A DNA stretch of 44,005 nucleotides from positions 1 to 44,005 of the IMG/VR virus record IMGVR_UViG_3300015050_000679. One strand, written 5' to 3'. The notes under the pieces are model-generated. The model had not been told where the DNA came from and made no database searches. It was given only the letters and a program-made list of their open reading frames with translations. Below, in pieces: positions 1 through 44,005 of the stretch (positions are counted from its first letter, which is position 1; each line of letters begins with the position of its first letter). A program made the translations under genes and the position numbers. The stretch comes from a virus (taxonomy: Duplodnaviria > Caudoviricetes).

Positions 1-52
1 GGCGCACGATGATCGCTCTGCAAAGAAATCCAAGTATTGAAAACGCATTATC

Positions 53-466
53 ATGAATTCTCGCGGTCCACTTCCGCAACCAGATAGCCGTCGCGGACTC
101 AACGGCACGAACGGCGCAGCTGCCGAGTTTATTCAAGAACACGTCGAGTGTCCATCCTGGCTGCCGAAGAAAATGCGCGCCGATTTCACGGCGCTGATCG
201 ACAAGCAGCACGCCGCTGGCGTCGGCACGCGATCCGCTGACGCTGACATGTTCGCGCAGTATATCGTCCTACTGCACGACTTCCGAGCCGCGGACGATGC
301 CGAGGAGCGCCAGAAGGCGCGGCGCGTCATGGCGGGCCTAGAAGATCAGCTCGTGATAGGCGAGCGGGCGCGGCAGCGGGTGGGGATTCGCGGAAAGAAA
401 GTGCAGGCCAAAGGAAAGCTCGCGCTGATGCTTGAGCGTAAAAATGGCACCACGGGCGGAGAATAG
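53..466 (+). CDS. terS: Terminase small subunit (P27-like)
   Basis: RGPxP N-terminus, PSWL, DADMFAQY; immediately upstream of and overlapping terL. Confidence 0.8.
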   Translation: MNSRGPLPQPDSRRGLNGTNGAAAEFIQEHVECPSWLPKKMRADFTALIDKQHAAGVGTRSADADMFAQYIVLLHDFRAADDAEERQKARRVMAGLEDQLVIGERARQRVGIRGKKVQAKGKLALMLERKNGTTGGE

Positions 467-2039
467 CGAGATTTACTGGGACCAGCCGGCGGTTGATAAG
501 GCCGTAGACTTCATCGAGTGCCTGACGCTCACCAAGGCCACGAAATCCCAAAAGCCTGAGCCATTCACGCTTCTCCCGCACAGCAAAGAAATAGTCTCAC
601 AGGTCTACGGCTGGCGGTGGCGCAAGAATGGGCGCCGCGTGATTGAGAAGGTCTTCGCCTCATTCGGCCGCAAGCAAGCAAAGACGCAGACGGCGGCCGG
701 AATTGTAGTCTACGAGTTCTTCATGGGTGACGAGCCCATGCACGAGATATACTTTGCTGCCACGGCAGCGGAACAAGCCTCGCTATGCTATCGGGCGGTG
801 CTTGACATGATCCTGGCGGACCCGGAACTCTCCGCCCTCTGCAAGATCACCGACTCTATCCGGCGCATCGTCAACGTCGCCAACGGCAATGAGCTAAAGG
901 TTCTCAGCGCCGACGGGAAAAAGCAGCACGGGCTTAACCCATCGCTGACTGTCAGGGACGAGCTCCACGCTTGGGGACCACCGGAACAGGAGCTATCCGA
1001 CGCGCTGACAACCGGCTCGATGTCGAGGGCTAATCCGCTTGATATCATCGTCACCACCGCCGGCTCCGACATGGAAACGATTTGCGGGCGCGAATACGCC
1101 TACGCAAAGCGGGTTCTATCCGGTGACATCGACGATCCAAAGTATCTGCCGATCATCTACGAAGTTCCGCGCGAGGCGGACTGGACAGATCAAAACCTCT
1201 GGCCTTTAGCGCTACCGCTACTCAAGACTGGCCACCACGACCTAGAGCGATATCAGGCGGAGTTCAAGAAGGCGCAACTAGAGCCGTCCGAGCAAAACAA
1301 GTTCCGGCGCCTCTACCTCAACCAGTGGACCTCTGCGGAAACCCAGTGGATACCGCTGCAACAATGGGACGAATGCCTTGCTCACGTACCAGACGAAGAA
1401 CTTGACGGCGCAGACTGCTGGGCCGGGCTTGACCTCGGAACAACCGGCGATTTCACGGCTACCGCGCTGGTATTCAGGCTCCGCGATGGCCGCGTTGCTC
1501 TCCGCGTCTGGTGCTACGTACCAGACGAAACGCTTGACGAGCGGCAACGGCGCGACGGCATCAACTACCGCTACTGGACCGAGCGCGGCTGGATGCGAAC
1601 GACAGCCGGCAAAACGACCGATCAGGGCGAAGTGTTCCGGCATATCGCCGAACTCCACGCCCGATACCAGATCAAAACCCTAGCGTTTGACCGATGGCGC
1701 GCAAAGTACGTGGCCGAGAAGTGCGAGGAAATCGGCATCGCAATGATGGAGTTTGGGCAGGGCTACGCCTCCATGAGCCCGGCCATTGAACGGTTTGAAG
1801 ACCTCGTTTACAACCACCGTCTACTACAAGACGGTAACCTATGCCTGCGCTGGAACATGGATTGCGCGCAAGTCATGAACGACCCAGCAGGAAACAAAAA
1901 GATCGTGAAACCAAAGACTCACCAGAAGCAAAAACACGTTGACGCATCCGTGGCCTCGGTCATGGCGGTGGCGGCTATGTGCCTTGCTGACGTGGTGGAC
2001 GACCCGTATTCCAAGGGGCACACGGCGGTAACCATTTGA
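444..2039 (+). CDS. terL: Terminase large subunit
   Basis: Walker A-like GRKQAKT, Walker B DELH, TTAG coupling motif, GLDLG nuclease motif, FDRW, GQGYASMSP, C-terminal HVD; ATG 444 (ORF open from 432). Confidence 0.95.
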   Translation: MAPRAENSEIYWDQPAVDKAVDFIECLTLTKATKSQKPEPFTLLPHSKEIVSQVYGWRWRKNGRRVIEKVFASFGRKQAKTQTAAGIVVYEFFMGDEPMHEIYFAATAAEQASLCYRAVLDMILADPELSALCKITDSIRRIVNVANGNELKVLSADGKKQHGLNPSLTVRDELHAWGPPEQELSDALTTGSMSRANPLDIIVTTAGSDMETICGREYAYAKRVLSGDIDDPKYLPIIYEVPREADWTDQNLWPLALPLLKTGHHDLERYQAEFKKAQLEPSEQNKFRRLYLNQWTSAETQWIPLQQWDECLAHVPDEELDGADCWAGLDLGTTGDFTATALVFRLRDGRVALRVWCYVPDETLDERQRRDGINYRYWTERGWMRTTAGKTTDQGEVFRHIAELHARYQIKTLAFDRWRAKYVAEKCEEIGIAMMEFGQGYASMSPAIERFEDLVYNHRLLQDGNLCLRWNMDCAQVMNDPAGNKKIVKPKTHQKQKHVDASVASVMAVAAMCLADVVDDPYSKGHTAVTI

Positions 2040-3328
2040 TCGGATTTCTTCGCAAATCGGCCGAAGCAGCTGCCTCCCTCTGGTCGTCCGCGTGGTACTC
2101 GCGCAACGGATTCGCCCGCATGGCGCAGTTATTGGGCGGGGAGCGCACAGCCGCAGGCGAGATGATTAACGTCGAGCGCGCCATGCGTTGCGCTGCCGTG
2201 TACATCTGCACGCGCGCTGTCACTGAGCCGCTGGCGTCGATGCCACTTCCAATCCTGCGGAAGAACGGCGAGAATACCGAGATTCTCCGCAATGAGCCGC
2301 TGTGGAAGGCGTTTAATCAGCGGGCCAACAATTACCAGACGGCGAAGAACTTTCGCCGCGTCCTGAGCCATCACGCGCTGAACTACGGCGACGGGTTCGC
2401 CCGCATCGACCGCCGCGGTGCCGGGCCCGAGGCCGACGCCTACGCCTTCCATATCATCCACCCCTCAAACTTCGTCAAAAAAGACATCGTGCGCGGGGAT
2501 GCGGAGTATGTATTCCGCGACAGCAAAGGACTGGAAGAAGTCCTGAAAAATCATCAGGTCATGCACCTGATGAACTACAGCGACGACGGCTTGACCGGCA
2601 TCGGCGCGATTGAGTGTGCAAAAGAACCGATTGCACAGGCGCTGGCAATTGAAGCCTACGGTGCCACGTTCTTCGGGCGCGGCGGCCTAAAGGCTGGCTT
2701 GCTGAAAAAAGTGGTACCGTTTCGCACTGACGAGGACCGCAAACGGTTTGACAAGGATTGGCAAGAGAAGTACCGCCAGGGACGTGACGGCTTCCACAAA
2801 AACCTCTTGGTCGAGGGCGACTGGGACTACAAGCCCATTGGTTCCGATCCGACGGAGGCGCAGTTGGTCGAGGCACGCTCCGCCATGGTGCCTGAAATCG
2901 CCCGTTTCTACGGGCTGACCCCGCACCTTGCCGGCGACCTTAGCCGCGCGCATTTCGCCAACGTCGAGCACCTTTGGATTGAGTTCCTGAACATCACGGA
3001 AGCGCCGTGGATGGTTGCATGGGAGCAGGAGATTCACCGCGTAGTCTTGACTGAGCGCCAGCGCGACGCGGGCTACTACGCGAAGCACAACACCGCCTCT
3101 TTCATGCGGGGCGATTTCGAGGCTCGTATGCGGGCCTACGCCACGCTCCTGCAAAACGGCATAGCTTCCATCAATGAAACCCGCGCGCTCGAGGACTGGG
3201 ATCCAGTCCCAGGTGGCGAGGCGCATCACATTCAGTTGAATATGCAGACGGTTCCCGGTACCGGCGAGCCGACCGTAAGCGAACGGGCAACGCTCGTAAA
3301 AGTATCCGAAGGGAAGCCGAAGGCATGA
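2036..3328 (+). CDS. Portal protein, HK97 family
   Basis: AVYIC, YGDGFARI, EIARFYGL-P, F-NVE, RGD, SINETRALED-P-GG motifs; follows terL. Confidence 0.95.
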   Translation: MIGFLRKSAEAAASLWSSAWYSRNGFARMAQLLGGERTAAGEMINVERAMRCAAVYICTRAVTEPLASMPLPILRKNGENTEILRNEPLWKAFNQRANNYQTAKNFRRVLSHHALNYGDGFARIDRRGAGPEADAYAFHIIHPSNFVKKDIVRGDAEYVFRDSKGLEEVLKNHQVMHLMNYSDDGLTGIGAIECAKEPIAQALAIEAYGATFFGRGGLKAGLLKKVVPFRTDEDRKRFDKDWQEKYRQGRDGFHKNLLVEGDWDYKPIGSDPTEAQLVEARSAMVPEIARFYGLTPHLAGDLSRAHFANVEHLWIEFLNITEAPWMVAWEQEIHRVVLTERQRDAGYYAKHNTASFMRGDFEARMRAYATLLQNGIASINETRALEDWDPVPGGEAHHIQLNMQTVPGTGEPTVSERATLVKVSEGKPKA

Positions 3329-3939
3329 ATCAATATCTCGACTGTGAATTGAAAGAGATCGCCGAAGATGGCACCTTCCGCGGCATCGCGTCCGTCTACG
3401 GTGCCGAAGACCTTGGCGGGGATGTCATCAACAAGGGCGCATTCACCAAAACCATCCAGGAAAACCCGAACATCGTCATTCTGTGGCAGCACGACGCCCG
3501 CGAAGTCATCGGGACGGGCACGGTCAAGGAATGGCAGGGCAAGATCATGCTTGACGGCAAGCTAGACCTTGAAGACCCGATGGGCCAAAAAGCCTATAAA
3601 AAGCTCAAAAATCGCATGATTAAGGGCCTTTCTATCGGGTTTCAGGCCATCAAGATATCGTGGAAGGACATTGAGGGCCGCGCGGTGCGGCATATTGAGG
3701 AGTTGAAACTGTGGGAGGTGTCCGTAGTGACTTTCCCCATGCTGCCATCCGCCCAAGTCACCAGCGTAAAGAACGCCGACGAATTACAGCAGCGCATTGA
3801 CGCGCTGGAAACGAAATTGAAGGCACTGGAAGAGGCGAAGCCAGCCACTCCAGCCGCCGAGCCGCCTATCGAGCCGGTCGTTGACCACTCGCGGGTATCT
3901 CAAAAGCTCACCGAACTCCGCGAGCTTTTCAACCGCTAA
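3325..3939 (+). CDS. Prohead maturation protease, HK97 family
   Basis: F-G-AS-YG, LWQHD, GLSIGF, LWEVSVVTFP motifs. Confidence 0.95.
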   Translation: MNQYLDCELKEIAEDGTFRGIASVYGAEDLGGDVINKGAFTKTIQENPNIVILWQHDAREVIGTGTVKEWQGKIMLDGKLDLEDPMGQKAYKKLKNRMIKGLSIGFQAIKISWKDIEGRAVRHIEELKLWEVSVVTFPMLPSAQVTSVKNADELQQRIDALETKLKALEEAKPATPAAEPPIEPVVDHSRVSQKLTELRELFNR

Positions 3940-3990
3940 CCCTAGCGCATCCCGCGCCATGACATCCGCCACCGAGCGGAAGGAGAACGC

Positions 3991-5175
3991 ATGTCCCAAG
4001 AAATTGAACAGCAGCTTACGGGCCTTCAGAAAGATCTGACTGGCTTCATCGGCAAGTACGAGGCCGAGCGCAAGGAATTTGGCACCGCCACCAGCGAAAC
4101 CAAGGGCCTCATCGAGAAGATTCAGCAGCGCATTGACTCGCTGGATCAAAAGATGGTCCAGTTGCCGACGCGGCACGAAACGAAGACCCTCGTGGAAGCG
4201 CTAAAGGAGTCCGATGACCTCCAGCGGCTTATCCGTGACGGCAAGAAGGGTAACGCCCACGTCAAACTGGACGGCGCCGCCGCCGATGAGCTTTTGAGCG
4301 GCAAATCCACGATCACTTCGTCCACCGTCGGTTTTCCGACGGCCGGTGTGATGCCCGAGGAGCGCGGCCGGTACGTGCAGGAAGCCCGCAAGCCGCTTCG
4401 CATGCGTGATGTCATCCCGGCCCGCGGCACAGTTCTTCAGCAGATCAGCTGGCCGAAGGCGAGCATCACTGGCACGAAGGCATCTCCGGTCGCTGAAGCC
4501 GCGGCGAAACCGTTGAACACCTACGACCCGGCCATGGTTACCGAGCGGGTTAAGACCATCGCCACCTACTTCGACGCTGGCCGCCAGGTTCTCGAGGACT
4601 GGACGGAACTGGAAGGAATCCTCCGCAGCCTCGGATCCTACAAGGTCAACGCGGAAGAGGACACGCAGATCCTCTTCGGCGCCAACACGGGCGAGAATTT
4701 CAACGGCCTCACCACTCAGGCGCAGGCGTGGAGCCTTTCCTATCTGACGGCTGGCGACGGCTACAAGTATTTCGACATCGTGGCCGGTGCCATCAATCAG
4801 ATCGCCGACGATGACGAACTGGACCCCTCATTTGTGGTCGTCCATCCGACCGACTGGTGGAAGATGCGGCGCACGAAGGACAGCACGGGCCAATACATCC
4901 TCGGCAACCCGCAGGAAATGGTCGCGCCGTCGCTGTGGGGCCTGAACGTCATTCCGACCACACAGATGACGCAGGGCTACTTCGTCGTCGGCAATGGCAC
5001 CGCCCAGGGCGCCGAACTTCGCGACCGCATGGGCGTTGAGGTCATGATCTCGACGGAGCACGCGAGCAACTTCACTAGCAACCTCGTCACGATCCGCATT
5101 GAAAAGCGGTCCTGCCTTTGCGTGTATCGCCCGAACGCTTACGTGTACGGCGCCTTCACGCAGTCTCCCGCGTAG
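3991..5175 (+). CDS. Major capsid protein, HK97 fold
   Basis: N-terminal coiled delta domain, VAE--KP, ED-QILFG, HPTDW, KDSTGQYI, LWGLNV, F-SNLV-IR-E-R; AAGGAG RBS. Confidence 0.95.
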   Translation: MSQEIEQQLTGLQKDLTGFIGKYEAERKEFGTATSETKGLIEKIQQRIDSLDQKMVQLPTRHETKTLVEALKESDDLQRLIRDGKKGNAHVKLDGAAADELLSGKSTITSSTVGFPTAGVMPEERGRYVQEARKPLRMRDVIPARGTVLQQISWPKASITGTKASPVAEAAAKPLNTYDPAMVTERVKTIATYFDAGRQVLEDWTELEGILRSLGSYKVNAEEDTQILFGANTGENFNGLTTQAQAWSLSYLTAGDGYKYFDIVAGAINQIADDDELDPSFVVVHPTDWWKMRRTKDSTGQYILGNPQEMVAPSLWGLNVIPTTQMTQGYFVVGNGTAQGAELRDRMGVEVMISTEHASNFTSNLVTIRIEKRSCLCVYRPNAYVYGAFTQSPA

Positions 5176-5192
5176 TTCTCTCTCCTGACAAT

Positions 5193-5218
5193 GGGGCGGC
5201 TCTTCCGCCCCTATTTTT
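5193..5218 (+). terminator. Rho-independent terminator after the capsid gene
   Basis: GGGGCGG-ctctt-CCGCCCC followed by TATTTTT. Confidence 0.75.
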
Positions 5219-5220
5219 CC

Positions 5221-6009
5221 ATGGAACTCATCGCACAAAAACCGATTTACCTCGGAGGCGGAAACCGCGTGCTACCCGGCGAGCGGTTTTCCGTCCCGAG
5301 CCCCGCAATCGCCAACGATTTCGTCAGTTCCGGCCGTGCGTCATTCGCCGCATACGCCGCGCCAGTATCTACCACGCAAGCCGGGCTGGTTTCATGCATC
5401 ATGCCGACGAAAAACCGGCGAGAGTTTATTCCGCGCGCCATCGCGTGCTTTCTGGCGCAGACCTATCCACTGAAAGAACTGGTCATCCTCGACAACGGCG
5501 AGCCAATCGCCGATTTAGTGCCGAAAGACGACCGAATCCGGTACATGCGACTTAATTCGATGCAGCCGACCGGGCAACTCCGCAACTTCTGCTGCCAGAT
5601 GGCAAAAGGCGAGTTTATCGCCCACTGGGACGATGACGATTGGAGCCATCCGCTAAGGCTGGAGGAGCAAGTCGCCGCCATCGGAGAAAAACAGGCTACG
5701 GGCTATAATTCTATCCTTTTCGACGGTCCGCAGAACGAAGTCTACGTCTATGCCGGCGCGAAGAATTACGCTCTTGGCACATCGCTCTTGTATCGCCGCT
5801 CCTGGTGGGAGCAATCAAAGTTCGCGGCCTTGAAGGTTGGCGAGGATAACGACTTCGTGAAAAAAGCCACGCCGTTTATGAGTTTCGCCGATGGTACCGG
5901 GCGAATCGTAGCGCGAACGCACGCTACAAACACCTCGCCCCGGCAAACAAAAACCGCTGAGTGGAAAAAGGCAAGCGCCAGCGCGCTGCCGGAAGGATAC
6001 ACCCGTTGA
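5221..6009 (+). CDS. Family 2 glycosyltransferase with an extra N-terminal ~45-aa domain
   Basis: SCIMPTKNR, LAQTYP-ELVILDNG, AHWDDDD (DxD), GED; ATG 5221 chosen because 5191 lies in the terminator. Confidence 0.9.
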   Translation: MELIAQKPIYLGGGNRVLPGERFSVPSPAIANDFVSSGRASFAAYAAPVSTTQAGLVSCIMPTKNRREFIPRAIACFLAQTYPLKELVILDNGEPIADLVPKDDRIRYMRLNSMQPTGQLRNFCCQMAKGEFIAHWDDDDWSHPLRLEEQVAAIGEKQATGYNSILFDGPQNEVYVYAGAKNYALGTSLLYRRSWWEQSKFAALKVGEDNDFVKKATPFMSFADGTGRIVARTHATNTSPRQTKTAEWKKASASALPEGYTR

Positions 6010-6731
6010 GCGTCTGGTTCTGCATCCCTTCGAAAAAGCCCGCCGCCGAGGCTCAAGAGTGCGTTGATATGTGGCGCGCGATGGGCTATTCCGTCGCCCT
6101 CTGGCGCGATATCGGCGATGACCTCGTGGACTGTGATTACATCCGCTATGGCGAGTATCCAGGCTACGCCAAGGCCGTCAACGCGCTGGCTAAAGACGTG
6201 CTGGCCTACGATACGGCGTGCGATTGGATCGTGACGGGCGGCGACGATACGGAACCGGACCAGAACAAGCGAGCGGATGTGATTGCGGCTGAGTGCTTGG
6301 AGTATTTCAACACGCACATCACGCTGCTAATTCACTCAATCACCATCAATGGTACATACGGCGTCATGCAGCCAACGGGCGACCGCTGGGGCGCAGAGCG
6401 CGGCGGGACAGCCTACATCGACCGGATCGCCGGCTCTCCGTGGCTCGGGCGCGAGTGGTGCCTGCGAGCGCACAAGGGCGCCGGGCCGATTCATCCAGAC
6501 TTTTTTCACATGTTCGAGGACGAATGCCTCCGCGGCGCGGCGGTATCGCAAGGCGTTTACTGGGAGCGCCAGGACCTCATCCACTACCATCGCCATTGGG
6601 CGCGCGAAAAAGGGCATGGAGGCGTGCCGTGGTACCTCAAGACCGCCAACGGCCAGAGCCACTGGAACGAGGCAAAGGCAATCTTTGAGCGCATCAAGCG
6701 CGGCGGGTTTGCGGAGTGCTTGCCAGCGTGA
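6006..6731 (+). CDS. GT-A-fold (GT2-like) glycosyltransferase
   Basis: CIPS, GYAKAVN, WIVTGGDD, FFHMFEDE, HxH; TTG overlaps the previous stop. Confidence 0.7.
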   Translation: MSVWFCIPSKKPAAEAQECVDMWRAMGYSVALWRDIGDDLVDCDYIRYGEYPGYAKAVNALAKDVLAYDTACDWIVTGGDDTEPDQNKRADVIAAECLEYFNTHITLLIHSITINGTYGVMQPTGDRWGAERGGTAYIDRIAGSPWLGREWCLRAHKGAGPIHPDFFHMFEDECLRGAAVSQGVYWERQDLIHYHRHWAREKGHGGVPWYLKTANGQSHWNEAKAIFERIKRGGFAECLPA

Positions 6732-7519
6732 ATATCCTCGCAACCTTCGGCGGAAGTGCCTACGACCGTAGCACCGCAAAGACCGTCGAGCGCGCGCCGC
6801 GCATGGGTGCCGACCGGGTTCTGGTCTACGACGACAAGTGGCTCACTGAACAGCCACTATGGCAAGATTCGAGATTTCAGTACCTCCTGAAGCACCGCGG
6901 CGTAGGTAATCGCAACGGCGGCCGCGGGCTGGGCTGGTTCGCATGGAAGCCCTATGTCATCGCCGACGCTCTGAACCGCTGCGACGATGGCGACGTCGTT
7001 CTCTACCTCGACGCGGACACCTACCCAATAGCCGATTTCCGCATGTTATTCGACATTTGCCGACGCGACGGCGGGCAGATGGCTTTCATGGCGACCGGCG
7101 CGACGCAAGCCCTCCGCAATGGCGACTGGAACAAGCGAGATTGTATGATTGCGATGGGGATGGATGAGCCGGAGTGGCTCGATAAAGGCACCGCCGTAGC
7201 CCGGTTCATGCTGTTTCAAAAGGGCGCGGCGGGAGTGGCTGAATTTATCGAGGAGTGGCAGGAGTGGTGCCTCGATCCGATTTGTCAGACATTTGAGCCG
7301 TCTGTGTTGGCGCCGGATCATCCCGGCTTCCGGGAGCATCGGACAGAGCAGGCGATTTACACCAACCTCGTCCACCGCAAGGGCCTGAAACTCTACCGCG
7401 AGCCGTGCGAGTTTGGCGCGAAGTGCCAACAGGACTGGGATTTGTACCCGCAACTGTTCAGTCAAGTGTATGAGGGTGGCGTGAAGTCGCTGAACGGGAG
7501 CCGATTCCGAAATGTATAG
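6728..7519 (+). CDS. Putative GT-A glycosyltransferase
   Basis: RG-GW--WKPYVI, GDVVLYLDAD, FREHR-EQ motifs; GTG overlaps the previous stop. Confidence 0.75.
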   Translation: MNILATFGGSAYDRSTAKTVERAPRMGADRVLVYDDKWLTEQPLWQDSRFQYLLKHRGVGNRNGGRGLGWFAWKPYVIADALNRCDDGDVVLYLDADTYPIADFRMLFDICRRDGGQMAFMATGATQALRNGDWNKRDCMIAMGMDEPEWLDKGTAVARFMLFQKGAAGVAEFIEEWQEWCLDPICQTFEPSVLAPDHPGFREHRTEQAIYTNLVHRKGLKLYREPCEFGAKCQQDWDLYPQLFSQVYEGGVKSLNGSRFRNV

Positions 7520-8087
7520 CCAACACGGCGAAGATGAGCTGATCCTCAAGCACGTACCCGCCACCGGGCGCTTTCTCGACATCGGCGCGTTCTGGCCGAA
7601 GGATCTCAGTAACACCCGCCTCCTCTACGAGCGCGGCTGGTCCGGCGTGATGATTGAGCCATCGCCAGGGCCGATGCGCCGGCTGATCGACGCCTACGGT
7701 TACGACGAACGGATCACGCTGGTTCAGGCACTCATCGGCTCCGCTAACGGGCTTCGGCGCTTCGAGGTAACCGACGACGCGGTAAGCACCGATAACGCCG
7801 CTGTGCGGGCGCTGTGGGCCACGGAAGGGCAATATGTGGGGGCTGTCTATGTCCCTATGTTGACGCTGCACGATCTTATCAACCAGTTCGGCGGATTCGA
7901 CTTTGTGAACATCGATGCCGAAGGCGGCAGCGTGGCGCTATTCGATAAGCTACTGGCGACGCCGATGGTTCCCCGGTGCATCTGCGTCGAGCATGACGGC
8001 GATGTGGTGGCCGTCGAGCGCATGGCGCGCAAAGCTGGCTATCAGGTGGCGATCAGCAACGAGACTAATACGGTGGTGTATCGGTGA
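7512..8087 (+). CDS. FkbM-family SAM-dependent methyltransferase
   Basis: YSQHGED, FLDIGA, SNT--L---GWSGVMIEP, DFVNIDAEG, ICVE. Confidence 0.92.
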   Translation: MYSQHGEDELILKHVPATGRFLDIGAFWPKDLSNTRLLYERGWSGVMIEPSPGPMRRLIDAYGYDERITLVQALIGSANGLRRFEVTDDAVSTDNAAVRALWATEGQYVGAVYVPMLTLHDLINQFGGFDFVNIDAEGGSVALFDKLLATPMVPRCICVEHDGDVVAVERMARKAGYQVAISNETNTVVYR

Positions 8088-8938
8088 ACCTGACCGCGAT
8101 CATGCCCGCCCGCAATGAGGGGTGGGTGATCGGCCTTACCGCCCGCGCGGTGCTGATGTGGTGCGATTCGTTGATCGTCCTAAACCACGCGAGTGATGAC
8201 GACACGGGCGACATAATCGACGCCATCTCCAATGAGCATCCCGGCCGAGTGTTTGAAATGCGCGAATCTTCGCCGGAATGGCGCGAGATGCACCACCGCC
8301 AGTCACTCCTCGAAGCTGCGCGGGCCATGGGTGCCACTCACATCGCCCCGGTAGACGCCGACGAACTACTCAGCGCCAACCTAATCGACGGAATCCGCGG
8401 GCAAATAGAACGACTGGTGCCAGGCCAATTTAACGGAATCCCGATGAAGAATCTGCACCGCTCCATCAACCAGTACCGGGCGGATAACAGCCCGTTCGGC
8501 TCGCAAGCTGGCACCATGCTTGCCTTTGCCGACGCGCCACACGTAGCGTGGAAGCCCACGAACGGTTACGACCACCACCAACGCTCGCCGCACGGCTCTA
8601 AGATGGGCCATATGATCCGGTGCGAGGGTGGGCTTCTGCATCTACAGTTTGCGTCATGGCGGCGGCTTTTGGCGAAACACGCGGCCTATAAATGCATGGA
8701 GCGAGTCAAGTATCCAGCAAAGTCGGTTCAGCAGATCGACCAAACCTACAGTCTCGCGCCGAACGAAGCAGGGCTACGGCTGGCCGACGTACCGGCATCA
8801 TGGCTAGACCGATACGCACCGCTGATACACCACTTAGATCTCGACCGGGAGCCCTGGCACACGGGCGAAGTTCGGCGGCTGGTCGGTGAGTATGGCCGCA
8901 GCTATTTCGAGCCAATGAACCTTTTCGGAGTCGCATGA
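8084..8938 (+). CDS. Family 2-like glycosyltransferase
   Basis: ARNE, D-LIVL-H-SDDDT, PVDADE, LLHL. Confidence 0.85.
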   Translation: MNLTAIMPARNEGWVIGLTARAVLMWCDSLIVLNHASDDDTGDIIDAISNEHPGRVFEMRESSPEWREMHHRQSLLEAARAMGATHIAPVDADELLSANLIDGIRGQIERLVPGQFNGIPMKNLHRSINQYRADNSPFGSQAGTMLAFADAPHVAWKPTNGYDHHQRSPHGSKMGHMIRCEGGLLHLQFASWRRLLAKHAAYKCMERVKYPAKSVQQIDQTYSLAPNEAGLRLADVPASWLDRYAPLIHHLDLDREPWHTGEVRRLVGEYGRSYFEPMNLFGVA

Positions 8939-9519
8939 ACGCACGCCTAAAACTTACGGTATCCTCGCCGGTCCAGACCTTCACGGAACCTCTGTCAGTG
9001 TCAGAGGCCAAGGAGTTCTGCGAAATCCCGGCCGCCGATACCACGCGGGACACGCTCATCGGCGCACTAATCACCGCCGCGCGTGAAGTCGCGGAACTAC
9101 GCCAAGGCCGTGATCTCGTCGGCAAGCAGTGGGACTTGACCGCCGACTGCTTCCCGTGCGGTGCCTTCCAACTTCGCGAAAACCTTTCTTCGGTCGATCT
9201 CCTCCGCTACCGGGATTCGAGCGGCAGCTATACGACATTGACCGAAAACACGGATTACATCGTCGATACCTCCGATTTCCTCGTTACCCCGCCCTACGGG
9301 GAGAGCTGGCCGACGTTCACGGCGTGGCCGACGAGCGCGGTTCTACTGCGCTATACCGTCGCCCCGCCCGCCGTGGATACCCAAGTGTTGCTTGGTATGC
9401 GCTTCCTGATCTCCCAGTGGTACGTTAACCGGGTGCCCGCGGAACTCGGGGCATCCAACGTCCAACAGTATCCGTTCGCGCTGGGCCTTTTAGACCATGG
9501 CCGCGTGGAGCGTGTGTGA
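8935..9519 (+). CDS. Head-tail connector (gp6-like adaptor)
   Basis: EPLSVSEAK, DTLI-ALI-AARE-AE, LISQWY-NR motifs. Confidence 0.9.
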   Translation: MNARLKLTVSSPVQTFTEPLSVSEAKEFCEIPAADTTRDTLIGALITAAREVAELRQGRDLVGKQWDLTADCFPCGAFQLRENLSSVDLLRYRDSSGSYTTLTENTDYIVDTSDFLVTPPYGESWPTFTAWPTSAVLLRYTVAPPAVDTQVLLGMRFLISQWYVNRVPAELGASNVQQYPFALGLLDHGRVERV

Positions 9520-9893
9520 TGTTTGGGCGGCAAAAAAGCAAGCACAACCCCGGCAAGTTCCGCTGCTCATTGACGCTGCGGGCCTCCACTGGAGCGCAGG
9601 GTGAAGGCGGCGATTTCCAGCCGGATTGGACATCCTCGCCCGCCATTGGTGTCGCCGTCCATGGCTGCTGGCGGCAAGCTACGCAACGCGAAAGCGTGAT
9701 GGACGGCGGCAAGTATTCCGGTGCCTCTGGCGTTTGGGAGGTGCCATGGGTGCCGAATATAACGACCGAGCACCGGGTGGAATTTGGCGCGCGGCTATAT
9801 CGAATTGTGGGCATTGAGAATCTGGACGAGCGAAACCGGGAGTTACATCTCTACTGCGTCGAAGATGAGGGCGCGCGTGGGGTGAACGGATGA
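9516..9893 (+). CDS. Head closure / head-tail adaptor
   Basis: PGK-R--LTL, RE, I--EHRV-F--R-Y-I--I-N-DERNREL-LYC. Confidence 0.88.
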   Translation: MMFGRQKSKHNPGKFRCSLTLRASTGAQGEGGDFQPDWTSSPAIGVAVHGCWRQATQRESVMDGGKYSGASGVWEVPWVPNITTEHRVEFGARLYRIVGIENLDERNRELHLYCVEDEGARGVNG

Positions 9894-10321
9894 GACTGCA
9901 AGAGTGCTTGGTTCGGCAACTTCAACTTTCAACCACCGCCACCTACGCAATCGTTGGCACGAAGGTCTTTTGGTCGATCACCGCCAAAGACCCTAACCCG
10001 CCGTTCGTCCGTATCCGCAAAGTCGGGCATCGCCCGCTAACGAATGGGCTTCAATCGCGGCGGCTGCCGGCGGAAATGGCAATTGAGGCCGTCGCCTACG
10101 CGAAGTCGCAAGAGGCCGCGGCGGACCTCGCCGACGCCATCGCAGCCGACCTCATCAACTACAACGGGCTGATGCCTTCAACTTCGCCAGCCACTTCCGG
10201 GGCGCTACACGTCAACGGCATTCAGCCGGGCAGCGAAGAAGACCTTGTGTCAGAAGAGGCCCTAGCCTTGAACATTTTTGCGGAATCGCGGGAGTATCTA
10301 GTCCGCTACCGCGAAGCATAA
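9890..10321 (+). CDS. Tail terminator / tail completion protein
   Basis: VGTKVF, PPFV, YAKS---A--LA-AI---L; position before the major tail gene. Confidence 0.7.
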   Translation: MRLQECLVRQLQLSTTATYAIVGTKVFWSITAKDPNPPFVRIRKVGHRPLTNGLQSRRLPAEMAIEAVAYAKSQEAAADLADAIAADLINYNGLMPSTSPATSGALHVNGIQPGSEEDLVSEEALALNIFAESREYLVRYREA

Positions 10322-10323
10322 TC

Positions 10324-10402
10324 GACCGTCGTGAGATGGGCGAAAACCGGGGACCGTCGTGAGATGGACTCCTAAGACCAATCAACTACTGCCGCGAGGC
10401 AG
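10324..10402 (+). repeat. Two 16-bp direct repeats plus a third hairpin, all GNRA-tetraloop stems, upstream of the major tail gene
   Basis: GACCGTCGTGAGATGG at 10324 and 10352; CTGCC-GCGA-GGCAG at 10389. Confidence 0.85.
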
Positions 10403-10413
10403 AAGGAGCAAAT

Positions 10414-10839
10414 ATGCCTTATTCCCCCTCTGCGGTCGCAGGTCGGGTACTTTCCGTTTCGGCTTCCTCGCCGATTTCCTACGCCGAGGTGCCCGGCATC
10501 GAAGCCCTTCAGTATTCTGGCGGTGCCAAAAACCGCATCAACGTGACGACCATTTCCGACGAAGCGGAAAAGAGCGTCCCTGGCCGTCGCGGATCCGCCA
10601 CCCTGGCCTTCAACCTGTTCTACGATCCGGCCTGGGCCACCCATCAATCGCTCCTCGCCAACTTCAACCTCGGCGACGGCACGCAGTTGGCCTTCCAGGA
10701 CGTGATGGACGACGCGGGCGACAAAACCCGCACCTTCACCGGCTACGTCGAACAGTGGGACGAAACGGCCGACCGTGACGGTGCCAACATGGTTTCGGTT
10801 GTGATCCGCGTTGACGGCGACTTCACCGACACCCCTTAA
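10414..10839 (+). CDS. Major tail (tube) protein
   Basis: INVTTISD, PG----TL-F-L-YDP, F-GYV, IRVDG pattern; AAGGAG RBS. Confidence 0.88.
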   Translation: MPYSPSAVAGRVLSVSASSPISYAEVPGIEALQYSGGAKNRINVTTISDEAEKSVPGRRGSATLAFNLFYDPAWATHQSLLANFNLGDGTQLAFQDVMDDAGDKTRTFTGYVEQWDETADRDGANMVSVVIRVDGDFTDTP

Positions 10840-10844
10840 TCTTT

Positions 10845-11249
10845 ATGCAAAACCCCATCAACCCTCCGCTGGTGGTGCCGTTCCAGGGCAAGACGTATAA
10901 CTGCGATCTTGTCCTGGCGGCACTGCCGCAAATCGAAGGCGAACTCAACATCGGCATCCTCTGCCCGACGGCGGATAGCCTATGGGCAAAACCGGAGTTC
11001 TTTCAACGGGCCGTGCTTCTGTACTGCTTGCTGAAATCCACGAAGATCCCCGGCCTCTCCCTTGCCCGCTGCTCTGCGGAAGTCGTCGGGCCGAACGCGC
11101 TACGGCTCGCCGAAATCATCAAGGAAGCCGCCGAACGGCTTCAACCGCAGGTCATGTCGCTGAATAACATGCTGCCGCCGCCTGACGCCAACGAACGCCC
11201 TACGGACGCTCAGAGTATTGGTCAAGACTCTGGGCAATCGGAAAGCTAG
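10845..11249 (+). CDS. Tail assembly chaperone (gpG-like)
   Basis: Position between tail tube and tape measure; followed by an overlapping -1 frame ORF. Confidence 0.7.
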   Translation: MQNPINPPLVVPFQGKTYNCDLVLAALPQIEGELNIGILCPTADSLWAKPEFFQRAVLLYCLLKSTKIPGLSLARCSAEVVGPNALRLAEIIKEAAERLQPQVMSLNNMLPPPDANERPTDAQSIGQDSGQSES

Positions 11250-11398
11250 TCCTTCACATCCCGGAGTCAGAGTTCTGGTCGCTGACTCCGGGCCAACTTG
11301 CCGACCTCATCGAGATTCATCGGCAAATCAACCACGTACCAGAGCCAAAAAAGGACACGCCAGATGGCCGCACGCCGCGCCGGAAAGTTCGCCGTTGA
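11186..11398 (+). CDS. Tail assembly chaperone extension (gpGT-like), -1 frame, probably reached by frameshift
   Basis: Open frame 11186-11398 without ATG encodes LWAIGKLVLHIPESEFWSLTPGQLADL, a typical gpT FW-LTP motif; not in the ORF track. Confidence 0.75.
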   Translation, partial: RQRTPYGRSEYWSRLWAIGKLVLHIPESEFWSLTPGQLADLIEIHRQINHVPEPKKDTPDGRTPRRKVRR

Positions 11399-11942
11399 AG
11401 CCCGAAACCTTCGGGAGTTAAAGGCGACCTTTCGCAGCGTGGCGGCTTCCGTTTCAGGCGAGCAAAACAGCGGACTTCTGAAATACGTAGGCATCGCCAT
11501 CCAGGACGCCTACGCCGCCGCCGCAAGGCTGATCCGTGATCGAGCGCGTTCTAACGCGGCCAGTGGTGGCGCGCCAAAACGGCTCTACTCCGGTGCCCGC
11601 CCTGCTATCTTCTCCTTCGCTGACTTCAAGGCCGGGAATACTGACAAGCGTAAACGGTCGTCTCTAGTCGGCGTCCGCACTGGACTATCTACGCGGTCGC
11701 GCGACCCGAATTTGTTCGTGCAGTGGCACCCGAAATCGGGCCAGCGGCGCGACGGCTCACGGCTGCAAAGCGGCGGCCTCTCGATGTCCCTCGCCGCCCT
11801 TTTTGAGCGTGGCACAAAAGACCGGCGCATCCGGCCGCTCCGCTATTTCCGCTCGGCCATCTTCGCCACGCGGGGCCAAGTCATCGGCATGTTGACCCGC
11901 GCCTATCAGGCGGCGGGCGCAAAGATCAACTCCCTTAAATAA
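11364..11942 (+). CDS. HK97 gp10-like tail completion protein
   Basis: NLREL---F N-terminus, AARLIRDRAR, FERGT----P--YFR-A; ATG 11364. Confidence 0.65.
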   Translation: MAARRAGKFAVEARNLRELKATFRSVAASVSGEQNSGLLKYVGIAIQDAYAAAARLIRDRARSNAASGGAPKRLYSGARPAIFSFADFKAGNTDKRKRSSLVGVRTGLSTRSRDPNLFVQWHPKSGQRRDGSRLQSGGLSMSLAALFERGTKDRRIRPLRYFRSAIFATRGQVIGMLTRAYQAAGAKINSLK

Positions 11943-14873
11943 ATGTCATCCCTCGTATTCCGCATTACCGGCGATCCAGCCTCCTTTAAGGCGGCTATGG
12001 GCGAGGTGTCGGGTTCGCTCGATGCCGCGGGCCGCAAAGCTACACTCGTCTCTGACGTGTTCGGGCGCATGGGCTCCGCAATGACGCTCGGGATTACCGT
12101 CCCTGCCGTTGCGGCGGGAGCCGCGGTCATCAAAGCCGCTGCGGACATGGACAGCCTGAAGCGCGGACTCACTGCCGTAGCTGGCTCCAGCGAGGAAGCG
12201 CAGAAACAACTCGTCCGGCTGAAGGAAGTAGCCAAGCTGCCCGGATTGGGCTTTAAAGAGGCCATCCAGGGCTCGATCAGCCTCCAAGCAGCCGGGTTCT
12301 CCGCGCAACTCGCCGAGCGCAGCCTGAAGGCATTTGGCAACGCGCTCGCCACCGTCGGCAAGGGGAAGGCCGACCTCGATGGCGTAGGGCTAGCGCTGTC
12401 TCAGATTGCCTCGAAAGGCAAGATTAGCGCCGAAGAAATCAACCAGCTAGCCGAGCGGGTACCGCAAATCCGCGCCGCGATGAAGGCGGCTTTCGGCACA
12501 GCCGATACTGAGGTACTGCAAAAGGCTGGCATCGGCGCGCAGGAGTTTACTGAGAAGGTCGTGCGCGAGCTGGAAAAGCTCCCGCAGGTGACTGGCGGCG
12601 TTAAAAACGCCATGGAAAACCTGTCGGACGCGGTGAATCAAAGCGCCGTGCGCATCGGCGAAAAGCTACTGCCGACGGTCGAGGCTGTTCTACCGAAACT
12701 GGAGAGCATGGTCGGCGTAGCGGCTGATCTGGTTGACGGTTTCGTTAAACTGCCCGGCCCAGTGCAAAACACGGCGCTGGCAATCGGCGGGCTGTTACTG
12801 GTCGCTGGCCCTGCATCGAAGGCCATTGCACTTATCACGGAGTCGCTCGTAGCTGCGCGGGCGGCCTATCTGGCGTTCGCTGCCGTCTCCGGTTCCGGCG
12901 CTGCGGTAACCGCTCTATCTGCCTCGGCAGCATGGGCTGCGAAAAATGCCGTGGCGATGCGCGGAATTGTAGCTGTTGCGCCGAGCCTAGCATCCGGCCT
13001 AACGGCAGTCGGAGCCGCCGCTGGCGTTGCTGGAGGTGCCGCTGCTGGCGTGCTGGTTTACGGCTTGAACAACTCCGCCTCCGCCATGCGTGAGCAAAAG
13101 AAAGCGGCTGACGAATCAGCTGCAAGCCTGCGCCGCATCAATGATCGCTTCTATGAGAACGCCCCGGCGACAAAGGGAGGGTATGAAGCGCTCGTAGGTT
13201 TCACGCGCTCTCTCGCTGACTCCAAAAAGCCAGCGGAAGAACATGCGATCAACCTGAATAAAATCGGCATCGCGTCCGCCTCGATGGCTAACGTCATCAA
13301 GGTGACCTCCGTCGCCATGCGTGACGCCAACGGCGAACTCTCGAAAACCTCTTTAGTCTACGTCGAGATGCTGGAGCGGACGAAGGCCGCGCTGGGCAAG
13401 GTTAAGGACGTGATGTACGAATACATCACCGCCGGCACCCTCATTGGCAAAACCATCGACACCCACCCGGCTATTCTCGACGCAGCCACACTGGGCGCGC
13501 AGGAGTACGTGGCGCAGCTCGGCAACATCCGGCGCGAGCTGGAGAACATGCCCGCGCCGCGCGTCGAAACCGTCAATGGCGGCAACCTCCGCCGCGGCTC
13601 AGTCTTCGAGACGGATGACATTCTCGGATCGTCATCCTCGCGAAATCAGGCGCAGCGCGTGGCGCAAGCCGAAGCCGATCTCGCGCGCATCAAACAACTC
13701 AACGCCGAAGGCAAAGCCACCGGCAACGACGTTATCACCGCGCAGCAAAACCTGAAGAAAGCACTGGAAGAAACCGGGCGCGCGGCCACCACCAGCGGGG
13801 CCCGGCAAGTAGGCGCGTTGCGGCAGGTATCCACGATCCTAACCGACCTCTCGCGCGGCATCGCCAACGCGGGCGTCGGCCTGCTATTCGACCGCCCGAA
13901 GGTGGACGCGCAGGCGTTCCGCGACGAGATTAAAGGACTGGAGGCCGACATTGAACGCTTGACTTCCGCGCAAGGGCAGATGAGCGAAGAGACGGCACGG
14001 CTCAAGGACGAGGAGTCGAAGCTCCTGGCCGCTCAGGTTAAAGGGCACAACGTCACGGCACAGCTAGCCGTGGTTCGTGCGAAGATCGTGGAGTCCGAAA
14101 AGAAAGGCACTGAGGCGCTGACCGAGGCGCAGAAGAAACTGGCCGACGCCAACAAGCGCATGGCCGAGGAACTGCATAAGGCATCCTTCGGCTTCCGCGC
14201 TTTGGAGGCCGGCAAGGCGATTATCGAGGACTTGGCTAAGTCGATTGTGCGGACGCTGATTGAAGGCGCGCTCAAGGATCTAAGCAAAAGCCTGCTCGAT
14301 GTCGGAGGTTTATTTGGGAAGGTCTTTAGCGGTGGTACTGGAGTAATAAAGTCTGCCGTGCCGGGCGTTACGGCCGTTGGCTTAGAGAATGGCGGACTCG
14401 GCAATCTACCGGGGCTAGGGGGAGCGGGAGCATCGGTCGGCTCGTCGGCCGCAAGCGGTGTTGCTGGTATCGTTGGCGCTGTCGGCTCGGTCGTCTCCGC
14501 GATTTCCGGCGTTGTTTCGAACTTCCAGTTCGCACACATGAACACCGCACTAGGCCGCATTGAGGAATCCACGCGGTACCTGAAAATCTACACAGGGGAG
14601 CAATCGCAAAGCCTGCTGTGGTGCGCGCAAAAATCCACGGAATACCTCGGCTACATCAGCGCCAGCTCCGACACCATCGGTCGCCTGAACTCCGAGATGC
14701 TCGCCCATCTCCAGCGCATCACAGGGGCCGGGATGGTCGCGCCAGCGGCCTCCACTGGCGGCGATATGTACGTCTCCATGGAAGGCGCGTACTTGATTTC
14801 CGATTATCAGATGGGCGACTTTGCCGACCGGCTTATCCGCCTTCTGAAATCGCGCGGGGTGCAGTTCGCATAA
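11943..14873 (+). CDS. Tape measure protein
   Basis: 976 aa Ala/Gly-rich helical; LSQIASKGKISAEEINQLAER tape-measure motif. Confidence 0.95.
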   Translation: MSSLVFRITGDPASFKAAMGEVSGSLDAAGRKATLVSDVFGRMGSAMTLGITVPAVAAGAAVIKAAADMDSLKRGLTAVAGSSEEAQKQLVRLKEVAKLPGLGFKEAIQGSISLQAAGFSAQLAERSLKAFGNALATVGKGKADLDGVGLALSQIASKGKISAEEINQLAERVPQIRAAMKAAFGTADTEVLQKAGIGAQEFTEKVVRELEKLPQVTGGVKNAMENLSDAVNQSAVRIGEKLLPTVEAVLPKLESMVGVAADLVDGFVKLPGPVQNTALAIGGLLLVAGPASKAIALITESLVAARAAYLAFAAVSGSGAAVTALSASAAWAAKNAVAMRGIVAVAPSLASGLTAVGAAAGVAGGAAAGVLVYGLNNSASAMREQKKAADESAASLRRINDRFYENAPATKGGYEALVGFTRSLADSKKPAEEHAINLNKIGIASASMANVIKVTSVAMRDANGELSKTSLVYVEMLERTKAALGKVKDVMYEYITAGTLIGKTIDTHPAILDAATLGAQEYVAQLGNIRRELENMPAPRVETVNGGNLRRGSVFETDDILGSSSSRNQAQRVAQAEADLARIKQLNAEGKATGNDVITAQQNLKKALEETGRAATTSGARQVGALRQVSTILTDLSRGIANAGVGLLFDRPKVDAQAFRDEIKGLEADIERLTSAQGQMSEETARLKDEESKLLAAQVKGHNVTAQLAVVRAKIVESEKKGTEALTEAQKKLADANKRMAEELHKASFGFRALEAGKAIIEDLAKSIVRTLIEGALKDLSKSLLDVGGLFGKVFSGGTGVIKSAVPGVTAVGLENGGLGNLPGLGGAGASVGSSAASGVAGIVGAVGSVVSAISGVVSNFQFAHMNTALGRIEESTRYLKIYTGEQSQSLLWCAQKSTEYLGYISASSDTIGRLNSEMLAHLQRITGAGMVAPAASTGGDMYVSMEGAYLISDYQMGDFADRLIRLLKSRGVQFA

Positions 14874-16600
14874 TGGGAATTTCAGTCCTCGTACTCTCGA
14901 CGCTGGCGAACGATAAAACCAAGCCAGCGACGATCTCGATTAACAAGCGCCTCGGGCAACCGGCGACAGCGGAGGTGTCTACTGTTGACAGGGCAGGCAC
15001 CTTCTTTCCCTACGTCGGGAACAAAGTCGAGATTCTGGACCAGAATGCAGACCCGATATTTTTCGGCAACGCGAACGAAGTCGAGCGTATCCGCCCCGGC
15101 CATTATGCTTGCGATGTAAGCGAGTCGCGGACCTCCTGCACCGACCTGAACTTTGCCCTCACGCGGCGCCTTGCCGGTGAGTATGAGTGGATCGGGAAGA
15201 CGCTCTTGGAGATCGTTACAGACATCGTAGCGAACAGTCTGGCTGGCGATCTGACCGATATCACGCTTGTTGAAACCGGCCCAGTCCTACCTAACTTCCT
15301 CATCAGCTACCCAACCGTCGCCGGGGCCTTCGATGCTCTCAAAAAAGAGACGGGCATGGAATGGCACGTTGACGACCAAAACCGACTGAACTTCTTTACA
15401 CCGGGCGCGATGGCGTGCCCTTGGTCTATTGTGGACGGTTCCAACCTGGAGCGCATCGTCATCCGCGAGACGCGCGAAGACTACTGCAATTGGGCCGTGG
15501 CGCGCGTCCTAAAAGCGTTACGCGAGCCCGCCACCGAAGAGTTTGTAGGCGACGGCGCGCTGACAAGTTTTGAACTTGCGTACCCCTGCGCGCAGGCACC
15601 GACGATCTTTCTTAATGGCGTAGAAAACACCGTCGGCATCACCACCGTTGACACGGGCAAAGATTGGTACTGGTCGCCGGAATCTAAGGAGATTCGGCAG
15701 GACGACCTAGGCGTAGTGCTGACCAGCGCGGACACGCTGGCGGTCACCTACGTGGGCCAGGAGCAGATATATGTCGAGTCGCAGAACGCAGGCGAAATCG
15801 CCGCGCGCGCCGCGGCCGAAGACAACAGCGGCATCTATCAGCGGCTCATCGAGATTGAGGCGGAATCGACCCGCGCCGACGCACAAGCCATCGTAGACGC
15901 CTACGTTGCCGCGCATGACTCGTTTTCGCTCGTCGCCACAATCGAGACGAACGACCACATCGAGCCGCTTGTGCTGGGAACGCAAGTAGGGCAGACCATT
16001 GACATTGGAATTAACGGCTACGGCGCGCTGGGCGAGTTTTTGATAACGGACATCAACATCCTCCACTGGGACGTGAACGATCAAGCGGCAGCGCAGTGGA
16101 AATACACGATCACTGCCGTTAAAGGGCCGAAGCTGAAGAACTTCGTGGAAGCGTTCGGCGACCTAATCGGAAGCGGTCAGAGCGGCGCGAGCAAGCAGCC
16201 TGTAGCCGCCACAGAGCGCCGGCCAATTCAGCGCACGCTGCTCCTGAAAGATACCGCCGTCGGCAACGACATCGCCGATCATACGACCGTCTACGCGGGC
16301 GGCACTGGGCGCCGTATGACGGGCGTTCTCCGCACTGCTATCGCGGCCGATTTGACCGTGCGCGTCAAGAAGTATACCGTAGCCTCTCCGGTGGTCGCCG
16401 CCTCGACCATCATCACACTGACGATTCCGGCGAGCACGCCCGTGAATACGCCGATCACACAAACCACCTTTACGGATGACCCCCAGCAGTTTTACGATGG
16501 GGACGTTCTGATTTGGGATGTGACGGCCAGCGACGGCTCCGTGGACGCCGCGGGCGTCGCTTCATTCACTCTGGAGTGGACGAATGTCCCTGGCGTTTAG
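14873..16600 (+). CDS. Minor tail / baseplate hub protein
   Basis: Follows TMP (TAATG overlap); W-VD----L-F hub-like segment, F-GDG---F-L repeat. Confidence 0.7.
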   Translation: MGISVLVLSTLANDKTKPATISINKRLGQPATAEVSTVDRAGTFFPYVGNKVEILDQNADPIFFGNANEVERIRPGHYACDVSESRTSCTDLNFALTRRLAGEYEWIGKTLLEIVTDIVANSLAGDLTDITLVETGPVLPNFLISYPTVAGAFDALKKETGMEWHVDDQNRLNFFTPGAMACPWSIVDGSNLERIVIRETREDYCNWAVARVLKALREPATEEFVGDGALTSFELAYPCAQAPTIFLNGVENTVGITTVDTGKDWYWSPESKEIRQDDLGVVLTSADTLAVTYVGQEQIYVESQNAGEIAARAAAEDNSGIYQRLIEIEAESTRADAQAIVDAYVAAHDSFSLVATIETNDHIEPLVLGTQVGQTIDIGINGYGALGEFLITDINILHWDVNDQAAAQWKYTITAVKGPKLKNFVEAFGDLIGSGQSGASKQPVAATERRPIQRTLLLKDTAVGNDIADHTTVYAGGTGRRMTGVLRTAIAADLTVRVKKYTVASPVVAASTIITLTIPASTPVNTPITQTTFTDDPQQFYDGDVLIWDVTASDGSVDAAGVASFTLEWTNVPGV

Positions 16601-17528
16601 TGATCTACCGATTGCACAGGGCACCATCTCTGCCGACCCGGCGACATTCCTGGACGACCTGCACATCCTGCTTACCTCCGCTGGATGGACCTCGGCCACC
16701 TACGATAACGGCCACTTATACGCCTGCGTATCTCCGCAGGGCCTCGCCGCTCAGGTACGCATCTGGTACCCCGACGACCCAGACTTTGACAACTGCTTCG
16801 CTTTTCAGTGGATCACTTCAACCTCCCCGATCTCCGAGGGCCTAATCCACCACCTACGCTCCGACGCCGCCCGCACCTACTCGATATGGGCCAACTGCTG
16901 CTCTCTTTTCATCGGCCGCCCGGGTGTGACCCACGCGGACCTTGTGCCGTGGAGCGTTTGCGGCGGCATCCCCTACACCTACGGCCTCGTGGCGCCAACC
17001 GATCAATGCGCCGCGCAATCCCCGGCGCCACCCGATACCACCACAGAACTCTGGTTCTCCGCTGGCTCTGATTCCGGCGTGGCTGGCTTTGCCGCGGCTA
17101 CCGTATTCAGCTTCCGCGACAGCAGCTACTGCGCGCGGTTCAGCTTTTCGCGCAACTCGGTAGTCTCCAACGTCACCAGTGCCATCGAGTCGGACGCGCT
17201 GCAACTGGGCGTGCTGGCACCATCTGGCTACCTCAACAACCGCCGCCCATCCGGCTTCGAGTCGGGCCTTCTGTTTGTGGACGGCACGCCGCTTGCTACG
17301 GACCCGATTATCAGCGTCGCTGGCATCTGGTACGGGCAACTCTACGACGCCTGCCTCATCTCTAAACCGATGTCACTGGAAGCCACGGAAACAATTTTCG
17401 AGAGTGCCGTGCCACGGACAACCGACTGGATAAACTATCTGGACGCAAGCGAGCACAACGGCCTAATCTCCAGCCTTTTACTTCTCACCGGCACCAGCAG
17501 TGGGAGAGTTTGCAACATTGCTCACTGA
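16584..17528 (+). CDS. Minor tail protein (paralog-like to next gene)
   Basis: S/T/G-rich; L--AGWT and G-LYD shared with the next gene. Confidence 0.55.
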   Translation: MSLAFSDLPIAQGTISADPATFLDDLHILLTSAGWTSATYDNGHLYACVSPQGLAAQVRIWYPDDPDFDNCFAFQWITSTSPISEGLIHHLRSDAARTYSIWANCCSLFIGRPGVTHADLVPWSVCGGIPYTYGLVAPTDQCAAQSPAPPDTTTELWFSAGSDSGVAGFAAATVFSFRDSSYCARFSFSRNSVVSNVTSAIESDALQLGVLAPSGYLNNRRPSGFESGLLFVDGTPLATDPIISVAGIWYGQLYDACLISKPMSLEATETIFESAVPRTTDWINYLDASEHNGLISSLLLLTGTSSGRVCNIAH

Positions 17529-18828
17529 CCCCTTCTACATCCCCGGTGCCGAGTACAGCGGCACCTCAACCGGCATCCAATCGCTGGCCTACGGATCGTC
17601 CTACGTGGCCGCTGGCCTCGCGCTCGTCGGGCTGCTTCAAGACGCCGGGTGGACCATCGTAGACAGCGCGCCAAGCTCGGGAAAGGCCACTCGGCCCGCC
17701 TTCTATTTCCAGACTGTCAGCGGCACCGGGACGCCGGTTGACATGACGCCAGCCCAATGTACATCGCTAGCTGGCGCGCCATGGCGGCGGGCGAGCGCGG
17801 GCGGCGTGACCTACAACTCCTACGATCCAGGCCAATACACTCCGGTTTGCCCTGGTGGCACGAACGGTATCGGCTGGTTCGCGGCAGATACAACCACACT
17901 GGGCACGGCTACCAGCCTTGCGGACAAGATCACGGAATCGCCCGTTTGGGATTGCGCTGTGACGGCCACTATCGGCGACCCATCGGCGGGCGGCTCGTAT
18001 GAGTTTACATTTACGTCAGAGGCACCAGCGTTTGAGTTCGACGAACTGCTTTTACTCGACGGAACCGGCGTCATGCTTCGCGGGTATTACACGCTGCGAT
18101 CACCGACACTCGATGGTGCCTATTTGGAGTGCAAAATTGAAACGCGTCGGGTCAATAATTCCGGCTCGTTCTTCTCATACGACGGGCTAGGCACGCCACG
18201 CCTGTGCATCACGATAACGGCGTCCGGCGGTGGCACGTACTATATGCCATTCATGCCAGGCTCCTACAACTTCTGCGGCAATAATCACCAGTTCGCCATC
18301 TGGCCGAAGGTGGGGCAGACTATCGGCAGAAACTTCAACACCGCGCTATTCGTGAGCCTCATCGAAGCCCCAACGGCACACGCCACGGGCGGCAGTTGCC
18401 CGGTGGTGATTGGCTCGAATAACGGCGACCTGAACATCTACCCCGACCACCTCCGAACGCAGCTCCACTGGTCGCAATCGCTAGCCTCCGGGCAGGCCGC
18501 GGTCATGGATGACACCGCGTACCGCAAGGGCACCTGCGACGGCTACCAGACCGTGCCGGTCCTCGTCCGAGGGACTAAGACCCGCCAGACGACATCACTC
18601 TCGGGCCAGCCGCTTATACAGGCTCCCTACATCGCCCTGCCAGCCAATCCGACCAGCGGACCTGAGGCGGAAATCGTCGGCAAACTCTGGGACATCGTGA
18701 CAACCAGCGGCAACGCCGGACTAGGGGCCATGATGCTCAATGACGGCAAGCGATGGACGTGTTTCTCGACGACAACGCCAGCGGGCGACGTTGGCTGCGA
18801 TATGTGGATTTTAACGGACCCGAGCTAA
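17500..18828 (+). CDS. Minor tail protein
   Basis: S/T/G-rich; LQDAGWT, GKLWD; true start may be TTG 17518. Confidence 0.55.
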   Translation: MGEFATLLTDPFYIPGAEYSGTSTGIQSLAYGSSYVAAGLALVGLLQDAGWTIVDSAPSSGKATRPAFYFQTVSGTGTPVDMTPAQCTSLAGAPWRRASAGGVTYNSYDPGQYTPVCPGGTNGIGWFAADTTTLGTATSLADKITESPVWDCAVTATIGDPSAGGSYEFTFTSEAPAFEFDELLLLDGTGVMLRGYYTLRSPTLDGAYLECKIETRRVNNSGSFFSYDGLGTPRLCITITASGGGTYYMPFMPGSYNFCGNNHQFAIWPKVGQTIGRNFNTALFVSLIEAPTAHATGGSCPVVIGSNNGDLNIYPDHLRTQLHWSQSLASGQAAVMDDTAYRKGTCDGYQTVPVLVRGTKTRQTTSLSGQPLIQAPYIALPANPTSGPEAEIVGKLWDIVTTSGNAGLGAMMLNDGKRWTCFSTTTPAGDVGCDMWILTDPS

Positions 18829-18832
18829 AACT

Positions 18833-19240
18833 ATGGCAAGCTTCAAAACAACATACCTCTCCAATCTACTGCTGAACTGCCTGTACGGCGGCGCGGCATT
18901 CGACAGCGCGATCCCGGCGACTATCTACGCCATTCCGTATACCGCAGCGCCAACGGTAGCCGGTGGTGGCACGGAATACACCGCGTCCGGGCTTTCCCGC
19001 GCGTCGGTCACCCGCAATACAACTAACTTCCCGACCTCATCGGCGGCAACGATCTCCAACGCAACAGCTATCTCATTCGGCACCCCGGCGACGGGCGCAA
19101 CGGTGGTTGGCATCGGCTGGATTGACGCATCGAGCGGTGGGAACCTGCTATCGTATGGCGATCTCGACGTACCAAAAGTTGTAACTGGCGGCGTCGCGTT
19201 CACGATGCAAATTGGATCGTTTGTAGGAACAGAGGCATAA
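18833..19240 (+). CDS. Small tail fibre/tip protein
   Basis: YLSN-LLN, TA-P---GGTE, SNA-AI-F, DASSGGNLL-YG-L motif seen in phage tail proteins. Confidence 0.7.
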   Translation: MASFKTTYLSNLLLNCLYGGAAFDSAIPATIYAIPYTAAPTVAGGGTEYTASGLSRASVTRNTTNFPTSSAATISNATAISFGTPATGATVVGIGWIDASSGGNLLSYGDLDVPKVVTGGVAFTMQIGSFVGTEA

Positions 19241-19243
19241 TCT

Positions 19244-19840
19244 ATGGCAACCATTACGAAAACCCAGGGCACTTCGCTCCTCTCGCTGCAATCGCTGGCG
19301 AGTAATTCCGTTGTTATCTCGTCCGCTCAGGACGTCTCGACGAAGCTCGCCGCTACTGTCTTTATACACTTCGGGCGCCGCGCAACCAGCGCACTTACGG
19401 AGGGCGTCGAGTTCCGCATTGAGGCCAGCGCCAAGTCATCCGGCGATGGCTTCTGGTGGCCGCTGGCTGCGTTCAAGACCGCTATCGCGGCGGCTGAATC
19501 CGAAGCCGTCAGTGGCACCGTCTCCAGCGGCACGAATGTCATCACGGTGGCTGCGACGGCGAACCTCGTCGCTGGCGATCTGGTCTATATCGACAACGGG
19601 ACCATAGCGAACTCCGAATGGGGCCGAGTGAAGTCGATCTCCTCGAATACCTCCATCACCATCGAAGACAACTTACTCAACGCGCAGACCGGAGCGACCA
19701 TTTACGATCAGGCGGAGTACTTCGTCGCTCAGATCGATCTGACCGCCGTGGGCCGTATCCGCGTTGTTGCCGATGGGCGCAACACCGGCCAGGCCGTGGC
19801 CGTTGAAGCTCTGATGGTGACCGGGGACTCCATTGGCTAA
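19244..19840 (+). CDS. Putative virion protein
   Basis: Beta-rich, S/T/A-rich ORF in the tail module. Confidence 0.55.
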   Translation: MATITKTQGTSLLSLQSLASNSVVISSAQDVSTKLAATVFIHFGRRATSALTEGVEFRIEASAKSSGDGFWWPLAAFKTAIAAAESEAVSGTVSSGTNVITVAATANLVAGDLVYIDNGTIANSEWGRVKSISSNTSITIEDNLLNAQTGATIYDQAEYFVAQIDLTAVGRIRVVADGRNTGQAVAVEALMVTGDSIG

Positions 19841-20642
19841 GTACGCTACCCAGCCAGCCGGTGGCTCTCGTATCAACTGGGGCCATCCGCTCACACGAGG
19901 GCTAGTGGATGCGTGGGTATTTAATGAAGGCGGAGGCCAAGGGCAGGGCTACGCTAAGACTCTTACAAATGGCGGCGAGTATGCCACGCAGTCAGGCGGA
20001 TACTGGGCTACCGCATCAGCGGGTCGAGGTCGGCTATACGGCACCTCATTCGACCGCTTTGCTAACAGCACGGCGCGTTCAATTACCGGCGAGGTTACCA
20101 TAGCCGCTGGCTTCACAAGCACGCTCGCCAATCCGAGTGGTGTTCAGATCGTTGGCAAGCGCAATCAGGCGGGAGGCGCGAGCGGTATTGACTGGGCGCT
20201 ATTAATCGACGGAACAGACGGGGTGTACTTTCAATGGACCAACGGCGGCACGTTCGTCTCAACCGCTAATACCGCTGGGCTGGGCGCGGTCCCGGCCAGG
20301 GCATATATGTCTGCCGTCGGCACTAGGCCAGCGGCAGCAGACAGCGCAAAACTTTACAAAAATGGGGTATTGATTCGCGAGCGAACAGGGCTAGCCACTC
20401 CAACGAGCATTGGAACGCCAATCACATTTGGAGCCGCCAACGATGGGAGCCTACTCTTCGATGGCATAGTCCATTGGGCATACCTATGGCAACGCGAGCT
20501 ATCAGAAGCCGAGGTTCAGTCACTCAACGCCAACCCCTACGCGCTACTTGCGCCGGTTTCGCCTCGGCGCTTTTTCACTGGAATCGCTGCCGCCGCCTCC
20601 TCCAAAGCCTACTACTACGCTCAAACCCAAGGACTACGCTAA
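19833..20642 (+). CDS. LamG/concanavalin A-like lectin-domain tail protein
   Basis: INWGHPL-RGL---W-FNEG-G, KLYKNG, FDG-V-----W-RELS--EV--L--NPY. Confidence 0.8.
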   Translation: MAKYATQPAGGSRINWGHPLTRGLVDAWVFNEGGGQGQGYAKTLTNGGEYATQSGGYWATASAGRGRLYGTSFDRFANSTARSITGEVTIAAGFTSTLANPSGVQIVGKRNQAGGASGIDWALLIDGTDGVYFQWTNGGTFVSTANTAGLGAVPARAYMSAVGTRPAAADSAKLYKNGVLIRERTGLATPTSIGTPITFGAANDGSLLFDGIVHWAYLWQRELSEAEVQSLNANPYALLAPVSPRRFFTGIAAAASSKAYYYAQTQGLR

Positions 20643-21173
20643 ATGTTTCAAGGTCAACTGCTCCAATCCGAATCGACGGCGGCACGTCGCCGCGTGTACT
20701 TCCACCTCGTAGACGCCACGGACGGCATCACGCCGGAGACGGGCGAGGCCGCAGGGCAGCCGCAAGTCTCGACGAACGGCGGAGCGTGGGGCAACACCTC
20801 CGCCACACTGACAGCCATCGGCAACGGGCGCTATTACGTGGAGCTGACGGCGGGCGAACTAGGCACGCTCGGGAACCTCCAACTGCGGTACAAATCGGCG
20901 GCAACGGCGGAAGCGGTGGCATCTGTACAGGTGGTGCTCGCTGATCCGTTTACGGCATCCTTGACCGCCGCCGCCGTTTGGGCCTACGTTGTCGAGGGCT
21001 CCTACACCGCACTCGGCTTCTTGCGCTTATCGGCCGCTGCGATGGCTGGCAAGCTATCCGGCGCGGCGACCACGACGGTTACGATCCGCGATGTTTCGGA
21101 CAGCAAAAACCGCGTAGTCGCCACCGTTGACGCCTACGGCAACCGGACGGCGATCACCACCGACGTCAGCTAG
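20643..21173 (+). CDS. Putative virion protein
   Basis: LVDATDG-TPETG, GNGRYY-ELT--EL, ATVD--GNRT; tail module. Confidence 0.6.
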   Translation: MFQGQLLQSESTAARRRVYFHLVDATDGITPETGEAAGQPQVSTNGGAWGNTSATLTAIGNGRYYVELTAGELGTLGNLQLRYKSAATAEAVASVQVVLADPFTASLTAAAVWAYVVEGSYTALGFLRLSAAAMAGKLSGAATTTVTIRDVSDSKNRVVATVDAYGNRTAITTDVS

Positions 21174-21175
21174 CC

Positions 21176-21763
21176 ATGTACGCCGCAACGCGCTATTTCC
21201 CCGCGCGTTACTTCGCCCCGCGCTACTGGCCGGGTGATACGACGCAAGGTCTGTACTGGACTCCCGATTATTTCGGGGGGCGGTACTTCACGCCATCGTA
21301 CTGGCCTGGTGGCGGAGTCACGGCGGGCGTACACTTCGCGCCGCGCTACTTCGCCGCTCGACAATTCGCGCCGCGGTACTTTCCGGGCCGGCCCACGGAG
21401 TCCGACGCATGGCCGATAGCAGGTAGTGGCACCGTCGCATGGACTGACGCGGCAGGGACGGTCATCACCGAGCTACTCATCGACGGAGCGGCTACGCTAT
21501 CATGGACCGCCACGGACGACGGCGAGACGGGCTCATGGCAGATCGCCGGAGTCGGTACGGTGACGTGGTTCGGCGGCGGCGGAGAAGATGAGGCTTTCCG
21601 CATCGACGGCGTTGGGACGGTGGCATGGACAACGCCTGAAGGATGGACGATTAGCGGCGCGGCGGGCCTGTCATGGGCTCCATCGGTAGGCGTAGCGGAA
21701 GAGTGCCTGACTGCCGATGGGACCAGCGCGGAAAATGTGCCGGTTAAAAATTACGTGTACTAA
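21176..21763 (+). CDS. Repeat-rich putative virion protein
   Basis: YFxxR pentapeptide repeats then IxGxGTVxW repeats. Confidence 0.6.
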   Translation: MYAATRYFPARYFAPRYWPGDTTQGLYWTPDYFGGRYFTPSYWPGGGVTAGVHFAPRYFAARQFAPRYFPGRPTESDAWPIAGSGTVAWTDAAGTVITELLIDGAATLSWTATDDGETGSWQIAGVGTVTWFGGGGEDEAFRIDGVGTVAWTTPEGWTISGAAGLSWAPSVGVAEECLTADGTSAENVPVKNYVY

Positions 21764-21928
21764 ATGAAACTCCGTACAGCTGCAATATACGCAACCGACG
21801 ACGACGGCAACCGCATCGGCGGGCCGTATTTCCTGCCGCTGGATGACGCGGCGAAACAGGAACTAAACCGACTGGCGCGCGAGTTCGGGCCGGTCGAGAT
21901 AAAGGCGAAGGAGCAACCGAATGTTTGA
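21764..21928 (+). CDS. Hypothetical protein (54 aa)
   Basis: ATG right after the previous stop; overlaps the next start; below ORF-track cutoff. Confidence 0.6.
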   Translation: MKLRTAAIYATDDDGNRIGGPYFLPLDDAAKQELNRLAREFGPVEIKAKEQPNV

Positions 21929-22349
21929 GGCCGAAGTACGCGCCACGTTCGCGGCACAGGGCCGCGCCATGGCCGATCAATTGAACCAGATCAAAGTGGA
22001 CGACTACCTCGGGGCCTGCCGTAATTGGGCCATCCGCGCCAACGGGCCGCCGCCGGTGGTGCCGTTCAACGTCCGGGCCGAAGTCGAGTTTGAGCCGGCC
22101 TTCGTGCTGCGCATCGTACCGACGGAAACGCCGGTGAGCGACATCAAGCCGGACTCGTTCCTGCCGAAGTACGCCACCGACACCGACGCCATCGGTGGAC
22201 CCGTAGGCGGGCCGATCCCCGGCGCCGTCGGGAAGTTCTACGCGGCAAGCGGCGCGAATCCGCAAGAGGGAGACATTCACAATGGCGGCGATGCGAACTA
22301 CGTCTACAAGCGTCCAACGCCGTTCGGGGGCTTCTGGGTGCGCTTGTGA
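21921..22349 (+). CDS. Hypothetical protein
   Basis: AAGGAG RBS, coupled ORF. Confidence 0.7.
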   Translation: MFEAEVRATFAAQGRAMADQLNQIKVDDYLGACRNWAIRANGPPPVVPFNVRAEVEFEPAFVLRIVPTETPVSDIKPDSFLPKYATDTDAIGGPVGGPIPGAVGKFYAASGANPQEGDIHNGGDANYVYKRPTPFGGFWVRL

Positions 22350-22777
22350 CACCAACCCCCGAGGCCCAATCTGCGCTCAACCAGGCGCGCTGGTGGGCGC
22401 ATCACGGCTACGTGCCACCGGACCCGATCCGCGTGGAAGTGGACCGCTGCTACTACTCAGCCACCGATGCGCTATTAACCGCCATTGCTGACCTAGCAGG
22501 GCGCGGAATACTCGAAGTGACCGCCCGCCCGACGAACCACGGAGATACAGTGATCCGCGGCTACCGGGAGTCAGTCGGGCGCTGTTCGGCGCAGGTGATC
22601 GTCCATACCGGTGAGGTTGAAATCGACTTCGACCACCATAACCCGCGCGACTTGGTAGACGGCATAGGGCACGCCATCGAGGTGCTGCGAAATAAGTTCG
22701 GCCGCCGCAAGACCGACCCTTTCAAGATTGCGCGGGAGTTGCGAAAGCGAGGGATTCATGCCGACGTTTCCGGGTGA
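22346..22777 (+). CDS. Hypothetical protein
   Basis: GTGA overlap; EIDFDHHNP--H-IEV segment. Confidence 0.6.
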   Translation: MTPTPEAQSALNQARWWAHHGYVPPDPIRVEVDRCYYSATDALLTAIADLAGRGILEVTARPTNHGDTVIRGYRESVGRCSAQVIVHTGEVEIDFDHHNPRDLVDGIGHAIEVLRNKFGRRKTDPFKIARELRKRGIHADVSG

Positions 22778-22916
22778 GGCGATCATCGTGGCGATCCTCG
22801 AATACGCGACGAAGTGCAGGGAAACCATGTCACAAGAAAACCGCGACCGGCTCGATGGTCTGAACATCAAGGCAATCGAGAAGTGGCAGGGATTCTGGGA
22901 AGGGCTGGGGAAGTAA
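22758..22916 (+). CDS. Small hypothetical protein
   Basis: GAGGG RBS, ATG 22758, coupled to holin. Confidence 0.55.
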   Translation: MPTFPGEAIIVAILEYATKCRETMSQENRDRLDGLNIKAIEKWQGFWEGLGK

Positions 22917-23344
22917 TGTTTGTGGCACCAACGACCGCATTCAAGGCGAAGATCGCCGCGATACCGGGGATGATACTGGGCTTTATATGGGGGCTTCCAC
23001 CTTTGGTGATTGCACTTGTAGTGCTTCAAGCTCTCGACATCATCAGCGGCCTTCTGGCCGCATGGGGAGACGGCGCCGTGTCATCGGATGCCGGTCGTCA
23101 GGGCATGACGAAAAAGGCGCAGATGTGGGTGTTGGTTGGCGCGGTACATACGGTCTGCATTGTCGGGCTCGTACCGTTCGACGCGGGGCCGCATGTGGCA
23201 GGGCTGTTCTGTTTGGTCGAAGTCATTTCGATTATCGAAAATGCCGACCGATCAGGCGTCCGGCTGCCGTCCGTCATCGCCAACGCGCTCGCTAACGCGC
23301 GTACAAAACTGGAGGGGCCGCCGAATGGCGAACCTAAACCGTAG
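22916..23344 (+). CDS. Holin (toxin secretion/phage lysis holin family)
   Basis: Hydrophobic segments; D-ISG--AA, SS--GR-G--KK, E--SIIEN----G--LP. Confidence 0.88.
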   Translation: MFVAPTTAFKAKIAAIPGMILGFIWGLPPLVIALVVLQALDIISGLLAAWGDGAVSSDAGRQGMTKKAQMWVLVGAVHTVCIVGLVPFDAGPHVAGLFCLVEVISIIENADRSGVRLPSVIANALANARTKLEGPPNGEPKP

Positions 23345-24074
23345 CTGGAAACGCTGGATGGCGACGGGCTGCCTACACAGCACGCACGCTTGCGCCGAAT
23401 ACCAGCGCAGCGTCCGGGCCTTCAAGGCGGCATTCCAACCGGCGCGGCATATCGAGCTGGGCGACCTCCTCGAAACTACCGCGCTTCGATCCGGCGCGCG
23501 CGGCACAAAGGACGAAGCCGAGCCGCTGGAGCCCGACGTCAATAAGGGGCTGGCGTGGCTGGGCGAAATGGAGCCGTCGGACTGGCTGCTAGGCAACCAC
23601 GACGACCGAATCCTCCAGCTACTCTCTCACCCGTCCGCTATCGTCGCAGAGCTCGCCCGCCGCCTCTGGTCCGACATGCAAGCGGCGGCTGAAAAAGCGG
23701 GGGCGAAGATTCACCCATACGACATCGAGCGCGGCTGGATCAAAGTCGGGAATATGTACATGGGCCACGGCTACATGTACAACATCAACGCGCTGCGCGA
23801 TCACGTCGAAATGATGGGCGGGAATGTGGTCATGGCGCATTTGCACGTAGCGCACACCTTCCGCGCTCGCAACCACGGCGGGCACTGGGGTGTATGCGTC
23901 GGCACCGGCGGCGATCCCCGCACGATGGGATACGCGCGGCGGCGCCGGCAGACGTTGGCGTGGAATCACGGCGTCGCCTATGGCGAATACACGGACAACG
24001 ATTCGACCATGCACCTGCTTCAGTGGAACTGCGCACACGGCGCGAAGGAGTCACCCAGATGGCTAATCTCCTAG
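23325..24074 (+). CDS. Calcineurin-like metallophosphoesterase
   Basis: GCLH, LGDL, GNHD, GHG, AHLH motifs. Confidence 0.85.
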   Translation: MANLNRSWKRWMATGCLHSTHACAEYQRSVRAFKAAFQPARHIELGDLLETTALRSGARGTKDEAEPLEPDVNKGLAWLGEMEPSDWLLGNHDDRILQLLSHPSAIVAELARRLWSDMQAAAEKAGAKIHPYDIERGWIKVGNMYMGHGYMYNINALRDHVEMMGGNVVMAHLHVAHTFRARNHGGHWGVCVGTGGDPRTMGYARRRRQTLAWNHGVAYGEYTDNDSTMHLLQWNCAHGAKESPRWLIS

Positions 24075-24292
24075 CAGACCTCGCCGCTGCCCTGGCCAAC
24101 GGCGGCATCGAAACCCCGCCCGATGGATTCCTGACGACCGCGCAGCACGCCGAAGCGGCGGGGCTCTCCATCCCGCAAGCCAGCAAGATCATCAAGGCGG
24201 GCGTGACGGCTGGCAAGGTCGAGCGGCGTAACTTCCGCATTCGCAACGGTGGGCGCGTGGTGCCGATCCCGCATTATCGGGTGATACCATGA
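24059..24292 (+). CDS. Small putative winged-helix DNA-binding protein
   Basis: PPDGFLT--Q-AE--GLS--QA--II--GV--GKVE; AAGGAG RBS. Confidence 0.55.
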   Translation: MANLLADLAAALANGGIETPPDGFLTTAQHAEAAGLSIPQASKIIKAGVTAGKVERRNFRIRNGGRVVPIPHYRVIP

Positions 24293-24633
24293 CCCGCGAA
24301 CGCTGGGCGCTACTGTTGGGCGAGTGGTGCGCGATCCTCCAGATCGAAAAGCCGCCCCGCCTTGAGTTTGTCCCGCCGCGCAAGATGCCGCAGCGTGTGG
24401 CAATGCTCACCGAATACTTCCTCGCCATCGAAGAGGGCTGGCTCATTAAGATCAGCACGGGTGACCTCGACGACCCGGAGTTAACGCTGGTCCATGAGCT
24501 TCTGCACGTGCGCACCGGCTGCACGGACCAATGTCATGAGCCATGGATTAGGGACGTTGCGGCGGCGCTAGTGGCGCTGAAGCGGCGGGGCAACTTTGTG
24601 CCGCAAAGTATCGATAAACCATTGAAAACATAG
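24289..24633 (+). CDS. Putative HEXXH zinc metallopeptidase
   Basis: TLVHELLH ... HE motif. Confidence 0.6.
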   Translation: MTRERWALLLGEWCAILQIEKPPRLEFVPPRKMPQRVAMLTEYFLAIEEGWLIKISTGDLDDPELTLVHELLHVRTGCTDQCHEPWIRDVAAALVALKRRGNFVPQSIDKPLKT

Positions 24634-24650
24634 GCAGTTAGTCGTATACT
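24622..24650 (+). promoter_or_regulatory. Sigma70-type promoter, probably leaderless
   Basis: TTGAAA-17 nt-TATACT, 5 nt before ATG 24656, no SD. Confidence 0.75.
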
Positions 24651-24655
24651 TAGAC

Positions 24656-25339
24656 ATGGTTAAATCAGCACGGACAATCACCCGAGACCGCAAGTGTGTG
24701 GAGGCAATGCGGACGGCTGCCGAGTGTATCGGCGAGATCGAAAAAGATATGTCTCTTTTCGCGGTGACGCGCGGGCAGTTTTCCATGATTGATTGCATCC
24801 GGCACTGTCTGGATAAAATGGGGCCATCGCGCCTGACGGTGTGGACCTGGTGTATTGCTGATTACGAATTCGAGACGTTTGAGTGGTTGCTCCGCGCTGG
24901 CGGAATCACCGAGGCGGTATTGGTGATTGACCGGGCCGGCGAACAGCAGGTGGCGAAGACTCGGAGTTTTCGGAACGGTAGTATCGACAAGAGCGAAAAG
25001 CAGGGTGCGCTCATGCGTCGGTGGCAGGAGAAGTTTGGCGCTGGGTCTATTCGCGTGGTGCTGAACCACGCGAAGATCGCCACGCTCGACAACGGGACGC
25101 ATAAGGTGGTTATTCGCGGGTCTATGAACCTCAACCACAATCCTCGCTTCGAGCAACTCGACATTACCGAGGGATCTGGGCCGTTTGAGTTGATTCAGGA
25201 AATCGAAAACTCTTTGCCGGTGCTGGGCGAGAAGTACACGCGGCGCGAGGTGGAAGAAGCCACTGGCGCGCATTGCCTGTTCACGGACGAAGAATTGAAG
25301 CCGTTTCGCACGGCAGAATTGAAGGTGTGGGCAAAATGA
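24656..25339 (+). CDS. Phospholipase D-like nuclease domain protein
   Basis: NHAKIATLD ... RGSMNL ... EQ (HKD-type motif). Confidence 0.8.
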   Translation: MVKSARTITRDRKCVEAMRTAAECIGEIEKDMSLFAVTRGQFSMIDCIRHCLDKMGPSRLTVWTWCIADYEFETFEWLLRAGGITEAVLVIDRAGEQQVAKTRSFRNGSIDKSEKQGALMRRWQEKFGAGSIRVVLNHAKIATLDNGTHKVVIRGSMNLNHNPRFEQLDITEGSGPFELIQEIENSLPVLGEKYTRREVEEATGAHCLFTDEELKPFRTAELKVWAK

Positions 25340-25584
25340 CGCGCGAAGAAACAGTTAAGGCGCTATTGAAAGCAAACAACCGGCCCGAAAAAGCCGGGTT
25401 GTACGCGGACTCGTTCATCGAGTACCGCGCGGCTCAGGACAACATCGACAAGAACGGCTCTATCGTGGCCGATCCGAGAACAGGGGCCGCCGTGCCGAAT
25501 CCGTTCTTGACCGTGCGGGACAAAGCATTCGCCCGCCTGGAATCTCTTCACAAGGCGGGCGTCAAGGCTTCGGTTTTGTGGTAG
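25336..25584 (+). CDS. Second P27-type terminase small subunit-like protein
   Basis: LYADSF-EYR-AQ-NI--NG-IV--PRTGA---NPFL-V. Confidence 0.65.
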   Translation: MTREETVKALLKANNRPEKAGLYADSFIEYRAAQDNIDKNGSIVADPRTGAAVPNPFLTVRDKAFARLESLHKAGVKASVLW

Positions 25585-25740
25585 TCAGCAGCGGTGATTC
25601 CGTTGCTTCGCCCGCGCAGCCGTCATAGCGCCGCAGGGGCAGCGCGGCGCGGTACGCGGGCGCCCTCCGTTACGCCCGCCGGTTTTGGTTTTGCGAAGGG
25701 CTTGCAGTGCGACGGCGGCGGGGTTTTTCGGGGTGGTCAT
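25585..25740 (-). CDS. Small basic protein (51 aa), possibly nucleic-acid binding
   Basis: MTTPKNPAAVALQALRKTKTGGRNGGRPR...CPC; coupled to the upstream minus-strand gene; below cutoff. Confidence 0.6.
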   Translation of the reverse strand: MTTPKNPAAVALQALRKTKTGGRNGGRPRTAPRCPCGAMTAARAKQRNHRC

Positions 25741-25943
25741 CGGGTGGCCTCGGCCAAGTCCGTGTGCTTGGCGCCTTCCTTGTCGATCAGGCCATCGGTC
25801 ATGCCGAAAGCCGGCGAATAGGTCCAGGCAAAATAGTTGGTCCCATACTCATCAAAAGCATACTGCTCCTGCTCTTGCTGAGTGCCGCCGGTAACGGTTT
25901 CCACGACTTCGGCGGTTTCGGCGTCATAAATAAACAGTTTCAT
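25737..25943 (-). CDS. Small acidic hypothetical protein
   Basis: ATG 25943 with GAGG RBS (MKLFIYDAET...). Confidence 0.65.
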   Translation of the reverse strand: MKLFIYDAETAEVVETVTGGTQQEQEQYAFDEYGTNYFAWTYSPAFGMTDGLIDKEGAKHTDLAEATR

Positions 25944-25995
25944 CGTCTTCCTCTCTCTGCGGGCTTCACGCCGCCCGCTGGCGTTGGGGTGGGGG

Positions 25996-26190
25996 TTAGC
26001 GGGTGCGTGTGAACCAATCAACCTCAATTGCGTTACCCCAGCGCAACTGATCGTAGTAGTTTTTCCGCCCAAGGCGCTTTAACTTCCCATCTACGATCTC
26101 GTACAGCATTGGACGTCCAAAAGTGTCTTTTTGGGGGCTGGCCGTGAATGTCCGGGTTGCGTTCGTAGTGGCTTGTTGTGCGCTGTTCAT
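25996..26190 (-). CDS. Hypothetical protein
   Basis: Directly downstream of a near-consensus promoter. Confidence 0.65.
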   Translation of the reverse strand: MNSAQQATTNATRTFTASPQKDTFGRPMLYEIVDGKLKRLGRKNYYDQLRWGNAIEVDWFTRTR

Positions 26191-26196
26191 ACTTTA

Positions 26197-26225
26197 ACTA
26201 TAATCCAACGCTGCATTGCTGTCAA
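26197..26225 (-). promoter_or_regulatory. Near-consensus sigma70 promoter, leaderless
   Basis: Minus strand TTGACA-17 nt-TATAGT, 6 nt before ATG 26190. Confidence 0.85.
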
Positions 26226-26232
26226 TAACAAA

Positions 26233-26412
26233 ATGACCCGCCGCGCATTATTTTTTCTCGCCGCCGCTGACGACAAACCGCCACCCGTCAGCGAGCAAGC
26301 AATGAACCGCTTCGCCGGGCTCTGGAACGAGTACGTCGAGCGCCTGAAAATCGGCGTTATCGACCTGAAGACGTGGCGGGCGGTTTGCCGGGAGTGGGAG
26401 CGGCTGCGGTAG
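26233..26412 (+). CDS. Small hypothetical protein
   Basis: MTRRALFFLAAA N-terminus. Confidence 0.5.
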   Translation: MTRRALFFLAAADDKPPPVSEQAMNRFAGLWNEYVERLKIGVIDLKTWRAVCREWERLR

Positions 26413-26423
26413 CAAAGGACACT

Positions 26424-26858
26424 ATGAAAATTACCAAGAAAATCTGCGCACTTTTCCTTGGCGCAATCGCCGCCCTGACCGCCCAAACCGCGATCAAACC
26501 CGAGCAAATCCGCACCGCGCCCGCGCCTCTCCCGCGCCTAATGGCCTTTGATTCCACCGGCAAGCTCACACTGCTGGCAATCGGCCCTGGCGTCGAGATC
26601 GTCAACGGCGCGCTGGTCGCCACCGGTGCGGCTCCGCCCGCGCTGGTGCTGACTCGGCTGATGCGCTCGGCTGATGGCAACTACCCGGCAACGGTTGGCG
26701 TAGTCGCGCGCAATGGCGTCATCCAGGAGCGGGGCGCGGACTACTCCATCAGTGGCGGCGTGCTCGTCCCGGCGTCGCCCTGGGCGGCTGATGACGTTGT
26801 AACGGCCATCACCGCAGAGCGCGCTGCCATGCCCGCCGTCACCCGCGGCGCGCCGTGA
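26424..26858 (+). CDS. Signal-peptide-bearing (exported) protein
   Basis: MKITKKICALFLGAIAALTAQ signal; NGVIQ--G-DYSISG motif; AAGGA RBS. Confidence 0.65.
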   Translation: MKITKKICALFLGAIAALTAQTAIKPEQIRTAPAPLPRLMAFDSTGKLTLLAIGPGVEIVNGALVATGAAPPALVLTRLMRSADGNYPATVGVVARNGVIQERGADYSISGGVLVPASPWAADDVVTAITAERAAMPAVTRGAP

Positions 26859-27067
26859 TGAGCCCTCTGGCCTATTCCTACTGGTCCTGTAGCTGGTGCC
26901 ACGGAACCGGAGTCTACCGTGGCCGCTGTTGCGGCTGCGCATCGCGCGCCATGGACCGAGAGCGGGCGGCGGCGCGTGACCGGTACGAGCGCCTATGGAT
27001 CGACTCGCGGCGCAACCCGGACCGCTTCCCGCCGTCGCCGGTTCCGCGGTCATCCCTACATTCTTAA
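26855..27067 (+). CDS. Small Cys-rich (CxxCxGxG) protein
   Basis: CSWCHGTG ... CCGC; coupled ORF ending before the terminator. Confidence 0.5.
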   Translation: MMSPLAYSYWSCSWCHGTGVYRGRCCGCASRAMDRERAAARDRYERLWIDSRRNPDRFPPSPVPRSSLHS

Positions 27068-27071
27068 CCCA

Positions 27072-27101
27072 AGCCCCTGCCTTCACCGGCGGGGGCTTTT
27101 T
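27072..27101 (+). terminator. Rho-independent terminator ending the late/accessory region
   Basis: AGCCCCTGCC-ttcacc-GGCGGGGGCT followed by TTTT. Confidence 0.85.
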
Positions 27102-27151
27102 GCGTCTCATGTGCTATATAGCAGTTTGTTAGCGGTGGCGGTAGTTTGCCA

Positions 27152-27181
27152 TTGACCGCCGCGCGTCAGTGCGGTTAATCT
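27152..27181 (+). promoter_or_regulatory. Early promoter with overlapping inverted repeat (operator), leaderless
   Basis: TTGACC-18 nt-TAATCT, 6 nt before GTG 27188; TTGACCGC ... GCGGTTAA inverted repeat. Confidence 0.7.
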
Positions 27182-27187
27182 TGGTCT

Positions 27188-27358
27188 GTGAGCAACACAG
27201 CAACCACACAGGGCGCAGAGCAAAGGAAGCCGGTTCAAGTAAGCCTGCGACCGTCGATCTATGCCATCGCCACCAACTTAGCCACGGAACACGGAACATT
27301 CCCTGGCCGGATTATTGAGCGGGCGCTTTTAGTGCTTGCTGGAAAGAAGGGAAAATGA
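27188..27358 (+). CDS. Ribbon-helix-helix (Arc/CopG-like) regulator, 56 aa
   Basis: RKPVQVSLRPSIY-IA--LA-EHG-FPGRIIERAL; first early gene; not in the ORF track. Confidence 0.6.
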   Translation: MSNTATTQGAEQRKPVQVSLRPSIYAIATNLATEHGTFPGRIIERALLVLAGKKGK

Positions 27359-27564
27359 ACGAAGGAACCAACCGCTACCAGTCCAACGCCGCCGCGCTGC
27401 CGATGACGAAGCAGGCGCGCATGGCGGGCGAGATTCTGGAACGCGCGATGCGACGCAAGTCGGCATGGCGCATGGCCTGGGCGCTGATCGAGACGAAGGC
27501 GAAGGCCGGCGACCACGAAGCCGCCGACTTGATCCGGTTTGTTGACGCGGGCGGTGCGGCATGA
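27355..27564 (+). CDS. Hypothetical protein
   Basis: ATGA-coupled early ORF. Confidence 0.6.
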   Translation: MNEGTNRYQSNAAALPMTKQARMAGEILERAMRRKSAWRMAWALIETKAKAGDHEAADLIRFVDAGGAA

Positions 27565-27743
27565 AGCGCGAAGCGATGGCGGGCATACTGGACGACTTCA
27601 TCGTTCACATCAACAAGATTCACGCGGCGCAGCAAGCGGAAACGGCTGAAAAGCTGCGCAAGGCCGAGCGCTGCTTGTACGGGACGCTGGCACTGGCCGC
27701 GTGTTCGCTGGTGGCTACGGGGATTATGGCGGTGACACGATGA
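27561..27743 (+). CDS. Small membrane protein
   Basis: C-terminal hydrophobic helix; coupled. Confidence 0.55.
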   Translation: MKREAMAGILDDFIVHINKIHAAQQAETAEKLRKAERCLYGTLALAACSLVATGIMAVTR

Positions 27744-27883
27744 ACCCCCTTCTCCTCCTCATCGCAGCCCGCGCTGCCAGTGGTGCTTGGCACTCTCGGT
27801 TCATGTCGTTCCTCATCACGGCTGCGCTCTACGCTTTCGTGTTGTCGCTAGGCAGGTTGGCATGGCTGGTGGTGACGGCATGA
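27740..27883 (+). CDS. Small membrane protein
   Basis: Hydrophobic; ATGA coupling. Confidence 0.5.
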   Translation: MNPLLLLIAARAASGAWHSRFMSFLITAALYAFVLSLGRLAWLVVTA

Positions 27884-27987
27884 GCCATCAAAACGAAGAC
27901 GAGACGCCGGAGCTGTACGTTCTCGCGCTGTGGTTGTTCGCAGCGCTGGCTGTGGCCGGGTATTTATTTGAGGTGATCTATGGATAG
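27880..27987 (+). CDS. Small membrane protein
   Basis: Single hydrophobic helix; ATGA coupling. Confidence 0.5.
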   Translation: MSHQNEDETPELYVLALWLFAALAVAGYLFEVIYG

Positions 27988-28186
27988 GCAACGTGACCCC
28001 AGGAAAGACCCGAGGCCGGGGGATGTAACGAGGGATCGCGATGGCGTTGCGCTGGTTGTACGAGTCACGCCAGAGGAGGTGTATTGGGCGGTACAGGACC
28101 AACTGAGCGACGAACTGCGCAGCCTGGACACGGGCCTGTGGATAAGCCTGTCTCAAACGGACGAGGTGTTACATGTCGCCGAATAG
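27980..28186 (+). CDS. Hypothetical phage protein
   Basis: RDPRKDPRPGD start; GAGG RBS. Confidence 0.6.
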   Translation: MDRQRDPRKDPRPGDVTRDRDGVALVVRVTPEEVYWAVQDQLSDELRSLDTGLWISLSQTDEVLHVAE

Positions 28187-29216
28187 CTACACCAACGCCA
28201 CGCGGTTCGACGGACTGGAATCGCACCAGCCGCAAGTCTCGCAAGATCCGTCGCAACGGCGGCATTTCATCGGCGGCACGGATATTCAACACGTGCTAGG
28301 GCTTGAGCCCTACGGCTGCGCGCGGCGGCTGTGGTACCAGAAGACCGGCGTTGAACCTGACCGCGCCTTCCAGATGTCCGGGCCGATTGTCGCCGGCAAA
28401 CTCATGGAGGACGGCGTTGCCGAAATGGTGAAGGAACTGCGACCGGAGTGGAAGATTCGGCGCAAGAAGGCCAGCGCCAACGGGCACGAACTCCAGCGCG
28501 TTGACCGCGCCATCGTCGGGCAGGAACGCGGGCCGGGTGTGCTCGAAATCAAGACCGTATCCGACCGCGCCTACTGGTCATGGAAGCGCGACGGCGTGCC
28601 GATGGGGTATCTCATGCAGGTGCAGTGGTATATGCACGTTCTTGAGTGGACCTGGGCCTGCATCGCGGCGTTGAACCGGGACACCGGGCAGCTCGACCTA
28701 TACGAGATCGACGCGCGGCCGGAGCTGATGGCGGCCGTGGCGGAAAAGGTCGATTGGTTCATGACGCACCACGTCGATCAGCGCGTTCCGCCCGCTTGGC
28801 TGGAGGAGCGCGACGGGCGCTGCGAATCGTGCCAGTGGGAGCCGACGTGCCAAATGGACGAATGGTCAGCGGTGAGCGACCAGGGGTTGGTCCAGATCGA
28901 AGGGCTGGCGCCGCTGGTGGCAGAGTACCAGCGGGCAAAGGATCTCATCAAGCGGGCGGAGAAAATGGCCGACGTTCTCCGCACGGGCGACGAAGCCGCG
29001 GAGGACGAAGCGCACCGGCTGGGGATTGACGCGCTAATGGGTGTCAATGAGCAGGCGCGGGCATCGGCCGACGAGCGGGTGTTGTTTCGGGTGGTGGAGA
29101 CTTCGCGGGTGGATACTGACGCGCTGAAGACGAAGTACCCGGACGTGTACGTGGACGTGTTGAAGCGGTCGGTAAGCCGGCCGTTGCGAATTTTCAAAAT
29201 CAAGGGAGCAAAGTAA
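28173..29216 (+). CDS. YqaJ-like viral recombinase / lambda-type exonuclease
   Basis: R--FIGGTD---VLG--PY, LW-QKTG, G--ME, VDR, LEIKT, Y--QVQWYM. Confidence 0.9.
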   Translation: MSPNSYTNATRFDGLESHQPQVSQDPSQRRHFIGGTDIQHVLGLEPYGCARRLWYQKTGVEPDRAFQMSGPIVAGKLMEDGVAEMVKELRPEWKIRRKKASANGHELQRVDRAIVGQERGPGVLEIKTVSDRAYWSWKRDGVPMGYLMQVQWYMHVLEWTWACIAALNRDTGQLDLYEIDARPELMAAVAEKVDWFMTHHVDQRVPPAWLEERDGRCESCQWEPTCQMDEWSAVSDQGLVQIEGLAPLVAEYQRAKDLIKRAEKMADVLRTGDEAAEDEAHRLGIDALMGVNEQARASADERVLFRVVETSRVDTDALKTKYPDVYVDVLKRSVSRPLRIFKIKGAK

Positions 29217-29894
29217 ATGAGTACGCAGCAAGTGACGCCGGAACAAGCACCGGCACAGACGATGGGGCAGAAGTCGGTCCTGGACGATATCATCGAGAAT
29301 CAGGCGGCGCGGGCGCAAGCCGAGGGCGCGAAAGCGGACCAGTTGACGGCGAAGATTTACGCCAACGACCCGAACGCCTACGCGATTGCCATGGGCCGCG
29401 ACTTGGGCCTGAACGCGGCGCTGGCGCTGCAAAACATTCACATCATCGGCGGAAAGCCTGCGCTCGGGGCCGGGGCTCGGGCGATGTTTTTGGCGCAGGC
29501 CGGCTACTCCTGGCGCCCGGTGGTCCACACGGACAAGGCGTGCACACTGCGCTTCTATTTCCGTGGCGATGGCATGACGGACGTCGACGGGAAGCCACTT
29601 GACGTGACGATCACGATGGAAGACGCGGAGCGGGCCGGTTGGGTGGAAAACTCGCGCGGCGGGAATGGGAAGAAAGGCAACTACGACAAGATCCCCAAAA
29701 ACATGCTCTTCTCCCGCGTCATTTCCAACTTTCATCGCTGGTACGCGCCGCACGTGGTCGGCGCGCAGGTCTACGACGTTGGAGAGGTCACTATGGATAG
29801 CGTCATTGCAGCGACGGAAAGCAAGTCGGCCAGCAAGCTCGACGAGCTGGAAGCCGACCTGAAGACGGTGACGGTGGGGGTGGCGAATGTTTGA
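29217..29894 (+). CDS. Putative single-strand annealing protein (RecT/Beta-like partner)
   Basis: G-DLGL----AL-NIH-I-GKP, T-EDA-RAG, NY-K-PKNML--R; downstream of the exonuclease. Confidence 0.7.
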   Translation: MSTQQVTPEQAPAQTMGQKSVLDDIIENQAARAQAEGAKADQLTAKIYANDPNAYAIAMGRDLGLNAALALQNIHIIGGKPALGAGARAMFLAQAGYSWRPVVHTDKACTLRFYFRGDGMTDVDGKPLDVTITMEDAERAGWVENSRGGNGKKGNYDKIPKNMLFSRVISNFHRWYAPHVVGAQVYDVGEVTMDSVIAATESKSASKLDELEADLKTVTVGVANV

Positions 29895-30360
29895 GCATGA
29901 CCAGTGGTACACCGGCACGATTACCGGCGTCGAGTACATCAAGAGCCCGACCAAGGGCACGCCGGGACTCCAGATCAGCGTAGACGTGTCCGACCGTGGC
30001 ATCATCCAGGGCGTGTGGTGGCTGACGAACGCAATGGTGAGCGCTCCAGGCGACAAGGCGCGCAAGGTTCCGCAGTGGGAGGCCGCGCAGATGCGCTGCA
30101 AGGCGTTCGGATGTACGCAGGAAGGGTTGGTTCATCCGCAAACATGGCTGGACCACATCAACAACACGCTGGCGGGCCAACAGGCGTCGGTGCTCGCTGA
30201 AGTCAATAGCTATGGCGATGTATCGGCGTCCATGATCGGCAAGCCGAAGTCTGGCGGCGCGAGCAAGTTTGTGGCGGTCGAAGGGGCAGCGTCACCGTTC
30301 GCGCCGCGGCCAGCGGCGTCGGACCCGTTTGCGGTGGGAGACGACGACCTGCCCTTCTGA
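29887..30360 (+). CDS. Putative single-stranded DNA-binding protein
   Basis: Acidic DDDLPF tail; KGTPGL; after the recombination genes. Confidence 0.65.
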   Translation: MFEHDQWYTGTITGVEYIKSPTKGTPGLQISVDVSDRGIIQGVWWLTNAMVSAPGDKARKVPQWEAAQMRCKAFGCTQEGLVHPQTWLDHINNTLAGQQASVLAEVNSYGDVSASMIGKPKSGGASKFVAVEGAASPFAPRPAASDPFAVGDDDLPF

Positions 30361-30551
30361 CCCCGTGGGCAACCGCCCGCGGCCTGCCGACCACGTTGAA
30401 TCACGGACCTGGGGAGGTACCGCCAGCGAATCGGCAGACCGGGCGCGGCGCGCTCTACTAGCGGCAGATGCGGCCGTAACCAAGCATCATCAGTCCTCGG
30501 ATATGGCCGGCGGCGTTCTGATTACTCGCCGCCGGTTCAGAAAAGGAGCCA

Positions 30552-30794
30552 ATGCCACGCAAAGCCAGTTGTACCTGTGAAACCTGCCGCCTATGCAAAC
30601 AGCGCGAGTGCCAGCGTGTCAAGCGGCTGCGCGAAATAGTCACGGAAACGATTTGGCCGCAAGACCAATGGGGCCGAGAAGCGCAGGCAGAGGCGGAGAG
30701 AATGTTGGAATATGCCTGCGCGTTATCCAACGCTGGAGCGGCCCGATGGGCAATCGAAACAAGAAGCCGAGCGCGACGCGCGGCGGCGGAATAG
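30552..30794 (+). CDS. Cys-rich hypothetical protein
   Basis: AAGGAG RBS; CTCETCRLC. Confidence 0.6.
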   Translation: MPRKASCTCETCRLCKQRECQRVKRLREIVTETIWPQDQWGREAQAEAERMLEYACALSNAGAARWAIETRSRARRAAAE

Positions 30795-30803
30795 GAGAGG
30801 GAA

Positions 30804-30992
30804 ATGGAAATAGCACTGATTGGGAGCGTATTACTGGGCGGCGGCGCCTACCTTCGCTGGAAGCCCACGCGGGCGGGAATCTGGTACGCGCTGGCTGCAT
30901 GGTCGGAGGCGAACGGCGACGCAGCGGTGCTGCGGACGCAACGAAAGCGCGAGTATGGCGCACAGGCGCGGCAGAGAGCGGAGGTGGTGTGA
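30804..30992 (+). CDS. Hypothetical protein
   Basis: GGAGAGG RBS. Confidence 0.55.
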   Translation: MEIALIGSVLLGGGAYLRWKPTRAGIWYALAAWSEANGDAAVLRTQRKREYGAQARQRAEVV

Positions 30993-31303
30993 TGGAGCGA
31001 ACACTGGGCGCTATCGCCTACGATGCCTACGATACGTCACTACCTTTTGACGTGTCATGGCAAGCCGTAGCCGACGCGGTGATTGCGGAGTACGAGGCGC
31101 GGCGGTGGAAGGCGATTGAGAGCGCGCCGAAGGACCGATACATTCTGGCTTACTCACCGGAGCGCAAGATGTCGTTTCAGGTGATCTGGAGCGAACACTA
31201 CAGCGAATGGACGCTGAATGGCGGGAACTATGTGGCGACGATGGAGTTCACGTTGTGGACCCCCATCCCCGCGCCGCCGAAGGAGGCCAGCGATGCCGAG
31301 TAA
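30992..31303 (+). CDS. DUF551-like phage protein
   Basis: W--IESAPKD--IL ... W-P-P-PP. Confidence 0.7.
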   Translation: MERTLGAIAYDAYDTSLPFDVSWQAVADAVIAEYEARRWKAIESAPKDRYILAYSPERKMSFQVIWSEHYSEWTLNGGNYVATMEFTLWTPIPAPPKEASDAE

Positions 31304-31784
31304 CGAGCGGAGCGCGGAGTGGCTGCGGGGCGCGGTTCATGTGGCGGTGGATTGCGAGGAGCCAGTAGCCGTGGCCTACTACACTAAGCTCCTCGCCGAA
31401 GCCGAAGCCCGCGAGGCTGGCGATAATAGTGCAGAAATCTCGGCTGACCGGGCGTGGATCGACGGCGCGAAGTTCGGCTGGAACTGCGAGACGAAAACTG
31501 AGCTTCACGAGGCTGTCGCCAATCGGCAACAACAGATCCGCGAGGCTAACTTGAAGTGCCCGCGATGTGAAAGCCCGGACCCGGCGTTACATCCGGCGAT
31601 GCAGTTCGAGGGAGAAGTTCAGCCATGTCCTCACCCCTGGCACTCTCTAGAAGCCAGCGAGGTCAGCGTGCCCACGGCGGCGGAGGTGATCGCGGAGGCG
31701 GATAGGGCGCTTAAACGGGTGGTAGGACTCGACTACATGGGCGATCCAGAAGTTGCTATCCAATCTTCCCAAACCTCAAGGTGA
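31293..31784 (+). CDS. Hypothetical protein, possibly frameshifted near the 3' end
   Basis: AAGGAGG RBS; CPRC; -1 frame continues to 31861. Confidence 0.55.
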   Translation: MPSNERSAEWLRGAVHVAVDCEEPVAVAYYTKLLAEAEAREAGDNSAEISADRAWIDGAKFGWNCETKTELHEAVANRQQQIREANLKCPRCESPDPALHPAMQFEGEVQPCPHPWHSLEASEVSVPTAAEVIAEADRALKRVVGLDYMGDPEVAIQSSQTSR

Positions 31785-31853
31785 CGCCGATGCAAGCGGC
31801 TGAAGAATTGTACGAACTGCGGGCGGTGATCGCCAAATGGAAAGAGGCCCAGC

Positions 31854-32054
31854 GTGGATAAATGCACATGCGTGCCATGCGCCGATTGTAAAGGGCAGGG
31901 CTATTACTGGGTAGATCCGGCTGGCCGTTACATTGGCCCCAATCGCTGCGACGACATGGCGGATTCCGAGCATTGCGATGCTTGCGGTGGTTCCGGCGTG
32001 ATCGAGGAGTGCTCGAAATGCGAACAGGAGAGATACGATGAAATCGACAGTTAA
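31854..32054 (+). CDS. DnaJ-type zinc-finger small protein
   Basis: CADCKGQG, CDACGGSG. Confidence 0.6.
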   Translation: MDKCTCVPCADCKGQGYYWVDPAGRYIGPNRCDDMADSEHCDACGGSGVIEECSKCEQERYDEIDS

Positions 32055-32550
32055 ACCAGACTTGGACGAACTGGCGCGGCTGCACGCGGCGGCAACTCCG
32101 GGAGATATGTCGGTTGACCGCTACCACACGCTGCTGGACAAGGACGGCAAGCACGTACTGTTCACCGGCATTCAAACGCCGATGACATCTGGAGAGCGGC
32201 AAGACCAAGCCAGGGCTAACATGGCGGAATACGCCGCCCTGCACAACGCCTTCCCCGGCCTCCTCGCGCGGCTGGAGGCTGCCGAGCGGGAGCGGGACAC
32301 GGCTACCGACGACGAGGCCGGACATTGGATCGGTATTATTCGCAGTCTCGACCCGGAAAACCTGTGCGACGTGTTCGACGGGCTTGGATTCGAGGAGAAT
32401 CTGCGTCAGTGGCTCGCCGCGCGAGACGCCCAGCAGCGGCGCGAGGGGGCGGCAGAGTGGCTGGAGAAGGCAGCGCGAGAGGGCGGGTATTACGAGCGGT
32501 CGAGCGAGGGCATGTTGGAAGAAGCGAAGCAGTTGAGGGAGGGTAAGTAG
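32038..32550 (+). CDS. Ead/Ea22-like phage protein
   Basis: LDEL--L--AATPG, AN---AA-HN--P-LL--LE-AE. Confidence 0.6.
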   Translation: MKSTVKPDLDELARLHAAATPGDMSVDRYHTLLDKDGKHVLFTGIQTPMTSGERQDQARANMAEYAALHNAFPGLLARLEAAERERDTATDDEAGHWIGIIRSLDPENLCDVFDGLGFEENLRQWLAARDAQQRREGAAEWLEKAAREGGYYERSSEGMLEEAKQLREGK

Positions 32551-32805
32551 ATGGGACGCATTGAAGACTTAGGCTTGGTTGTCGATAAGGGATTGGAATG
32601 GAAGGCTAAGTACGAGGCTGCGAAAGAAGAACTCCTGAAGTGCGTGCAGTGGCAGCACGAACTCAGGCAGCAACGCGCTGTAGTCGCCAATCAAAACCGC
32701 ATCCATTTAACGTACTTGCTCGAATGCCACCGTAAGGGCGGTATCACGCCGCTGTTTTTGGCGCTTGAGGAGTACGTGCAGAAATTGCAAGGAGAGACAA
32801 AATGA
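32551..32805 (+). CDS. Hypothetical protein
   Basis: GGAGG RBS. Confidence 0.6.
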   Translation: MGRIEDLGLVVDKGLEWKAKYEAAKEELLKCVQWQHELRQQRAVVANQNRIHLTYLLECHRKGGITPLFLALEEYVQKLQGETK

Positions 32806-33005
32806 AAACCAACTACGCGGCCATGGCTTATCTTTCTTACCGGCAACACACCGGAGGCGTATCACTCGCCACCGGGCAAGCTCTACCGGAGTGGCATGAA
32901 TTACGAGAGGACATCCAGAACGCTTGGCATGCGGCTGCGGCGGCGGTCGAGACGCAGGTATTGATCGACGTGGAAGCGCGGCGGATTGCGCGGGAGGTGT
33001 CGTAA
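32802..33005 (+). CDS. Hypothetical phage protein
   Basis: AY--Y---TGG-SL-TG--LP-W--L---IQ-AW-AAA. Confidence 0.65.
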   Translation: MKTNYAAMAYLSYRQHTGGVSLATGQALPEWHELREDIQNAWHAAAAAVETQVLIDVEARRIAREVS

Positions 33006-33508
33006 TGGCAACTGAACAAGATCACGTATGGGCGATGCTCGATGACATGCTCGTGTTCTTATCTAAACGACATGTGCCGACGCCAGAGCGGACATACAAG
33101 CTGGACGGGGGTTGGACTCTGGCGATGGACGATCTGAGGCGCTTTGTGGACGCCCTCACCACCGAGCGCGACCAACTCCGCGCCGAGAACGAGCGGCTGC
33201 GGGGTCTCCTATGCGCCGAATGCGGCGGAACCGGCGAAATTGACTCCGGTATTTGCTTCTGTGGCGACGACTACAACAGCCACACGGTAGGCCACGGCCA
33301 CGCGCCCGTAGACTGCCCGCAGCAATGTGGTACATGCGCCAAAAAAGAGCGGATGATCGAGCTTCGCGGAGCATACCAAGAACTACAGCGAATCGTGGGT
33401 GAAGATTGCGGAATTGTGTTCGGAGGAGACTTGCCACATGTTTGCCGCGAGACTCTGGAGGATCGAATCCTTGAATTACAGCAGGAGGAAGGGACGATAT
33501 GGGCCTAG
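33005..33508 (+). CDS. Hypothetical zinc-finger/coiled-coil protein
   Basis: GGAGG RBS; CAECGGTG. Confidence 0.6.
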   Translation: MATEQDHVWAMLDDMLVFLSKRHVPTPERTYKLDGGWTLAMDDLRRFVDALTTERDQLRAENERLRGLLCAECGGTGEIDSGICFCGDDYNSHTVGHGHAPVDCPQQCGTCAKKERMIELRGAYQELQRIVGEDCGIVFGGDLPHVCRETLEDRILELQQEEGTIWA

Positions 33509-34266
33509 GAGATTTCACGAATCAATCGGAAGAAGAATTGTATTGGGATAGAAACAGTGAATTGCAGCGTATTATCCGCGAACTTCGCGACCAGCTAGTG
33601 GACGCTAACAAAAGCCTCGCCAGCGCCGAAGAAGTGATCGAATCCATCTCTGAACTATTTCCTGATAACGCCTGCCACAAACATCCTGAAACCGGAGTGA
33701 GTTTACTGGACGACGTGATCGATGTGATTACTAAGTACAGCGACTTGGACGGCGAGTGTTATAACCTTCACATTCAATTCAAAGCCGCCACCGCCCGCGC
33801 CGAAGCCGCCGAGAAAGCCCTTGCAGTTTGGGAGGAGTGGTTCGGTTGCGAAAACCCGCATGATACCGAGGTGGCAAAATACACGAGCCTTGGCAAAGAG
33901 CAGGCTCGGGCAAACGTAGCAGAGAACCGCGCCGAAGCCGCCGAGCGGGAGCGCGACGAGGCCAGGGCGCACGCCGCCGACCTTCGCGGGGCGATGGAGG
34001 AGGCGCGGCAGATCAAGAATTGGGATCGGCTTGACGCCACCATAGACGCCGCCCTCGCCCGCACCGCACCGCAGTCGCTGGAGAAGCTGAAGGCGGGGGC
34101 GTTGCGGGAGGCGGCGAATAAGTACGAAGCCGCCCACATAGAACACGGCAATTATCCGCCGGGTGAAGATTACGACGGAGGGTTTCACGACGGGCAGTAT
34201 GCGGCTGTTAACTGGCTGATGGGAGAGGTAGCGAGACTGAGGAAGGAGGCCACCGATGGACGCTAA
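33499..34266 (+). CDS. Coiled-coil hypothetical protein
   Basis: RAEAAE repeats; GGAGG RBS. Confidence 0.6.
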   Translation: MGLGDFTNQSEEELYWDRNSELQRIIRELRDQLVDANKSLASAEEVIESISELFPDNACHKHPETGVSLLDDVIDVITKYSDLDGECYNLHIQFKAATARAEAAEKALAVWEEWFGCENPHDTEVAKYTSLGKEQARANVAENRAEAAERERDEARAHAADLRGAMEEARQIKNWDRLDATIDAALARTAPQSLEKLKAGALREAANKYEAAHIEHGNYPPGEDYDGGFHDGQYAAVNWLMGEVARLRKEATDGR

Positions 34267-34528
34267 GCGGCTGGAGGAGTTGGCGGAGTGGGCTGGTTCG
34301 GTCGCCCGCCAGCACAGTGAATTAAATCAGGGGAAACTGGAGCATATCTACGCCGACCTCGCCCGCTGCGCGAAGGCGTGGGCGAAGGTGGAGCGGTTAC
34401 GCATGACGGTTGACGCAATGGAAGGCGGCTACTGGCGGGTGTGGTGGCATAGTGGCGCACAGGAAGCCGCCACCGCCATCGCCGCCGTCGAAGCCGCGCC
34501 GGAGGTGCTCGATGCGAACAAAGGCTGA
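34256..34528 (+). CDS. Hypothetical protein
   Basis: AAGGAGG RBS. Confidence 0.6.
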   Translation: MDAKRLEELAEWAGSVARQHSELNQGKLEHIYADLARCAKAWAKVERLRMTVDAMEGGYWRVWWHSGAQEAATAIAAVEAAPEVLDANKG

Positions 34529-34721
34529 TGCGCTGGCGAAGCCGATGGCTGGGGATCGGTGGCTCTTGCCGATGAACCACGTCCGAGAACTGGAGCAGGT
34601 GAACGCGGAGTGGATCAAATTCAAGACTACGCACAAGGGTAAGCGGTCGTCTCACTGGACGCGGCACGCCTCGTTTCGGAGTTGGGCGAGCGAATCGCCA
34701 TACCTGGGTGGTGCGGAGTGA
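34512..34721 (+). CDS. Hypothetical protein
   Basis: GGAGG RBS, ATG 34512. Confidence 0.55.
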   Translation: MRTKADALAKPMAGDRWLLPMNHVRELEQVNAEWIKFKTTHKGKRSSHWTRHASFRSWASESPYLGGAE

Positions 34722-34861
34722 TACCCCGCGTCCGCATGGCCCGCAAGCGGCGTGGGATCGCGCTGGCGCGGTGGCTATCAGCGGTGAGGCGGGGGAAACA
34801 GGTGCTGCAGGCGGGGCTTACCCTCCGCGCCATCGAGCGAAGAAAGGAGCGGATTGCATGA
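34718..34861 (+). CDS. Small basic protein, copy 1
   Basis: RVRMARKR-GIA ... RAIERRKER; paralog at 35190. Confidence 0.55.
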   Translation: MIPRVRMARKRRGIALARWLSAVRRGKQVLQAGLTLRAIERRKERIA

Positions 34862-35193
34862 CCTGGACAAGAGCGCACGACGCACACATTGCGCGGGAGT
34901 GCGAGGGGTTGGATGTGCGGCCAGCGGGAGATATTGGCGATTGGTGGGTGTGGTCGCTAGACCTCCCTAATCACCCGTGCAATCACTACCTCACCGACCC
35001 CGCCGCCTGCATCCGCGCGGCTGAGGCGTGGCGAAAGAAGGGTAAACTTCGCATCGTTCGGCTGTCGCTGCATAGCCGAGGGTGTTCTGCTAGGCTGTAC
35101 GACGGTCTGAATTGGATTAACGAAGGGCCGCACTCAGACCCCGCCGCCGCGCTCGCCCAAGCCCTGCTGAGAGCCACCGGCGGCCCGGAATGA
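34858..35193 (+). CDS. Phage ABA-sandwich-like protein, copy 1
   Basis: WTRAHDAHIARECEG, HY-TDPAA, ALA-ALLRA. Confidence 0.6.
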   Translation: MTWTRAHDAHIARECEGLDVRPAGDIGDWWVWSLDLPNHPCNHYLTDPAACIRAAEAWRKKGKLRIVRLSLHSRGCSARLYDGLNWINEGPHSDPAAALAQALLRATGGPE

Positions 35194-35333
35194 TCCACCG
35201 CATCCGAATGGCCCGCAAGCGGCTGGGGATTGCGCGGGAGCGGCTGTACCGGGCTATCAAAAGACGACGCAATTTAGTTGACGCAGTGCGTAGCTACCGC
35301 GCCATCGAGCGAAGAAAGGATCGGGTTACATAA
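35190..35333 (+). CDS. Small basic protein, copy 2
   Basis: RIRMARKR-GIA ... RAIERRKDR. Confidence 0.55.
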   Translation: MIHRIRMARKRLGIARERLYRAIKRRRNLVDAVRSYRAIERRKDRVT

Positions 35334-35650
35334 TGGGATGGTCAATCGGATACGACACAAGATGGGACCGCGACATTGGCTATGGGGTGCCGGCAATTTG
35401 CGATCACCCAAACTGCAATGAAGAGATCCACCGCGGGCTTGCGTATGTCTGCGGCGGTGAGCCATACGGCGGTGACGATGGGTGTGGGCTGTACTTTTGC
35501 GGGAAGCATCGCCGTGGAAAGTTCTGTGATCGATGTTTGAAAGGCAAAGACCCATTCGAGCCGAAGACGGACACTGAGGAATGGCTGAACCACAAAGCGA
35601 CTCATTCAAGTTGGGAAGAGTGGCGCAAAGAACAGGCAGGCAAGAAATGA
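35333..35650 (+). CDS. Cys-rich phage protein
   Basis: MGWSIG, RDIGYGVPA-CDHP-C, GCGLYFC--H. Confidence 0.7.
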   Translation: MGWSIGYDTRWDRDIGYGVPAICDHPNCNEEIHRGLAYVCGGEPYGGDDGCGLYFCGKHRRGKFCDRCLKGKDPFEPKTDTEEWLNHKATHSSWEEWRKEQAGKK

Positions 35651-35967
35651 AGACCATCACTTTAACTCGCGCCGAATCCGCCGCCTACACCAACGGCGAG
35701 CGGAGGTTCTGGCGGGCGATGCGACGCCCGGAGTATTTTGGGTGCTTGACGGGAGACTGTCCGCACGTATACCAGAGAGACTGCGACGAGAGTATCGCCG
35801 CGCTGTTGGTTCCAGACTGCCCCTACGGCAATCCCGGCGACCGCATTGACGTGTCGCGCTACTACCCCGTGCCGCCTTTCCGCCTGATAGAAAACCTACC
35901 CATTACCGCCATCACCGTCGAGCAGCGCAACGGGCGCTGGGGCTGGGTGCTGGAGGTGGGGGCGTGA
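35647..35967 (+). CDS. Hypothetical protein (ASCH/PUA-like)
   Basis: CPYG-PGDR, ITAITVE. Confidence 0.5.
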   Translation: MKTITLTRAESAAYTNGERRFWRAMRRPEYFGCLTGDCPHVYQRDCDESIAALLVPDCPYGNPGDRIDVSRYYPVPPFRLIENLPITAITVEQRNGRWGWVLEVGA

Positions 35968-36122
35968 CCCGGCCATCCCCGCAACTCGCGCGCATCGCCG
36001 AACTTGAGCGCGTCTACGCGGACGAGTACCCGACGGCGCCGCGGGCGGATCGGAAGCGCTGGGCCGTGGAAAGCGCGCAGTATGAAGCCGATGAGCGGGA
36101 CGCGATAAAGAACGAGCAGTAA
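35964..36122 (+). CDS. Small hypothetical protein
   Basis: GGAGG RBS, GTGA overlap; below cutoff. Confidence 0.5.
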   Translation: MTRPSPQLARIAELERVYADEYPTAPRADRKRWAVESAQYEADERDAIKNEQ

Positions 36123-36159
36123 CCCCGGTTTGCCGACGCGGGGGAAAAGAGGAGCAAAA

Positions 36160-37578
36160 GTGTGGCTGAAATTACCACGATCAGTTTATTCGCCGGGGCC
36201 GGAATGCTCGACCTCGCTGTCGATATCGCTATTGGAGGAACTTGCACGCTCGTGCGGGTGGAGAGGGAAATCCCTGCGGCTGGAATCTTGGCGGCGCGTG
36301 TTGAAGACGGGAGCCTGGCAGGAGAGGCTATCTGGTCTGACGTGCGAACCTTCAACGGCCGCTCGTTTAATGGCCGAGTGGACGGAATCATTGGCGGTTT
36401 CCCATGTACCGACCTCAGTGTCGCCGGCAGACAAGCCGGACTCGACGGGGACGCCAGTGGATTGTTTTTCGAGTACGTCCGAATCATTCGCGAAGTTCAA
36501 CCCCGATGGGTTTTTGTCGAAAACGTCCCGCCAGTTCTCGCTTTTCCAACAGGAGGAACCGTACTCGGAGAACTTGCCGCGCTCGGGTTCGATGCGGAAT
36601 GGGGAACTGTACGAGCGTCCGATGTTGGCGCCCCGCACCGCCGGGACCGGGCATTCATCTTGGCGTTCCGGCCAGGGCTTGCCGTATACGCCCCAGGAGC
36701 GGCCAGCGTACCAAATCCCTCTGCCGGGGGAGTCGAGCAAGCGGTACTGGGAGCGAATGGAGCGGCACGAGCGGGAGAACGGCATAGATCCGACAGCGGG
36801 TTCGACGCCATGGCCCACGCCGGATTGCAACACGTCGAGCTACAGCAACGGGGAGTTTGGCATGAATCTCCGGGAGGCATCGATGAACTGGCCCACGCCC
36901 CGCAGCGAGGACTCGGAGAGTTGCGGGAACCATCCGGGCGCGGTGGAGTCGCTGACGGGGGCGACTCGGCAGTGGGCAACGCCGAATGCACACGATGGGC
37001 GGAGGCCGGGAGTGGACGAGCATTCGACGCAGGGCGGGGACTTAAGCCGGGACGCTGCGATATGGACCACCCCGCAAGCCCACGATGCGGCGGGAGGAAA
37101 CCCGGAGAGGGTTGGCAGGTTTGGGACGAAGCACGGCGGGGCGAACCTTGCGGACGATGTGACGCTATGGAAGGCCCCCGATGTCCCGAACGGCGGGCGC
37201 ACGATGAGCGCGGCGAACGGGGCGACGGACAAGGGGAAGCGGCAGGTTGGGCTGGAGAACCAGGCGCGGTTTGCGGCTTGGCCGACGCCGAATGCCTGCG
37301 ACGGGACCAAGGCCAGCCAACTCAGCCACCAGGGAGCGTGTCTGACGCGCAGCGCGGAAGTGGACTTCCACTCTTTCCCCCAGGTCCTGGAGACGCCGAA
37401 GCATGGCGTCGAATCCTCGCCGAACGCCCCGACCTCGCGCCGGCGGTTGAACCCGAACTTCGTGGATTGGCTGATGTCGCTGCCCCCAGGGTGGACCGAT
37501 TACGGGCCGGTGGAAACGGCGTTGTGGTACTCCAGGGTGCGTATGCGTTTAGAGTGCTTGCTGAGCGAGCGGCGCTGA
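36160..37578 (+). CDS. Overlapping-frame methyltransferase partner polypeptide (TRD repeats plus motif IX)
   Basis: LPRSGSMRNG, six W-[T/A]P repeats, RLNPNFVDWLM-LP-GWT; open for more than 470 codons in +1 frame; start uncertain. Confidence 0.75.
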   Translation: MWLKLPRSVYSPGPECSTSLSISLLEELARSCGWRGKSLRLESWRRVLKTGAWQERLSGLTCEPSTAARLMAEWTESLAVSHVPTSVSPADKPDSTGTPVDCFSSTSESFAKFNPDGFLSKTSRQFSLFQQEEPYSENLPRSGSMRNGELYERPMLAPRTAGTGHSSWRSGQGLPYTPQERPAYQIPLPGESSKRYWERMERHERENGIDPTAGSTPWPTPDCNTSSYSNGEFGMNLREASMNWPTPRSEDSESCGNHPGAVESLTGATRQWATPNAHDGRRPGVDEHSTQGGDLSRDAAIWTTPQAHDAAGGNPERVGRFGTKHGGANLADDVTLWKAPDVPNGGRTMSAANGATDKGKRQVGLENQARFAAWPTPNACDGTKASQLSHQGACLTRSAEVDFHSFPQVLETPKHGVESSPNAPTSRRRLNPNFVDWLMSLPPGWTDYGPVETALWYSRVRMRLECLLSERR

Positions 37579-37586
37579 AATTCTAA
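36162..37586 (+). CDS. C5-cytosine DNA methyltransferase, catalytic polypeptide (motifs I-VIII and X)
   Basis: SLFAGAG, GGFPC-DLS-AG, ENV, HRRDR, RVDRLRA-GNGVV. Confidence 0.9.
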   Translation: MAEITTISLFAGAGMLDLAVDIAIGGTCTLVRVEREIPAAGILAARVEDGSLAGEAIWSDVRTFNGRSFNGRVDGIIGGFPCTDLSVAGRQAGLDGDASGLFFEYVRIIREVQPRWVFVENVPPVLAFPTGGTVLGELAALGFDAEWGTVRASDVGAPHRRDRAFILAFRPGLAVYAPGAASVPNPSAGGVEQAVLGANGAARAGERHRSDSGFDAMAHAGLQHVELQQRGVWHESPGGIDELAHAPQRGLGELREPSGRGGVADGGDSAVGNAECTRWAEAGSGRAFDAGRGLKPGRCDMDHPASPRCGGRKPGEGWQVWDEARRGEPCGRCDAMEGPRCPERRAHDERGERGDGQGEAAGWAGEPGAVCGLADAECLRRDQGQPTQPPGSVSDAQRGSGLPLFPPGPGDAEAWRRILAERPDLAPAVEPELRGLADVAAPRVDRLRAGGNGVVVLQGAYAFRVLAERAALKF

Positions 37587-37629
37587 ACACCAGGCCAATG
37601 CCGACGGACTGACAAAGAGGAGCAAAAAA

Positions 37630-38211
37630 ATGGGAAGACCCAAAAAACCGTGGATCGACGGGACGCCGTGCAAGAACTGCCGGAAGCCGTTGACATCAGA
37701 CGAGCGTTACAAGCAGGCCGGCCGATTGTGTCGGGACTGCGGAAACGCAACAAGACAGGCGCAGCGAGACGCGCTACGGGCACAGTCGCCGATGCCGTGC
37801 CGGGCTTGCGGGAAGCCGATGACGGACGGGCGCGAGAAGCGGTTCGGCCGATGCGCGGCCTGTAAGGCGGCGAACGCGGGAAACTGCGCTTGCGGCGCTC
37901 CGGTCCATATCGGCAAGCGCTGCGTTGACTGCTATCGAATCGAGAAGGCGGACGCGCAATCACTGCGAAGGAATCGACCGGCGCGACTGTGTAAATGCGG
38001 GGCGCGGATCGGCGACGGCGCGACGAAGTGCCGGCGCTGCAACATGGCGTCGGTTGGCACGGCAACGACCGAGCGGCGGGCGGTGGCACCGGAACCGGTG
38101 GCGCGGCTTGTGGCGCAAGCGTGGCCGGGATTGCGCGGGCCTGGTGGGGAGTGGGAGAAGGGGCCGACGACCGTGCAGGGCTGGGCGACGTTGGACGGGG
38201 GGCGGTTGTGA
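37630..38211 (+). CDS. Multi-CxxC zinc-finger protein
   Basis: Repeated CxxC/CxC pairs; GAGGAG RBS. Confidence 0.65.
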   Translation: MGRPKKPWIDGTPCKNCRKPLTSDERYKQAGRLCRDCGNATRQAQRDALRAQSPMPCRACGKPMTDGREKRFGRCAACKAANAGNCACGAPVHIGKRCVDCYRIEKADAQSLRRNRPARLCKCGARIGDGATKCRRCNMASVGTATTERRAVAPEPVARLVAQAWPGLRGPGGEWEKGPTTVQGWATLDGGRL

Positions 38212-38822
38212 AGGCGTATTACGAGGAGTCCGGGATCACGATCTACCACGGCGATTGCCGCTCGATTTTACCCACGCTGCCGAAGGTGGATCTGGTGCTG
38301 ACTGATCCGCCGTATGGGATTGGATTTGCGGCTCAGCCTACGAAATGGCAGCGTCTCGCAGGACAAGCGCCGGAAGGCTGGGACGATATCACCGTCGACG
38401 GCCTGATGGAAATAATCAGACACGGGGGCATGCAGGCGGTTTGGGGCGGCAATTACTACCCTCTTCCAGTCTCGCGCGGCTGGATGTGCTGGTATAAGCC
38501 GGACGCTCCGCCAAGCATGGGAAGTTTTGAGCTTTGCTGGACCAATATCGACCGCAACTCTCGCATGATCTCTCACTCAATCTCAGCCACAAACGGCGAG
38601 CGAGTTGGGCATCCAACGCAGAAGCCGCTGGCAGTTATGAAGTGGTGCCTATCGTTACTCGGAGGAGCGCGCACCGTCCTCGACCCATTCATGGGCTCGG
38701 GAACCACGCTCGTAGCGTGCAAGCAAGCCGGGCTGCAATGCACGGGGATTGAGCGCGAGGAGCGCTACTGCGAACTCGCAGTTCAGCGCTTGCGCCAGGG
38801 CGTGCTGTGGGGTGCCGAATGA
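38208..38822 (+). CDS. N6-adenine/N4-cytosine DNA methyltransferase (beta class)
   Basis: IYHGDC, TDPPYG, HPTQKP, VLDPFMGSGTT, GIE. Confidence 0.93.
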   Translation: MKAYYEESGITIYHGDCRSILPTLPKVDLVLTDPPYGIGFAAQPTKWQRLAGQAPEGWDDITVDGLMEIIRHGGMQAVWGGNYYPLPVSRGWMCWYKPDAPPSMGSFELCWTNIDRNSRMISHSISATNGERVGHPTQKPLAVMKWCLSLLGGARTVLDPFMGSGTTLVACKQAGLQCTGIEREERYCELAVQRLRQGVLWGAE

Positions 38823-38977
38823 CCCGCCCCACTGACAACCCCATCGCCACCGCCCAGCGTGAACAGTGCGAAGCGGCGGCGCGGTACATTGCGGACGGGC
38901 ACCCGCTGGCGGAACTAGGCATGGGCGACTGGTTCGCGGAGGAGTTTCTGATGGAGCAGGAGGCGAAGAATGTCTAA
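38819..38977 (+). CDS. Small hypothetical protein
   Basis: ATGA coupling; below cutoff. Confidence 0.5.
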   Translation: MTRPTDNPIATAQREQCEAAARYIADGHPLAELGMGDWFAEEFLMEQEAKNV

Positions 38978-39317
38978 CTGGACACGGGCGCACGATGCCC
39001 ACATTGCGCGGGAGTGCGAGGGGCTGGAGATATCAACGATAGACCTGCGGGACGGTGGCCTGGTTTATCACGATCAGAACGGCAAGTGGATGGCTCACTA
39101 TAATTCCGACCCCGCCGCTGCCATCCGAGCGGCTGAGGCGTGGCGGAAGAAGGAGAAAGGGCGATGGTATAAGCAGGAGTCAGCGTGGGAATACGGCGCT
39201 GAGGAGGCTAGCCCTGCAGTGGCGAAAGTGTACGTTCACAGCGGTGAAAATTGGTACGGAACTGGAGACAGTGCACTCGTCCAAGCCCTGTACCGAGCAA
39301 CAGGCGGCCCTGCATGA
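38970..39317 (+). CDS. Phage ABA-sandwich-like protein, copy 2
   Basis: Paralog of 34858..35193. Confidence 0.6.
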   Translation: MSNWTRAHDAHIARECEGLEISTIDLRDGGLVYHDQNGKWMAHYNSDPAAAIRAAEAWRKKEKGRWYKQESAWEYGAEEASPAVAKVYVHSGENWYGTGDSALVQALYRATGGPA

Positions 39318-39628
39318 CCCGCCAATGGACCCTAGCCGAATCCCGCACCATCGCCGAACGGGTGATGGAGTGGCAAGTATTTGAGTTCCGTGGGCGACTC
39401 GTCCGCGTCGATGGCGGCATGGTGCCGGATTGGCCGCATGTGGGCGCCGGCGAGGTGCTGGCGGCGATACAGATGGACGGGTGGCGCGTCGAGGGGTTCT
39501 GGACTGGGGCTAGCCATACGTTTTGCGTGCGGCTGAAGCACCCGATTACGAAGGCGAAGGCGGAGGGGAATTCGGCGAAGTGGGGCGAGGCTGTGATGCT
39601 GGCGGTTTTGGCGGCGGTGGAGGGGTGA
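39314..39628 (+). CDS. Phage ABA-sandwich-like protein
   Basis: IAERVM-W, VPDW, AV-LAVLAAV. Confidence 0.55.
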   Translation: MTRQWTLAESRTIAERVMEWQVFEFRGRLVRVDGGMVPDWPHVGAGEVLAAIQMDGWRVEGFWTGASHTFCVRLKHPITKAKAEGNSAKWGEAVMLAVLAAVEG

Positions 39629-40047
39629 GTCCGCCCGATGTCGAGCTCGTCGTATTGGGCGTGCCAGGGCCGCAGGGCTCGAAGCGGCACGTAGGCGGCG
39701 GGCGCATGATCGAATCCAGCAAGAAAGTTAAGCCGTGGCGTGATTCAGTGGCTTGGGCGGCGCGGGAAGCGATGGCGGGCCGTCCGCCGATTGATGGGCC
39801 AGTGCGGTGTCAGATGGTGTTCGTTTTTCCGCGGCCGAAGTCGCGCAAGCGGACGGCGCTGCACGACCGCAAGCCGGATCTTTCCAAGCTCATCCGCTCA
39901 ACGGAGGACGCGCTGACCACGGGCGGGGCCTGGGCGGACGATGCGCGGGTGGTGGAGTACGTTGAGACGTGTAAGGTGTACGCCGGCGCTACCGGGCTGG
40001 GGATTAACAGCGGGGCCGTGGTGCGGATTTGGCGGGCGGACGTATGA
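39625..40047 (+). CDS. rusA: RusA-family Holliday junction resolvase
   Basis: G-P-PQGSKR, F-FPRPKS, KPDLSKL-RST-DALT, W-DD--VV. Confidence 0.9.
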   Translation: MSPPDVELVVLGVPGPQGSKRHVGGGRMIESSKKVKPWRDSVAWAAREAMAGRPPIDGPVRCQMVFVFPRPKSRKRTALHDRKPDLSKLIRSTEDALTTGGAWADDARVVEYVETCKVYAGATGLGINSGAVVRIWRADV

Positions 40048-40217
40048 CCATCCTCGACCAACTAAAGCGCGCCGGCGCCGTGCTGGTGCGCCAGAAGAAC
40101 CACCAGGTGTGGCGGCTACCGAACGGGCGGCGCTACGTGATGAGCCAGACGCCTAGCGATGGGCGGGCGGGTAGGAATCAGGCGGCCGTTTTGCGGCGGC
40201 TGTTGAAAACGAAGTAG
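40044..40217 (+). CDS. HicA-like dsRBD-fold protein
   Basis: L---G--LVRQKNH-VW-LPNG ... TPSD-R. Confidence 0.7.
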   Translation: MTILDQLKRAGAVLVRQKNHQVWRLPNGRRYVMSQTPSDGRAGRNQAAVLRRLLKTK

Positions 40218-40256
40218 ACGGGCCGCTATGCCGACGCGGCTGGAAAGAGGGAGCAA

Positions 40257-40538
40257 GTGGATATTCAACGATTGAAGCGGCGAACGCGCGAAAACCAACA
40301 AGACGCGCTATTTACCAATGAGCCGAAATGGTCGGATTTGTGGTGGGGTATGCCTTTATTCGATATGGGCGATGCGCGCCCGTTATATCGCGTGACGGTC
40401 AATTTTTACTCAATTGACGACCTCACGCGATTTGGCGAAGTTTTAGGGGCCAGGGTCACGACAAAAACGGACACACTCACTTTTCCGCCAGAAGACCTCG
40501 CGAAGCCGTCGGAGTGGAGGTACGTCGATGAGCCGTAA
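40257..40538 (+). CDS. Partner protein of the TET-associated glycosyltransferase
   Basis: W-GMP-F, V-F----D---F---LG---T-KT; directly upstream of the GT. Confidence 0.6.
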   Translation: MDIQRLKRRTRENQQDALFTNEPKWSDLWWGMPLFDMGDARPLYRVTVNFYSIDDLTRFGEVLGARVTTKTDTLTFPPEDLAKPSEWRYVDEP

Positions 40539-41397
40539 GCCGCGTTACCCCATCTATATCCCGTCGAAGGGGCGGGCGTTTCGACCACTAACTATTCAAC
40601 GGTTAACCGAAATGGGAATACCGTTCAACGTGGTAATCGAGCCAGAAGATGAGGACGAGTACCGAAAGGTGATCCCACGGCAAGCAACGCTATTGATTTT
40701 GCCGTTTTCCAACCTTGGGCAAGGTTCTATCCCGGCTCGTAATTGGATTTGGGAACACTCTATCGAGCAAGGCCATCAACGCCACTGGGTCATTGACGAC
40801 AATATTGTGCGGTTTTACCGCATGAACTTCAACCGCCGCGTTCCATGCTGGAGCCCGGCTATATTTGCGGCGGCGGAAGACTTTACGGATCGCTTTACAA
40901 ACGTTGCTCTATCTGGGTTTAACAATATCGCCTTTGCGCCAGACCGTAACCCGAACGTGGCCCCGTTTGATCTAAATACCCGCATCTACTCTATTTCCTT
41001 GCTTAATAATGCGATGCCATATCGCTGGCGCGGGCGCTACAACGAGGACACGGACTTGTGCTTGCGGGCTCTAAAAGATGGTTGGTGCACGATCCAATTC
41101 AACGCCTTCTTAGCAGACAAGGTGACAACCATGACGATGAAGGGCGGCAACACGGATACGGTGTACGCCACGTCCGACCACCGTCTAGAGTTCGCCGAGA
41201 GCCTAGTCCGCAATCACCCCGACGTGGCAAAGGTGGCGTGGAAGTTCGACCGCTGGCACCACGAAGTCGATTACTCGGGGTTCAAGTCGAACCGGCTTAT
41301 TGAGCGCGATGGCTTAACCCCGGTGGGACGTCAAGACGAATACGGCATGACGCTAACCAAAGTGCAAAAGGAGGCGAAAAATGCCGCGCGCCCGTAA
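40528..41397 (+). CDS. TET-associated / GREB1-like glycosyltransferase (putative DNA modification)
   Basis: YPIYIPSKGR, ARNWIW, HWVIDDNI, RYNEDTDL, KGGNT, RWHH-VDY. Confidence 0.8.
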   Translation: MSRKPRYPIYIPSKGRAFRPLTIQRLTEMGIPFNVVIEPEDEDEYRKVIPRQATLLILPFSNLGQGSIPARNWIWEHSIEQGHQRHWVIDDNIVRFYRMNFNRRVPCWSPAIFAAAEDFTDRFTNVALSGFNNIAFAPDRNPNVAPFDLNTRIYSISLLNNAMPYRWRGRYNEDTDLCLRALKDGWCTIQFNAFLADKVTTMTMKGGNTDTVYATSDHRLEFAESLVRNHPDVAKVAWKFDRWHHEVDYSGFKSNRLIERDGLTPVGRQDEYGMTLTKVQKEAKNAARP

Positions 41398-42382
41398 CAT
41401 CAAACCGGGATTCTTCGAGAGCGACGACCCGGCAAAAGTCGGCTACCCGCAGCGCCTTCTGTGGATTGCCATGTGGACGCTGGCCGACAAAGAAGGCCGC
41501 TTGGAGTACCGCCCTACACGGCTAAAAAAGTACGCCTTCGGCTTCGATCCGGCGACCGTGGAAGACGTCGCGCAGTGGGTTCACGACCTCCACGACGCAG
41601 GGCTGATCGTCCTTTATCCGGTCGGTTTGGTTGAGGTGATTCAGTGCGTGAACTTCCTAAAACACCAGCGGCCACACTATAAAGACCCGGAGAGCGAATA
41701 CCCGCCTCCCCAAAGTTCCCCAAAGTTCCCCGGGATTTCGGTCAATGATAAGCCGATCATAGACGATTTCCCCAAAGTTCCCCAAAGTTCCCCGGGGAAT
41801 CCTGGGGAAACGCTTGATGATACGTCAATGATAGGGGCAAATCCCGGGGAATCCTGGGGAAACGGCCTATCATTGGCCGATCATAGACGATTTCCCCAAA
41901 GTTCCCCAGGAAAAGCCCCGATGATAGGGGGGTCTCCCGGTATGAATGTTGAATGTGGAATGTTGAATGTGGAAGGGGGAAGGGGGAATGGCGCGCTGAC
42001 GCCCGCCCCGCCCCCGCCACAGCAACTCCGCATCGAGGACAGCGGCCCCGACCCGGACGAGCTTTTCCAGGCGGCGGCGAAGTTCGCATGTGAGCACCTG
42101 CCAGCCGGCGGAGATGTCGGGCTCACGGCTTCGGCGATGCGCTCGGAGTTCCAAAAGTCGGCCAGCTTCGAGGGTAACCCGGCAGGGTTTTGCCTGAGCT
42201 TCACCGCCAGCGTCCGCAAGTGGCGCGCGGCATACGACGCAAACCCTGACTTGCGGACGAAGCAGGCGCAGTGGTGGACGCGGGACGGCACCTACTCGCA
42301 AGCCCCGCCAGCACCACGGGCGCCGCGCCGGTTTGGGCCGGTAGACCTGAAAGCCGGGCTGGAGGTGGACGATGCCCTGTAA
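41381..42382 (+). CDS. Phage replication initiator protein
   Basis: MPRAR-IKPGFF, RLL-I--W--AD-EGR, NF-KHQ N-terminal domain; internal iterons. Confidence 0.85.
   Translation: MPRARNIKPGFFESDDPAKVGYPQRLLWIAMWTLADKEGRLEYRPTRLKKYAFGFDPATVEDVAQWVHDLHDAGLIVLYPVGLVEVIQCVNFLKHQRPHYKDPESEYPPPQSSPKFPGISVNDKPIIDDFPKVPQSSPGNPGETLDDTSMIGANPGESWGNGLSLADHRRFPQSSPGKAPMIGGSPGMNVECGMLNVEGGRGNGALTPAPPPPQQLRIEDSGPDPDELFQAAAKFACEHLPAGGDVGLTASAMRSEFQKSASFEGNPAGFCLSFTASVRKWRAAYDANPDLRTKQAQWWTRDGTYSQAPPAPRAPRRFGPVDLKAGLEVDDAL
41708..41990. repeat. Putative replication origin (iterons) inside the initiator gene
   Basis: CCCCAAAGTT x5; GCCGATCATAGACGATTTCCCCAAAGTTCCCCA at 41752 and 41876; CCCGGGGAATCCTGGGGAAACG at 41791 and 41843; ATGATA motifs; (GAATGTTGAATGTG)x2. 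Confidence 0.8.
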
Positions 42383-42851
42383 TCGCGGCACGGCCAGCGC
42401 GCAGCTAAAGCGCCTCTCAAACCTGCAAGGGTTTGGGTTTATGGCACCGGAGGCATTCACGGAACTAATTGACGTACTTTGCAGCCACGCGGACGATGCC
42501 AGCCATGCCAGGGAAGCCGTTGATATTCTTTTGGCCCGCAAATCGCTTCCTACTGGGCCGCAGGACGTTGCGGACGCCTTGAACGAGGTAAGGCATACCC
42601 AAGCGCAAGAAAACGCTCCTAGGGCAAATTCAGCCGGGTGCGGACGGGAGATACCAGGGTGGACTTACTGGGATTACGACCCATCGGCGCGCGGGCTGGA
42701 GAAAGTACACCACCCAGCGCGCTGCGTCGGCGGCTGGGTGCGCGTCACGAATTGGGTGCGGGTGCAGGGCATGGTGGACGACGACGGAGCGCCGCTCAAG
42801 CAGCCTTACCACTTCACGGGCAAGTGCAAGTGCGCGGGAGGTACGCTGTGA
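42372..42851 (+). CDS. Replication-linked hypothetical protein (possible helicase loader/inhibitor)
   Basis: Follows the initiator; LPT--D helix, C-terminal C---GW ... CKC. Confidence 0.45.
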   Translation: MPCNRGTASAQLKRLSNLQGFGFMAPEAFTELIDVLCSHADDASHAREAVDILLARKSLPTGPQDVADALNEVRHTQAQENAPRANSAGCGREIPGWTYWDYDPSARGLEKVHHPARCVGGWVRVTNWVRVQGMVDDDGAPLKQPYHFTGKCKCAGGTL

Positions 42852-43144
42852 AGCCACGTATGCGAGCCATTGCGGCCGAAGTCGAGCGCCTATACGAGCT
42901 GCCAGCGGGCGAACTCTGCCGCCCAAGCCGCGTGCGCTCCATCTGCGTACCTCGCCAGGTAGCAACGTGGATTATGCACCGACGCGGCGCCTATTCACTT
43001 CACCAGATCGGCGCATTTCTTGGGCAGCATCACACGACGGTCATGCACGCGGTGCAGAAAATCGATGCGCGAATTGGCGATGACGAGATCGCCTTTGTGA
43101 AACAAGTGGTGGATAAAATGTGGATAACCAAGGAACACGCTTGA
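42848..43144 (+). CDS. DnaA C-terminal (domain IV) helix-turn-helix protein
   Basis: SR---I--PRQVA-W, SL-QIG-FLG-HHTTVMHA--KI signature. Confidence 0.9.
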   Translation: MKPRMRAIAAEVERLYELPAGELCRPSRVRSICVPRQVATWIMHRRGAYSLHQIGAFLGQHHTTVMHAVQKIDARIGDDEIAFVKQVVDKMWITKEHA

Positions 43145-43170
43145 TTCGCGATTATCATTGGCCGTACTCT
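43108..43170 (+). promoter_or_regulatory. Two DnaA boxes plus putative late promoter
   Basis: GGTGGATAA 43108, TGTGGATAA 43119; TTGATT(43141)-18 nt-TACTCT(43165). Confidence 0.6.
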
Positions 43171-43262
43171 AATTTCAGGCCAGCTACGAGCCAGCCTCTC
43201 CCCGGTGGGTGCCATTCACCGCTACTCCTCAGCAATGAGGGGGACTACAGGGGGAGACGTGC

Positions 43263-43544
43263 GTGGAATTAGCCATTAAGCTTGCGAAGCGACTTGTCAT
43301 ATGCGAAAACGCAAGCGGTGGCAAAAAGGGGATTGACTTACACACGGTTCGTCGCCTCATTGCAGGCGGTTTAGTAGCGTCACTAAAGCGCAGGCAGAAA
43401 GACGGAGCAATCGTCAAAGTGATGCTGTTAGCCGAGCCAAACGAGATCGCAACCCGAATTACGGCGCAAACGGAAGTGGTAGAGCTGGGCAAGACATGGG
43501 TGCACACGCGCAACCTTGGGCTGTTCGGTCAGGCACGGGGATGA
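43263..43544 (+). CDS. Hypothetical protein
   Basis: GGGGGAG RBS; start uncertain. Confidence 0.55.
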   Translation: MELAIKLAKRLVICENASGGKKGIDLHTVRRLIAGGLVASLKRRQKDGAIVKVMLLAEPNEIATRITAQTEVVELGKTWVHTRNLGLFGQARG

Positions 43545-43871
43545 GTGCCTACCCACTACTGCCCACGCTGCAACGCCGCGCATGATGGGCGATGCGAGCA
43601 AGGGCGCAAGCAGTACCAGAGGCGATTAGACGATAGGCGCGGGACAAGGCAAGAGCGCGGGTACGACGCGGATTGGTATAGGCTACGCACGCAGCACCTG
43701 ATCCAATGGCCATTGTGCGCTGACTGCCTAGACCGCAGGCATTACGTGGCAGCGACCGAGGTGCATCACATAGCCAAGCTCAGTGAGCATCCAGAGCGAA
43801 GGCTTGACCCTGAGAACCTGATGAGTCTGTGCCGGTCATGCCATAGCGTGCGGACGGCGCGCGGCGAGTGA
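43545..43871 (+). CDS. HNH endonuclease (packaging-associated, HK97 gp74-like)
   Basis: RGYD--W--LR, PLC-DC, ATEVHHI, NL-SLC-SCH; last gene before the genome end and terS. Confidence 0.92.
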   Translation: MPTHYCPRCNAAHDGRCEQGRKQYQRRLDDRRGTRQERGYDADWYRLRTQHLIQWPLCADCLDRRHYVAATEVHHIAKLSEHPERRLDPENLMSLCRSCHSVRTARGE

Positions 43872-43994
43872 CCTATTAGGCCGTCCCATTAGCGTATTCG
43901 GTAGAGCCTAAGTCTATGTCTTTTAATTTAGTATGATGGGTAGGGCGGGTCGAAAGTTTGAGGCGAACGGCGGGGAACCGCACGATGACTCCCT

Positions 43995-44005
43995 AGATCG
44001 GAAGA
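43995..44005 (+). other. Illumina adapter remnant (artefact)
   Basis: AGATCGGAAGA is the start of the TruSeq adapter read-through sequence. Confidence 0.9.

Follow-up and report, generated by a model that had tools for sequence, protein, structure and literature searches.

A Ser-Pro signal tied to a glycosyltransferase cassette as a putative O-glycosylation acceptor in phage virion proteins

The capsid gene and the glycosyltransferase cassette

The window, meaning the whole 44,005-nucleotide stretch of DNA from an uncultured phage that was analyzed, contains a glycosyltransferase cassette (5191–8938) downstream of the capsid gene; the genes and sites given below with coordinates lie on the + strand. 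The 394-residue major capsid protein (3991–5175) has an HK97 fold (Pfam PF05065, phrog_10), and its best Foldseek matches are the capsids of D3 and HK97. Among homologues Lys173 and Asn364 are nearly invariant and Glu371 is invariant, and these align with the cross-link residues of HK97 and D3. By its lysine, asparagine, catalytic glutamate and fold, the protein is a predicted HK97-type cross-linked capsid.

The cassette has its own glycosyltransferases and a methyltransferase, recognized by Pfam in the case of GT2a, GT2b and the FkbM enzyme and by fold in the case of GTc. A small post-capsid domain (5221–5382, likely start 5221) is fused in frame to GT2a (5383–6009), the candidate priming enzyme. 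A match to PF00535 (E 3e-18) and an acidic motif of the DxD type (DDDD, D83–D86, invariant in 44 homologues) identify GT2a as a predicted GT2 (GT-A) family member. Its best solved relatives are the heparosan and chondroitin synthases, which extend polysaccharides, and no close relative was found among cultured phages. GTc (6006–6731) is predicted to have a GT-A fold (AlphaFold pLDDT 85), the Foldseek matches of the model being GT-A enzymes (best E 4e-6), and its GDD motif is invariant among homologues. GTd (6728–7519), which has no Pfam or NCBIfam match, is a probable glycosyltransferase, a lead based on its proximity to the Atlas clusters GT34 and TOD1/MUCI70 (the nearest named ones, score 0.94–0.95) and on a D-A motif. 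Searches of GTc and GTd against PDB sequences gave nothing useful. The cassette continues with an FkbM-type enzyme (7512–8087; PF05050, E 4e-8), probably a sugar O-methyltransferase, and GT2b (8084–8938; PF13704, E 4e-7). GT2a is the sole enzyme present throughout the cassettes of the clade, and is found in every Ser-Pro clade locus with any cassette enzyme, L024 excepted. Because the simple caller used for gene calls at the loci splits some genes wrongly (L029, for example), cassettes were detected by six-frame profile searches, which miss glycosyltransferase families that have no profile; L320 has two unassigned genes.

Homologues of the post-capsid domain start with M[EQK]LIA. The domain of the window matches the f27 group in an HMM-HMM comparison (probability 95.8), and one f27 member has a weak match to DUF7210. 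The domain and GT2a are in frame in the window, and we infer that a +1 frameshift joins them in 77 of 79 relatives in which they are split. At the frame change, TTT precedes a C or a T in these 77 loci, mostly as CCN-TTT-CGT, compared to a TTT share of 24% among Phe codons. In 45 of the 77 the next codon of the +1 frame is GTG, and in the other 32 it is no start codon. The conserved shift site and the apparent lack of a separate start for the downstream frame point to putative programmed +1 frameshifting, in the relatives only. Known +1 frameshifting occurs at UUU_Ynn (PMC5009743), with UCC_UUU_CGU as the shift site of influenza PA-X (PMC3498833). The sequence in the split relatives resembles these sites, but what the putative shift would fuse here is a glycosyltransferase and a small domain of the head module.

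Ser-Pro sites and their association with the cassette

The earlier note had described a recurrent S-P-[A/V/I] motif in the surface proteins of the virion, and every motif it listed is present at the position claimed in the window translations. The capsid contains ASPV in its E-loop (Ser165-Pro166; 4483–4488) and QSPA in its C-terminal tail (Ser392-Pro393; 5164–5169), both of which are candidate acceptors. SSPV lies at the N-terminus of the connector (8935–9519; site 8965–8970), SSPA in a short local insertion of the head-closure protein (9519–9893; 9636–9641), TSPA in a subclade-specific loop of the tail terminator (9890–10321; 10184–10189), and SSPI in the first beta-hairpin loop of the tail tube (10414–10839; 10468–10473). 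The tube has a second Ser-Pro, YSPS (10423–10428), in common with L104 only. The hub (14873–16600) contains ASPV (16385–16390) and WSPE (15674–15679), and the 16584 protein contains three Ser-Pro (16731, 16824 and 17019, together spanning 16731–17024), TSPI, QSPA and also VSPQ. PSPA is found in the post-capsid domain of the protein that the note called GT1 (5299), and ESPV, probably by chance, in the 17500 protein (17938–17943). A non-structural instance, MSPA in TerL, is likewise present. The tape measure, portal, protease and chaperone contain no Ser-Pro, and the portal reads GIGAI.

Over 2000 shuffles of the window proteins, SP[AVI] was enriched in the eight proteins chosen by the note, with motif and protein set both post hoc choices (10 observed, 2.0 expected, 0/2000 shuffles reaching 10). 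None occurs in five further tail proteins, and the enrichment persisted when these were added (10 against 2.7, P = 0.001) and in all 20 proteins of the module (11 against 3.8, P = 0.001). For plain Ser-Pro the rise was not significant when only the window was considered (14 against 9.2, P = 0.07); at least one occurs in 8/8 of the chosen proteins (P = 0.015), and the seven internal or non-virion proteins hold one against 5.3 expected (P = 0.023). A DNA-level repeat as the source of the motif is ruled out by the different serine codons (TCT, TCG, TCC, TCA, AGC), and none of the listed repeat families of the window spans the sites.

The third residue does not belong to the motif. At 256 homologous sites the residues after Ser-Pro include V (59), A (58), Q (22), I (19), L (15), T (15) and P (14), with the chain end in 13 cases, variation that rules out SP[AVI]. 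As judged from the alignments, the conserved signal is Ser-Pro; small or aliphatic side chains are loosely preferred at the next position, outside the signal proper. The serine before the proline is invariant while its neighbors vary freely, and at most sites only the serine is new, the proline being ancestral. When dipeptides were ranked by over-representation in the capsid, connector, closure, terminator and tube proteins, Ser-Pro came first of 384 in phages with the GT2a cassette (256 observed, 124.7 expected) and first of 316 in those with the unrelated f27-f9 cassette, compared to 201st of 371 in phages without a cassette; TP, AP and PS were not raised in the capsids. The signal is thus not phage-specific, as had been proposed, but clade-wide, and recurs with a sialyltransferase-like cassette.

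The individual sites differ in conservation. Both capsid sites are invariant in 64/64 aligned homologues. All nine terminators listed for the subclade of the window have TSP[AVP], where those elsewhere in the clade mostly have PDPD. Of the 28 GT2a-class closure proteins, only six have the Ser-Pro; the closure insertion is common to L104 and absent from L102, L108, L003, L110 and L109. Both hub sites are kept in the closest relative, G001, and four other relatives have hub Ser-Pro at differing positions. The 16584 protein is present in one of five related genomes, and its G001 orthologue (60% identity) keeps all three Ser-Pro, as SPQ, SPN and SPA. The homologues of the GT1 N-terminal domain that were compared lack PSPA and ESPV is missing from the one orthologue of the 17500 protein (G001), so that neither is conserved and both are rejected as sites. 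That orthologue keeps RSPT and has SGSPA elsewhere; the viral contigs searched held no relatives of the 17500 protein.

We compared homologues from phages with and without the cassette, using counts that are all inflated by kinship, GT2a and f9 sets partly gathered by searching with those enzymes or with a Ser-Pro-bearing tube, and a small cassette-less class. Among 134 dereplicated capsids (of 230), Ser-Pro in the E-loop or at the C-terminus was present in 73/73 GT2a relatives, 29/48 with f9, 0/1 with another glycosyltransferase only, and 0/12 without a cassette. N-terminal Ser-Pro in the connector (124 dereplicated of 196) occurred in 41/48 of the GT2a class and 0/16 of the cassette-less. 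In the tube (92 dereplicated of 165, from a scan with a single tube as query), the hairpin-loop site was present in 36/37 with GT2a, 25/34 with f9 and 3/21 without a cassette (Fisher p 9e-10, uncorrected for kinship). Homologues without the cassette thus mostly lack Ser-Pro. Too few independent cassette transitions exist for significance after correction for kinship: the capsid tree holds only two independent pairs, which both agree (sign test not significant), and the starred branches of the tube tree hold four (on average 2.2 agreeing, 0.0 disagreeing and 1.8 equal; not significant). Of the cultured phages, Tetraselmis viridis virus S20 (TvV S20) has a cassette and the tube-loop Ser-Pro, and SBP33, Shpa, Dubu and Rivra have no tube-loop Ser-Pro and no cassette annotated in the compared module. 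Two exceptions proved only apparent: in the L058 type the cassette lies further downstream (seen in L230), and in Thermobifida phage P1312 a methyltransferase and a glycosyl/glycerophosphate transferase are encoded at another location. Genuine exceptions are eight satellite-like elements (capsid then protease) that keep both capsid sites without a cassette, the f9 members without Ser-Pro (19/48 capsids, 9/34 tubes), L243, with GT2a and a capsid without Ser-Pro, and 7/48 GT2a connectors that are missing the N-terminal site. By these comparisons, the motif is a short one, enriched in the putative target proteins and tied to enzyme presence.

The placement in loops and termini held up for the capsid in the predicted structure and alignment. 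Ser165-Pro166 is in predicted coil (pLDDT about 63) and aligns to the E-loop of HK97 and D3 just before the cross-linking lysine; Ser392-Pro393, also in predicted coil, lies in a C-terminal tail that reaches beyond the chain ends of HK97 and D3. The D3 structure paper describes E-loops as exterior (PMC12749128). The distant GT2a-cassette capsids L190 and L208 have E-loop insertions with one and three Ser-Pro, respectively, and the f27-f9 lineage has an E-loop insertion of its own, also with Ser-Pro. The terminator and closure sites are insertions by alignment, and the tube and connector sites appear, from alignments and insertions, to lie in a loop and a terminus. Since cassette-less relatives have whole protein domains inserted there, the Ser-Pro-bearing loops are probably exposed.

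Further evidence for the link to the adjacent cassette comes from a lineage nested in the GT2a clade that has lost the cassette (L252, L264, L024 and L251 form a clade in the capsid tree, SH-aLRT 100). L251, L252, L253, L264 and L269 have no cassette enzyme between capsid and tube. Most Ser-Pro sites are gone from the lineage, often by change of Ser to Thr or Asp: the counterpart of Ser392-Pro393 is absent, the connector site has decayed by three routes (TDP/ADP, ATP and DTP), and L264, L265 and L269 have no Ser-Pro in any capsid, neck or tube protein held by their contigs. Some members retain sites, namely L025 and L026 in the E-loop, L026 and L039 in the connector, and L251 in the tube.

The proposed avoidance of the motif in internal proteins did not survive comparison across relatives. 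Tape measures have 35 Ser-Pro against 35.0 expected and portals 42 against 42.0, and 21/31 GT2a-class portals have another Ser-Pro; values are low only in the protease (16 against 31.7) and at one portal site. Here G-x-S-P is absent from 31/31 GT2a and 7/7 f27-f9 portals, against 13/22 cassette-less ones, but is kept in three GT2a loci (L190, L208 and L250) and has mostly not been regained in the loss lineage (L024 only), suggesting that it follows descent. The tape measures, the portals and the three loci that keep G-x-S-P together rule out general avoidance.

Interpretation of the Ser-Pro sites

What stands of the earlier proposal is a cassette-linked motif in probably exposed loops; the [A/V/I] position, the phage-specificity and the internal avoidance do not. 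We consider it probable that the Ser-Pro in exposed parts (loops and termini) of the capsid, connector and tube serves as an O-glycosylation acceptor, with GT2a as its likely primer. The cassette would attach an O-linked glycan to the serine. Late in infection, cytoplasmic GT2a would use a host nucleotide-sugar to place the first sugar on a serine before proline, brought to assembling heads by its N-terminal post-capsid domain, its amount being set by the in-frame fusion here and by the +1 frameshift in most relatives. GTc, GTd and GT2b would extend the chain and the FkbM enzyme would methylate it; in relatives, a varied set of genes for sugar synthesis would alter the glycan. New sites could come at little cost, through replacement by Ser of an Ala, Thr, Asp or Asn that precedes a turn proline already in place, or alternatively through short insertions and C-terminal extensions. 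The head and tail may then be covered by hundreds of glycans, serving as a shield or an adhesive layer.

No glycosyltransferase is recognizably common to both cassette types (no pair reached hhalign probability 70). A common priming enzyme is rejected on this basis, and one signal would need two priming enzymes or a host step. This favors a reading that we nevertheless regard as unlikely, namely that the serine is modified but primed by a host or other cassette enzyme, with a sugar, phosphate or phospho-sugar, and that the phage enzymes extend or cap. The resemblance of GT2a to chain-extending enzymes, the sialyltransferase-like annotation of f9, and the sites of satellites without enzymes would also suit it. 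It is opposed by L024, which retains a different two-domain glycosyltransferase yet has lost GT2a and the sites, by the presence of GT2a alone throughout the clade's cassettes, and by the finding that Pfam and NCBIfam recognized no kinase or phosphotransferase in the window cassette. General bacterial O-oligosaccharyltransferases, moreover, act in the periplasm, but virion assembly takes place in the cytoplasm.

Ser-Pro might instead be a favored turn or N-cap pair kept by descent, with the cassette traveling with the clade and modifying, for example, the host surface. The proline is ancestral, with TP, DP, NP and AP in cassette-less homologues, the transitions on the trees are few, satellite-like elements retain the capsid sites, and GSPE is conserved in the terminators of cassette-less phages too. 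We find this reading improbable given that four sites in three genes decay by different substitutions within one loss lineage, that newly inserted segments and extended C-termini contain Ser-Pro, with as many as three in tandem, and that cassette-bearing capsid lineages unrelated to one another have it again. Thr would suit a turn, yet GT2a-class tube loops have SP in 37 cases and TP in one, and the fusion of the post-capsid domain to the first glycosyltransferase also argues against it. That Ser-Pro is a docking mark for the post-capsid domain or a glycosyltransferase, with the sugar on a neighboring Ser/Thr, is very improbable: T, S, A and G abound at positions -1 to -3, with Thr/Ser frequent there, and many sites lie in Ser/Thr runs (TSSPA, STSPA), but only the serine before proline is invariant, and no hydroxyl residue adjoins it in KASPV, GASPE and GNSPE.

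More tentatively, acceptor Ser-Pro could belong to a general proline-directed O-glycosylation code, read independently by GT2 and Maf/sialyltransferase-like families with frameshift-fused head tethers, which would coat the capsid, neck and tail in a large, widespread group of soil and aquatic phages. If so, Ser-Pro would be a two-residue, portable bacterial O-glycosylation tag that functions in the cytoplasm. The acceptor role by itself would make glycosylated phages predictable from sequence, carry the trait over to Acidobacteriota phages and to cultured TvV S20 and D3, and provide a basis for a soluble, cytoplasmic, tag-directed O-glycosylation tool. A two-residue internal signal common to capsid, connector and tube, with natural gains and losses and GT2a as candidate primer, would be testable in a laboratory strain with four or five genes.

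Comparison with known systems

Listeria GmaR is a cytoplasmic GT2 protein O-glycosyltransferase that acts on flagellin. GT2a shares its fold and matches its profile weakly (E 1.4e-4), but polysaccharide synthases score higher against GT2a, and we know of no Ser-Pro signal for GmaR-type enzymes.

The cassettes of the D3 type (orf6.5-orf7 with an "alpha-2,3-sialyltransferase", MptE/Maf-like) likewise follow an HK97-type capsid gene, and in these, including that of TvV S20, a small post-capsid gene overlaps the first glycosyltransferase. Many members have Ser-Pro in E-loop insertions or tube loops. They differ in a first enzyme non-homologous to GT2a, in a putative -1 rather than +1 frameshift, and in a weaker link to Ser-Pro (29/48 capsids), the D3 capsid being without both sites. 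No mention of glycosylation was found in the consulted parts of the D3 structure paper.

Among phages, glycosylated virions are known for a few mycobacteriophages. Virion O-glycosylation is described for Che8, Corndog and Myrna (PMC12363180, PMC11256854, PMC13445384, PMC10877033), and in cluster O three tandem glycosyltransferases behind an O-methyltransferase add modifications to the capsid and the tail tube (PMC11600133). The window phage similarly encodes its own glycosyltransferases, with a methyltransferase as in cluster O, but Corndog genes 35–38 gave no match to our cassette profiles at E 0.01. The source study for Che8, Corndog and Myrna is reportedly that of Freeman et al. 2023 (Cell Host Microbe 31:1216). 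In the literature searched, which covers that study as described in other papers, we found no acceptor sequon for phage virion glycosylation. The capsids and tubes of Che8 and Corndog end in G-S or D-S, the chain-terminal serine that we take to be their acceptor, and the Che8 capsid is without any Ser-Pro; the window capsid ends in S-P-A and its tube in D-T-P, neither with a terminal serine. Unlike those of Che8 and Corndog, the candidate sites described here lie mostly in internal loops, occur in at least three to five proteins, and would be defined by a proline.

Ser-Pro in the virion proteins of the phage

The 44-kb virus record that makes up the window belongs to an HK97-type long-tailed phage, with its genes in the order terminase, portal, protease, capsid (3991–5175), five inserted genes (5191–8938), connector, closure, terminator, tail tube, chaperone, tape measure, hub and distal tail genes. 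The cassette inserted between capsid and connector comprises GT2a, its first enzyme (PF00535), GTc (predicted GT-A fold), GTd (GT34/TOD1-like, a lead only), an FkbM methyltransferase, and the glycosyltransferase (GT) GT2b. Elsewhere, a TET-associated GT (40528–41397; PF20691, E 5e-43), a C5 cytosine methylase (36162–37586) and an N6/N4 methylase (38208–38822) possibly serve DNA modification, apart from the virion cassette. We also observed direct and inverted repeats resembling origin iterons within the replication initiator gene (41707–41913), related segments about 4.1 kb apart (34863–35199 and 38978–39323; 76–90% identity), and three copies of a 29-nt motif (36131, 37599, 40229), each immediately upstream of a gene. 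The 21176–21763 protein, retained in the closest relative (G001), carries N-terminal repeats of [YF]FA[PA]RY[FW] and gave no Pfam or PHROG match.

The earlier note had proposed S-P-[A/V/I] as a phage-specific sequon acquired in exposed virion proteins and avoided in internal ones, and every motif it named was found in its place. Compared with shuffled controls, the eight window proteins singled out there hold 10 copies of SP[AVI] (2.0 expected), and all 20 module proteins hold 11 (3.8 expected, P = 0.001); plain Ser-Pro occurs 14 times (9.2 expected, P = 0.07), and once in seven internal proteins (5.3 expected). This enrichment within the window alone is only suggestive, because the motif and the protein set were picked after inspection of the data. 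Avoidance in internal proteins did not hold up, tape measures having 35 occurrences against 35.0 expected and portals 42 against 42.0.

The signal is Ser-Pro, simpler than the motif first proposed. At 256 sites in the capsid, connector, closure, terminator and tube of the GT2a class, the third position varies (V 59, A 58, Q 22, I 19, L 15, T 15, P 14, chain end 13). Of all dipeptides in these five proteins, Ser-Pro ranks first both in phages with the GT2a cassette (256 observed, 124.7 expected) and in a second class whose cassette is unrelated (46 observed, 20.6 expected), and 201 of 371 in the cassette-less class, the counts being non-independent owing to common ancestry. Of 73 capsid homologues, 64 were aligned and show no variation at either capsid site, the other 9 being near-duplicates, fragments or very distant; P0070 is the only one of the four most distant homologues with the terminal Ser-Pro.

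Association of Ser-Pro with the cassette

Related loci were collected by scans based on the capsid, GT2a, the loss lineage described below, the tube, and f9, the sialyltransferase-like GT of the second cassette class. The capsid set (134 dereplicated from 230 loci that either have a GT no more than 10 kb away or can be read from capsid to tube) has Ser-Pro at the E-loop or C-terminus in 73/73 of the GT2a class (both sites in 65), 29/48 of the f9 class, 0/12 cassette-less loci and 0/1 with another GT only. The N-terminal connector site is present in 41/48 GT2a, 6/58 f9 and 0/16 cassette-less loci (124 of 196), with Ser-Pro somewhere in 51/58 f9 connectors. Tubes carry it in 36/37, 25/34 and 3/21, respectively (92 of 165), the sole GT2a exception being a truncated gene call (L029). 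The cassette-less homologues examined mostly lack these sites; they mostly retain the proline, preceded by Ala, Thr, Asp, Asn or Val. The proposed link to the cassette is upheld, and the restriction to this phage is not, the signal being found in a wider group.

A lineage without GT2a is nested in the GT2a clade (L252, L264, L024 and L251, SH-aLRT 100; further members L253, L265, L269, L026, L039 and L149). In L251, L252, L253, L264 and L269 a small gene alone separates capsid from connector, and no GT was recognised within the examined range. The C-terminal Ser-Pro is absent from every complete capsid of this lineage; L025/L026 apart, SM, TM or SV stands at the E-loop position, and L026/L039 apart, TDP, ADP, ATP or DTP stands at that of the connector. 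The tube site survives only in L251. Distant capsids with a GT2a cassette have an E-loop insertion bearing one (L190) or three (L208) Ser-Pro, and the lineage pairing f9 with f27, a small post-capsid gene family, has a separate insertion of its own. Of six cultured phages with related tubes, Ser-Pro occurs in TvV S20, which has a cassette, and in P1312, which encodes a methyltransferase and a glycosyl/glycerophosphate transferase elsewhere; the other four lack it, with no cassette annotated in the module examined. In L033, whose cassette and neck genes resemble those of L003/L108, the capsid is 34% identical to that of the window with both sites present, probably a capsid swap.

Several observations run against the association. 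The capsid tree holds two independent pairs for GT2a versus none, both agreeing, and three for any GT (0.5 agreeing, 2.5 without difference); the tube tree holds four starred pairs. No sign test on these trees was significant, independent transitions being few. Both capsid sites persist in eight satellite-like elements that lack a cassette (L001/L017, L019, L083, L085, L086, L099, L119, L137; capsid then protease, some with a tape measure), which hypothetical borrowing of a helper's enzymes would explain; several reside in Acidobacteriota genomes. Capsid Ser-Pro is missing from L243 despite its GT2a, the capsid site is missing from D3-like phages despite their f9, and L159, L173 and L169 have the E-loop Ser-Pro with no GT seen (contigs short or atypical).

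GT2a and the proposed frameshift junctions

Acidobacteriota genomes hold related capsids, one beside a full cassette (L084, Ca. Sulfopaludibacter), and one capsid homologue carries the name Bryobacteraceae. In the capsid-first set, GT2a is present in every locus of the Ser-Pro clade with any cassette enzyme, with one exception: L024 encodes another GT, of two domains, and no longer has the sites. The other members differ between loci; among them are epimerases, aminotransferases and several methyltransferases. Such variation around a constant GT2a is expected if the glycan changes and the attachment step stays, and GT2a is likely the priming enzyme. Its best solved relatives are polysaccharide synthases, so it could instead be an extender.

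In 12 distinct loci, one of them the window (5221–6009), a small post-capsid domain and GT2a share one frame, and in 79 GT2a lies in the +1 frame (e.g. L018:11879–12680, L084:5686–6490). The junction is TTT followed by C or T in 77 of the 79, mostly CCN-TTT-CGT, TTT making up 24% of Phe codons. UUU_Ynn is reported to be +1-prone in bacteria (PMC5009743), and a programmed +1 frameshift likely joins the small domain, which would bind the capsid, to GT2a. All f27/f17-f9 loci (33/33) place the first GT in the -1 frame of the small gene and lack an ATG ahead of its domain, mostly with A_AAA_AAG, A_AAA_AAA or C_CCA_AAG; examples are L162, L052, L038 and phage D3 (L418:5691–6409; CCCAAAG at 5837).

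Position of the sites and comparison with known systems

Capsid Ser165-Pro166 falls in the E-loop, shortly before the cross-linking lysine, where D3 has A-P and HK97 has A-D in the alignment; the D3 structure paper describes E-loops as exterior (PMC12749128). Ser392-Pro393 extends past the ends of both solved chains (HK97, D3). Both sites are coil in the predicted model, in which the fold was confirmed. The tube Ser-Pro lies in the first hairpin loop, and those of terminator and closure are short insertions belonging to the window's subclade. The closest relative retains both hub sites and all three of the 16584 protein; PSPA of GT1 and ESPV of the 17500 protein, also put forward as sites, are not conserved. 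The E-loop of cassette-less L025–L027 holds an inserted domain of about 65 residues, and tube loops of cassette-less L039, L320, L323 and L328 hold long inserts. Inserted domains at Ser-Pro loops are Thr/Gly/Ala-rich (these capsids and tubes, and capsids L264, L265 and L269), and look as if protein decoration replaced glycan. In three relatives, large proteins behind the lysis region with several Ser-Pro (GSPIT repeated; L412:9371, L414:10312, L415:7516, read-strand coordinates) are possibly further virion proteins. Diversity-generating-retroelement-like genes (RT, Avd, Lcl_C) lie directly upstream of an isolated Ser-Pro-bearing tube gene in L301 (6034–8877) and L321 (6993–8505).

The Ser-Pro signal on virion loops of predicted exposure is real, cassette-linked and wider than this phage, and it probably represents an O-glycosylation sequon. 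A search of mostly open-access literature on phage glycosylation and sequons, D3 and frameshifting yielded no phage Ser-Pro sequon. The enzymes of Corndog (genes 35–38) matched none of the cassette profiles built here at E 0.01. In Che8, Corndog and Myrna, phage GTs are reported to modify the capsid and the tube (PMC11600133, PMC12363180, PMC11256854, PMC13445384, PMC10877033), and by analogy the system of the window would work like this mycobacteriophage virion glycosylation. The acceptor differs, however, in that G-S or D-S closes the capsid and tube chains of Che8 and Corndog, unlike the Ser-Pro of the window.
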